Of a stretch of DNA of 64,000 bases, positions 1 through 64,000 are shown piece by piece. The stretch comes from Azolla caroliniana. Lineage: Eukaryota > Plantae > Polypodiophyta. Numbering within the stretch: the stretch's first letter is position 1; every line of letters begins with the position of its first letter. Made by a program: the position numbers and the translations under genes. The notes beneath the pieces were generated by a model that saw only the letters and a list, made by a program, of their open reading frames with translations, was not told the origin of the DNA and ran no database searches. Location: assembly GCA_043228905.1 (NCBI GenBank), contig JBHGNT010000021.1, positions 7,316,001 through 7,380,000 of the forward strand. The letters run 5' to 3'.

Positions 1-1532
1 TTTAATGTCCTTGCAAATGTGAAGGACATTGATTCCAAATTTGGTGACAAGATGGTTGACTATTATGAACAATCCCGCTAATAAACATACACTGGTGATT
101 GCATTATTCGATGGTCAAGTGAAGCAAGTACCGTCAACTTTTAAGAGTACTACTTCTAGGGTGTCCATGTGTTTTGTCGTGTCATTTTATGCTTCAAGAT
201 CAGTGAAGCTATATTGGAGCATTGGCACCCATGAAGTTCCTATTGACTAAAAGGTTTGTCCTACCTACTTCACATATGACATAATATATGCCTTGTCGGT
301 TCATTGGCATGAAGTTCAAGTGGGAAACACCATAGAGTTTGTGACACAAGCAAGAGAGGATGCCAATTACTATTGGGTGTGTCAATAGAACAAAGTAGCA
401 AATTAAGGGAACCATCTTTCAAATCTCACTCTTACTCTAAAATAAACAATGAAAAATATATTAATTAAAGTGCTTTATCACTTTGTGTTAAAATTAGGAC
501 AACACCTTAAATCATCGACCAACAACACACTTTAATTGCTTATTGGAAATAACTAATTGTGATCGTTTATAAAAGTTAGAGCTCAAACACTTAAGATAAA
601 GCTTTAGAACTCAAGAAGAAGAAGAATTGCATTAAGGAAAAAATTGAGATCTCACTTCATTCGTTTGTTGTGGTTAGCAAATGTTGAAGTGGGCAATGTA
701 GTTTGATGACGTTAAAAGATGATTATGTATTTCATCAAATTATGGTTTATTTGGCAAAACTTGCAAAGTAAGCATTGTTACAAGGATGTTTGCACGTGAA
801 TACTAACATCAACCTCAGGCGAATTGGTGTTTGATGGGTGGATAACATTGCTAATTGTAAGTACAAATATGTTGTATGATCATTCTGTATCGCCACTTTC
901 GTGGCTCGCATCTAAAGCACAAATGAGTGGAATGTAGACAAATATTGTGCAAAGTGGTGGATAAATGTACAACATAGTTGGCTTTCTCAATTGTCGTTTC
1001 ACTACAAGTTGTTCATTTCGAGAGCGATAGTTTAGGGCTTTAAGCTTGGCCCTTAAGAGGAGAGGATTGACACCAAGCACATGGTTCTTTTGTATTGCTC
1101 AAATGGAAGACAAAATACATTGATACGTTCAATGCCTTATTGCACTGGAAATTTGGAAATAATTATCAGAAATAAGAAAAGTTTCATCGTCGTGTTATAT
1201 GATGCCTAAAAAATGTATCTTTAGCCAATATGTGCAGGCGAGGAGATGGAATTTATGTTCCAATTTTTTAGGTATCAAGGTTTGCAACATGATTGTAATA
1301 TGTGTAGTGCTTTCATGTTTGATGGTAGACATGGTGGTGTAAATGTATACATTAGAAAATTGAAATGCCGGCTTTATAGCAACTGGGGATGCTAGAGCAG
1401 GTGGGGATTGTTTCATCATGTGGGTATTCAATTTTTTTATAGCATTGGGGAATGTCCCTATACCTATGTAGGGAACAAGGACAATAATATTTTAATGGTG
1501 GTTTTTACACAATTAACTTAGTTGTATGGTTT

Positions 1533-1535
<3 letters not shown>

Positions 1536-1605
<70 letters not shown>

Positions 1606-1616
1606 TGAGTGAGTGA
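1536..1616. repeat. Compound microsatellite (GA)n(GT)n(GA)n(GAGT)n
   Basis: Read directly from the sequence. Confidence 0.95.
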
Positions 1617-3053
1617 GGGAATAAATCTAAGGGGACAAAGTAAAAAGGCAAAAGTGAAGAAGAAACTTAATAGAGCAAGAAAGATAAGCTTTATCGTATT
1701 TTGCATTACTAGGCCCATTCACAATGGAGTGGCCAAAATGTCTTTTCCTTTTTATCTCTGCATTTAAACTTGTCCCTTTGGTATTGACATGGTTGGAAAA
1801 TGTATGGGATATAAAACGTACACCGAGTACTTTAACAAGTCAATCACCGCAAAAAAGATCCATAAAGTCTTTATCTTGTTAGGGTGTAGTCATTCTTGGA
1901 AATAGCCTTCTGTTGTTGAAGCTTGCAAGGTTGTGTCTTGGCAACAAACATATTGCTTGGATTTGCCAATGCCTCCTTTAGTATTTTTACATCTTATACA
2001 TAGCCAAGCACGTGATTCCATGAACATGCTAGTAAATGATACCTGACATGACTAGCCCAACCTAGCTTTTTGACAACGTAAATAAACTTCTTGAGCCCAT
2101 CACATCTAGCAAATTGTCATCAATGTATCCCAAATATACCATTCTCTAACAAGGATTTTGATGAAACTTGCACTTCCAACTTGAGAAGTTGGCTCTATCA
2201 GGTTTGTTGTTATGAAGAGAGCTTCTTGTTTGCATATGCATCTTTGTGGTGTTTTCTTCTTGTTCTCTTTGTCAACTTCCTTCTTCATGGCATAGAAAGT
2301 GGTGGAGCTCTACCATAGCAAGGACAATCAAGCCAATGTGTATGAGCTAGTTCCTCAAGGATGACTTCAATGACACAACATTAAAGTAATGGTGATGTAG
2401 TAAAACAATATCGCATCTAGACCATGACTAAATAATTTTGTAATGATGTGTGGTGTATGCAATGATCGTTGGTTTGGTGGAAACAACAAGTCAAAGAGGT
2501 TCAAAAGAATTAGTTGCAAGTTTTATTTCTTTAACAATGTCTACATGGGCTATATTTATGTTTGTGCGTTCAATCAAGGAAACTTTCTTTAATAAATGTA
2601 GATAAGCAAATGAAACCCTTATGCATGTATATTTGAATTATTCCCCAAACAAAGTTTTTCGTACTTAACGATTATGAAAATTTGGCTAATTATGTGGATT
2701 TTTACAACGGGACATTCAACTTTTTGCTTGGGTGTGATATTGGGCTCTCTAGATACTATGAGCCATCCATAATAAAAATGTTTTTTGGCACAACTTCTCA
2801 TGTATATGAGTTATTTAGGTATTTTCCTTAATGTTCCATTTATGTTTGTCTTGTCTCTCATGGCATTGTTGGACGTTTTTTTTTTCCTTGAAAGATTTTC
2901 TTCAATAGTATTAAAACATCAAGAAAGTACAAGTAAAAGTTATTTGCCCGTAGGCTTACAACGTAATGTATGTACACCTAAACTTGTACATACAAAAACA
3001 ACTTATATAGGGTTGTTGAGCCTTAAACGATACATTAACATGTTGGTTTTATA

Positions 3054-3400
3054 TCAAGAAAAGGTCCATGGAAGATGATAATTCCATTGAGGTCTTTGGT
3101 TTGTGATTACAAAAAGAGGCACCTTCCTCCATAAGTGAAGAAGCTTCATCCTTCTTTTATGAATATTTTCTGGAGAACCAGACATGTTATCATACTGCCC
3201 ACGAACTATTGTCAACAATGTTTCCCATATCTCAAGCAATACCTCTGGAATGCCAAGCTTTGCGGCATCGTAAAGTCGATTGCATCTACATTTCCATAAT
3301 ACCCATAATGTTATTGTAGTCACAGTTTTCCAGATCTAGACAAATCACATCTGCTTTCGAGGTTGCTGAAACGGACTAACTAATATCAATCTTCTGTTAT
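3054..3400 (-). mobile_element. 3' fragment of an L1-type non-LTR retrotransposon ORF2 (region after zf-RVT)
   Basis: ORF 3054-3323 begins TITLWVLWKCRCNRLY, the W-x-I/L-W-x-x-R motif that follows zf-RVT in plant L1. It is homologous to the 11126-11721 fragment. Confidence 0.6.
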
Positions 3401-3944
3401 ATGCCGTCATGGCCTCTTGTATATCATCTGCCTCATACCACATCAGGCTGGAGTGTAATATTCCCCACACTGTTGCTCCCCATGAGAACAAGCACCTTCA
3501 TTGTTGGACATTTTTATACCATGTCTTTTTAATGTCTTTAATCTTATTGTAAATATTCTTTGTGGGTTTTCATCTCTTCGAGGTTTCACAACATGAACAT
3601 AGCACAACGCTAATGTATGTATGTATGAAGTTACCACAACATTTGCATACATCTCGAGTGATGTATAAGAAGATTCAAGAGTCTAATCATAATTGGATGG
3701 TTATTAGTTGGCTCTTTGCTTTGTCACGTTCAATTTTTTTTCTTCTAATTAGCTTATCCTAATGGTAAGTTGTTAAACAACATCTTGGGTTTGAAACCCA
3801 ATTTTCGTACCACTCTATTACTCCATACATATTTCGTAATTCACAAGATGCTAATTTTCTTAGTGGAATGTAGGGGTTCAACCCATGACCTCTTGATCTC
3901 CATTGAGAAACCTTACCAATTGAGCTACATCAATCTTGGCAAAG

Positions 3945-3989
<45 letters not shown>

Positions 3990-4437
3990 TTCTAGCCGTT
4001 TGTGATAACGATGACACAGTCTGTTGTCGCGTTGTCGTCTGCTACCGTGCGGTGTTGTCTGTTGTGTTTTCTGTTGTCCCGTTGTTGGCTGCGGTCGTCT
4101 ATTGCCGTCTGATGTCATCTGCGTGCTGCACGGTCTACTGTTGCGTTGTCGTCGTCCGTTGCCGTCTTCGGCCGTACTATCGTGCTGCCTTGTTCTTTTC
4201 TTGACGTTGCCTGGTGCCTCTTGGTGTACGTGCATGGTTTGCATTGTGATTGTTGTAAAGTGCGCAACCTTAGACCATTGAGGTGTGTGGGTTTCACCTC
4301 GAGTTTCTTGCCTCCGTTAGTGGGTTCTTTCGCCATGCTCGTCGTGTGCTACGAAATGTCGATGTGACTGCGAAATACACACAAACTCGGTTAAGTCTCG
4401 CACCCATTTATTTTATCTTTTTCTTATTGATACCACA

Positions 4438-5658
4438 ATGACGTCTAAATGAGCTAAGGAACATAAGGATGTATAAGACGAGGCTATAAGTAAAGAGGAC
4501 TTTTTAGACATGTGTAATCGTTCAACAAAAATAGAGATGGATATGAGAAAATGGGTGAAAGACGCCGAAACCCACAAGAAAAAAGATAAAGAGGAAAAAG
4601 ACGCCCTCAAGTAACAATTGACAACGGTTCGGTTCAGTTTCGGTTCGGTTTCAATAGTGAAAAACCGCGGTTTAAACGGTTTAATGGTTTTTAATTTATT
4701 TTTTTAAAATTTAAAAAATGTTTTAAAGCAATTTTTTCATTTTTACACCCTATTCTCACATTTTAGGAACATCTTAAAAATTCTAAAAATTCTAAATAAT
4801 GAAATATTATAAATTTTAAAAATAAAAATTAAAAAAATTAAAAAATTAAAAATTAAAAAATAAACCTATGTTGAAAACCGAAACCGCGGTTTTTACGTTT
4901 TAACGGTTTCAAAAATGTTTAACGATTCGGTTTGGTTTGGTTCAGGTTTCAAAAAATTTAAATGGTTCGGTTTGGGCCCACTCAAACCGAACCGTTGCCG
5001 ATTGTTACCCTCAAGGCTGAAATAGAGAAACTTAAAGTGGAAAACAACAACCTTAAAAAACAACTTAATGACATCGAAGTATCTTGAGAGGATGATGAAA
5101 TATTTTCCATAGAGGATATAAAAGACGAGATTAAAAAAGTTAAAGAGGAAGTTAAAAATAACATAGAGTTAGCTAAAACGGGTTGGGTCGATGTGGTTAA
5201 AAGAAACATTAGAAAATAAATAAAAGATGAAAATATTGTTAATTCCACCCTTGAAGAAGAGAAGATGCATCAAGCCCAACGCTTAAATGTACGTGTCACT
5301 GGGCTCAAGGAAGGTGCATCCCCATACGAGGATGCACAAACACTTGGGAAAATGTTAGGATACACAAATTATGGCCCTACCTATCACCAAAGCTTGGAGG
5401 GTCGGACGTGACACAAGTAGGAAGAGAGCCTTAGTCCTTCAATTGAAAGACTTAGACTCTAGAATCACTTTCTTTAAGAAGAGACCAAATCTTCGAGGAT
5501 TGGGTGGGAACCCCATCTATCTCGATGAAGACCTCACTAAGATGCAAATTGAGCATCGCAAGAGTTGTATGCCATGAGTTATGCAAGCTCGTAAAGAAGG
5601 GTATCACGCCTTTTATCAAAACGGGCGAGTGATCATAAATGATCGCACTACTCATTGA
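4438..5658 (+). pseudogene. LINE ORF1 (stops, frameshift, interrupted by a MITE)
   Basis: ATG at 4438. Removing 4612-5007 plus one TSD restores the frame ...EKDALK|AEIEKLKVENNNL. Confidence 0.7.
4612..5007. mobile_element. hAT-type MITE (396 bp) inserted in LINE ORF1
   Basis: TIRs TAACAATTGACAACGGTTCGGTT / AACCGAACCGTTGCCGATTGTTA (2 mismatches). 8-bp TSD CCCTCAAG at 4604-4611 and 5008-5015. Subterminal AACCG/CGGTT repeats and an AT-rich core. Confidence 0.9.
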
Positions 5659-5664
5659 CGGCGT

Positions 5665-8600
5665 GTGGCCCATGTGACAAAAAATACACTTAGGACGACC
5701 TTATGGAATTGTAACAATGCACTTTGGACACACCCCGACCGCCTAGAGGAGATATTAAAGGTATCATATATACTTTTCTTGGTAGAAACACACCAAAGCC
5801 CAAATAGAGGACTCCCGCGAGTCGAAGGATTTCGTTGGGAGTCCGCTTTTAGACAAACCTCACGTCGATGCTCTACCAGGGGATCTGGAGGTGTCGCAAT
5901 ATTGTTTTGGAGAGAGCTACATAGGATAGAAATATCGAGGATAGACCCAGAAGCTAGTTTTATGTGGGTGAAAATCTCCACAAGCAAGGACAAGGCAGTA
6001 TTTTTCGCCATTTGTTACTTTCCCCCGAAAGGATCTCGTTATAATCTGGCTGGCGAGGCGAGATTAGTTTATGAAGGAGTGCCACATGGGCCTTCTCCAT
6101 ATGAACCTCTATCGGATTGCATAATCCGATATTCTTCCCAAGGAGAAGTATTCCTTGTAGGAGACTTCAATGAGAGAACACAATCCCGACAATGCACAAT
6201 ATTTCAAATGAATAGAAACCTAGAAATGGTAAATGTTGATCCTTTAGACATAGGCACCACACGTAGATCAAAGGATGAAGGCTCAGACGCCATGAGCTTT
6301 GGCCATCATTTGCTCCAACTTGGTAGTTAGCACCGGATGGTCATATATAATGGTTTAGCCAAGTGGCTAGGCTCGAAAGAGCTCATATGTTTCCCACATG
6401 GAGGAGGGGAAAGCAAAGTTGATTATCTAAAAGGACACCCTGAAGCTACCCACATGATTAACTCCTTCCGGGTGGCCCCATGCCCTATTGGTGCGAATCA
6501 TAGTTTCTTATACTTCGAGCTAAAATGCGATATCTCTAACATCACCAAATCTAGTCAACCACACCATCACACCACAATACATTTCACACGTGAGCTCTCT
6601 GACATATACTCTTGACATGTTCAAGCCCATCTCTGCTTCCTTGATCCCTCCCTACCTTTAGAGAGCCTTAGTACGAAACTCACACACATCCTTCACTCCG
6701 CAATAGTTAGCAATTTCTCATATACAAAACACTCCAATCAAGGTAGATTAGGATATATACCACAAAATAGATGGTATGATGAGGATTGTAGGAACTTACA
6801 TAGACAACTTACAATATCGCAACTTAGTGTTAGTATTACCTCAGTACAAGCTCGCAAAGAAATGCGCAAGATGACACTTCATAAGAGACGAGCATGGGAG
6901 GCATCCCAATATTGGGAACTCTACTATATGCTCATGAGTAGCTATTACACCACTTCATGGAAGAGATTACGGGAACCAAGACCACAAACACCCATCGAAG
7001 ATTTCGAAACCTAGCACACATATACAGAGAGACTTTACCAAATCCCAAACCAACCACCCATTCTAGTGCCTTCTACACCCCGACCTACCGTGGGGACACT
7101 TTTCACGACCTCTAGGGTCGCGAAGGTCATAAAGAAATTACAACATAGGAAGTCCATGGACCACACAGGATTGCGAGCAGAACACATCATATATGTGAGA
7201 GAGTTCCTAGATCCCTTGCTAACTCTAATCTTCAATCGTGCCCTCGCGGAGGGTTTTCCACCACAATGGACCATGAACACAGTGGCCCCCATACATAAAA
7301 GGGGGGGACCCCATGGACCCAAATACATATAGGACCATAATGATAGGTCATACCCTTGCTAAATTATATGGTGCAGTAATGGAGGCAGAGCTTAGCGATT
7401 ATATGGAGACCCTAAATCTTCGTGCACCTGAACATGCTGGCTTTAGACGAGCCTTCTCCACCATTGATCATATCTTCACACTTAAATGCATAATTGACCA
7501 AACTAAGGCTTGAAAGAAGAAATTATATTGTTGTTTTGTGGACTTCCGCAAAGCCTTTGACACGGTTCCTAGAAAGCGTTTCTTTGATAGGCTTAAAAGC
7601 TTGAGGATACTAGATGACATGGTTTGGGCCATCTATGCTCTATATGAACAAGTGTTCGGGTGTGTTCGATGCTCAGGTGTCCTATCCAATTGTTTCACTA
7701 GTACTATTGGTGTAAAATAAGGTTGCCCCCTATCTTCGACTCTTTTTGGGATCTACATTGATGAGATCATAGATTTTATTGCTCGTAAAGGAGGCAACAG
7801 AGTAGTCCTTGGGGATACACAGGTTTGTATCTTGCTCTATGCAGACGACATTGTTTTGCTTTCTGAATCCGAACACGACCTACAAAGGCACCTTAACGCC
7901 TTAGATGACTTTTGAGCACAACGAGGATTGGTAATGAATCTAGGGAAAACTAAAGTCCTTATCTTCCACACATCGACCCAAGTTAGAGCTAAGTGTCACC
8001 TAACTATCTCCCATAGCCCAGTTGAGGTGGTTGGATCATATGTCTATCTCGGAGTCACTTTCAGTGCCCACTCAGGTAAATTTTCGATGACACAAGCAGG
8101 GAAGGATAGACTTACGAGAGGACATGCACCCCTCTCACTCCTCGAGAGACAATGCCATCAAGCATACTTTCAAGAGCCACGGACTAAAGGGTGGCTCTCT
8201 GACTCATTAGTGACTCCCTCCCTCATGTATACATCAATGGTTTGGGCTCCAAAACTACCATCTTTCATGTGGACGCAATTAGAGAGACCATTGGTGATAA
8301 TGTTATCACGCCAACTCCGAAGCAAATCGACAGTACCACATGACATTATTAGGGCTGAGTTCACTTTACCCCCGATGTTAGTAGAGACACTTTTTCAACG
8401 TGTAGTCTTTATCCAGTGGATACATAGCCAACCACAGGATAGAATATCTCATCAAGCCTTTAAGGCCTCTCAATCATTGTATGAGTCCGGCTATACTAGC
8501 TCATGTTGTGGCATGATGGTGAGTTGGCTTCTTGTGAACGGTCTAGACATTAATAACCTCCCTCCCCTTAGGTACAACCACACGATTGATAACACTTTCA

Positions 8601-9400
8601 TCTCTTATGAGGACCGCAATAAAGTAATACGCCAAGAAATATGGCAAATTTACACTCGGTATAAATGGATCACCCCACTAGAGCCACTCCCATCTAAAAT
8701 ATTGTACTATAAGGAACACTTCATACACTTCTCTAAGCTAGTTTTTATTACGCGGCCAAAATATCTAGATGTATTCTTACCACATGCACTAAGGGTTGTC
8801 ATTGGACAACTTAGAATATCATCTCACCAACTTGAGATTGAGAATGGTTGTACTAATAGAGTTCCTACAGAGGAAAGGATATGTAGGTTATGCCACATAG
8901 AGATAGAGGATGAGTACCACTTTACATGCAAGTGTCCCACCTATGCCGAGATAAGGGCAAAATACCAAGACATACTTGGTTCCTCTCCTACCCTCCCCAA
9001 ACTATTAGATACTCTAGATATAAAGAAATTAGGTAGATACATCCTAGAGCTAAAACAACACAGAGAGAATAGGCTACAAAATGCTGACAATAATGTTGCT
9101 AATGTTCCCTAACATGTAAGAAATGAAGTTTTTCAGGAACAAGGGGAGACAACGAATGTCGACTCACCTGCACCACTCGGCCTTTTCCTTGATGAAGCAG
9201 AAAACCAAAGAAGAACGAGACGCCCTCGGATGATGGGTTTCAAAGCAACTCGATGTGGTGTAGAAGCAATAAAGAAAATAAGGGAACGTGAGCTACATCG
9301 CCTAGAAGCCATGGCTGGGGCACTATATACATTGAGACCATGGGTCTCACCCACACCAAAACCCTTTGACCTCCCATTCGAGAGGCTTGGGTGGAAATGA
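5665..9400 (+). pseudogene. LINE ORF2 (endonuclease, RT, zinc finger, C-terminal extension) with multiple stops
   Basis: ORF pieces 5665-6330, 6337-6615, 7066-7332, 7313-7513, 7538-7720 and 7928-9112. The frame continues past TAA 9110-9112 to a TGA at ~9400. Confidence 0.85.
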
Positions 9401-10926
9401 AATTAGGCTTAGTGCAAAGTCACTTCCTTTTATCGAGTATACCATGTTTTGTACACTACTAGAACTCTTTTAGTTTAAGTTCTTTTTTTACTTTATTTTA
9501 TTTTAGTTTTGACGATTGGATAAATACCCATTTTGTTGTAAACCAACTGTCTCATAGGCCAATTTTGGCCTTAAGAAGACATTAATATTTCTTTCTTTCT
9601 TTCTTTCTCTCTCATAATAAGCAAGCTAATAACAATGTTATTCCTAGATCGAGTTTATATATCACAACTACACTTCATGAAATGTGAACCATGCATTAAA
9701 GGACATCCCACCATAGATGATCATATGATGGATCACGATTCTAAAGATAACATAGACATGTAGGTTGAATATCATTTATCTGCTCATCATATTTATCATT
9801 TGAGAAACATTTAGGCATGTAAACTACAAATCATCCATAAATAATTAGATAGATGACAAGAGACAATCATATTTCTTGATTAAGAGTTATATAACTGGTG
9901 CTATAGACATTTGTAGAGGATAGAGTAATGTGACACATTCAATCCTTTGGATATTATCTATACATTTTAAGTGTGTTCACTCAATCGAAGAAGTTATGAA
10001 ATATATGTTACAATATATATATCAAGAATCCAATAATTTGACTTCCATGTATAATTAAACAAACCCATGTGACATTATTATTTGTGAGCTCTAGCTATTT
10101 AGAAGAATCAATTAAGATGTATGGTTCTGTTATATGAACCCAATTGGTTATTCAAGAATTTGGACATATACAATTATTACATATTAGCAACATTCTTCTA
10201 AAGATAGGGAATATATTGTTTTTAGAGTTCTCGTTTGAGAAGTTATTAAAAACCCATTGATAACTTTCTAATTCCATTAACGTTAACTTCTGATTTCCTA
10301 TAATTGAATGCATGTCATGACCTTTCCCTTCCATTTTTATTGTCGCATAGGTACACATGGAGTTCTATTATGGTGATAGTTTCCACAATGGGCAAAATTT
10401 TCTCTCATGTCGAGCTCGAGCTCATCATCGGAGCTCATTGTGAGAGGTCAACATTGAGCTTGAGCTTCAACACGAGTGTCACCCAATTGAAGGACACTGA
10501 ATCCGGGGGGTCCAAAGATGTGGGTTTGAATCTTAACAATTGCTGAATTTTGAAAACCCCAAGTTCTTGTTTTTGTTGAGGTTTGTGAGCCAAGTTGTGA
10601 AGAATTGTGAAAGTAGTTCGATTTTTTACATAGTAGCAACTTTTGTGAGTTGCAAATTTGAGTGATGACATGAAGGGGATGCTTGCAGGTTTTGTGAGGA
10701 AACAAACATGTTCTTTTTAGGACAACCTTACCAAATGCTTTTTTCGTATTCATCCATTGCTGACTACAGCTGGCTTGTTTGCCCTATGCAAAAGAATGAC
10801 TCCATAGATTCCACAAGAAAACATGTGATTTCAACCATGAAGAGTCTTTTGGCATTGATTTCTTGTGAATAAAAACTCGTAGATATGTATATACAAATAA
10901 ATTTGGTTGTAAATCAATGAGCAGTC

Positions 10927-10929
<3 letters not shown>

Positions 10930-10976
<47 letters not shown>

Positions 10977-10978
10977 AT
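10930..10978. repeat. (AT)n plus (ATATAG)n microsatellite
   Basis: Read directly from the sequence. Confidence 0.9.
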
Positions 10979-11125
10979 AAAGGAAGATGCACCTTAGTAT
11001 ATTACTTGAAAAGTCTACATAGAAAAAACAGAAGGAACCATTTCATCTCACTTCTTATTGTAATATACAAAATCTAGTACATCTGATCAAACAAATGATT
11101 TCATATATGAACAAGTAGAACATTA

Positions 11126-11880
11126 CTATCCACTATCCAACATAAAAGAAGATATGGCATAATTCCACTTCGGACCAACAATTGTATCTGAAAATAATTG
11201 AAGTATTTGCCATTGGTTCTTAAAGGCCACTTGTTGTTGCCACAAAACGTCATCTGAACCCTTCAAATCATCATATTGACTATGTAGTGTGTGAACAAAC
11301 AACGTCCAGAATTCAATAAGCATGGTGTTGAGTTGTATGTGGACATTGTTAAAAACAAAATCACATCTCACTTTCCATATTATCAAAAGAGCCAATGACG
11401 TAATAGTACACCAAATGACCAGATTTTTAATTATGAACCGTGGAATAGAATAAGGAAACGAGGTGAGAGAGAGGTGTCCATAAGAAAAACAGAAAACATG
11501 AGAAGCATGCATACTTTCATACCTCATAACCTCTCCATGAAGGACACCCACAATACTACACCCCAAGAGAATATTGAATGAGAGTAGTGTTGTCTCAACA
11601 ATAAAAACAACTTACTCCAAAATTTCTTGATCTTGGGACATAACCAAAACACATGCAAAATCGATTCAATAGGTGCGCCACAATGCAATCCACAAGCATA
11701 TTGTTGATGTTGTCTCACCAATCACCAACAAGAAGAGTATAATGAATCAACAACCAACGAAAGCAAATGACTTTTTTCGGCAACTGCATGCTCCATAACC
11801 ATTTCCAAAATTTTGCAACTTGTAATTCCTGCACATTATTCTCAGACCAGTGCTTCATGGTAGTAGTTTTTAAAATATTA
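11126..11880 (-). mobile_element. 3' fragment of an L1-type LINE ORF2 (zf-RVT and downstream)
   Basis: CGLHCGAPIESILHVFWLCPKIKKFW (zf-RVT-like) and IIWKVRCDFVFNN in ORFs 11524-11721 and 11126-11566. Confidence 0.75.
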
Positions 11881-11889
11881 CAAGGAGAC

Positions 11890-14390
11890 TTGTGGTTATA
11901 GCTTATAAGTTATACAAAATTACAAAGATAAAATGAAACAAAATAGCCTAGAGTGAGCCCTTTTACATGTTGGGAATAAAGGGCCATCGTGCCTTTTATT
12001 AGTGCACGAGTGTGAATGCACTCGTAGCACACTTTTGAGTTGTATATACATAATATCTAAAAAACAAAAAAGAGGTACACTCTTTGTACCCAAGACAACG
12101 TGCATCTCTCTCTCTCCCTTTGTCTCTCACTCAGACTCTCTCCCTCTCTGTTTTTGACCTAAACCCTAATCTTCGTGTTGCCTTCAAACTGGTATCAGAG
12201 CAGAGTTTAGGGTTTTCTACAAAGCAAGTCTTTTTTTGCAGCGTAGGTCACGTTTTCTGTAGGCAAGTCATGTCTTTTTGCAAAGTAAGCCTCTTTTTTT
12301 TCTAGAGAGCAGGTTTGGTCCTCCGTTTGGGCTAAGAAATCATGACTAGCAACAATGATAGTAGCCACCTTATGCACATCAAAAAGCTTGAGGGTGCACA
12401 TAACTTTACGGTATGGAAAAAGCAGTGCTACAACATCTTGTTGCAAAAGAAGCATGCAAAGCCTATAAAATTCAAAGGGGTAAAGCCTACATATATGAAC
12501 CAAGATGATTGGCAAGAGTTGAACGAGCTTGCACGCTCGACTATTGAGTTGTCAATATCTTATGCCTTGCTTTTTAATATCGACGGGTTGGACTCCGCCT
12601 ATTCTATATGGACTAGACTAGAGGAATTGTATGCCCAAAAGACGGTAGCTAGCAAAGTTTATTGGCTTAAGAAACTTATGGATTTGTGTATGACAGAGGG
12701 CACACCCATGTCAACTCACCTGAGTGAGTTCAATTCCATTTTCACCCAACTGGTTCCCTCGAAATTCATCATTGATGATGACTTTAAGGCCACGTTTTTA
12801 CTTTACACCTTGCCAGAAAGTTGGGATACTTTCAGGACTGTTATGAGCAATTCAAATGCGATGCTTCTTTATGCCGATGTAGAGAATTCTCTACTCATGG
12901 AAGAGATGAATCAGCAAAACAATGCATCCAATAAGTCCTCTAGTGCGTTGCATATGAGGGGTAGGTCACAACAGAGAGGCAAATCTTATAGTTATGGCCG
13001 TAGTAAATCACATGGTAAAGATGTAGAATGCCATCATTGTGGCAAAAAGGGTCACTTTAAACGTGATTGTTTCAAATGGAAGAAAGAGAAAGGAAAGGGC
13101 AAGAAGATAGATGATTTCATAGAAGAAAAGAGAGACATTCAACCCAGGAAAGGCAATACTAAAATTGAAGAGGTGAATGTAGTCACTCATGATAGTGATA
13201 GTGGAAATGATGTACTCTTTGTTTCATCATGCCATAGAGAACATGCTTTACTTGCATATATGGATGGTGACATGCACACTTGGATACTCGATTCCGGTGC
13301 TTCTTTTCACGTCACTCCTCATCGTGAGTGGTTTTCAGATTACATAGAGGGTCGACATGGTGTTGTCCATCTTGGGGACAACTATGCATGTGAAATTGTA
13401 GGTATTGGCACTGTGCAATTACAGTTTCAACATGGTTTTGCTTTCACACTTCAGCATGTACGACATGTACCTCAGCTCAAGAAGAGCTTGATTAGCACAT
13501 GACAGCTAGATGATGATGGATTTCACACAACCTTTGGTGATGGGAAATGGAAGATTTGTAAGGGATCTAGAGTTATTGCCAAGGGTAGTAAAAGTGATAC
13601 TTTGTATCCTCTCCATGTATCTAGTGTGAGTGACCATGTTGTTGCCATAATCGAGCAGCCTAGTGTTTCTCTATGGCATGGCCGGTTGGGACACATGAGT
13701 GAAACTGGTATGAAAGTATTGTGTCATTTGGGTTACTTGCCATGTCTTCGTTATGTTGATTTTGAACATTGTGATCATTGCATTTATGGTAAACATGTAC
13801 AAACATGTCATAAAAAGTCTCTTTCGTTGAAGTCGTCCGCACTTGAGTTAGTACATTCAGATGTATGTCAGAACCCCGTGCTATCATTAGGGGGAAAGAA
13901 ATACTTAGTCACTTGTGTCGATGATGCTACACGGAAGGTATGGGTTTACCCTATTCGTAGCAAGGATGAAGTGCTCGACAAGTTTCGAACATTTTTGACA
14001 TTAGTTGAGAATCAAATTGATAAGACACGTAAGTGTCTTCGCTCTGACAATGGTGGGGAATATGTGTCCAAGGCTTTTCAAGCATTTTGTGACAACAAAG
14101 GGATAAAGAGGGAACTCACTACCCCTTATAATCCACCCCAAAATGGAGTTGCAAAGCGTATGAATCGGACTATTCAAGATATGGTTTGTACTATGTTGTC
14201 TCTAATTACGTTACCCCATGGTTTTTGGGCAAAGGCTATTATGACAGTTGTTCACTTGATTAATCGGTCACCTAACAGGTCTTTAGGAGGGGGAATACCC
14301 CAAGAAACGTGGTCGGGTAAGCCATCTTCATATGCTCACTTGAGAGTGTTTGGCTGTGAGGCTTTTGTGCACATTCGTAAAGAAGAAGTC
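11890..14390 (+). mobile_element. 3'-truncated Ty1/Copia element, Tnt1-like
   Basis: PBS TGGTATCAGAGC (tRNA-iMet) at 12190. Gag with CHHCGKKGHFKRDC knuckle, protease WILDSGASFH, GAG-pre-integrase WHGRLGH..CDHC, integrase LVHSDV / LRSDNGGEY / PQNGVA. Similarity ends at ~14390. The LTR start is approximate. Confidence 0.88.
12342..14390 (+). pseudogene. Copia gag-protease-integrase, with a stop at 13500-13502 and truncated before RT
   Basis: ORFs 12342-13502 and 13602-14450 are in the same frame, separated by one TGA. Confidence 0.85.
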
Positions 14391-15209
14391 AAGTCTCAAT
14401 CGACGATCACTTCCCCTTGGTCATCAAAGGCCTTCTACACTCGCTCATGATTCACTATTTTGTGATTCTTGGTTTGTCGTGAAAGGTTGGCCATTTGAAC
14501 CCCAAAACCAATGAAGTTGATGATGAGTTATTTTTCTTGTTATGTAACATTTTGGAGATCTCTTATCATATAAAATTAATATTATCTTGTTTTAGCATTT
14601 ATCAATGCTTTTAAATTTGAGCATGCATTTGTTTGTATCCTTTCTTGTGATCATGGTTTTGGCAAAAGGTATGTTGATGTATTTACATTTACCTCATGCT
14701 TCTATTTCATTACCTATGTTTTGTTTGTAGCTCATCTATTTGCTTTCGTCACCTTTAGTGTATATAGGACCTTTTAGTTCCAGTGGTTAGTCTTATGCTT
14801 CTAAATTTTCTTTCAATGTTGTGATATGGCATGTGTGAAGGGAGAAAAGTGTTCAAATAGCAAGTTTTACAACAGACAAGGATTATATTCTAAGTGATTA
14901 CAAAATTTGAATAGCTTGAATGAGAGCTTAGTAGGAGCAACATGAGAACGATATATGCAAAGAGACTATATTAACAAGAGGGCACAACAATAAAGTGAGA
15001 CTTGGGCAACAAAAAATAATGAAAGGGGAGGAGAATGATATATATAAAGTCGTTCTCTCCCTACATTCTCTCCAAAATGGCCGAGGCATATATAAATATG
15101 ACATGTTAGCCATGATAGTTTCTTTTCAAGAATGACTAGTAGTGGGGCTTTAATGTTCATGAACAACAAAGCATGTGTTCATACACTATAGATATTGAAC
15201 TTGTTTCTT

Positions 15210-16260
15210 AACACCCTCCCTCAAACTCAACTAAGAGTTTAATGTTAAAGAATTTACTCCGTCCTATTTTGACCATAAGATCGCACAAGATTGTTCTTTC
15301 ATCTTCGGTCTCCTCACTACTCCCTCTCAAGCTCGATAAATCAAGAGGACAAAGACTAAGTGTGAGAATTGCTCAGCAATCGCCTTGGTGAAGTGTCATT
15401 CATTTGTAGGTTACTGTGAACATTTTTGACATCAACATCTCTAGCTACAATCCTCTCTTGAATGTAGTGTTAGCACACTTCAATGTATTTTGTGCATGCG
15501 TGAAAGTTCGAGCTTTCTGCTAGTTGGATATTGTTCATGTTGTCACAAAGTATTCAAAATGTTCCTTCAATGAGGATGCTAAAGTCCTTTAGTCATGTTG
15601 CTTTGCATTCTCGTTACTCTAAGAGATGGCCCAATCCATGAACCACGATGCAGATCAATAATATGGACTGCTCCTAGGCTAATCCACATCCAACTGAATT
15701 GTTATTCCAATATTTAGAGGTTTCATCTATCCATTGTTCCACTCACATATCAAAACACACTCCAAACACATTGCATCTATGTGTCTTATGGCGCCTATAT
15801 GAATTGACTAAATACACTAACATGATACCTTGAGTCAAGTTGTGTGATGGGGAGATAGGTAAGGTTTCCAATCATTTGGCGATATTGTATTGAATTGAGA
15901 TGATGGATCCTAAATTTAGCAATTTTTATTTCGTAAATAAGCAAAGTGGCAATTGGTTTGCACCATATTATTCCAAACTTGAACAATAAGTCCAAGATGT
16001 AATGATGTTGTGCAAGTAAGATTTCTCGCAAAGCGTTGATGATTTCTCATTGAGAAAGTAGTGAAGCTCCTCTAAACCCTTCATCTCTTACTTGCAAGCC
16101 TATATGTTCACCTTTGATGATCAAATCATCCACGTACAAATAAATAATAATTGCACCATTGGAGTCTCTTCACACATACAAGGAATTATTGCATTTTGAC
16201 CTACATAATCCAATATTATGGAAGCACTCCGTTATCTTTGGATTGCTCTTGGATCTTGCA
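15210..16260 (-). mobile_element. Highly decayed Copia RT/RNase H remnant with a PPT-like tract
   Basis: LFVYVDDLII-like sequence near 16120-16145 (-), QHHYILDLLFKFG, YRQMIGNLTYL and KYIEV. ACACCCTCCCTCAA at ~15210 is a PPT-like tract next to TGT on the minus strand. Confidence 0.7.
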
Positions 16261-16700
16261 TGATTATGTTGAGAAGTATTTTAGCCTACACATTGATCGT
16301 GGATAGGGTTCCAATTTGATATGTGTAGGTAGAATATAGGGGCGAGGTCGCTATTAGCAATTGCTTGTGAATTTATATGGCTCAAGTGAATGGTGAAATA
16401 TTTCCACATTTGCATTGACAACCCAATTTGAGTATATTGTGAGAACCTTAGTAGTATACAAATGGCTAGGAACATGGTGTTCCATGTGCAATCAATGAAA
16501 CACATTGAGGTGCACTTATTCGTTGTATCCAAGAGTGGGTTGTAGCCAAGTACATCAATCTCCAACATATTCGAACCAATAAACAAATGACAAATATCTT
16601 TACCATTAACGTACTTGGTGCCAACAAGCTTGGGCAGTTTTCGATGATTGTTGGTCAATGACCTATTGATCCACCGAACTTAAGTGGGGAATGTTGAAAC
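16260..16700 (+). mobile_element. Decayed Copia RNase H remnant in the opposite orientation
   Basis: The plus strand at ~16470-16520 reads like NMVFH...KHIEVH. Purine tract AAGTGGGGAA then TGTTG at ~16682-16696. Confidence 0.5.
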
Positions 16701-16975
16701 AACAAGCAAATACAATTGACACTCATCGACCACTTGATTGACAAAACACACTAAATCATGGAGGCTTTGTGAATCCCAAATAAGTGACAACTCAAACTTA
16801 ATTACACATAGCATGTGTTATCCAACCAATAATTGTATTACAATAAAAATTCCAAAACGCCACACTTTTTCCTTCATTTATAAAAAGTCATTCAAACTAC
16901 GTAATTAGTAACTATCATTGTTCTTACATTGATTCATGTCAAGGGTAATTTTTTTATATTTGTGTGTGTGTGTGT

Positions 16976-17607
16976 GGGGGGGGGGTATCGTAGGGATGAA
17001 CTTGCCCGTCATTCACGCGTGATTTGGGCAATGGGGGAAGAAAACCCCATTTTTGCTAAGACTTCAAGCAATTATGCTTTAACCATATCAAGTATATTCT
17101 TTTAGTTTAATCAATTCATCTTGACTATAGTTAACTAGATCATTTAATGCATGTATCTCGGCCCGTTTAAGACAATTAAAAGCCCTATAAGGTGATTCTT
17201 ATTGATCAATGAATGTATTTGTAAGAACTTCTCTCGATTTTCCCACACTATCTAGTTGTAAAGACGAAATAGCCAAGTCCGAAGAATTTTGATCATGACT
17301 GAGGTGGGGGGGGGGGGGGGGGTTGTAGGGATGAACTTGCCTGTAATTCACGCACGATTCGGGCGATAGGGGAAGAAAACCCCATTTTTGCTAAGACTTC
17401 AAGCAATTATGCTTTAACCATATCGATTATATTCTTTTAGTTTAATCAATTCATCTTGACTATAGTTAACTAGATCATTTAATGCATGTATCTCGGCCCG
17501 TTTTAGACAATTAAAAGCCCTAGAAGGTGATTCTTGTTGATCAATGAATGTATTTGTAAGAACTTCTCTCGATTTTCCCACACTATCTAGTTGTAAAGAC
17601 GAAATGG
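16976..17607. repeat. Tandem duplication (~290 bp) of the rpoA fragment, each copy preceded by a G-run
   Basis: 16990-17270 and 17325-17605 are near-identical (GTAGGGATGAACTTGCC...GTAAAGACGAAAT). G-runs at ~16976 and ~17306. Confidence 0.9.
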
Positions 17608-17695
17608 GGACATTATAATCTCTCACATGCAAAAAGGTTTTTAATAAATATGTTAGTTTTTAAGATGCCTTACATAGAGCATACGAGATTTAGGC
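17330..17695 (-). pseudogene. rpoA: Nuclear plastid DNA insertion (NUPT): 3' part of rpoA
   Basis: ORF 17414-17632 has TFIDQQESPSRAFNCLKRAEIHALNDLVNYSQDELIKLK, matching the RNA polymerase alpha C-terminal domain of plastid RpoA. It is decayed. Confidence 0.8.
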
Positions 17696-18055
17696 AACGA
17701 CTATTAATTATTACCACATTACACAAATCTTGATGAACATGTATCTCTTTATTAATAGTGGTGATTCGATTATGGTGTTGTCATATTAATCAAGCAAATA
17801 TCATCGCATTCTAGCTGAATATAAAACACAAGTGTGTCATCTTGAAATGTTTTTCAAATAAAGTGTATGGTTATTGACATGTGAGACTTACGCAACGACT
17901 ATTAATTATTACCACATTACACAAATCTTGATGAACATGTATCTCTTTATTAATAGTGGTGATTTGATTATGGCGTTCTCATATTTATCAAGCAAATATC
18001 ATGACATTCTAGTATAATATAAAACACAAGTGCATCATCTTGAAATGTTTTCCAA
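17694..18055. repeat. Direct repeat of ~160 bp with a 198-bp period
   Basis: GCAACGACTATTAATTATTACCACATTACACAAATC... occurs at 17694 and 17892. Confidence 0.9.
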
Positions 18056-18632
18056 AATAGAAACAATACACAGAGCATTTGGAAATCAACTATCGATATG
18101 CACAACTTAATTACAGGTGTGTGATTTTCCTACGCATTCACAAAAAGAGTGGCATTAGGAGGACATGTGAAAATTTTGGGATTTTATTTCTTTATCTCAT
18201 AAAATGCCCTGAAAAATTTGTAATTATGTCTTTGAATGCCTGAAGCAGCTCTAGGATTAATGACATAGAATCACACACATATGTAAGTAAAGAAAACAAG
18301 GGGCAAATCGACATCATATAAGTGCTTGAATAGCACACACGATTGCTTGGAGATAGAAGAGCAAAAATAAAGCTTAAAAAATAGCGACTTTTCTCTCGCG
18401 TTGGAGGTGGTTTTACATCGTGTGTCATTGGGCAACACTAGCAGTCGGCAATGGTTCGGCTATGGATGGAGACAATGTATATATGTTATGTAGTTAGTGC
18501 CAATGTTTTTTTTGTATGTGGAGTATTGTCTATGCGTCTCCTTTAGATGGAGAAGAGTTCGTGTGGCCGGCCCATCTGGCCACCAGGGTGAAGCCAAAAC
18601 CCACATAACAAATTGTTTTTCAAAGAAGGGAC

Positions 18633-19372
18633 CATAGATTGAAATATTCACATTCGTGTGGCCTACCCCACGAATCCATACGAATACATATAAATATATT
18701 CGTTTTCTTTTTTTTTTTGAATTTTTTAAATAAAAAATAAAAAACAGTTTTTCTTCATTTGAGCGAGTGAACGAATAGCAAGCAGCGAGCGAGGAAGCCT
18801 CACCCTACTCCCTATCTACCCTCGCTTCCCTCTGCATCTTGTTCTCGGCTAGAAAATTAGGGTTTCGGCTGAAAACCCTAATTTCTGTCATAAACCTAAT
18901 TTAGACAGTAGTACTTTCTTTTGAGCCCGCGTCCTCAACTCCCTCTCATGCTCTATTCTAATCCTACATCCTGTTCTCACTGAAACCCTACGTCCTCAAC
19001 TCACGCTCTCACTGAAACCCTAAGTTTAGTAGAAGCCCTAATTAATTGATTATTAATTAATTAACTTAATAACTAATATTTTTGAATGAATTAAGATATG
19101 TATTAGTAAATTAATTAATGTATCAATTAATGTATTAGTGAACTAATTAATTATTATATTAGTGAGTTAATTAATTATTGATGTATTTGTGTATATACAT
19201 ATATGAGTGATATGTGTGTATACACATATATGTATATATCATATATGTATGTATGTATGTATACATCTAAACGAATGGTTTTATAATATTCTTGGGGCCG
19301 TTTTATATTCTCGAATATAGAGAATATTGAGGATGTAGAATACCACGAATATTACGCATGGATCAATCTATG
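18633..19372. mobile_element. Non-autonomous hAT-type element (740 bp) upstream of the pinin gene
   Basis: TIRs CATAGATTGA / TCAATCTATG. Exact 8-bp TSD GAAGGGAC at 18625-18632 and 19373-19380. Subterminal CGAATA/TATTCG-like repeats. Confidence 0.8.
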
Positions 19373-19789
19373 GAAGGGACACTAGCATAGTACGTAATAT
19401 ACAGTATACTCGAATCATGGGCAAACATTCTTTTTTCATACGAATGAAAACGAATGAGTATGTTATCAAAACAGTCTTATGTTTTTTTTTTTAAAACACT
19501 TTTTTACCTTAACTTTCACACCTTAACATTTTGTTTTACCTTACAATAAATAATGAAAACACAAAAGTATGGTATTTATCATACTTCGAGGGTGTTTAAC
19601 ATACTCGAATGATTGTAACATTCGCGAACAAAAAATGGCACGTATGGTTCATACTATGGCGCCAGCCTCAGGGGGAGTATATGTAAAAAAAGAAACCTAA
19701 AAAAACAGAACAAAAATAACTCAGAAAGAAAGAAAGGAGTCAAATCAAAAGGTCTGCTGCAGGTGCAGGTGCAGCTCTGTGTGCGCGCC

Positions 19790-22700
19790 ATGGAAGCTCC
19801 GCCGGTGGCCCCAGCTACAGCTACAGCTACTACAGCCACCACTACGCAGAAGAGTGCCGAAGAGCTCCAGCGCGAGATCGATGAGCTCTTCCGCCGCCAG
19901 CGTGAGGTTAGATTCCATCCCTCCCCTCCTTCTCTCTCTTTCCGCCCGATCTGAGGTGTTTAATCGATGCCTTCTCTCACGAGAGAAGCGTGGCCGAACT
20001 CGTGATTCGCACTGTTCAGGGTTTAGGGATTTAGGAATTGGCTCTTTTGCGGTTAGAGCGAGTGATAGTAGTAGCTGGCAATTTAGGGCTTAGGGCTTTA
20101 GTTCTAGGGCTTAATAACAGACATTTGTACAATTAATAATATAGGTTTCGTATGAGTTGTCATTATTTTGGAGTCTTTATGGTCTTTGATTAGTTTTGTT
20201 CTCTTTGTTTTAAGTTCTTGGGATCAGGATGAGCTAGTGCAATTGTTAGGGTAAGGATTAGGATTTATATACCCAAATGTGTCACAATTAGAACAAAGAT
20301 TTCGATTTTCTTTCTTTAGGGCAAGTTTTCTTTATTTTAGGTTCTTGACATTGCATTCCTTATGCTTTTGTATGATTCGAGTTTTGCCTTTCTGAGATCA
20401 CTGAAAGGTTGATGTTTCCCTAGGTAAGATTTCAGAAGAATCTTGCGAATAGGATAAAGCTTTTGATGAGATTTGTTTTTTCCTGAGTTTCTTTGTCCTT
20501 GTTTTTCCGCCTTCTGTCTCTGTATCATCCTAGAACTTTCTTCAGAAAGTTACTTTCTCATGAATTTCTTTCTTTTTCCTCCTATTTTTTTGTTCGATTC
20601 TAACATTCTGGTGTAATTGTATTTGTAAGATCTCTGCCAGGTTGAGGGATCCAAGAGGATTGAGAAAAAATGCTTCATTTGGCAATAATTCACAGAATGC
20701 AATCACTGGTGGTACAAGACAAATAGGACTGCAGCGAGGTGTGGTGCGCCGGGTAAGCATTTTTCTTCTTCCAGTAAGCATTTTTTTTGTGAACTGGGTA
20801 GTCTGTTTTTTGGCGTTATTATCTCTGAATTTCTTATGAAACCTTGTTATGTATGCACTCTGCGTTGAACATAAATTCAGCCTGATGAAATTGCTTTTGA
20901 AGATCACCCACCAGTAAAGAAGAGGATTTCCTCGGCTGTTGTGAAGGTATGCATTCAATGAGTAGATGATAGAGATATGTCGTAATGTTTAAAGACCTTA
21001 TGGGTTAGTATTCATCCAGGTAAATGATGATCCGCCTGAGAAAGCTGACACTGAGAAACCCAACAATCTTTCAGAGAAAGTTCCCACTGAGAATGAACAC
21101 GTAGGAAAAGAAACTGAGATGGAAGAGGGTGAAATAAATGGTAGCAGAAGAGCTCCTTTTCTGGCTAGGAGAGACAACAGAAGAGGCAATAAGGTATGGA
21201 ATCCTCGTTAAATTACGTGAACTTTACTGGATTATAGTTTCACTAGTTGATTGGAACTTCCTCTTGAATAACAAACGCTCATGTGTTGCACATGTTTTGA
21301 AAATGGGGTTTCCTCTCTTCTGTGTTTTTTACTTGGTTGTTGCATTGCCTGTAATAAGTCTTAGTGAGCACTATATCCTAGCTTTTGATGTTGGATTTCT
21401 TGCATTTCAGAGATTGACTGCTTGTGTTCTCTGTTCCATTATTTCAGAAGAGGGAAAAAAAATTGTACTGGCTGGTTTGTGTGTTTTGAATATTTGAATA
21501 TAATTAAGCATGTTCTGTAATAGAATGGCCGTGAATGTCATCCATCTATCAGTTAATTTTGGCATACAGCAGCAAGAACAGGTTTTATGTTTTAAGACTC
21601 TGAATAACTTGCCTGATTCTGTTATTTCAGGAAGCTGATATGAACTTGGTTGAGCCTGCCCCTAGAGTATTAACAAAGGAGGAAAATCCAAGCTTGGCTA
21701 AGCGCAATCGGAGGATGTTTGGTGCACTATTAGGAACTCTTCAGGTAACCCTTATTTCATATAGCATTGCCTGTTCTGAATTGATGTCTTTATTGCATAC
21801 GGTTTTTCCTTGTACATCTAGTTGGGTCTAATATTTGGGAATAGTTGAACGTGTACAGATTCCTACCATGTTTGAGTGTCTGATGTTTGTATGTGTCCAT
21901 GACATCATGGTTTCATTTCTAGGATGAAGATTTCCGTAACCCTAGGATTTGACCATTTTTTTAATATATGGCAGAGATTTGCAGCTGAGGATGTGCAACG
22001 CTCATCATCAGATGCTTTTACCCGGCGATCTGAGATGTTGAAGAGGGTATGCTGCTGTAGTCTCTTTGGATTATTTGCAAGGGGTTTAATTTAATTTAAG
22101 TGATAAAAAATCATGTGGAAGAGGGTATGCTTTTTTAGTCTCGTTGGATTATTTGCAAGGGCTTCATTCAATTTATTCTGATATGTTGAAGAGGGTATGC
22201 TTTTTTAGTGTCTTTTGATTTGTAAGGGACTCAATTTAATTTAATATGTGCATAACACAGTTTGTGACCTTAGAAAGGTTGAGGTTATCTGGAGGTAGAA
22301 TGATGGAAATTTTTTCACCAGCTAATCGGATTTAGCACAATCCTATAAATATTGCGTGTGCATGTGCGAACAAGTTTCCTCACACACTTTGATGTCCTTG
22401 ATTTCCCCACTTCTCATCCATGGAACTTCTATTATTTCATGTTTTGAAGATGCCCCTATAGTCAAGGTTCTTATAATCTCTATGTCTGTCAGTTTGGTTG
22501 TGCTAGAATTTAGATTGTACAGGATACACAACAACTCTGTTTACATTTCCTTGTTATCATGTGAGCTATTTAAGGTATGGTTTATGTTTCCATCAATGAT
22601 TTCATAGACAAGCCAATAATATTGTATAACTTTACCCAATTATCAGCACTAAACGTTTTGTTGTCTTTAGGACATGACCATTTTCAAGATCAGATGTGAA

Positions 22701-24594
22701 GACCCATGATAATCTTTTCTTATCTGGAGTGAACTTTTTGTAGCATTGCTATGAATAATTTGAAACTTGAATTTGAATGCCAGTTAATAGTTATTATCAT
22801 GGTTAGTAGAATTGGTTTGTTCTTCTGGGATACGTAAGATTAGCCTTGGCACTGAATTGATTCTGTTCCATTTGGTGTTCACACGATTATGGTTACTAAT
22901 GCGGGAAGTGTTCAAATGGAGGTGATCACTTGTTGCATTTAGCAGGCATGGTATTAATCCATTTCCCTATTCATGTTTTTATTTTTCATAGGCAGAGCAA
23001 AGAGCTCAAGAAGAAAGCCAAAGACTGCGTCAACAAGAACGAGAGCAAATGGCGGAGAAACGTCGGAGAGATTTGGTAATTATTCTTTCTAATTGCCTTT
23101 ATTATGCTATCCTTGCACTCCTAAGGGTTTAATGAGAAATCTGTTCGATTCTGTGTTTCAGTCCCTGCGGGCCAGGTTGGCTGCTAAGACTGAGGAGAAA
23201 CAACTTGAACTGCTATTCATTCAATGGACGGAACATAATAACAAGCTCTCCAAAATTTTAAGGTTCTATTCCTATTCTTGTAATTTATTAAACAAATTTT
23301 TGAGGTTAGATAAAACAAGCTGTAACGTGTTTGGAATTCTGTGACACATAGCTGTAGAACTTTTGTCACCCTTTATTTTGCTTAGTCATCATCTATTTCT
23401 CTATAATACAGCATAATAGATATGGGATGGAATAGATGACTAATGATGTAAATTTACTTAGTCTCTCTGAATCAGTGAAGCAGGTTTCAAGGAAACCAAG
23501 GGCACATAATTAGTTTCCGTGTGTATCTTCAGGTTAATATTTTTGGCTCCAGTGCTTCACCCATAAATTCACAGATTTCATAAGCAGCAAAGATAAGTTT
23601 TGGCAAAGCATAGATCAGATAGATTCTCTTCTATCTGTTGCTGTCTTCACATAGAAGAGCTGAACTACCATTTGAGCCTAATTGTGTCTATTGCCGTTTC
23701 CTTTACAGGACAAAAGCAGAGCCTCATATCTATTATATACCAGCAATACCAACTGAAGAATTTGACAAAGCATTAGAAAATCAACAGAAGGTAGGTCTAT
23801 ATTTTGCTAGGCTATTATGTAAGTAAACTTTCCTCTGATTTGCATGTTACCTCTCCTCGTTTGAAGTTTCTCCTTCACGAATTCAAGGAGATTAGAATAT
23901 ATAACTTGAGATTAGAATGCTAATATAATACCGTAGACTTCAAGGAGATCGGTATAGGTTTTAGCCATGATCCTAAACTTCAAGAAGAACCTTTGCAACC
24001 TAACTACTCAAAGGAGAGAAAGTGATGCTGAGTTTATTGCTTTAAGTACAGTGTTTTTGACTTGTGTCATATGATGTAAGATTGAATGGAATACCATATA
24101 CTCAACTCAAAATTTGAGCCAGGAAACTTCAGGAACATTCTTATTGTTTTGATTGTTTTGGGAATAGTATCCCTGTAGTTCAAACTTCAGAATAATGCTT
24201 GTTTTCACTGGGTTAACAGGAGTTTCTAGAGTGGAAGAACCGGCGAAGGGAAGAGCTTACTAAGTACCAAAAGGAGATGACAGATCGACATCTTTCTAAT
24301 GTCGAAGCTGAGATCGAGAGATGGGTCAACCGAAGAAATGCTGGAAATGTTGGATCTGCCAAAGAGGAGAATGAGCAAAAAGTAGAGAATGAAAAAGTTT
24401 CCCATCGTCGAGAAGAAGTTACAAATGAGGAAGTTACAAATGAGGAGGAAGAGGCTGAGGAGGACTTCATGGCCGACGATGACATGGATGCAAATGTTGT
24501 TGGAGAAGAACCAACGGAGGAACATGCGAATGAGAGGGAATTTCAAGGAGTGGTGGAGTATGCTAGTGGGGACGATGAGGCTACTGATAGATAA
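19790..24594 (+). CDS. Pinin/SDK/memA-family protein (EJC-associated splicing factor), 10 exons
   Basis: Exons with GT-AG boundaries and a continuous frame: 19790-19906, 20630-20752, 20881-20946, 21020-21193, 21631-21744, 21975-22046, 22992-23075, 23162-23262, 23709-23790, 24220-24594. Motifs include KSAEELQREIDEL, RLRDPRGLR, KRNRRMFGALLGTLQ, RTKAEPHIYYIP and an acidic C-terminus. Confidence 0.9.
22030..22245 (+). repeat. Three tandem ~70-78 bp copies of the pinin exon 6 end and 5' splice donor
   Basis: GAAGAGG|GTATGC occurs with GT at 22047, 22125 and 22195, each followed by similar intron sequence. Confidence 0.85.
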
Positions 24595-26540
24595 CAAGCA
24601 AAACTCTCAAATGCTTCTTATCATGTGTTTGTTTGTGTGCTCCTGTTAGAACCCTTAGTTTGAGATGTTTTGGTGCATTATCATCATATCATGTGTTTAA
24701 ACTTAGGTTACACAAGAGTCTACCATGATTCAGTACATTTTCTTTTGTTAAATTAATAGATCAATTTTCCTTTTTTGAATTTAAGAAAGGCTTCAGGCAG
24801 ATTCTCCAAATGTGTTGGCAGATTAATTAGCCAAGATATGATCTCCCTCTTTATGTAATTGTGCATGGAATAGTAGGTTTTTGGAGACGTCTATAGATTT
24901 TGGACTTCTAGGTTTTTAGGGACATCTTAAGTTTTATTTGGACCTCTTTCTGTATATGTATGTGTGCATATATATAATATATACACATAGAATATACCCC
25001 TTTTCTATGATTCTATTAACTGTTTCCATCAATCAATATTTATAGATGCTGTTATACTAGTGCCCTGTCATTTTTGTAAATAAGATAGCCTTCAACAAAC
25101 TTACTAAAAATTGCATAGATTTTGATTGTGCTACTGTGATGTGTTAACAATGGCACAATAGGGCATGAGGCAATGCCAACCATATTCTGTCTAGGAAAGT
25201 TGTTAATCTAATGATAGCTTGTTCATCTTGTTGTTTGCAGGGCGAGGAAGTATTATTAGTTGCCTACAACAATTTGTAAATTGGTTTGTTTGTGTCATAC
25301 ATTGGGTGCATGTTTGCCACTTGGTATGTTACAAGATGCTTATGGGGCATTCTAAATTTTCTAGGATGTTTTGTCAATAAATATATATAGGAAACTTTTT
25401 AAATGTAAAATTTATGCCTATCTCTACAAGTATTAAGGTTCCTTTGATAAGTAAATTTATTGTAAATTATGTACATCTAGATTCTTGCTTCGGTGATTAG
25501 AGTAGCTTCTGTTGTTTGCCTCTTGGTAATTGTTTCACCTACAAAAAATGTAAATATGACCGGAAGAATATTTATGATTATTCACATGTTCTCTCAATTG
25601 GAATTAGTCTGTAAATCATTGGATGAGGGTTTGGTTCAACTACTTAATGAAACACTGAATGAACTATGAGCCTATGTGGATGAATGGGTGATACCTTAAT
25701 CATGTGTTTAAGGTATTTAGAAGTTGCCAATGTTTCAATCCAAGGTTAAGCATCAATCTTGATAACAAATGGGCACTATAACATAATGACCAATGGGTTT
25801 GATGGCATTTATTATGCTTTCAGTTTAATCGTTGCTATTAGTATTTGTTTGAGTTTATGACATAAGGTTAGTTTCCCATTTACCCTCTATGGAGAGGATG
25901 AGTTTGATTGACTAGTGTAATTTGAAGCGGAAAAAATCAAAGAAGAAGAAAAGTGAGGGGAAATGGAGATCCAAGGAAAAAAGTGAGGAATCGAAGATCT
26001 AAACGTACAATGTTGAGCCAACAATAGTAAAGTGTTTGCATCTAAATGAATATATAGAGCCAAATCATGTGTTAGAAAGTTCTTGACGATTTCTTTGCAT
26101 GGAGAGTTAAAACATTGTGGATATCATGTGAAGGTGATTCGAAGTGCACAAGGTTTACTCATACAATAATAGTTGCATGCAACAACTTCCAATAATAGAA
26201 AACACATGAATCTAAACATGAAGCCACACGAATAATTCTTCTAGCCCTCTTTTATTGTTTTGGAGTGTTGTTTCTTATTTACATCTCACATGCATATAAC
26301 CTTTTGCAACTAATTAGATACCTAAGGCATTTGGGAGGATCTTCTATGGATAACTTACACATGGTGATAAGTGGAGTTGATATGGGATTGAATTGTAGCA
26401 TCTCAAAATGTTTTGGAATATTGGCTATGTATTCCAATTGAGATAATGGGATCATGCTTTGAGTTCTATTTCATTTCACTTCAATGCTTGAAAATATGAT
26501 ATCTATGACATGGAACTTGAAACAAGAAAAATATATAACT

Positions 26541-26946
26541 TGTTGAGATATCAAGCTCAACTAGATTTAGTTATTTCTGTAATTGTGTAACTTAGTAGTT
26601 ACATACATAGAATCTAATTAGAGTGTTGACTTCAAAGCCTTAAATAGGATTTTATACTTGTACTTACGTATGGATATGTTCTAGATCCTCCACTACCAAG
26701 TACATTTAATATAGGAGTTACATCCTTGTACCTATATTTTCCTCATACATGTGCACCCTTGCACATGAGATCTATATATACATACCTCATTGTGGGTATT
26801 TTTGTAACTTGATGCTTATTAATATAGGGAAAGGTTATCTAGCTACACTCTTGTTAATCATCCCCCATTTGTCTTATTGTACATAAGTGTAACTTCCTTT
26901 CTCTTTTCCTCACACACACATACACACACATATCAGTTAACCTTTC
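26541..26946 (+). mobile_element. Copia LTR remnant
   Basis: Starts TGTTGAGATATCAAGCTCAAC, the terminal motif shared with the LTRs at 26947 and (minus strand) 35302/40273. Confidence 0.55.
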
Positions 26947-28432
26947 TGTTGAGCGAGCAAGCTCAACTGGATCCGGATCGGGGAGACGGATCAAAGAGCC
27001 AGATTCAAGCGGGAATAGGAAGCCTAGTAGTAGCCTAGACTACTAGGTAATCATTATCTTGTAGTTATCGCATGCAGGAATATTGAAGTACCTGTTAGTA
27101 CTTCTGTTAGTCCTTTATGGACTTGTATAAATAGTGATGTTTAGCACGTTGTAGGTAAAGAGTTTTAGAGTGATAGTTTGAATCTAGTTTATGTTCTGTT
27201 CTCTCTCTCTTTCTTTGTCTCTCCCACGTATAGTCTCTGTGTATTAAGCTTCTCCATTAAACCTTCATCTTATTCTCTGTTGCTATCTGGTTGAGTCGGT
27301 TCTATCTAACGCTTCCACATGCTTACATTAACACTTTCGTTGCTTAATCGCATATGTGATCAACTACTTATATAATTAGACACTAATTAACCCTTAGTTA
27401 GTTACCTTATTATTTACATGGTATCAGAGCGTGTGGTTTAGCATATCTACTAAGCCCACCCGATTCATAGTGAGTGTGTGTTCGAGACATCGACGACAAC
27501 TCCGGCTATCCGCTACTGCATTGCCACTACATAGTAAGTGTATATGATCGAAGAAGGAAAAATCGGAAGAGAAGACACTATATCAACATGAACATACAAA
27601 TGGGTAGCTCGCTCCCTAGTGAAAAGCTTGACCATAACAATTTCTCATCTTGGGAGTACAAATGGGTCGAGGTGGAAGAGGTCATTTCGGCCAAGGCAGA
27701 GGAGGAGGAGTCGGTTGTAAAAACTTTGGCAAGCAAACGGAAACACTCGAGGAACCTTTGGAAGAAGGGGAAGCTTCCATGCTGAACAAGGTCGGCAAAT
27801 AAGGCTTGTTACTTACAACTAATGTGGCAAGATTGGCCACCGTGAAGAGGCATGTTCGTCATGAGACACAAAGCAAACACCATGTCGGCATCCCGTTCGG
27901 CCAACACCTCTACATTAGTAGAAGTATGGTTCATCGATTCTGGCGCCTCTTATCACATGACATCCCACGAGGAGTGGTTCAACGACTTGCGTACGCCCGC
28001 CCGACCCAACTATGTGGAGACAAGAGACGACACCACACATCCCATTCGACACATCGGCAATATTCCATTAGGGAAAGACGACAAAAACAATTGCATCAAG
28101 AATGTCTTGCACGTTCCTACAATAACGAAGAATTTGGTCTCAATTGGCCAAATCGTGGAGCAAGGCATGCAAGTCCGTTTCAATGACGAAGGATGCTTTA
28201 TAGAAAAGAATGACTAACTCAAGGCTGAATGTTCATTCTCGACTTGAACGAGGTGAAATCAACCGTGTATGCCAAAGGTCTCAAGGTTGAGATGAATATC
28301 GAGTTGTGGCACAAGAGAATCGACCACATCAACCTCCAATGGCTTCGAGCGATGTAATCAAAGGGAGTCGTCATCGGACTTCTGGCCTTTGAATCCAAAC
28401 GAGTTGACCGAGTGTGTGAAGCATGTCAACTC
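26947..28432 (+). mobile_element. Internally deleted, truncated Copia (5' LTR 26947-27418, PBS, gag/PR/pre-integrase remnants)
   Basis: TGTTG...TACA LTR and PBS TGGTATCAGAGC at 27419. Gag start MNIQMGSSLPSEKLDHNNFSSWEYK then jumps to the Gag C-terminus. WFIDSGASYHMT and LWHKRIDH..CEAC are present. Confidence 0.85.
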
Positions 28433-29507
28433 ATCTAGAATATCTCTAGAATATACTCATCTAGAATATGCCGTACAATATTTTTAGGATATACTACCGA
28501 CTAGAATATTTTGATTTTGAAATGTACTATATGCTAGACTATAATATACTAAACCATTATATACAAATGTAGGCTCATATCAAAATGGTTGAGCATGACA
28601 TCTTGTAGATGTGAGGTCACAAGTTTAATCCTCACTAACTACGTATTTGACATCACTGTGCCGTGACATCCTCACCAAAGGAAAGTGGAGCGAGACTTGA
28701 ACTAAAATGAAAATGGAGTGCAAGTGAGCGGTTGTGACCCCCACCGGAACTGGGAAGGTGAGCGATCGAAAGCAATCGTGATGCCTATAGATGATAATAA
28801 TGATAATGAAGAGGGTGGAACAATGATGATGAGGATGAGGATGAGGTGTTGCAAAGTAGTGTTGATGAGGATGAATCTTGGGTGAAGAGGTGTTGAAAAT
28901 GATGATGTCAAAGACAGGCATGTTGATGATAGTAACTCCGGAACCAAGGATGGTGATGATGGTAACTCTAGAAGCAAAGGCGATGACAAAAACGGGTGAT
29001 GCGTCCAGTTGGAAGGGATTCAAACTGTCACGGACACACCAAGCGCTAACTAGGACGGAGCACAGATGATGGGGCTACGAGTGACGGATGAACTTGGAGC
29101 TAGATGTGACGAGGCTAGGAACTCTAGATGTTGTGAGCGACATGAGGGCATGAAGACAAAGATAAAGATGAGGCGAAACGAGAATACTAGATTGATGTGT
29201 CAATGACTGGTGTTGAATCCCTTGAAAGGGACCAAGGAGGTTACAAGTATTTATATACATGTTCCGAGATTGAATATATCTAGAATATACTCATCTAGAA
29301 TATGTAGTACAATATTTCTAGAATATACTACCGACTAGAATATTTTGATTCTAAAATGTACTATATGCTAGACTATAGAATCCTAAACCAATATATTATA
29401 TACAAATGCATGCTCATATCAAAATGGTTGAGCATGACATTTTGTAGATGTGAGGTTACAAGTTCAATCTTCACTAACTGCGTATTTGACGTCACTGTGT
29501 CGTGACA
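28432..29507 (-). mobile_element. Small non-coding LTR element (TRIM-like) with a self-complementary PBS
   Basis: 5' LTR at 29026-29507 (TGTCAC...GTGACA). A partial 3' LTR at ~28432-28668 repeats ~29270-29507. The 357-bp internal region has no recognisable domains. The PBS at 29013-29023 is complementary to 29213-29223. Confidence 0.75.
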
Positions 29508-32345
29508 CTAACATTCTCTTTCCAAGATCTCCAAGTATTGGAGTAAGACACGATGCACCATTCCTTGTGAGTAGGTTCAATAATGAAGACATTAGGCAAC
29601 CATCCTCTTCTCTTGTCTCTTTGATAATTGCTACATACAATGATTGAATGGAGTATGTAGGATAGATTGGTTCTACAACCTTTAGAAATACACTAGTTGC
29701 TACTACCATGCATCAAGTGGCTCCTTTATGATCATCAAGTCGTTGATAGTTTTCTTTATTGTTGTTGCGTGTTTATACATCTAATTGGGAACTATTTCAA
29801 TCTTCATATCCCCGCAAAAGAACTAATCTACATGAGGGTTAGCTTAGTCTGTGTTATTGGAGAGCTTTCCTACTTTGTAGGTCATCTGAGAGGAAATTGC
29901 CGCAACACAATGGGGATATTCTATCTCAAAGGCTTCCATTCTTGCTCAACACTTTTGGTGTATGAAATGTATGAATTGGGAATGAATGTGGGGAGAACAA
30001 TCAAGGAATGCATTGTAAATGCAATGTTTAACAAGAGGCATCAAATCATAGAGATTAAAGGAGTAGGTACTACTTCTCTCTTATTTCTCATATAAACGTG
30101 CGCCATTTGGGTGAGCTATATATGTTACATGGTAGGTTGCTATCCAATCCTTTTAGTTTAATGTCCTATTCGTTGGGGCTGCCTGACCAACAATTATTAT
30201 CATACTAATAAAACTAGTCCTATAACATGGTTACCTGGTTAAGTATATTCACTTTTCTTGTTTTGCATGATTTCATTCCATCCGTTTCACACCCATGGGA
30301 CCACCAACATATGGACACGAAACTCTTTATGCAATAGGTCAAGCACATTTTGTTTTATTTGGGAACCTTGATGTACAAATGCAAGAACAATTGAACAAAA
30401 GACAAGAATGTTGTCATTTATTCTGAAGGTCATCATGGAGATGGTAGATTGGCAACCATTGATGGAATGTTTGTATTTGCTTAACATCCGTTCACCACAT
30501 CTCTTTAATCCCAATTCTTTTGCTTTGGATCATCCCAACTCCACATATACATCCCTTTCCTTGGATTTTCAAATTAAAAATTTACAACGCCATCTCAAAT
30601 GCATCATGCAAATTGTGGTCTCCCTCGGAACCCCATGAAACCATGTGTAAGGTTGTAAATACCCACAACGTATTTGCATGTTACTTTGTTGGTGATGAAA
30701 CATTTTGAAAGAGGATTCGGAAGAGCATGAAGTCATTAAAACCAATGCATTAGTTGATTACTTATCCGTACGCTATCTTGAAGAAAGGCATTGGATTTAA
30801 CCGATTACTTTCAATAGCATGGGACAAGATAAGTCAATATCGGAGGATTTTATAAGCATAATGCCATATAAAATTTCCCTTAAGATCCCCTTAACAAGTA
30901 GACACATAAATTAATGCTCATCACATGAACATTCTCTAAGGTTTAAAGGCCATCCTAATACTATATCATATTAAGGTCTTTTAAGATTTCGATTGTGGAG
31001 GATTCTTTTTGCCACTTATTTGCAATGTGACACTCCCATCCGTAAGGAGTATTGGAATGTGTGGATGTTAACTAATTACATGATTTCAAAACATGCAAAT
31101 ATCAATGGATGAAAAGTCTATGCATTAACGTGTAATAACAAAATAGATTACTTGAAACCCTAAATGGTGTCCATATATTAATCCATAGTCATTGAAATCA
31201 AGCACAATGGAAACTGATAGCAAGGCATCTATAGTGAAATTAGAAGAACCTTTTTCAACACAATTACGTAATGGAAGAGGACGGATCACTCTAGGTAGTT
31301 TCCTATGGATATATTCTTGGTCATCAAAGTTAATGTTCCTAATCAACATGAAGTTCAATATTGAAAACTAGATTGGAATGTAGAAAGCTACATAGAACAT
31401 GACACTTGATTGATTAATTGGCTGAATGAAAATCATAACTAGGGATAATCTGTCACCTTAACCTACTTAATAATATCAATTGACAATGACCTTTCAACCC
31501 ATCTACAAAATCTAACTCCTAACCCTTCTCAGACATATACATATTCCATGGATAATTTGTGTTGGTAGTTTTCGATTAACATTATGATATGGGATCGGTT
31601 ATTACAAGACTTAAATCTTATATTGAGCATGTCTATTATAGGTAGGTCATCAATGACGTCGAGAGTTCTTATAACCAATTTTTTGTGAAACTTGGAGTCG
31701 ATGGATGGGGGGATTGAAATTGCATAATCGTAATGTACAAGGGCATAACCTTGTATTAGATGGTGCAAAAATTATTAACTACCTATGTCGTCGACATAAA
31801 GTTTAGAAATGAAAACGAACGTGACGAATGCTATTCCCTAAGTGTTTTCCTAGTACCCAAAAGAGCTAAAGAAGAGGATTGCATCGACGACGCATTGCCA
31901 TGCTTATATATTTATACATTCTTACCGAAACGACCGAAACATCATCATCGTACATGAGTTAGTGTAAGGTGAGGGAAAGTAAGGCCAAGCCAATCAACCT
32001 AACAAATTGCACGGAGATAAGTGAGTGTCGGAATATAATCGTGTTCTGGGAGTGATTAAGGTATGGAAAGAAATTGAAGGACCGAAATATATACATATAT
32101 ATAGATATAGTCTTATAGATATATCATATAGATATATATACACGTAGACTCGTAGTGACGTATGTATAGACGGAGATTAAAAAGTTGTTCCGTCAGGATT
32201 CGAACTCAGGCACATCACACACTAAACACATAAATATTGGTTTTTTGTTTTTTTGGGAGAAGAACAATTTATGAGCATATATGTTATTATTATAAATTTA
32301 TTATTAAGTGTGATTTTGTTTCTACATTCGATCCATGGACGTCCC

Positions 32346-33392
32346 TCATGAGGAGACGAACAAGATCGCCGCCGCCGCCGCCACCAGCAAGCAGTTGCGC
32401 CGCCGGACGTGGCGTGCGCCGCCGCCGACACCATCCGCCGCCACCGGAGCCACAGGGCTCACCGCATGGACTGCTATGCTGCTCGCGGAGGATTGGAAAT
32501 CACTCGAAGCGCCTCCTCCTCCTGCCGCCACCTCCGTGGGTGGCGGCGAAGAAGAAGAAGCCGCATTCGTACTGGTCCCGTAGCCTGTCGCCATCACTGG
32601 AGGCGGCGATGGCGATGGCGATGGCGATGGAGACAGCGATGGTGGCACCAAGCCGGTGGATGTGGCAGCCCGATCCACGGGACTTCTAGCGAGCGGTGGC
32701 GGTGGCGGTGGCGCAGGCAGAGCAATGGCGGTGGAGGCGGCGGTAGCGAGCGGAAGGACGCGGTCGAGGCCATGGCAGGTGATGAGGTGGGCGAGGGAGC
32801 GCGGGCAGATGTCAGGGTGGACGATGCGGGCGGCGTCGTCGATGAGGAGGAGGAAGGAGGAGGAGGAAGTGGAGGAGGAGGAGGAAGTGGAGGAGGAGGA
32901 GGAGATGCGGTGGCGGAAGGCGTCGCCAAGGAGGGTGGGGAGGAGGGCGCCGTCGGGCAGGAGGAGGAGGTCGGCGAAGGTGAGGTTAGAGGTGAGCATG
33001 TGGAAGCGGGCCACAGATTGGGGGGGCTGGGGCTGGGGCTGGCGGAGGACGGCGGCAGCGGCGGAGGCGGCGAAGATGGCGGCGTCGCTGGGGAGGAGGA
33101 GGGTGGTGGGTGTGAGGGCGAGGGGGCGGAGGTACGGAAGGAGGAGAGCGGCGGTGTAGAATGTGGCGCCGCCGCCACCGCCGCCATCGAGGAGGAGAGG
33201 GGCGCGGCGGAGGGATTGGGCCACGGCGGCGGCGGCGTCGGGCGGGAGTGGGCGGCGGGACGTAGGAGGAGCCGAAGCGGCACCGGCGGCGAGCTCGAGA
33301 AGCATAACTACTACTACTAGTACTACCACAGCTTGTACGATGGCCATGTTTTGACGAGCTAGTACGGTGGCGGCGGAGGTGAGGGCAGCCAT
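32346..33392 (-). CDS. Fasciclin-like arabinogalactan protein (signal peptide, FAS1 domain, Pro/Ser-rich region, probable GPI signal)
   Basis: Intact 348-aa ORF. Hydrophobic N-terminus (VVVLVVVVMLLELAAGA; the start may be the second Met). FAS1 H1-like TTLLLPSDAAI, ARFHML, H2-like ITCHGLDRVLP, SPSPSP/PPPP tracts and a hydrophobic C-terminal tail. Confidence 0.85.
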   Translation of the reverse strand: MAALTSAATVLARQNMAIVQAVVVLVVVVMLLELAAGAASAPPTSRRPLPPDAAAAVAQSLRRAPLLLDGGGGGGATFYTAALLLPYLRPLALTPTTLLLPSDAAIFAASAAAAVLRQPQPQPPQSVARFHMLTSNLTFADLLLLPDGALLPTLLGDAFRHRISSSSSTSSSSSTSSSSFLLLIDDAARIVHPDICPRSLAHLITCHGLDRVLPLATAASTAIALPAPPPPPPLARSPVDRAATSTGLVPPSLSPSPSPSPSPPPVMATGYGTSTNAASSSSPPPTEVAAGGGGASSDFQSSASSIAVHAVSPVAPVAADGVGGGARHVRRRNCLLVAAAAAILFVSS

Positions 33393-33654
33393 GTAAACAA
33401 TCCTGTTCGGGCGGGCGGGGGAGAGGGGGGAATGTAGATGGCGGGAGATTAAACCCGAAGACCGGGTGGATGGCGGCAGCCCCGGGGCTCAGTTTAATTT
33501 GATATGCATATGTTCCCCCTTAGGGCCCGAGAGCTTCTTATTTATAGAGGGAATTATTTGGCGGAGGAGGAATTTGGCGGCGGCAGAGGAAGTGGCAACA
33601 AGCAAGCAAGCAAGAAAGAAAGAAAGAAGAAGGCGGAGTGCCAAACGCTTCATT

Positions 33655-33690
33655 GAGTGAGTGAGTGAGTGAGTGAGTGAGTGAGTGAGT
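33655..33690. repeat. (GAGT)n microsatellite upstream of the FLA gene
   Basis: Read directly from the sequence. Confidence 0.9.
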
Positions 33691-34902
33691 GGGCCTTTTT
33701 TTTCTTCTCTTTTTTGTGTGTGTGTTGTCACCACCACAACCAAAAACCCCAAAAGAAACCCACACACAAAATTTATGTACAAAAAAGAAAAAAGGTTTAA
33801 GAATGAAGGAATTATAAGGTAATATGTGTATTGCTTACTCTCTTTGTGCTTTTTTGTTTGTGTTTTCTTTTTGTTTGCCGTTGTTATGATGGTTTCCAAA
33901 AACCAAAAAAACAGAATGACCCAAGGACCAGAAAAAGGAAAAATAAATGTACCCCTCCGAGAGCGTGAAACCAATTATGTGTCGTTCCAATACATGACCT
34001 CTCGTCGCATGGTGTTCTTCAGCGACCTACCACGGTCCGTGCTCGTATTCCAATGTGAAACCAATTATGTCTTGTCTGATACATGATCTCTTGTCTCATT
34101 GTTCTTTTCAGTGTGTCAGCTGTGGTCGGTGCTCGTATGCAAGAAGGAACGTTTAGCTTAATGCAAATGGCTAGATGCAATCGAATAAGTACATACCTCA
34201 AAGTAAGTACAATACTTTCCATACTGATTTTTGTAGAACTTGATCGAGAATTCTGAATGGTTATATTACTGGGAAGACCTGTGCATACCCCACCCACCTT
34301 TTCTCTCATTAATTTTTATACTCCAACTTGAGAGTGGAGGGGTTTTCACATTGTCGATGATAAATAGAGATCATTGAAGCGTCATTTCGTGTGCATTGCT
34401 CTCTACCTTTGGCTACATGTACTTTAAAACCACATGTGTTCTCAATGACTTACGCTCAAAGTCATAGAAATCGTTAATGTCATAGCTGTGGGAGTAATGA
34501 AATTCCCCAAATTTCATTCCAAGGATTATTCACCCTGAAAAGGTTTAAAGAGAGTGCAAAAATGCATATTTAAAAAATATATAATTAACCTATATGATCT
34601 AATAGATTTGCATGCATATGAGAATCATATGGAAGCGACATTTCCTAATTGGATAAGCATAAAAAGTTGAAAAACTATCAAATTTGGAAATCGAAACATT
34701 TGAAGTTATCCAAACATCAAGTGTCCAAGCTTTAAATCTAAAGCTTCGATGTCAATGAGCCACATGATCTCCCCCAAAGCAAAGGAATACAACAATCTAG
34801 ATAAATGATCCATGAGCAACATCATATTAAAAACACGATAATGCTAGTGCGAAGTCTATGAGTGAATTCATCGATATATAGCCATGCATTTTCATAAGTA
34901 AC

Positions 34903-34965
34903 TGTAAAGAATCAAGAGATGGATTCTTGTGAACACTGTGTGTGTGTGTGTATGAGATAGAGATA

Positions 34966-35009
<44 letters not shown>

Positions 35010-38000
35010 ACACAATGTTAAGTATATTAACAAAGGAGAAAGACACAACATTATACAAGGTGGGAGGAGGGTGCTTTATGTAGTCACCCTCTCTCTTCAT
35101 TAACTATAAGACTCATGAAGACTCATGGAACACGGGGAATGTGAAAGCTCATAAGTTATGTGTCATAGAATATGATTCTATGACTCATACTAAATGCTAG
35201 AATACAAAGTGGCGACTTAATGGTGACTCTTGACCGTTGGAGTGTCTATTCACTCTCAAGGTGAGTTCACACACTAGACCAGGTTGAGCTTGATTCTCAA
35301 CACGCACCCTCAAGCTCAAGTCGGGTCAGTTTTAGACGGTATTCGAAATCCGCTTCGACTCGCGTTCCGGTGTCCACGTTGACTCGCGTTGACTCGCTTT
35401 ATGTAGAGTTGCGGAATCCGTGCTCCATCTTGCGTTGTGCGTAGTTGTGAAGTCTGTGCTTCGGCTTGCGTCTTTCTTCGCGGCTTTGAGTGGTAGATCG
35501 GCTCTTCACAACTTCTTTGCGTGGTTTCAGAATCCACACGTTATTGCGTAATGCGCGGTTGCGGAATCTACGCGTTATTGCGTAGTGTCTTGCATACTCC
35601 CCCTAAAGCTTGGCAGGTCAGGGATCGTTAATCCGAGATCGGTCATGAATTGCCATAGCTTGTCGACTCCTAAAGCCTTAGTGAAGATGTCGACCGTTTG
35701 AAGATTTGTGCTAATGTGTTGTAGGTCGACATCGCCAGCTAGAATGCGCTCTCGGATGAAGTGATAGTGCACTTCGATGTGCTTTGTCTGCGCGTGGAAC
35801 ACCGGGTTCCGAGCTAGATAGATACTACTCATGTTGTCGCAGTAAAGAGAAGTCAGATCCTTGATGGGTACGCCCAGATCCTTCAAAATCCTCTTGAGCC
35901 ATACGGCTTCACACACAGCTACGACTGCGCCCCTGTATTCCGCCTCCATACTCGAAAGAGCGACGGTAGGCTGCTTCTTGCTACTCCAGGATATTGCTCC
36001 GCTGCCGAGGGAGAAAACAAATCCGGAGGTTGATCTTCTATCGGCTTTGTAGCCGGCCCAATCGGCGTCTGTGTACCCCTCGAGTCGTATTGGCATCGCG
36101 GTCTTGTAGAGGATGCCGCAATCCATTGTGCCACTCACGTATTGTAGAACTCGCTTAGTGCAATCCAAGTGAGTATTACGCGGTGTTTGCATGAATTGGC
36201 TAAGGAGACCGACCGGATAACTGAGATTGGGTCGTGTGATCGTGAGGTAGATGAGACTCCCGATGAGTTGCCGATACTAAGTCGGCTCACATGCTTTGGT
36301 GCCAGAGTGCGCATCTAGTTTGAGATTACGATCGAGCGGGGTTGCCACAGATTTGCACTCAGCCATCCCGAACTTGTATAACAAGTTGAGGATGTAGTGC
36401 CGTTGAGAGATCATGATTCTGGTCGGAGTCCGAATTACCTTGATGCCGAGGAAGTAGTGGAGCTCCTTCATGTCCGTCATCTCGAACTTGTCGGAAAGGA
36501 GGGATTTGACTTTATTGATTTCGACGAGATGCTCACCTCCAATGACTAGGTCATCCACATATAAAAAGATGACGATCGGACTTGCGGAATCGCTTCATAT
36601 GTAGAGGGAGTTGTCCGATTTTGACATATGGAAGCCGATTTGATGAAGATATTGCGTTATCTTCGATTGCCAAGCACGCGGTGCTTGCTTGAGGCCGTAG
36701 AGTGGCTTCTTGAGTTGGCAATCAACTTTCGGATGGGTGCTCGAGTTGAAGCCGGGTGGTTGGATCATGTACACCTCTTCTAATTCGCCTTGTAGAAAGG
36801 CGTTCTTGACGTCCATTTGATGGAGGTGCCACCCTTTCCCTGCGGCAATCACAATTATGGTCCGCACCGTCGTCATCTTTGCCACCAGGGCAAAGGTCTC
36901 TTCGTAGTCGACGCCATGTGTCTGAGCGTATCCTTTCGCTACGAGTCAAGATTTGTAGCGGTTTATGGAGCCATCAACGTTATACTTCACCTTGTAGATC
37001 CATCTGCATCCGATCGCCTTTTTGTGTGGTGAGGTGGGAACAAGATCCCACGTCTTGTTCTTCCGTAGTGCCTGAATCTCCTCGTTCATTGCTTCGATCC
37101 ATCGCGGGTCCTTCGTGGCTTTCGAAAAGGTTTCCGGCTCCTGTACTATCGCTACCTTCATCATAAATGCGTAATGGTACGTCATATAATTGTTGTAGCC
37201 AAATCGGCTTACGGGGTTCTTGTCACGGGTGGATCGGCGAAGCTTTTCATTTGTAGAGATGAGGGCTTTCTTAGCTCCGATTGGTACCTTGAAACCGCCG
37301 AACTCACTATTGAGTGAGTGAGTCGACTCATCGTCGTCGAAGCGATCGTCTTCGTATTCCGCCATTTTCGCCTTGCCTCTGGTTGGAGTCAGAGTTGGAG
37401 TTGTCTCTGATGCGTACCAGGATGCGGACTCGTCGAAAACGACGTCTCGACTTACTCGAGATTTTCGAGTTGAGGGGTTGTAGCACTTGTACCCCTTTTG
37501 CTCCAATGAGTATCCTACGAGGATACATTTCTCCGACTTCGGGTCAAGCTTTTGACGCTTCTCGTCGTGGATGTGCACGTACGCTATCGCTCTGAATATG
37601 TGGATGTGCCATAAGTCCGGCTTCTTTCCGAAGTATTTTTCGTGCGGAGTGACCTCGTGCACGCCGGATGTTGTGCACTGGTTCATTAGGTAGACGGCCG
37701 TATTTGCAACTTCGGCCCAATATGACTTGGGCATATGCTTCTCGTTCATCATGGCCCGCGCTACTTCGAGGATGTGCCGATTTTTGCGCTCGGCTACCCC
37801 GTTTTGTTGTGGAGTGTGTCGGCAAGTGAATTCTCGCCGAATTCCTTCCTTTCGGAGATACGCCGTGAAGTCGTCCGAGAAGTACTCCTTGCCGCCATCC
37901 GATCGAAGACAACATACATGTCGGCCCGTGGCTTTCTCGACTTCATTCTTGAAAGCTTGGAAGTGTCTGAACACTTCGGTCTTTTGCCACATCGGGTAGA

Positions 38001-40273
38001 TCCAAGTGTGCCTAGAGAAGTCGTTGATGAAGAGCAGGTAATATCGGCATCCGCCGAATGTAGCCGTCTGCGCCAGTCCCCATACTTTCGGGAATGGGTG
38101 TCAGTGTTGCTTGCCGAATTGGCACGCTTCGCATACACCTTCAATCTCCTTCTCTTTGAATGTCGGGAGTCCGATGACGACTCCTTTCGATTTCATTGAT
38201 TTGAGTTAGTTGAGATTGATGTGGCCGATTCGCTTGTGCCATAGCTCTATGTCGGAGTCGGCTTTCGTGCTCTTTGCGAACATGGCCGATTTCATCTCAT
38301 GTGAGTCGAGAATGAACATTCGGCCCTCTCTTCGTCCAGGTGCGATGAGTCGACCTTCTTTTTCGATGAAGCAACCGCCTTGATTAAATCGAACTTGCAT
38401 CCCTTGCTCTACAATTTGGCTGACGGAGACCAAATTCTTCGTAATGGTCGATACATGCAAGACATTTTTAATGTAATTTTGCTTACCTTCTTTTCCGAAC
38501 GGAACATTGTCGATGTGCCGAATCGGGTGCGTAGAGTCGTCTCCGGTTTCGACATAGCCAGGTTGGTCCGGCTCTCGAAGTTCCCGGAACCATTCTTGAT
38601 GCGATGTCATATGGTTCGAGACACCGGAATTGATGAACCATACGTCTTCCGGACCGGAGGCACTAGTTGAGGTAGCGTCCGACTTAGAGTTTGCTCTATG
38701 TTTCGTCATGAACAATCCGCCACAGTCGAAGTTGTGTGCATACATTTCGCTACGATCTTCGTAGTCGGAGTTGTGCCCGTACATTCCACCACGGTCAGAG
38801 TTGTGTGCATACATTCCGCCACGATCTTCATAGTCGGAGTTGTGCCCGTACATTCTGCTATACTCTTCGTAGTCGGAATTGTGCGCGTAATTCGTGAGTT
38901 GTCGGCTTGTGGAAGACCATTCACGCATCTTCTTTCGGCACTCTTCTTTCGGCACTCTTCTTCGTGGTGGCCGAGCTTTCCGCAATATCCGCATTCGGTT
39001 GCGTTTTGACGGCTCGGGTCGGAGTGGAAGCTCCCCCTTCTTGTGAAGGTTCCTCGTTGGCTTCCGTTTTGCGGCCGAAATTGGGAGTTGTTGTCGTAGG
39101 TCGGACCTCGTCCGCCTTGTCCTTGGCCGAATCGGCCTCTTGCTCGTCCACGTCCTCTCCCTCCGTTCGATTGCGTGTAGAGCATGTGGCCTTCCGACTC
39201 ATTTCTCATTGTACACATGTGGTTTTCTTCGACCAATAGCATTGATTGGAGCTCGAAGAAGGAGGGAGATTTCTTCCGTGCTAGAACGGCGATTCGCATC
39301 GCGCCGAGCCGTGGTGCGAGGCCGCTGAGGCATATTTGAACCATCTCATCATCATCGATATTTACGCTTATTGAGCCGAGCGAATCGCAAAGCTCCTTGA
39401 TCTTTGAGGTGTATGTCGTGATGGACATGTCCCTTTGTTGAATGTTGTTCAACTCTTGGTGGAGTTGAAGCTTCCTCGCGGTCGTGTTGGCGGCGAAAAT
39501 CTTTCGTAGATTTTCCCACGCTTCCTTCGGCGTCTAGGCTTCTCGACTGTAACCGAGCATGTGGTCGTGAACACATGTCGCCAAACAATACATCACGCGG
39601 CTTGTGGCTTGCTCCCATGTTGCGTATCCGGGAGCCGCTTCGGCGGGTCGGTCTTCATGCGCTCCTTTGATGTAGCTCCAATAGCCTTGTCCGACAAGGT
39701 ATTGGTGCATCTTGTACTCCCAAGATGCAAAGTTGTTTCGATCCAACTTCTCGGTAGGGAGAGCGCTCCCCATTTGAGTATTCATTATGTCAATTCTTCT
39801 TCTTCTTCTTCTCTCTTCGAATGCGTGCTATGTGGCGAAGCTACGATAGCGATGAGCCGGTTCTTGGTCGTCGGCGTGGAGCACAACACATGATCACGAT
39901 GAGGCGAATGGGCTAGATTGAGCTACCAAATCGCTCTGATACCATGTAAAGAATCAAGAGATGGATTCTTGTGAAGTGGAATAGGTGTGAACTGTGTGTG
40001 TGTGTGTGTATGAGATAGATAGATAGATAGAGAGAGACACAACATTATACAAGGTGGGAGGAGGGTGCTTTATGTAGTCACCCTCTCTCTTCATTAACTA
40101 CAAGACTCATGGATCGTGGGGAATGTGAAAGCTCATAAGTTATGGATTCTATAACTCATACTAAATGCTAGAATACAAAGTGGTGACTTAATGGTGACTC
40201 TTGACCGTTGGAGTGTCTATTCACTCTCAAGGTGAGTTCACACACTAGACCAAGTTGAGCTTGATTCTCAATA
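34903..40273 (-). mobile_element. Two-LTR Ty1/Copia element, decayed
   Basis: LTRs 34903-35302 (3') and 39945-40273 (5'), 5-bp TSD GTAAC at 34898-34902 and 40274-40278, tRNA-iMet PBS next to 39944. Gag (39785 downward), [50 protein letters not shown] and RH YTDADWAG...KHIEVHYHF are in broken ORFs. Confidence 0.95.
38725..38895 (-). repeat. In-frame 39-bp tandem repeat (YAHNSDYEDRGGM-like) between the Gag knuckle and protease
   Basis: ORF 38206-38994 shows about 5 imperfect units, one of them shortened. Confidence 0.85.
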
Positions 40274-40615
40274 GTAACAATTGGCAACGGTTCGGTTTGA
40301 ACCGAACCGAACCGCGAAATTGCGGCTTTAGAACTTGTCGGTTTAAATGGTTTAGTTTGGTTTCGACAGTTAGAAACTGTGGCTTAAACAATTTAACGGA
40401 TTTTTATTATTTTATTTCTTATTTTAAATTTTTAAACAATCTTTTCATTTTCATGCCTTATTCTTACATTTTAGGAAAATCTTTAAAATTTTAAAAATTT
40501 AAATAATGAAATATTTTAAATTTTAAATTTGACCTAAGCTAAAAACTGAAACCACGGTTTTACCGGTTTAATGGCTTAATGGTTTGAATTTTTTTTTAAT
40601 GGTTCGGTTTAACAG
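40274..40615. mobile_element. Second copy of the hAT-type MITE family, split by Copia at the left end and cut by an LTR at the right
   Basis: TAACAATTGGCAACGGTTCGGTTT matches the 4612-5007 TIR, with a similar AT-rich core. The right TIR is missing. Confidence 0.8.
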
Positions 40616-41090
40616 TGTCGTGGGGAAAACCGGCTACAAGAAGAAACAGAGACCAAAGGTGTGTGAACCGCAACGTGTACGGATGCACGCAAATTATAAA
40701 CTATGCTTGTAAAGAACCTAGGACTAGGCTAGGTCGGCGTGATGTAGGAAACTGTAATGGGACGAATTAAATACATGAATAAATCTAGGCGAATCTCTGT
40801 CTGAAACGGCAGAGATTAACTACTTGATGTAACAACCCTCTCTCTCCTTGGTCCATAAAAGGAGGGAGAGAGGATTGAGTTGGGAATCACGCGATTAGGG
40901 AGAATAAAGTTCTCTCGGACTGGGAACCGAGCACTCGCTCTCTGCCTTCTACTTCATCTTGTTAGCACAGACACCTCTACTCGTGTAGAAAGCCCGCGTG
41001 CTCCCTATAGTATCTTGGTGTATGGGTGTGTGCGTTGTGCGATGAGCTCGTAGCTCAGCCCCGATTGAGCTGGTTGTAATTACTCCGTTT
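40616..41090 (+). mobile_element. Truncated LTR related to the tRNA-Trp Gypsy family
   Basis: Starts TGTCGTGGGGAAAACCG (compare TGTCGTGAAGAAAACCG at 49983) and shares ATAAAAGGAGGGAGA. Confidence 0.65.
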
Positions 41091-41568
41091 CCCGAGGTTC
41101 CACGGCACATGCGACATTGTGAAGATAACCATCGGCTCCACGCACCTGATCTCCTCCGGTGACAATGCGAAGGCCTTCCTGTGCCTCCCGAGCATCCTCT
41201 GAAATCGGTCCTCCTCCGCTGGTAGTAGAAGGCCACCCCCACTGATCTTGAGCTCCCGTAGCATATTGTCGGTGAACCAGTGCCCTATGCTAGCCGAATT
41301 CCGTAAACTTGGGTCTGACATGACCCCCTTCATCCGCTCCTCGCTACCCTCCGGTAAGGATGCCACGACTGGCCTCACCTTCCGGTCCACAATCTTGTAC
41401 CTCGTGTCCACGCGGGCCGTCCGATCCGACTCGACCTTCTCCCTGAAGTCCGCAATGACTTCGTACATTTCCACGAAACTGAACATAATCACTCGATCTT
41501 CACTTCTAGGCCTTCTTTGACAACCTTCCCGATCTCTCCAAGGGTGTCGTCGAATGAGACCGCCTACA
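41090..41568 (-). mobile_element. Pol N-terminal fragment of the same Gypsy family
   Basis: EMYEVIADF..RTARVDTRYKIVDRKVRPV..LKISGGGLLLPAEEDRF aligns by eye with the start of the 57593-60391 ORF. Confidence 0.85.
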
Positions 41569-44500
41569 CCGTACTTCTGTTAGTCCGGATGGACTTGTAT
41601 AAAAGTGTTCACTGAACACATACGATGTACAGATTGAGTAGTATTTTTTGAATTAAGTTTCTGTGTGCTCTCTCTCTGTCTCTCCCGCGTATTGTTAAGC
41701 TCTCCATTAAACCTATTTTCTGTTTTCTGTTTTCTATTGCTTCCGCACACTATTTTATTTCTACATGGTATCAGAGCACGAGGGTTGAGAACCTCTACAG
41801 TCGACACTTGCTTTCGCAAGAAGAAAACCTAACCTTTGTAAAGAACAGAAAAAAAACAAATGGATAGAGGAATGGCTAGCTCGCTCCCGGTGGAGAAGCT
41901 TGACAGATCCAACTACGCATCTTGGTCATACAAGGTGCACTAGTACCTGCTTGGGCATGGTTACTGGAGCTATGTCGACGGAGCTAACGACATAGCACTT
42001 GATGCGGCACACAAGGACTTCGTGATGTGGGAACAATCGACAAGTAGAGTGATGTACTGCTTTGCGTCCAGTGTCAGAGACCAGCTGCTGAACCACATCC
42101 GAGATGCCAAGACGCCGAAAGAGGCTTGGGGAAACCTGAAGAAGGTGTTCACCGCAAGCACTACAACCCGGAAGTTGCAACTCCGACATGAGTTGAGCAA
42201 TGTCCAACAGAAGGAAATGTCGGCGGCTGATTACACGGCCCGAATCAAAGAGATCTGTGACTTGCTTGCCTCTATCAACGTCACTGTAGAGGAAGACGAG
42301 ATGGTACAAGTCTGTCTGGGGGGCCTAGTGTCTAAGTTCCGAGCTTTCCGGACAACAATATGTACGAGGGAGAATACGCCGTCATTTTTCGACTTACAGT
42401 TGATGCTCCTTGTAGAGGAGAACCACGCTGGTGCATCAACAAGTGCACCCACCGACAACCGGATGCTGTACACGGAGGCGGATTGGCCCCATGGGTGTGG
42501 TGGATGAGGGGGGTCGGCACGCAATGGAGGCGGCCGACAAGGGCAAGACCGACGACACAGAGACCGTGCCGACAGCAGTTTCGGGACCTCCACAACCAGG
42601 GGGAGTCAAGGTGGCGCCGGAGGCCGGCAAGACAAATGCGCCACGGCATGCTGGTATTGTGGCAAAAAGGGCCATAGAGAAAGCGAGTGCTAGAAGAAGC
42701 GCGCCGATTCGGACAGATTTGGATCCAGCAAAATTGGTTGGGAGAACCGACAAAGCTCGCTCTACGTGCAATGATTGAGAGGATCCGGAACCGGGAAGAC
42801 TGGTAAGGGGCCAGCCTTGGTGATGAAGCATGAGGCAAATTCGATGAAGAAGACCACTTCCAAATCGGAGGAAGTGTGGTACGTTGATTCCGGTGCATCA
42901 AATCACATGATGAACCACAAAGAGTGGTTCTCCTTCCTGGAGAAACCGGAACAACTGGGAGTTGTCGAAATCGGAGATGACACTCACCCAATTGTGCATA
43001 TCAGTGAAGTCCCTTTGAGCCACGTCAGACATAGGGGGAAGCTGATGAACGTATTACACGTTCCGACTATCACGAAGAACCTGGTGTCGGTCGGATAGAT
43101 AGTCGACCAGGGAATGCAGGTGCGGTTTACGCACCTCGGGTGCTTCATCGAGGAGGAGGGCAAGATTATTGCGCAAGGGCATAGAGACGGGAGGATGTTC
43201 ATCCTCGACACCAATGACGTCGGCACCGCTTTGTTCGCCAAAGGACAGAAGATTGAATCAGACATCGATCTCTGGCACAAGCGGATTGACCACGTCAATT
43301 ACCGGAGGCTTCAAGACCTGCAAACGAAACAAGTTGTTTTCGGTTTGCCAAAGTTCAGTGGCCGGAAGGCCCAAGTATGTGAAGCCTGCCAACTCGGGAA
43401 GCAACATCGGCTTCCATTCCCCACCAAACGAAACCGTAGCCATAACAAGCTCGACCTTATTTATTCGGATGTATGGGGACCGACACAGAACGTGAGTCTT
43501 GGCGGGAGTCGATACTTCGTCTCCTTCATCGACGACTATAGCCGGCACACCTGGATCTACCTCATTGAGAGGAAGAGCGAAGTCTTCGACTGTTTCCGGA
43601 ACCTCCAAAGCATGGTGGAATGGGAATCAGAGAGGAAGATCAAGTGCCCACGGTTAGATGGCGGAAAAGAATATTTTTCCGGCCAATTCAATAGTTATCT
43701 GCAACAAACAGGAATTCAGAGAGAGTTCAACTACAGATACACACCGGAGTGAAACGGTGTGGCCGAAAGGAAGAACCGGTCGCTTGTCGACGCGGCAAGG
43801 GCAATGCTGGAAGAGAAGAGCATGCCCCATTTCTACTGGGCGGAGGTGGTTTGGACGGCCGTCTACATCCAAAACCAGATTGATGACAAGGTGTTCGCGC
43901 ATGAGCTGTATTTTGGGCACAAGCCGAATTTGAGACACCTTCGGATTTTCGGCAGCATAGCATATGTGCATGTGCCGTATGAGAAGCGGAGGAAGCTGGA
44001 TGCAAAATCAGAGAAGTGCATCCTCGTCGGCTACTCACATGAGCAAAAGGGGTATAAGTGTTATAACCCCCAGACGAAGCAGGTCCGAGTTAGCCACGAT
44101 GTTGAGTTTGATGAGACGACATCATGGTATGCCTTATCGGCTTCGACTTCTGACCCTGACCCGATATCAGAGGATGAGGCTAGTGAGCCTGAACCGGTCC
44201 AGATAGAAGATGATTAATCCGGGACTCAAGAAAAGAGTCCGGAATCATTTCGGTTGAGTGGGCCGAACGAGAGATTGGGTCAATCCGACCAGTCAGAAGA
44301 GGAATCAATGAGTACTGAAGACTCTACCGTGCTCTCCCCGCGCAAGGAACCGAGGAGACGGTTCACGCGCAAAGAGAAGGGGAAGAAGAAGATGCCAGAT
44401 TATGTAATCAGTATTGATGAGTTGGATTAGAGCGGATCCGACTCCGGAAAGGAAAATGACGGTTCTTCGGCACCGAAGACCGAACCGGCCAAGAAGGGCC

Positions 44501-45827
44501 TCAAATTGGGTAACGATGGGTTACGCCGGTCAACCCGCCCGAAGGAACCTGTTCAACGGTACGGGTACAATGAGTACATGGCGCATCACTATGCGTACAT
44601 GACCAAGGTGGCGGAAGTGTGTGAGCCAGAGAGCTACGCAGAAGCGGCAAAGGACGCACATTGGCGTGCCGCTATGGAAGAAGAGATGCGGGCACTTGAT
44701 GCCAACGATACATGGGAGCTAGTTGTCCCTCCCCGTCACAGTAAACCGATCGGATGCAAGTGGGTGTAGAAGGTAAAGTACAACGCCGACGGTTCAATTA
44801 ACCAGTACAAGGCCCGGTTAGTGGCAAAGGGATACGCGCAGACCCACGGAATCGACTACGACGAGACCTTCTCTCCAGTAGCGAAGATGACAACGGTTCG
44901 TGTGGTGCTGGCGGTTGCTGCAGCAAGGGAGTGGCATCTTCACCAGATGGACGTGAAGAATGCATTTCTTCAAGGCGATCTAGAAGAAGAGGTCTTTATA
45001 ACCCAACCTCCCGGTTTTCAGTCGGAGATGAATACGTCGGCTGTATGCTGGCTGAAGAAGTCACTTTATGGCCTGAAGCAAGCCACCCTTGGACCAGAAA
45101 CTGAAGTTCTATCCCAACTTTGGACCGGCCTGCGATGAGAAACGGTTCCGACAAATTGTCGGAAGCCTTATATATTTGACCATCACCCGACCCGACATCA
45201 GCTATCCGGTCGGTGTGATTAGTCAATTCATGCAGAAGCCGACCGTCGAGCATCTTCAGTGCACGCACCGAATACTGCGGTATGTGAGCGGCATGAAGGA
45301 TCGGGGACTGTTATACCGGCGAGGTATGACTGAAGAGCTAGTCGGCTACATGGATGCCGACTGGGCCGACAATGCATCAGATCGCCGTTCCACTTCCGGC
45401 TATATGTTTTCCCTTGGTAGCGCGGTTGTTGCATGGAGCAGCAAAAAGCAACCAACAATGGCTCTGTCGAGCACTGAGGCTGAATACCGGGGCGCTACCG
45501 TTGCCACCTCTGAAGCCATTTGGCTTTGGTGACTGCTGCAAGACCTGCGGATTGAGGTGTCGACCCCGATCCTGATCTACTACGACAACATAAGCAACAT
45601 GCAGCTTGCCAAGAACCCCGTATTCCATGCTTGCACAAAGCACATCGAAGTGCACTACCACTTCGTGCGTGAGCGTGTCCTGAGCGGTGAAGTCGAACTT
45701 CGGTATTTTCATACGGTCGGCAAGTTGCCAACATCTTCACGAAACTGCTCGGATCGGACAAGTTGCAGTACTTCACCGAAATGCTTGGTGTTTAGCATCT
45801 CGACGTGCCACACTTGAGGGGGAGAAT
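41568..45827 (+). mobile_element. Decayed Ty1/Copia (partial 5' LTR, PBS 41766, gag-PR-IN-RT-RH), interrupted at its 3' end
   Basis: [81 protein letters not shown] and KHIEVHYHFVRE are present. Many stops and an internal RT deletion near 45088. Confidence 0.92.
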
Positions 45828-46045
45828 TGTCAAGATTCGAACTCTTGACACGACCATGTTATAATCTAGTATTATGAGTTAACCAAGATATCTAGTACTA
45901 GTTATGTATGTAATTGGTCCTTATTATTTTGCTAGCATCATGTGCATAGTTGCTCCCTTGTAGTATTTACACTTGGCACATGCATGCATACCTACATGCT
46001 CTATTGTAGATTCACATGCGTGCAACAAGTATGCATGCCATGTAG

Positions 46046-46193
46046 TATAAATAGAGGAGTTCACCTTGAAGGGATTCAAGGTGAACAACACCAGTTATGG
46101 AGTCTTTCCTTTAATACTATCTTCTTTCTTGTCCATTTGGTTATCTTCTTGCTTGTCTCTTGAGTTTATGATCCGTGACAGTTTGTTCACCTT
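46046..46193 (+). promoter_or_regulatory. LTR TATA box, putative TSS/self-primer and complementary PBS
   Basis: TATAAATA at 46046-46053, AAGGTGAACAA at 46078-46088 and TTGTTCACCTT at 46183-46193, 2 nt after the LTR end. Confidence 0.8.
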
Positions 46194-47219
46194 CCCATCC
46201 TCATAGCTCCCCCTCTCATAAGCCATAGCTATGTCCGACTCAACTAGTGAGTTAGGCCAAATAATGGTAGCCTTACGACAACTACAACTTGAAAATGAAG
46301 CTCTTCGAAATTCTTTACAAGAACTTCAAGTCGGTACCTCCCTATCCTCACAACCCCCGAACCCTAGTCTCACACAACAACCTAGCCTAGAGCCCGATCT
46401 TCTACCAACATCTAGCCTAGCTTCGTCACAGTTTCTTGAGCCTAAGGTTAGCCTCCCAGAAAAATTTGATGGAACGAGGTCGCGTTTCCGAGGGTTCATC
46501 AACCAAGTTCGACTTATCATTCGGCTACAACCTCAACGTTATGGAGATGGTCTTCGACAAGTCGGCCTTGTGGGCACCCTTCTCTCTGGTCCGGCCCAAG
46601 CTTGGTTTGCACCATTGGGAGAAACCTCATCACCTTTATTGGAGGACTTTCCCGCCTTCCTCGCCGAGTTAGAGGCCACATTTGGAGAGACGGACCGACG
46701 ACGTACAACTCTTAACAAGATTTATGCACTCGAACAAGGTTCACGTGCAGCTTCGGTCTACGCTTCCGAATTTCAACAACTAGCATGCGACGTCAATTGG
46801 GATGATCAAGCTTTAGCTGATCACTTTCGGCGCGGTCTTCGAAGCAATGTCAAGAATCTTCTCTTAAACTTTCCGGAGCCCACCTCGTTATCCCAAGCGA
46901 TTTCACAAGCAGTCCATTGTGACAATAGTCTTTTCGAATTTCGCCAAGAAGAGCGCCGGACTTGGGTTCCACCTCATTCACTTCCACGCCACACCCCGGT
47001 CATACAACCCCAAGCATCCTCACACTCACCTACTTCGGCAGATGCTCCTGTCCCCATGGAAATTGATCAAGCCTGATTTCAGCCATTGACTGATGCTGAA
47101 CGACAATTTCAGCGGGCTAATGGCTTGTGCATGTATTGTGGCGCCTCCGGTCATGTCGTTCACCATTGTCCTAGGAGTACTCGCCCACAATTCCATCGAG
47201 CTAACAGACCCCAACATCC

Positions 47220-47270
47220 GGAAAACGACATCGTTCGGTTGCAGTAGGAGCCATGCAACTGGACATCTCC
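47220..47270 (+). other. Putative -1 ribosomal frameshift signal (gag/pol) of the chromovirus
   Basis: G GAA AAC at 47220-47226. Pol is in the -1 frame and open from there. Downstream GTTGCA/TGCAAC forms a stem, with loop GGAG able to pair with CTCC. Confidence 0.65.
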
Positions 47271-50200
47271 CGTCGCCCACATTCTCTTGGTTCCATTGCT
47301 GGACCATCAGGCAATTTCACATTGGAGGTATGGCTTTCATTTAACTCTAGTTCCATTCAGTCTGTTGCTTTACTTGATTCTGGGGCATCTTCTTGCTTCA
47401 TCGACGTCGTGTTTGCCCAAGCACATGGCGTACCTGTCGTTGGCCTCTCAAAACCCATTCCAGTTGAAGCCATCAACGGGTGCGTCCTCTCGTCAGGTAC
47501 AATTACTCAAGTTACAATCCCATTAGGGCTTCGGGTGGGCTCACACCAAGAGGAGCTCACCTTTTACCTCATCGCATCTCCTCGACATCCGATCGTCTTA
47601 GGACTAACGTGGTTGGAGGCGCACAATCCAATAGTGAATTGGTGCAACCACTCGATCACATTTAGCAAGCCAAGATGCTCGTGCAAAAGTATGAAGGTAA
47701 ATTCAGTTTCCTATCCTTCGGAGACGGTCGACTTCGAATTAACTACCCCATCATCCGTCCAGGATGGGTTTGTTTGTGGCGCCATTTCTAACACACTCCA
47801 TGTTATTCCCGAAAAATACCAACACTTCTCCGACATATTTGAAAAATGTAATGCTGATCGGTTGCCTGAAGACCGGCTCTACGACTGTCCGATTGATCTT
47901 TGAGAAGGTGCGTGTCCACCCTTTGGTCCTCTATATGCGTTGTCTGCACCAGAGTTGAAGGCCCTTCGTGTGTATCTCGATGAGAACCTCGAGAAGGGCT
48001 TTATTCAACCTTCTAAGTCACCAGACGGGGCCCCCATTTTATTTGTGAAGAAGAAGGACGGCTCTCTACGCTTATGCGTCGACTACCGAGGTCTCAACAA
48101 ACTCACTATGCGCAATCGCTATCTGCTACCTCTGATCCTTGAACTCCTTGATCGGCTCTGAGTTGCGCGTGTCTTCTCCAAAGTTGATCTGCGTGGAGCG
48201 TACAATCTAGTACGCATCAAGCCGGGGGATGAATGGAAAACCGCATTTCGAACACGGTATGGGCATTTCGAATACAAGGTAATGCCTTTTGGTCTTACCA
48301 ACGCTCCCGCAGTTTTTCAACATATGATGAACGATATTTTCTGGGAATATCTTGATCTTTTTGTTGTCATTTACCTCGATGATATTCTCATTTTCTCGCC
48401 AAACATGGAGGAGCACACTCGCCAAGTCCGATTAGTTCTTGCCAAACTTCGCGAGCATGGCCTTTATGCCAAAGGCGAGAAATGCGAGTTCGACCGTACC
48501 TCGATCGAATTTCTGGGCTACATCATCTCGCCCACTGGCATCACCATGGATATGAAGAAGGTCTCTGTCATTCAGGCGTGGGCGACTCCTAGGCGACTTA
48601 AAGATGTGCAATCCTTCCTCGGCTTCGCGAATTTTTACCGTCGCTTCATCAAGGGGTTTTCCACCCTAGCACAACCTCTTATCGCTCTCACCCATAAAGG
48701 CACTCCATTTTTATGGACCTCGGAGGCACAAAATGCATTCGACTCACTCAAACACACATTCATCACTGCCCCGGTGTTGCTACATGCCGACCCCACAAAA
48801 CCCTTCCAAGTCGAAACCGATGCCTCTGACTTTGCCATTGGCGCCATCTTATCCCAAGCAGACGACAACAACCAAATGCACCCAGTGGCTTACTATTCCC
48901 GAAAATTTACGGCATCTGAAATCAATTATCCCATTTACGACAAGGAGCTTGCTGCTATCATTGCTGCCTTTGAAGAATGGTGACCCTACTTGGCCGGCGC
49001 ACAACATCGTGTCCAGGTAGTGACTGATCATAAAAATTTAGTTTATTTTTTCACCACTCGTACTTTGAATCGAAGGCAGGCCCGTTGGTCGACATTTCTC
49101 GCCGACTACGATTTTGAGATCGTATTTCGACTTGGTGGCCAACATGGGAAGGCTGATGCCCTTTCTCGCCGAGCTGACCTTGCACTCCGCCTTGGGGATG
49201 CTACTTATGCTCAACAATCTAGATGTTTGTTGAAACCCGACCAATTGCATCTGTTTGCCACTTGTATGTTGTAGGATGATTCTTTACTCCAACAAATCAC
49301 TGATGCATCCAAGACCGATGCGTTCGCCAACGAGATTCGAGATAGTCTGCAAAACCCCTCCAAGGCGACCAAAAGGAAGGATCTTGACACCTTCACCATA
49401 CAAGAGGGTTTGTTGTTCCAAGATCATCTCTTGTACGTCCCAGAGGGCCCATGTTGCACCCAGGTGTTGCGGGAATGCCACGATGACCCACTTGCAGGTC
49501 ATTTCGGGGTCGCGAAAACCCTCGAGCTAATCTCTCGGGGATATTGGTGGCCACAACCATGGAAGCTGGTCAAAGAATACATAAAGAGTTGTGAGGTTTG
49601 TGCTCGCTCCAAAGCCATTCATCATCGGCCATACGGCTTACTACAGCCGCTTCCATGTCCTCGTCGTCCTTGGGCCTCTATCTCTATGGACCTGATAATT
49701 GATCTACCCTTGGTCAATAGCTATGACTCGGTGTTGGTCGTTGTCGATCGGTTTACAAAGATGGCTCACTTCACTCCATGCTCCAAAACCATTTCCGGAG
49801 AAGGAATGGTGCAACTCCTACTCAACAATGTAGTACGCTTGCATGGACTCCCCGATGATGTCATCTCGGATCGCGGACCCCAGTTTGTCTCTCACTTCTG
49901 GCAGCGCCTGCTACAAACTTTAGGCATCTCTGTCAAGTTGTCCTCCGCTTATCACCCCCAAACTGATGGGCAAACGGATCGTTGTCGTGAAGAAAACCGT
50001 CCACAAGCGGAATCGGTGCACCGGAGCGTAGGAACCGGCTCTTCGTGCACATGCGCCTTATGTTGTACATAGAAGATCCTAGGCAGGTAGATTCGGTAGG
50101 TAGGGAAACGGCTCCTTCCTTACCTATAAAAGGAGGGAGACGAGGAGGGGCGAAGGATCGCAGAGAGTGGAGGACGAAGTGTTGTCGGTTCGTGGGCGAA

Positions 50201-50598
50201 GGCTTCTCTCTCTCTCTGGTTCGCAAACTCCATAGGTTCCTTCTGTGCAGGTTTCGGGAGGCTCGCGCTGCTCTGAGGAATGCCCGAGTGCTTCTGGCAG
50301 CACCTCAAACCTACTCCTTCCTTTCTGTGCGTTTACGAACAGGTATCGGCATCTGTTCGCCGGTCTGTTCGGTTGTAACCGACTTCGTGTTTTGTTGTCT
50401 GTCTTTGTTAATACATACATACATTCGTGTCTCTCTGTGTCGCTGTCCCACTCGCGCCTTTGTGTCGAAGGGCCGTGTCCCTGTGAATCTACTCTCGCAC
50501 GTAGTGGGTCTCTTCTCCTTTCTCTCTTGCTCTTCGGTACAGGACCCCCGAGGTCCCGCCTCATTCCACGCATCCGTGAGGAAAAACCTCGACATCTT

Positions 50599-50616
50599 TG
50601 GTGAACCCGACGTGAA
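50599..50616 (+). other. Primer-binding site complementary to the tRNA-Trp 3' end
   Basis: TGGTGAACCCGACGTGAA is the reverse complement of ...TTCACGTCGGGTTCACCA, as recalled for plant cytosolic tRNA-Trp. It is identical in the inner copy (62631-62648, -). Confidence 0.8.
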
Positions 50617-53600
50617 AGAGGCGGCAAAAGAGCAGAAGATGAAAGGGTCGGATCTTGCAGAGGCCATGGCTTCGGCCGTGGATCGGATATTGAGTGCACG
50701 CGAGGGCACCGACGCCCTCGACAGAGCCATTGAGGCGGTCGTCGGTACGATTGGCCGGTTCAGCGGAAAGGATGCCACGAAGTATTTGGCGTCCTACGGG
50801 GCAGAAATGCTGATGCGGGACATTCCGGAAGAGAGGCGTGTTGCCGGGTTTCCTCGAGTGGCGATGCCGAGCATCCATGCGGAGGTGCTCGAGGTGCGGG
50901 CGGAGAGCCGTACCTGGGAGGAGTTCGAAGGCCTACTCCTAGAAAAATACGGGCTGGACGACGCGCTCCGGCTTTCGAAACGGGACTTCATGGAATGGGT
51001 GGAGTCCCCCGGCAAGGGAAGAAACGCGACGGCACTCCTCCGGGAGTTTGAAGAACGCTTCGCGCGCCTTTCGGCGCTTGACCGAACCGTTCTGGATACA
51101 AGCCGGGTCCTACTGTTCGTCAAGTCGGTGGACGAGCGGGACCGGGACCAAGTCGGCTCCTTGTTGGAAACCGAGGACGGGCTGACAACTGACTGGGCTG
51201 AGGTTAAGAGAGTCTGTGGCCGTTTCGATAAACGGCGAGAATGGGCTGACAACGGGGCTGCCGGTGCGGGCTCTGTCACAGCAAGGAGGCTTGAACCGGC
51301 ACCGCAAGTGCGAAGGGGAGAAACCCGGGAATGGCTCGAAACCGGTCCGGCTTCGACCGGCATGGTCAATGGCTCGTCCGGAGGAGTAGCGCTGGAGGAG
51401 TTGACGCGGGCGATAAAGGATCTCCAGATCGCCCAGACTCGAAGGGAAGGCGGCGAACCGGCTCGTGACCGACGGCCGGCAGCGGGGAACACGTGCATGT
51501 GGTGCGACGAGGTCGGCCACATTCGGAAGGACTGCGGTGATTTCGCAGAGGTGTTGAGGAAATGGGTGGTGTACCTGTGGGAAGGCCGGGTGCACGCCGG
51601 CGACACCAGGAGGGCCCTGAACCGAAACGACGGGCGAGGAGGAATGAAGAGACTGATGGAAGAGGCAGCGGCCCGACACGTGGAGGCCATCCACTACTCG
51701 GCGTCGGCCGGCATTCGGGTCGGGGGCAGGGAGGCCCGAAAGGAGGGCAAAGACGGATTCTGGTCGGCAATGCTAGAAGGTCTTGCCGGCGCACGGCTAA
51801 GGAAAGATGAAACGGACCGCATTGAGAGACGGGTCCGGGAAATAACCGGGTGGAGCGATCCGGTCGAGGAGAAGACGGGCTTTGTAGAAGCCGCCTGCCG
51901 GAACTACGAGGCTCTGGTTGAAGACAAAGGGGTGGGGAAAGCCGGAGCGGCCGGGCCCTCACAACGGTACGAGACCCGATTCGGGCAACGACGGAACGAT
52001 GCTGGTGGGTCCAGCCCGCAAGATAACCCCAGGAAGGGCGGATACCGACTGGGGACGGAAATAGAAAGGTCCTAGAAGAACGGATCCTCGACAGCAAAGT
52101 GGAGCTGTCATTGCGAGAGGTGCTAGGGATCGCCAAGAAGGAGTTCCACGACTCCATTGTGGACCTGGTGAAACGGAAGAGGCTGTCGACGGAGACGGAA
52201 CCAGAAAGACCGGTGGAGGTGCGGACGACGCACATCGACGACATGGCGATGGAAGACGAGTGGGCGGAGAGCCACTATTCGAGGCCACACTGGGCCCGAG
52301 CGACCACAGAGACCCCGGTAAAGATCGGAGATGTTCAGGAACCGGTGGTGGCATTGGTGGACCACGGTTCGGAAATAAACCTGATGTCCATGGACTTCTA
52401 TAAGAAGGGGAAGTGGCCGATCAACACCAAGCACGGGTGGAAGATACGGGCAACGACGCGTGCCACCGAGGAACTGCATGGGGCCTGCCCGAACGTGCGA
52501 GTCAAGATCGGCGACGTCGAGATTGACCAGCACTTCTTCGTACAGGAGATGTCCTCGCACCCGGTCATATTAGGGGAACCATACATCACGGCGGCGCGAA
52601 TGGAGACCAAGGTGCTGGACAACGGTTCAGCCTACGCGAGGGTCAAAAGCCAGGACGGGCGCCATTCGGTGCAATTTCTAACGGTGCGGCCGAACCACGA
52701 GAGAAAGCGCGAGTCCCTCGGTGGCGAGAACCGGGAGGATTTTTAGAGAGGGCTGCCAAGGCGTGGGGCCGAGACAGCCCGGACACTCGGAAAAGACCCC
52801 ACGACTGTACGATAGGTAGGAAATTTTGCTTCTCCAACAACGGAGGGTGTATGATAGTCGGCATCGTTGGCTGAGAAAAGACAAGGGCGGAAGAGCGATT
52901 TCGAGCGTGCGGAGTTCTCGGCCCGGACAAGGAAATCAGCGGAGCCGTGGAGGCGGTCTCCTTCGACGACACCTTGGGAATGCTGAGGAAGGTAGCCGGA
53001 GAAGACCTTAACGAAGACTGGACGATACCGGTATGTTCCGAAGAGATGTATGAAGTTATTGCGAACTTCAGTCGGGGGCTCGGGTCGGATCGGACGGCCC
53101 GAGTTAGCACGAAGTTCAAGACTGTGGACCAGAAGGTAAGGCCAGTCGCGGCACCCTTGCCGGAGGGCAGCGAGTCCCGAATCAGAGGGGTGGCGTTGGA
53201 CCCCACTTTACGAGATCCGGCCTGCATAGGACACACCTTCACCGACGGGACGCTCTGGGAGCTCAAGATCGGTGGGGGCGGGTTCCTACTGCCGGCGGAG
53301 GAAGACCGGTTTCGGAGAATGCTCGGAAGGCACGGAAAGGCCTTCGCATTCTCACCGGAAGAGATCGGGTGCGTAGACCCGACGATCGTGGAGCCGATGG
53401 TGATATTCACGGTACCGCATGTGCCGTGGAATCTCAAGCCGATTCCGGTACCGAGAGCTCACATCCCGAAGTTGATGGAGCTATTGAGGCAGAAAGTAGA
53501 TATGGGCATTCTCGAACCGTCGAGTGCCCCATACTCGAACCGATGGGAGAAATCGGCCTTCGGGCAATCAGAAATCCTGGTGGTCGGACACCTATGTGGA

Positions 53601-56600
53601 CCATATGGCCGGAAGCCATCTCCGGCAAAGGTAGAAGCCATCTCTGCGATGAAGACCGACTGTAACTCGGTTACGGAAGTTCTAAGGTTCCTGGGGCATG
53701 CGCGTTCTACCACATATGGATCCCACATTATGCCCACGTTGCGGAGGCGCTATATGGGTCGCTGAAGAAAGGGCGAAAATTCGAATGGCGAGACGAGCAC
53801 ACGGAGTCGGTCCGGAAGCTGAAGGAAGCTCTTGCGGCAGCACCGGCGCTCCGAAAGGCTGTCTATGAGAAGGGTACCCCGGTATACATAACGGTGGATA
53901 CGAGCCCGACCGTTATCGGATGGGTCGTCAACCAAGAAGACAAGGACGACATTCGGTTCCCGTTCCGATTCGGCGCGAAGGTCCTCAGTGAGCGACAGCG
54001 AGGGTACGCCCAGGTTTAGCGCGAACTCTGGGGTATCGTTTCGGCAGTAAAGGCCGACAAAGACTACCTGATCGGGACAGAAGTAGTTATCGAGACGGAT
54101 TGCCTGCCAATTCTCGGCATGGTTTCCGGATGCGCGACACCGGACCTGGCGATGCTCAGGTGGATAGCGTACATCAAGTCCCTGGACCCGGAAATACGAC
54201 ACATTTCCAGAAAGGACAACGCCATGGCCGACATGCTTTCGAGGGCGAGGTTTGATAACGAGGGCGGCATGGTTTCGGAGGATGAAGAAGTCAGCGTGGA
54301 CTTCTTCGAGGTAGCGTACGTGACGACTGATGGGACGAGCTCTCCGGCGCTTAACGGTTTTGACGAGAGCAAGTACGACGACGAGTGGCTACAGATCCGG
54401 AAGAGAGCATACCGATTCTTTCTCCGGGACGGATACTTATGGAAACACCCGAAGAAGAGGAACGGCGTCCCGCTCCGGGTGGTGGCGATGAAGGAAGAAC
54501 AGGAGGAGCTGCTGACGGCTTACCACGACAGCCCTTGGGCTGGACACCGTGGAACGTGGGCCACGTTCGAGAAGATAAAGGGGAAGTACTGGTGGCCAGG
54601 ATTGTACTGGGACGTGCATCGGTTCGTGACAACTTGCGAGAGCTGTCAGATGCACTCCATAGTCCGACATCGGGACGAGCTTCACCCTACGTACCCTCTG
54701 ACCATCCACTTCAAATGGATGGTAGATCTGGTGACGATGCCGATGGGAGTAGGACAAATGCGGTATCTGGTCCTGGCTCGGGAAGATCTCACGAACCAGG
54801 TAGAAGGCCGAGCCCTTCAGAACAAAACGACCGTAGCCGTATGTCGGTTCCTGATCGAGGACATGATATGCCGGTACGGGTGCGTCGGGAAGATCGTGGC
54901 TGATCGCGGGGAGTTGGACGCCGAAGAGGCCAAAGAGCTGTTCGACCAGCTAGGAGTCAAGCTCTCGCTTACCACTGCGTACAATCCGGAGGCGAATGGG
55001 AAGGTGGAGCGCGGACACGGACCGATCGTCAAGGCGTTAGTTCGGGCATGCGGAGGTCAAGTTGGGAACTGGCCGCGACTGCTGCCTTACGCGTTGTGGG
55101 TTGACCGAACTACGCACAGTTCGGTAACCAGATTCATGCCGGCAGAGCTCATGTTTGGGCAGAAGCCGATCATGCCGATGGAACGTACGATCTCCTCATG
55201 GGCAACCGTGGACTGGAGAGACGAGATGAGCCGAGAGGAACTGTTGACGGCGCGCATATGACAGCTCGAGCGAAGACCGGAGGACGTGGAGCAGGCTGCG
55301 GAAAAGCTTCGGGGGGCCAGTACGAGGAACAAAGCCCGGTTCGACCGGACGCACTGGCTCCGACCGAAGAAGATCGAGGAAGGCGACTGGGTGCTAGTCT
55401 ACGACAGCAGCCTCGACAACCAGCACCGAGCGACACGGAAGTTCGCAAGAAGGTTGTTCGGGCCTTACGTGGTACAAAGCGCCAACGACAACGGGACGTA
55501 CCATCAGGCGGAACTCGACGGAACGAGGATGGCTATACCGGTAACTGGGAAGCGGATCAAAGCGTTCAAGAAGCGTCACGACGACGAGCCGGATCCGGTT
55601 AACCTGGACCGCGACGACGAACGATCCGAAACCCAAGAAGAACCGACGGGCGGAGAATGAAGGCTGGACCGGTTTTCTCCGTCCCAACACAATTTGGCGC
55701 ATGCCGGTGGATGCGCGGTTAGGTGGGGGCAGATGTCGTGAAGAAAACCGTCCACAAGCGGAATCGGTGCACGGGAGCGTAGGAACCGACTCTTCGTGCA
55801 CATGCGCCTTATGTTGTACATAGAAGATCCTAGGCAGGTAGATTCGGTAGGTAGGGAAACGGCTCCTTCCTTACCTATAAAAGGAGGGAGACGAGGAGGG
55901 GCGAAGGATCGCAGAGAGTGGAGGACGAAGTGTTGTCGGTTCGTGGGCGAAGGCTTCTCTCTCTCTCTGGTTCGCAAACTCCATAGGTTCCTTCTGTGCA
56001 GGTTTCGGGAGGCTCGCGCTGCTCTGAGGAATGCCCGAGTGCTTCCGGCAGCACCTCAAACCTACTCCTTCCTTTCTGTGCGTTTACGAACAGGTATCGG
56101 CATCTGTTCGCCGGTCTGTTCGGTTGTAACCGACTTCGTGTTTTGTTGTCTGTCTTTGTTAATACATACATACATTCGTGTCTCTCTGTGTCGCTGTCCC
56201 ACTCGCGCCTTTGTGTCGAAGGGCCGTGTCCCTGTGAATCTACTCTCGCACGTAGTGGGTCTCTTCTCCTTTCTCTCTTGCTCTTCGGTACAGGACCCCA
56301 GAGGTCCCGCCTCATTCCACGCATCCGCTGTCGAGGTATTCCTCGCGGATGTGTGGAGTGAGGCGGGACCTCGGGAGTCCTGTACCGAAGAGTAAGAGAG
56401 AGAGAGACCCACTACGTGCGAGCGTAGATTCACAGGGACACGGCCCTTCGACGCAAGGACGCGAATGGGACAGCGACACAAAAGACACGAAAGTATGTAT
56501 GTATTGACAAGACAAACAACAAGAACACTAAGACAACAAAACACGAAGTCGGTTACAACCGAACAGGCCGGCGGACAGATGCCGATACCTGTTCGTAAAC

Positions 56601-57031
56601 GCACAAAAAGACAGGAACAGGTTGGAGGTGCTGCCGGAAGCACTCGGGCATTCCTCGGAGCAGCGCGAGCCTCCCGAAACCTGCACAGAAGGAAGCTATG
56701 GAGTCTGTGAACCAGAGAGAGAGAGAGAGAGAGAGAGAGAAGCCTTCGCGCCCAATCCGACAGCACTTCGTCCTCGACTCTCCGCGATCCCTTTACTCTC
56801 CTCGTCTCCCTCCTTTTATAGACAAGGAAGGAGCCGTTTCCCCTTTACTCCCTACCTACCGAACCTACCTAGGATTTCCTTAAGGCGCACGTGCATGAAG
56901 AGTCGGTTTCTACGCTCCAGTACACCGATTCCACTTGTGGACGGTTTTCTTCACGACATCCGCCCCCACCTAACCGCGCATCCACCGGCATGCGCCAAAT
57001 TGTGTTGGGACGGAGAAAACCGGCCCAGCCT

Positions 57032-60000
57032 TCATTCCCCGCCCGTTGGTTCTTCCTCGGTTTCGGATCGCTCGTCATCGCGGTCCAAGTCAACCTGATC
57101 CGGCTCGTCGTCGTGACGCTTCTTGAACGTCTTGATCCGCTTCCCAGCTACCGGTATCATCATTCTTGTACCGTCGAGTTCCGCCAGATGGTACGTCCCG
57201 TTGTCGTTGGCGCTTTGTACCACGTAAGGCCCGAACCACCTCCTTGCGAACTTCCGCGTTGCTCGGTGCTGGTTGTCGAGGCTGCTGTCGTAGACCAGCA
57301 CCCAGTCGCCTTCCTCGATCTTCTTCGGTCGGAGCCGGTGTGTTCGGTCGAACCGGGCTTTGTTCCTCATCCTTGCTTCCCGAAGCTTTTCCACAGCCTA
57401 CTCCACGTCCTCCGGTCTCCGCTCGAGCTGTCGTATGCGCGCCATCAACAGTTCCTCCCGGCTCATCTCGTCTCTCCAGTCCACGGTTGCCCATGAGGAG
57501 ACCGTACGTTCGATCGGCATGATCAGCTTCTGCCCAAACATGAGCTCTGCCGGCATGAATCCGGTTACCGAACTATGCGTAGTCCGATCAGCTCACAACG
57601 CGTAAGGCAGTAGCCGCGGCCAGTTCCCGACTTGACCTCCGCATGCTCGAACTAACGCCTTGACGATCGGTCCGTGTCCGCGCTCCACCTTTCCATTTGC
57701 CTCCGGGTTGTACGCAGTGGTAAGTGAGAGCTTGACTCCTAGCCGGTCGAACAGCTCCTCGGCCTCTTCGGCGTCCAACTCCCCACGATCAGCCACGATC
57801 TTTCCGACGCACCCGTACCGGCATATTACGTCCTCGAGCAGGAACCGACATACGGCCGCAGTCGTTTTGTTCTGAAGGGCCCGGCCTTCCACCTGGTTCG
57901 TTAGATCTTCCCGAGCTAGGACCAGATACCGCATCTGTCCTACTCCTATCGGCATCGTTACCAGGTCTACCATCCATTTGAAGTGGATGGTCGGAGGGTA
58001 CGTAGGGTGAAGTTCGTCCCGGTGTCGGACTATGGAGTGCATCTGACAGCTCTCGCAAGTTGTCACGAATCGATGCACGTCCCGGTACAGTCCCGGCCAC
58101 AAGTACTTCCCCTTTATCTTCTCGAACGTGGCCCAGGTTCCACGGTGTCCGGCCCAAGGGCTGTCGTGGTAGGCCGTCAGTAGCTCCTCCTGTTCTTCCT
58201 TCATCGCCACCACCTGGAGCGGAGCGCCGTCCCTCTTCTTCGGGTGCTTCCATAGGTATCCGTCCCGGAGAAAGAATCGGTAAGCTTTCTTCCGGATCCG
58301 GTTGGACTCGTCCTTCGTCCATGATGCATCCGGCGTCATTTTCCTCAAGAATCCACCGATCTGGAGCCACTCGCCGTCGTACTTGTTCTCGTCGAAGTCG
58401 TTAAGTGCCGGAGTGCTCGTCCCATTGGTTGTCACGTACGCTGACTCGAAGAAGTCCACGCCGACTTCTTCGTCCTCCGAAACCATGCCGCCCTCGTCAT
58501 CAAACCTTGCCCTCGAAAGCATGTCGGCCATGGCGTTATCCTTTCCGGAAATGTGCCGTATTTCCGGGTCCAGGGACTTGACGTAGGCTATCCACCTGAG
58601 CATCGCCAGGTCCGGTGTGGCGCATCCGGAAACCATGCCGAGAATTGGCAGGCAATCCGTCTCGATAATCACTTCTGCCCCGATCAGGTAGTCTTTGTCG
58701 GCCTTTACTGCCGAAACGATACCCCAGAGTTCACGTTTAACCTGGGCGTACCCTCGTTGTCGCTCACTGAGGATCTTCGCGCCGAATCGGATCGGGAACC
58801 GAACGCCGTCCTCGTCTTCTTGGTTGACGACCCATCCGATCCCGGTCGGACTCGTATCCACCGTTATGTATACCGGGGTACCCTTCCCGTAGACAGCCTT
58901 CCGGAGCGCCGGTGCTGCCGCAAGAGCTTCCTTCAGCTTCCGGACCGACTCCGTATGCTCGTCTCGCCATTCGAATTTTTGCCCTTTCTTCAGCAACCCG
59001 TATAGCGGCTCCGCAACGTGGGCGTAATGCGGGATCCATATGTGGTAGAACGCGCATGCCCCTAGGAACCTCCGAACTTCCGTAACCGAGCTACAGTCGG
59101 TCTTCATCGCGGAGATGGCTTCTACCTTTGCCGGAGACGGCTTCCGGCCATATGGTCCGCATAGATGCCCGACCACCAGGATTTCTGATTGCCCGAAGGC
59201 CGACTTCTCCCCGGAGAAGGTGAGCCTCGCCTCCTCTAGCCTTTGTAGCACCTTCTCGCAGTCGTTGATGTGTGTTGCAACGAATCGCCGGCATCCGTCA
59301 GGCCCGAGTGTCTCGTCCTTCTCTTCCACCGGGCACCCTTTGATAGGGATGTCGTCTAGAAACGGCATGGTGATGTCCGGGATGCAATCCCTCAGTACCT
59401 TGTTCATTGCATTCACCATGTGGGCCACCGAGTTGGTCCCTCCCTGTGGCAGGGTACACATTCGCACTAGGCTGAGGGGAGTTCGCATCGTCGTAATGTC
59501 TCTGCTTTCCACGGCTAGCTGGAACTGGTCGTACCCTGAGTACAGATCACCGATCGAGTAAATCGACCTCCCGGCAAAGGCCTCCGCGAACTCGTCTATG
59601 GTGGGTCCGATTCCTGCGTTTCGAATGGTCACTCTGTTGACCGGCTGCAGGTCTTGAATGAAGCGCAACGTTCCGTTTTTCTTCGGTACGGTAAACCATC
59701 GGTTCGAGTATGGGGCACTCGACGGTTCAAGAATGCCCATATCTACTTTCTGCCTCAATAGCTCCATCAACTTCGGGATGTGAGCTCTCGGTACCGGAAT
59801 CGGCTTGAGATTCCACGGCACATGCGGTACCGTGAATATCACCATCGGCTCCACGATCGTCGGGTCTACGCACCCGATCTCTTCCGGTGAGAATGCGAAG
59901 GCTTTCCCGTGCCTTCCGAGCATCCTCCGAAACCGGTTTTCCTCCGCCGGCAGTAGGAACCCGCCCCCACCGATTTTGAGCTCCCGGAGCGTCCCGTCGG

Positions 60001-60500
60001 TGAAGGTGTGCCCTATGCAGGCCGGATCTCGTAAACTGGGGTCCGACGCAACCCCTCTGATCCTGGACTCGCTGCCCTCCGGTAAGGGTGCCGAGACTGG
60101 CCTTACCTTCCGGTCCACAGTCTTGTACTTTGTGCTAACTCGGGCCGTCTGATCCGTCCCGAGCCCCCGACTGAAGTCCGCGATGACTTCGTACATCTCT
60201 TCGGAACATACCGGTATCGTCCGGTCTTCGTTAAGGTCTTCTCCGGCAACCTTCCTCAGCATCCCTAAGGTGTCGTCGAAGGAGACCGCCTCCACGGCTC
60301 CGTTGATTTCCTCGTCCGGGCCGAGAACTCCGCACGCTCGAAGTCGCTCTTCCGCCCTTGTCTTTTCTCGGCCAACGATGTCGACCATCATACACCCTCC
60401 GTTGTCGGAGAAGCAAAATCCCCTACCTATCGTACAGTCGTGGGGTCTTTTCCGAGTGTCCGGGCTGTCTCGGCCCCACGCCTTGGCAGCCCTCTCTAAA
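57032..60500 (-). pseudogene. Pol (RT-RNase H-integrase) of the inner Gypsy, with two stops in the integrase C-terminal part
   Basis: 932-aa ORF 57593-60391 has LRFIQDLQPVN, DLYSGYDQ, LPQGGTNS, PFLDD, VDTSPTGIG, H..H..CESC zinc finger and ADRG..ANGKVER. A GPY motif lies in 57032-57394. No chromodomain. Confidence 0.92.
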
Positions 60501-62609
60501 AATCCTCCCGGTTCTCGCCACCGAGGGACTCGCGGTTTCTCTCATGGTTCGGCCGCACCGTCAAAAATTGCACCGAATGGCGCCTGTCCTGGCTTTTGAC
60601 CCTCGCGTAGGCCGAACCGTTGTCTAGCACCTTGGTCTCCATTCGCGCCGTCCCCTAATATGACCGGGTGCGAAGACGTTTCCTGTACGAAGAAGTGCTG
60701 GTCAATCTCGACGTCGCCGATCTTGACTCGCTCGTTCGGGCAGGCCCCATGCAGTTCCTCTGTGGCGCGCGTCGCCGCCCGTATCTTCCACCCGTGCTTG
60801 GTGTTGATCGGCCACTTCCCCTTCTTATAGAAGTCCATGGACATTAAGTTTATTTCCAAACTGTGGTCCACCAACGCCACCACCGGTTCCCGAACATCTC
60901 CGATTTTTACCGGGGTCTCCGTGGTCGCTCGGACCCAGTGTGGCCTCGAATAGTGGCTCTCCGCCCACTCATCTTCCAGCGCCGAGTCGTCGATGTGCGT
61001 CGTCCGCACCTCCACCGGTTTTTCCGGTTCCGTCTCCGTCGATAGTCTCTTCCGTTTCACCAAGTCTACAATGGAGTCGTGGAACTCCTTCTTGGCGATC
61101 CCTAGCACCTCCCATAATGACAGCTCCACCTTGCTGTCGAGGATCCGTTCCTCTAGGACCTTCCGTAGGTCCGTAGTCCTTTCAATTTCCGTCCCTAGTC
61201 GGTATCCGCCCTTCCTGGGGTTATCTTGCGAGCTGGACCCACTGGCATCGTTCCGTCGTTGCCCGAATCGGGTCTCGTACCGTTGTGAGGGCCCGGCCGC
61301 TCCGGCTTTCCCCACTCGTTTTTCTTCTACCAGAGCCTCGTAGTTCCGGCAAGCGGCTTCTACGAAGCCCGTCTTCTCCTCGACCGTATCGTTCCACCCG
61401 GTTATTTCCCGGACCCGCCTCTCAGCGTGGTCCGTTTCATCTTTCCTCAGCTGCGCACCGGCGAGGCCTTCCAGCATTGCCGACCAGAAACCGTCTTTAC
61501 TTTCCTTTCGGGCCTCGCTGCCCCTGACCTGAATACCGGCTGACGCCGAGTAGTGGATGGCCTCCACGTGTCGGGCCACTGCCTCTTCCATCAGTCTCTT
61601 CATACCTCCTCGCCCGTCGTTTCGGCTCAGGGCCCTCCTGGTGTCGCCAGCGTGCACCCGGCCTTCCCACAGGTACACCACCCGGTTTCTCAACGCCTCT
61701 GCGAAATCGCCGCAGTCCTTCCGAATGTGGCCGACCTCGTCGCACCACATGCACCTGTTCCCTGCTGCCGGCCGTCGGTCACGAGCCGGTTCGCCGCCTT
61801 CCCTTCGAGTCTGGGCGATCTGGAGATCCTTTATCGCCCGCGTCAACTCCTCTAGCGCGGCTCCTCCGGACGAGCCATTGACCATGCTGGTCGAAGCTGG
61901 ACCGGTCTCGAGCCATTCCCGGGTTTCTTCCCTTCGCACTTGCGGTGCCGGTTCAAGCCTCCTTGCTGTAACAGAGCCCGCACCTGCCGCCCCGTTGTCA
62001 GCCCATTCTCGCCGTTTGTCAAAACGGCCACAGACTCTCTTAACCGCAGCCCAGTCGGTTGTCAGCCCGTCTTCAGTTTCCAGCAAGGAGCCGACTTGAT
62101 CCCGGTCCTGCTCGTCCACCGACTTGACGAACAGTAGGACCTGGCTCATATCCAGAATGGTTCGGTCAAGCGCCGAAAGGCGCGCAAAGCGTTCTTCGAA
62201 CTCCCGGAGGAGTGCCGACGCGTTTCTTCCTTTGCCGGGGGACTCCACCCATTCCATGAAGTCCCGTTTCGAAAGCCGGAGCGCATCGTCCAGCCCATAT
62301 TTCTCTAGGAGTCGGCCTTCGAACTCCTCCCAAGTACGGCTCTCCGCCCGTACCTCGAGCACCTCCGCATGGATGCTCGGCATCGCCACTCGAGGGAACC
62401 CGGCAAGACGCCTCTCTTCCGGAATGTCCCGCATCAGCATTTCCGCCCCGTAGGACGCCAAATACCTCATAGCATCCTTTCCGCTGAAACGGCCGATCGT
62501 ACCGACGACCGCCTCAATGGCTCTGTCGAGGGCACTGGTGCCCTCGTGTGTGCTCAATATCCGATCCACGGCCGAAGCCATGGCCTCTGCAAGATCCGAC
62601 CCCCTCATC
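60496..62609 (-). pseudogene. Gag-protease of the inner Gypsy (frameshifted by a ~14-nt deletion near 60650)
   Basis: MRGSDLAEAM start, CMWCDEVGHIRKDC knuckle, protease LVDH(S/G). The C-terminus is out of frame relative to the outer copy. Confidence 0.85.
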
Positions 62610-64000
62610 CTCTGCTCTTCTGCCGCCTCTTTCACGTCGGGTTCACCAAATATGTCGAGGTATTCCTCGCGGATGCGTGGAGTGAGGCGGGACCTCGGGA
62701 GTCCTGTACCGAAGAGTAAGAGAGAGAGAGACCCACTACGTGCGAGAGTAGATTCATAGGGACACGACCCTTCGACGCAAGGACGCGAATGGGACAGCGA
62801 CACAAAAGACACGAAAGTATGTATGTATTGACAAGACAAACAACAAGAACACTAAGACAACAAAACACGAAGTCGGTTACAACCGAACAGGCCGGCGGAC
62901 AGATGCCGATACCTGTTCGTAAACGCACAGAAAGACAGGAACAGGTTGGAGGTGCTGCCGGAAGCACTCGGGCATTCCTCGGAGCAGCGCGAGCCTCCCG
63001 AAACCTGCACAGAAGGAAGCTATGGAGTCTGTGAACCAGAGAGAGAGAGAGAGAGAGAGAAGCCTTCGCGCCCAATCCGACAGCACTTCGTCCTCGACTC
63101 TCCGCGATCCCTTTACTCTCCTCGTCTCCCTCCTTTTATAGACAAGGAAGGAGCCGTTTCCCCTTTACTCCCTACCTACCGAACCTACCTAGGATTTCCT
63201 TAAGGCGCACGTGCATGAAGAGTCGGTTTCTACGCTCCAGTACACCGATTCCACTTGTGGACGGTTTTCTTCACGACACCGCGAGGAAAAACCTCGACAG
63301 CGTGTCAACCAAATCCTTGAGCAGTATCTTCGGTGCTCGGTTAGTTACCAACAAGATGATTGGGGCAACTTACTTTCGCTCGCGGAATTCGCCTACAATA
63401 ATTCTCTCCATGCATCGACTGGCGTCACTCCCTTCTTTGCCAACTACGGTTTACATCCTCGCTTCAACATTTCCCTTCCTACCACTTCCGTGAACCCTTC
63501 GGCGGAGGATCGCGCCCACATTTTGGAAGAAGTACATCATGATTTATCCTTGGAGCTTAGTCTTGCTAGTGAACGATACAAGAAGCAGGCTGATCGCCAT
63601 CGATCTTCCACTCCACACTTTGTCGTTGGAGACATGGTCTGGTTGTTACGCCGACACATCTCTACTACTCGTCCATGTGCGAAACTTGATTACAAGAAGT
63701 TGGGACCATTCCGTATCATCGAGTGCATCAATCCCGTCGCCTTCCGACTCGCCCTTCCATCCCACTTCCGGATTCATGATGTTTTTCATGTCTCCCTCCT
63801 CGAACCCCATTATGCTTCACAACTCCCAGGACGTCAAGCCCCACCACCACCACCTGTGCAATTGACGACAGGGGAGGAATACGAGGTCGACCAAATCCTT
63901 GACTCACGTTGGCACCGTCGACACTTGCAATACCTCGTCCTATGGAGGGGTTACCCCATGTCTGAGGCCACATGGGAACCATCGGCAAATTTACAAAATG

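What the first reader, a model, noticed from the sequence alone, without database searches (positions are those of the whole stretch)
45828..46193. tRNA-independent self-priming signature in a chromovirus LTR, supported by covariation with a second element
Seen: instead of a TGG tRNA PBS, the LTR end (TCCGTGACA|GT) is followed by TTGTTCACCTT. This is the perfect complement of AAGGTGAACAA, which starts 32 nt after TATAAATA, where the TSS is expected. The element at 28432-29507 has the same geometry (TATA +32, TCCGTGACA|GT|11 nt|CC) but the pair is AAGGGATTCAA/TTGAATCCCTT, so all four central positions changed compensatorily. Known: S. pombe Tf1 primes reverse transcription with the first 11 nt of its own RNA, released by RNase H. 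Inference: a Tf1-like self-priming family is present in this plant genome, with subfamily-specific primers.
Basis: partly seen in the sequence, partly recalled or inferred. Interest (0 to 1): 0.85.

Follow-up and report, generated by a model that had tools for sequence, protein, structure and literature searches.

The report
Self-priming plant retrotransposon with primer lock
This plant jumping gene has no tRNA docking site; 11 bases there pair with the predicted start of its own RNA and relatives keep the pairing with different letters, so it likely primes its own copying, as already predicted in print for this group, and a conserved hairpin just upstream would hide the second copy of the primer.

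Summary
Observation confirmed. E1 (from 45828) is a decayed Ty3/gypsy chromovirus whose RT groups with fungal and vertebrate elements (98/99 support): Tf1/sushi group, probably Tcn1 clade, host probably a moss. E2 is a short non-coding relative. Covariation holds beyond two copies: of 43 related loci with both anchors, 26 pair 11/11 and 11 have one or two mismatches; nine primer types give 96/99 pairs (1 of 362,880 permutations). A second helix (after CACCA, with the LTR end) covaries too. The idea is not new: Neumann 2019 predicted self-priming for 83% of 1500 plant Tcn1 elements, and this scan noted it before in two moss windows. Folding puts primer on PBS when RNA starts at 46078 (P=0.99) but into the hairpin when U3 is present (15 of 21 elements), so it may lock the 3' copy of the primer. 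I found no paper on it; earlier scan notes saw it in a diatom and a fungal element. It is weak in E2. TSS, cleavage and host tRNAs were not tested.

The parts
45828..46180 (+). E1 5' LTR (353 bp, TGTCA...TGACA)
   Evidence: start backed by contig ends and L001-L003
46046..46053 (+). TATA box, 32 nt before the primer
   Evidence: same spacing in 45 of 47 sites found in loci, 31 and 33 in the other two
46059..46070 (+). U3 arm: 5' strand of a 12-bp hairpin (loop 46071-46074) that pairs with 46075-46086, i.e. with primer bases 1-9
   Evidence: z -5.15
46078..46088 (+). predicted self-primer = predicted first 11 nt of the RNA
   Evidence: TSS itself not measured
46089..46093 (+). conserved CACCA after the primer; first C is predicted unpaired (likely cleavage site before it, by analogy with Tf1)
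46094..46101 (+). 5' strand of second helix
46172..46179 (+). 3' strand of second helix (LTR end)
46181..46182 (+). 2-nt spacer GT (GA in some relatives)
46183..46193 (+). primer-binding site, complement of 46078-46088, no TGG
46231..47247 (+). gag (Retrotrans_gag, DUF4939, weak Ty3_capsid; CCHC knuckle), broken by a stop at 47074 in this copy
47205..49982 (+). pol: protease, RT, RNase H, first part of integrase; opens in another frame overlapping the end of gag; several stops
63300..64000 (+). rest of E1 integrase: SH3_Tf2-1 and chromodomain (about 63877 to window end) after a 13.3-kb nested insertion
29026..29507 (-). E2 5' LTR (482 bp); TATA 29255-29248, primer 29223-29213, long second helix with the LTR end, weak U3 arm
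29013..29023 (-). E2 primer-binding site TTGAATCCCTT
28669..29012 (-). E2 internal region, 344 nt, low complexity, no gag or pol match, weak purine tract; many similar contigs in four runs
28438..28668 (-). E2 3' LTR fragment (U3 only, about 90% identical to the 5' LTR)

Best explanation
E1 is a decayed plant chromovirus of the Tf1/sushi group (probably Tcn1 clade) that likely primes reverse transcription with the first 11 bases of its own RNA, and a covarying hairpin across the predicted U3/R border would hide the primer sequence wherever U3 is present. Shown: perfect primer/PBS complement at TATA+32, its covariation, a second covarying helix, the covarying hairpin. Inferred from Tf1: transcription starts at 46078, the 5' end folds onto the PBS, RNase H cuts after base 11, the 11-mer primes minus-strand DNA, and copying of the unremoved primer rewrites the PBS so that it follows the primer. 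Inferred here: in the 3' LTR of the RNA and in strong-stop or full-length cDNA strands the U3 arm pairs with the primer copy and keeps it from taking the PBS (about 45%). E2 is likely a non-autonomous relative with its own primer.
For: Chance 1 and 4 of 20000. 43 of 81 loci have both anchors, set without asking for complementarity: 26 perfect, 6 one mismatch, 5 two. Nine primer types: 96 of 99 pairs, 1 of 362,880 permutations. Second helix: -142.0 vs -99.6 +/- 8.1 kcal/mol swapped, 0 of 5000. RNA from +1: P(primer:PBS) at least 0.97 in 20 of 21 elements; with U3 added it falls under 0.5 in 15 of 21 (17 of 21 with DNA energies). Hairpin: 94.4% of 216 cells paired, 14 cells changed on both sides (0 of 500 shuffles), two covarying pairs lie wholly in U3; swap test 0 of 20000; primer complement only at -24..-7, 0 of 18 in every window from -120 to -30. 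RT clade with fungal, frog, fish and amoebozoan elements 98/99; chromodomain. L030 and L007 carry an L006/L010-type promoter stretch on another gag-pol, and their PBS matches that primer. Tf1 facts: PMC7175516, 10.1101/2022.12.06.519325, PMC11042837.
Against: No TSS or cleavage evidence: all runs laid were contigs. The third duplex of the Tf1 'pretzel' (bases 3' of the PBS) is not supported: -123.6 vs -121.6 +/- 6.9 swapped, 7585 of 20000. The U3 hairpin is weak in E2 (-8.0 kcal/mol, z -2.2) and in L033, L050, L063, L064, L072 (-6.2 to -9.2); the count of pairs with two-sided change (4) is reached by 50 of 500 shuffles. The loci are related and many are near-copies; the anchors fix 2 of the 11 pairs; the set was pre-selected for at most 2 mismatches. 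6 of 43 loci pair poorly. No named Tcn1 sequence was in the tree.
Confidence: 0.88

Rival explanations
1. The PBS is primed by a host tRNA, half-tRNA or other small RNA, and the LTR complement is incidental.
For: Host tRNAs could not be searched: no genome, none in the window or in 16 of 81 loci scanned. One primer type (L058, L060, L065) holds GGTTCAA, like a tRNA T-loop (motif recalled). Neumann lists tRNA-Met for 5% of Tcn1.
Against: No PBS starts with TGG; nine different PBS types each match their own LTR at TATA+32 and no other assignment does as well; tRNA-primed neighbours show no such complement.
Confidence: 0.04
2. Self-priming is right, but the U3/R hairpin is not a primer lock: it acts at the promoter (start-site choice, DNA cruciform), in 3' end formation or strand transfer, or is a by-product of snap-back copying.
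For: It sits between TATA and the predicted start; it is weak in E2 and in the 10-nt-primer group, which were evidently mobile; L065 uses another register. Start-site choice controls primer presence in Tf2 (PMC5341516).
Against: The arm tracks the primer sequence in five primer types (L006, L022, L032, L080, E1); G-U pairs are tolerated (5 of 18 at one pair), which suits RNA; no comparable hairpin at TATA+8..+47 in five TATA sites of TGG-primed or copia LTR regions (z -1.3 to +0.9).
Confidence: 0.45
3. Transcription starts upstream of the arm, and the hairpin is a switch inside the 5' leader that holds the primer off until packaging.
For: Arm and PBS compete for the same bases and are close in energy in L002, L012, L022, L023, L043. 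TSS was not measured.
Against: The arm begins 13 nt after the first T of TATA, too near for a start site by established plant Pol II spacing (own knowledge); the +32 spacing to the primer is nearly invariant; in Tf1 and Tosmo the primer is the RNA 5' end.
Confidence: 0.07
4. The pairings are only packaging or structural RNA helices with no role in priming.
For: Covariation shows pairing, not priming.
Against: Position (2 nt after the LTR end), length (10-12 nt), lack of any other primer site and membership of the group in which self-priming was shown.
Confidence: 0.03

Closest known systems
Plant Tcn1-clade chromoviruses (REXdb; Neumann et al. 2019, PMC6317226; Novikova et al. 2010, PMC2864245)
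   Same: Ty3/gypsy with group I chromodomain, gag and pol in overlapping frames, RT on the fungal/vertebrate side, no tRNA PBS, at least 10-nt complement in the 5' LTR starting 0-5 nt after it (Neumann's criterion; 83% of 1500 elements).
   Different: In the passages read, Neumann gives only a BLAST-based prediction, no covariation, second helix or U3 arm; Novikova found no self-priming in SM-Tcn1. Neumann's Additional file 1 (per-element primers) was too large to read and may hold these 11-mers.
Tf1/Tf2 (S. pombe), Tj1, Tosmo1-3, Tcry1, Cryptococcus Tcn1, sushi
   Same: 11-nt primer at the predicted RNA 5' end paired with a PBS just after the LTR; a second duplex between R/U5 and the LTR end; SH3_Tf2-1 and chromodomain.
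   Different: Other primer sequences; the third 'pretzel' duplex is not supported here; a U3/R hairpin over the primer is not mentioned in the passages read; mechanism shown by experiment only in fission yeast.
TAR lineage of plant Ty1/copia (Houba, Osr-1)
   Same: Predicted self-priming in plants (89% of 203).
   Different: Copia superfamily; unrelated domain order.
Non-autonomous LTR elements (TRIM-like; label from own knowledge)
   Same: E2: two LTRs, PBS, short non-coding interior, many similar contigs.
   Different: Carries a self-primer of its own type; 3' LTR cut, no target-site duplication, so a deletion derivative is not excluded.

Membership tests
Tf1/sushi group, plant Tcn1 clade | Ty3/gypsy order gag-PR-RT-RH-IN | tested here: met
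Tf1/sushi group, plant Tcn1 clade | C-terminal chromodomain with aromatic cage (group I) | tested here: met
   PF00385 E 3e-13; Y, W, Y read from the translation; criterion from PMC3350952
Tf1/sushi group | RT groups with fungal and vertebrate chromoviruses, apart from other green-plant gypsy elements | tested here: met
   22 rows vs 9 rows (Tanacetum, Chara, Closterium) split with 98/99 support; references are named by host only
plant Tcn1 clade | Clusters with named Tcn1 elements (Cryptococcus Tcn1, SM-Tcn1, Physcomitrium elements) | not testable with these tools
   no named Tcn1 sequence came from any call
plant Tcn1 clade | No tRNA PBS; 10 nt or more complementary to the 5' LTR starting 0-5 nt after it | tested here: met
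   criterion
plant Tcn1 clade | gag and pol in overlapping frames (60% of members) | tested here: met
   gag frame ends 47247, protease frame opens 47205
plant Tcn1 clade | 5-bp target-site duplication | not testable with these tools
   E1 3' LTR beyond the window; E2 3' LTR cut
plant Tcn1 clade | Host is a moss or club-moss | tested here: inconclusive
   streptophyte FAS1 gene; nested elements with Phygy traits point to a moss; one search gave one unnamed hit
Tf1-type self-priming | Primer is the 5' end of the RNA | not testable with these tools
   only contigs available; TATA+32 spacing is indirect
Tf1-type self-priming | RNase H cut after base 11 and primer-linked cDNA | not testable with these tools
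   needs experiment
Tf1-type self-priming | Duplex between R/U5 and the LTR end next to the PBS | tested here: met
   0 of 5000 swaps; P 0.87 in E1, 1.0 in E2, under 0.3 in 5 of 21 elements
Tf1-type self-priming | Third pretzel duplex (bases 3' of the PBS with the LTR) | tested here: not met
   7585 of 20000 swaps as good; a short 2-3 bp duplex would escape this test

The most novel reading that the evidence does not exclude
Self-priming LTR elements carry a third, selected copy of the primer-binding sequence in U3: a lock that folds over the primer in every intermediate that holds U3 (RNA 3' end, cDNA strands) and leaves it free only at the true RNA 5' end. Primer, PBS and lock co-evolve as a three-strand code, with the PBS rewritten from the primer at each round, which would explain how primer sequences drift freely between families.
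Probability: 0.45. Interest if true: 0.6.

Novelty: new member of a known kind. Interest (0 to 1): 0.38.

Why it matters
The headline is already predicted in print, so it changes little. What is added is comparative proof of pairing (a BLAST match alone was the published criterion), a predicted TSS to the base, and a testable answer to a plain problem of self-priming: the RNA has a second copy of the primer at its 3' end and cDNA strands hold primer and PBS together, so something should stop mispairing. The U3 arm can be tested with three-strand compensatory mutants. Self-primed elements also escape tRNA-based PBS annotation.

Tried and rejected
No own genome, so no genome-wide copy count or host tRNA search; no tRNA in the window or 16 of 81 loci. 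Viral contigs: 21 pattern hits, none confirmed. Variation at primer or PBS bases within the host could not be read: those places are not among the 40 rows shown, 115 and 182 rows were hidden. Idea that 45828-46180 is the 3' LTR of the upstream copia: rejected, relatives have this LTR before their gag and after their own purine tract. Idea that E1's primer arose by insertion behind E2's 11-mer at 46069: rejected (private base 46073). Three independent T/C triple changes: not claimed, because U3 of L006, L010 and L030 is related (scores 43-52 vs 31 or less for other pairs) and a promoter swap explains them. Third pretzel duplex not supported. Host: FAS1 gene search gave one unnamed hit; cluster look-up gave no accessions. 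No locus holds E2's primer type, so its autonomous partner is unknown. Lin and Levin 1998 not held. Searches for a described U3 hairpin or covariation: 0 papers, only general hits, 2 papers, whose passages read earlier (the latter as preprint) do not describe it.

Full report
Observation. Every motif named is at its place. In E1 the LTR (45828-46180) is followed by GT and TTGTTCACCTT, the exact complement of 46078-46088, which starts 32 nt after the first T of TATAAATA. E2 (minus strand, 29507 downwards) has the same layout with another 11-mer pair. Resampled LTRs gave an 11-nt complement 0-5 nt after the end in 1 of 20000 (E1) and 4 of 20000 (E2) trials; two copia LTR ends and nested element B gave 4 nt and have TGG sites (a fourth control had a misplaced end and is dropped). 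LTR borders are backed by contig ends and relatives.

What the elements are. E1 has gag, protease, RT, RNase H and integrase in gypsy order, broken by stops, and is split at 49982 by a 13.3-kb nested insertion; the integrase resumes near 63300 with SH3_Tf2-1 and a chromodomain. Named RT hits from a mucoralean fungus (65%), frogs (57-62%) and fish (57-58%) are closer than those of a seed plant (42-49%), Chara or Closterium. A careful tree of 31 rows splits E1, its loci and the fungal, vertebrate and amoebozoan rows from Tanacetum, Chara and Closterium with 98/99 support (these rows are a subset of the 81 of the quick tree, which agreed). That is the Tf1/sushi side; among plants this is the Tcn1 clade (PMC6317226), but no named Tcn1 sequence was available. 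The host is a streptophyte and probably a moss, inferred from Phygy-like neighbours. E2 has no coding match, a 344-nt interior and a cut 3' LTR; many contigs in four runs cover it, so it is likely a non-autonomous family.

Covariation. With anchors that do not ask for complementarity (TATA ... CAA-CACCA-like site; LTR end before gag), 28 of 81 loci lack an LTR-end anchor, 10 lack the strict promoter site (four of these, L033, L064, L065, L080, have a primer with 2, 1, 0, 0 mismatches), and 43 have both: 26 pair 11/11, 6 have one mismatch, 5 two, 1 three and 5 have six or seven (three lost the LTR end; two are false or decayed anchors). The anchors fix 2 of the 11 pairs. One representative for each of nine primer types (of 12 distinct strings; three that look decayed were left out, and the set was pre-selected for at most two mismatches) gives 96 of 99 Watson-Crick pairs, reached by 1 of 362,880 permutations (mean 62). 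Primer types need 14 changes on the gag tree. The T/C change at base 5 appears in three gag lineages, but their U3 is related, so a promoter swap is likelier than three origins; the PBS follows the primer, not the neighbouring gag-pol, as expected if the primer is copied into the PBS (about half of Tf1 cDNA carries a copied PBS; PMC11042837).

Further structure. After the primer comes conserved CACCA and then a strand that pairs with the LTR end, with matched changes (e.g. L012, L027, L030); 18 distinct pairs, 0 of 5000 swaps as stable. This is one of the flanking duplexes of the Tf1 'pretzel'. The other, 3' of the PBS, is not supported (7585 of 20000 swaps). RNA folded from +1 puts the primer on the PBS with P of 0.97 or more in 20 of 21 elements.

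The U3 arm. Between TATA and primer lies a complement of primer bases 1-9 that closes a 12-bp hairpin (E1: -18.9 kcal/mol, z -5.15). In 18 aligned promoters 94.4% of cells pair; 14 cells change on both sides (0 of 500 shuffles), the count of such pairs (4) is reached by 50 of 500, slid controls pair 25-48%, and two covarying pairs lie wholly in U3. Swapping primers between families destroys it (0 of 20000). The complement is confined to -24..-7 and five TATA sites of TGG-primed or copia LTR regions in the window show nothing like it. With U3 included, primer:PBS pairing falls under 0.5 in 15 of 21 elements (17 of 21 as DNA). Against: it is weak in E2 and five other records, related sequences can pass such shuffles, and no function is shown. 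Since U3 is absent from the RNA 5' end but present at its 3' end and in cDNA, the simplest reading is a lock on the spare primer copy (about 45%); a promoter, 3' end or strand-transfer role is as open.

Mechanism. Shown: the three pairings and their covariation. Inferred from Tf1 (PMC7175516): start at 46078, cut after base 11 by RNase H, priming by the 11-mer. Not tested: TSS, cleavage, host tRNAs.

What is known. Neumann et al. 2019 predicted self-priming for 83% of 1500 plant Tcn1 elements by the very criterion met here (passages; Additional file 5 read whole; Additional file 1 too large, and it may list these primers). Novikova et al. 2010 found none in SM-Tcn1 (passages). Also read as passages only: PMC7175516, PMC4600332, PMC3601003, 10.1101/2022.12.06.519325, PMC5341516, PMC3350952, PMC11042837. 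The primary Tf1 and sushi papers were seen only as titles in reference lists (one asked for, not held), so a description of the U3 hairpin there cannot be excluded; searches listed none. Earlier unchecked notes of this scan report self-priming in two moss windows and a U3/R hairpin over the primer in a diatom copia and a fungal element; I had found the hairpin before looking, and did not test their sequences.

Verdict. Real, well supported, and a new member of a known kind. Interest 0.38: the headline is in print; the covariation and the U3 lock are the useful additions.

Noticed in passing
window 49983-63299: Two nested non-chromovirus gypsy elements interrupt E1's integrase: A (+, 49983-63299) and B (-, 56329-63278) inside A's 3' LTR. 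Both have 4-bp NCGN target sites (TCGT/GCGT, CCGC/CCGC) and a TGG primer site 4 nt after the LTR (tRNA-Trp by recall), the traits of Phygy in Neumann's table. LTR pairs are 98-99% identical, so they are young.
   Followed up: partly
window 45814-45828: E1 is inserted right at the purine tract of a tRNA-Met-type copia element (PBS at 41766), separating it from its 3' LTR.
   Followed up: partly
L030 1-300, L007 1-160: Promoter/primer stretch resembles L006/L010 while gag-pol is sister to L027 and L011; the PBS matches the promoter's primer. Fits PBS rewriting from the primer; direction of the swap not known.
   Followed up: partly
L047-L078 (e.g. L057 5636-5830): A more distant group has a 10-nt primer at TATA+33, a 700-950 nt leader before gag, and a weak U3 arm.
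   Followed up: partly
L021, L026, L040: Close relatives of E1 that lost the LTR end next to the PBS while keeping primer and most of the PBS.
   Followed up: no
L080, L081: Plant-type retrotransposon contigs inside two prokaryote genome assemblies (titles name a cyanobacterium and a Streptomyces): likely contamination.
   Followed up: no
window 45828-45850: E1's LTR starts with its own small inverted repeat (8-bp arms), kept in L001-L003.
   Followed up: no
window 46094-46101 with 46222-46229; L002, L004: In the E1/L004 clade the 5' strand of the second helix can also pair with a stretch after the PBS, near the gag start, with a matching change in L004: a possible alternative fold.
   Followed up: no
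window 32349-33392 (-): GC-rich single-exon host gene, fasciclin-like by model features, no Pfam hit.
   Followed up: partly
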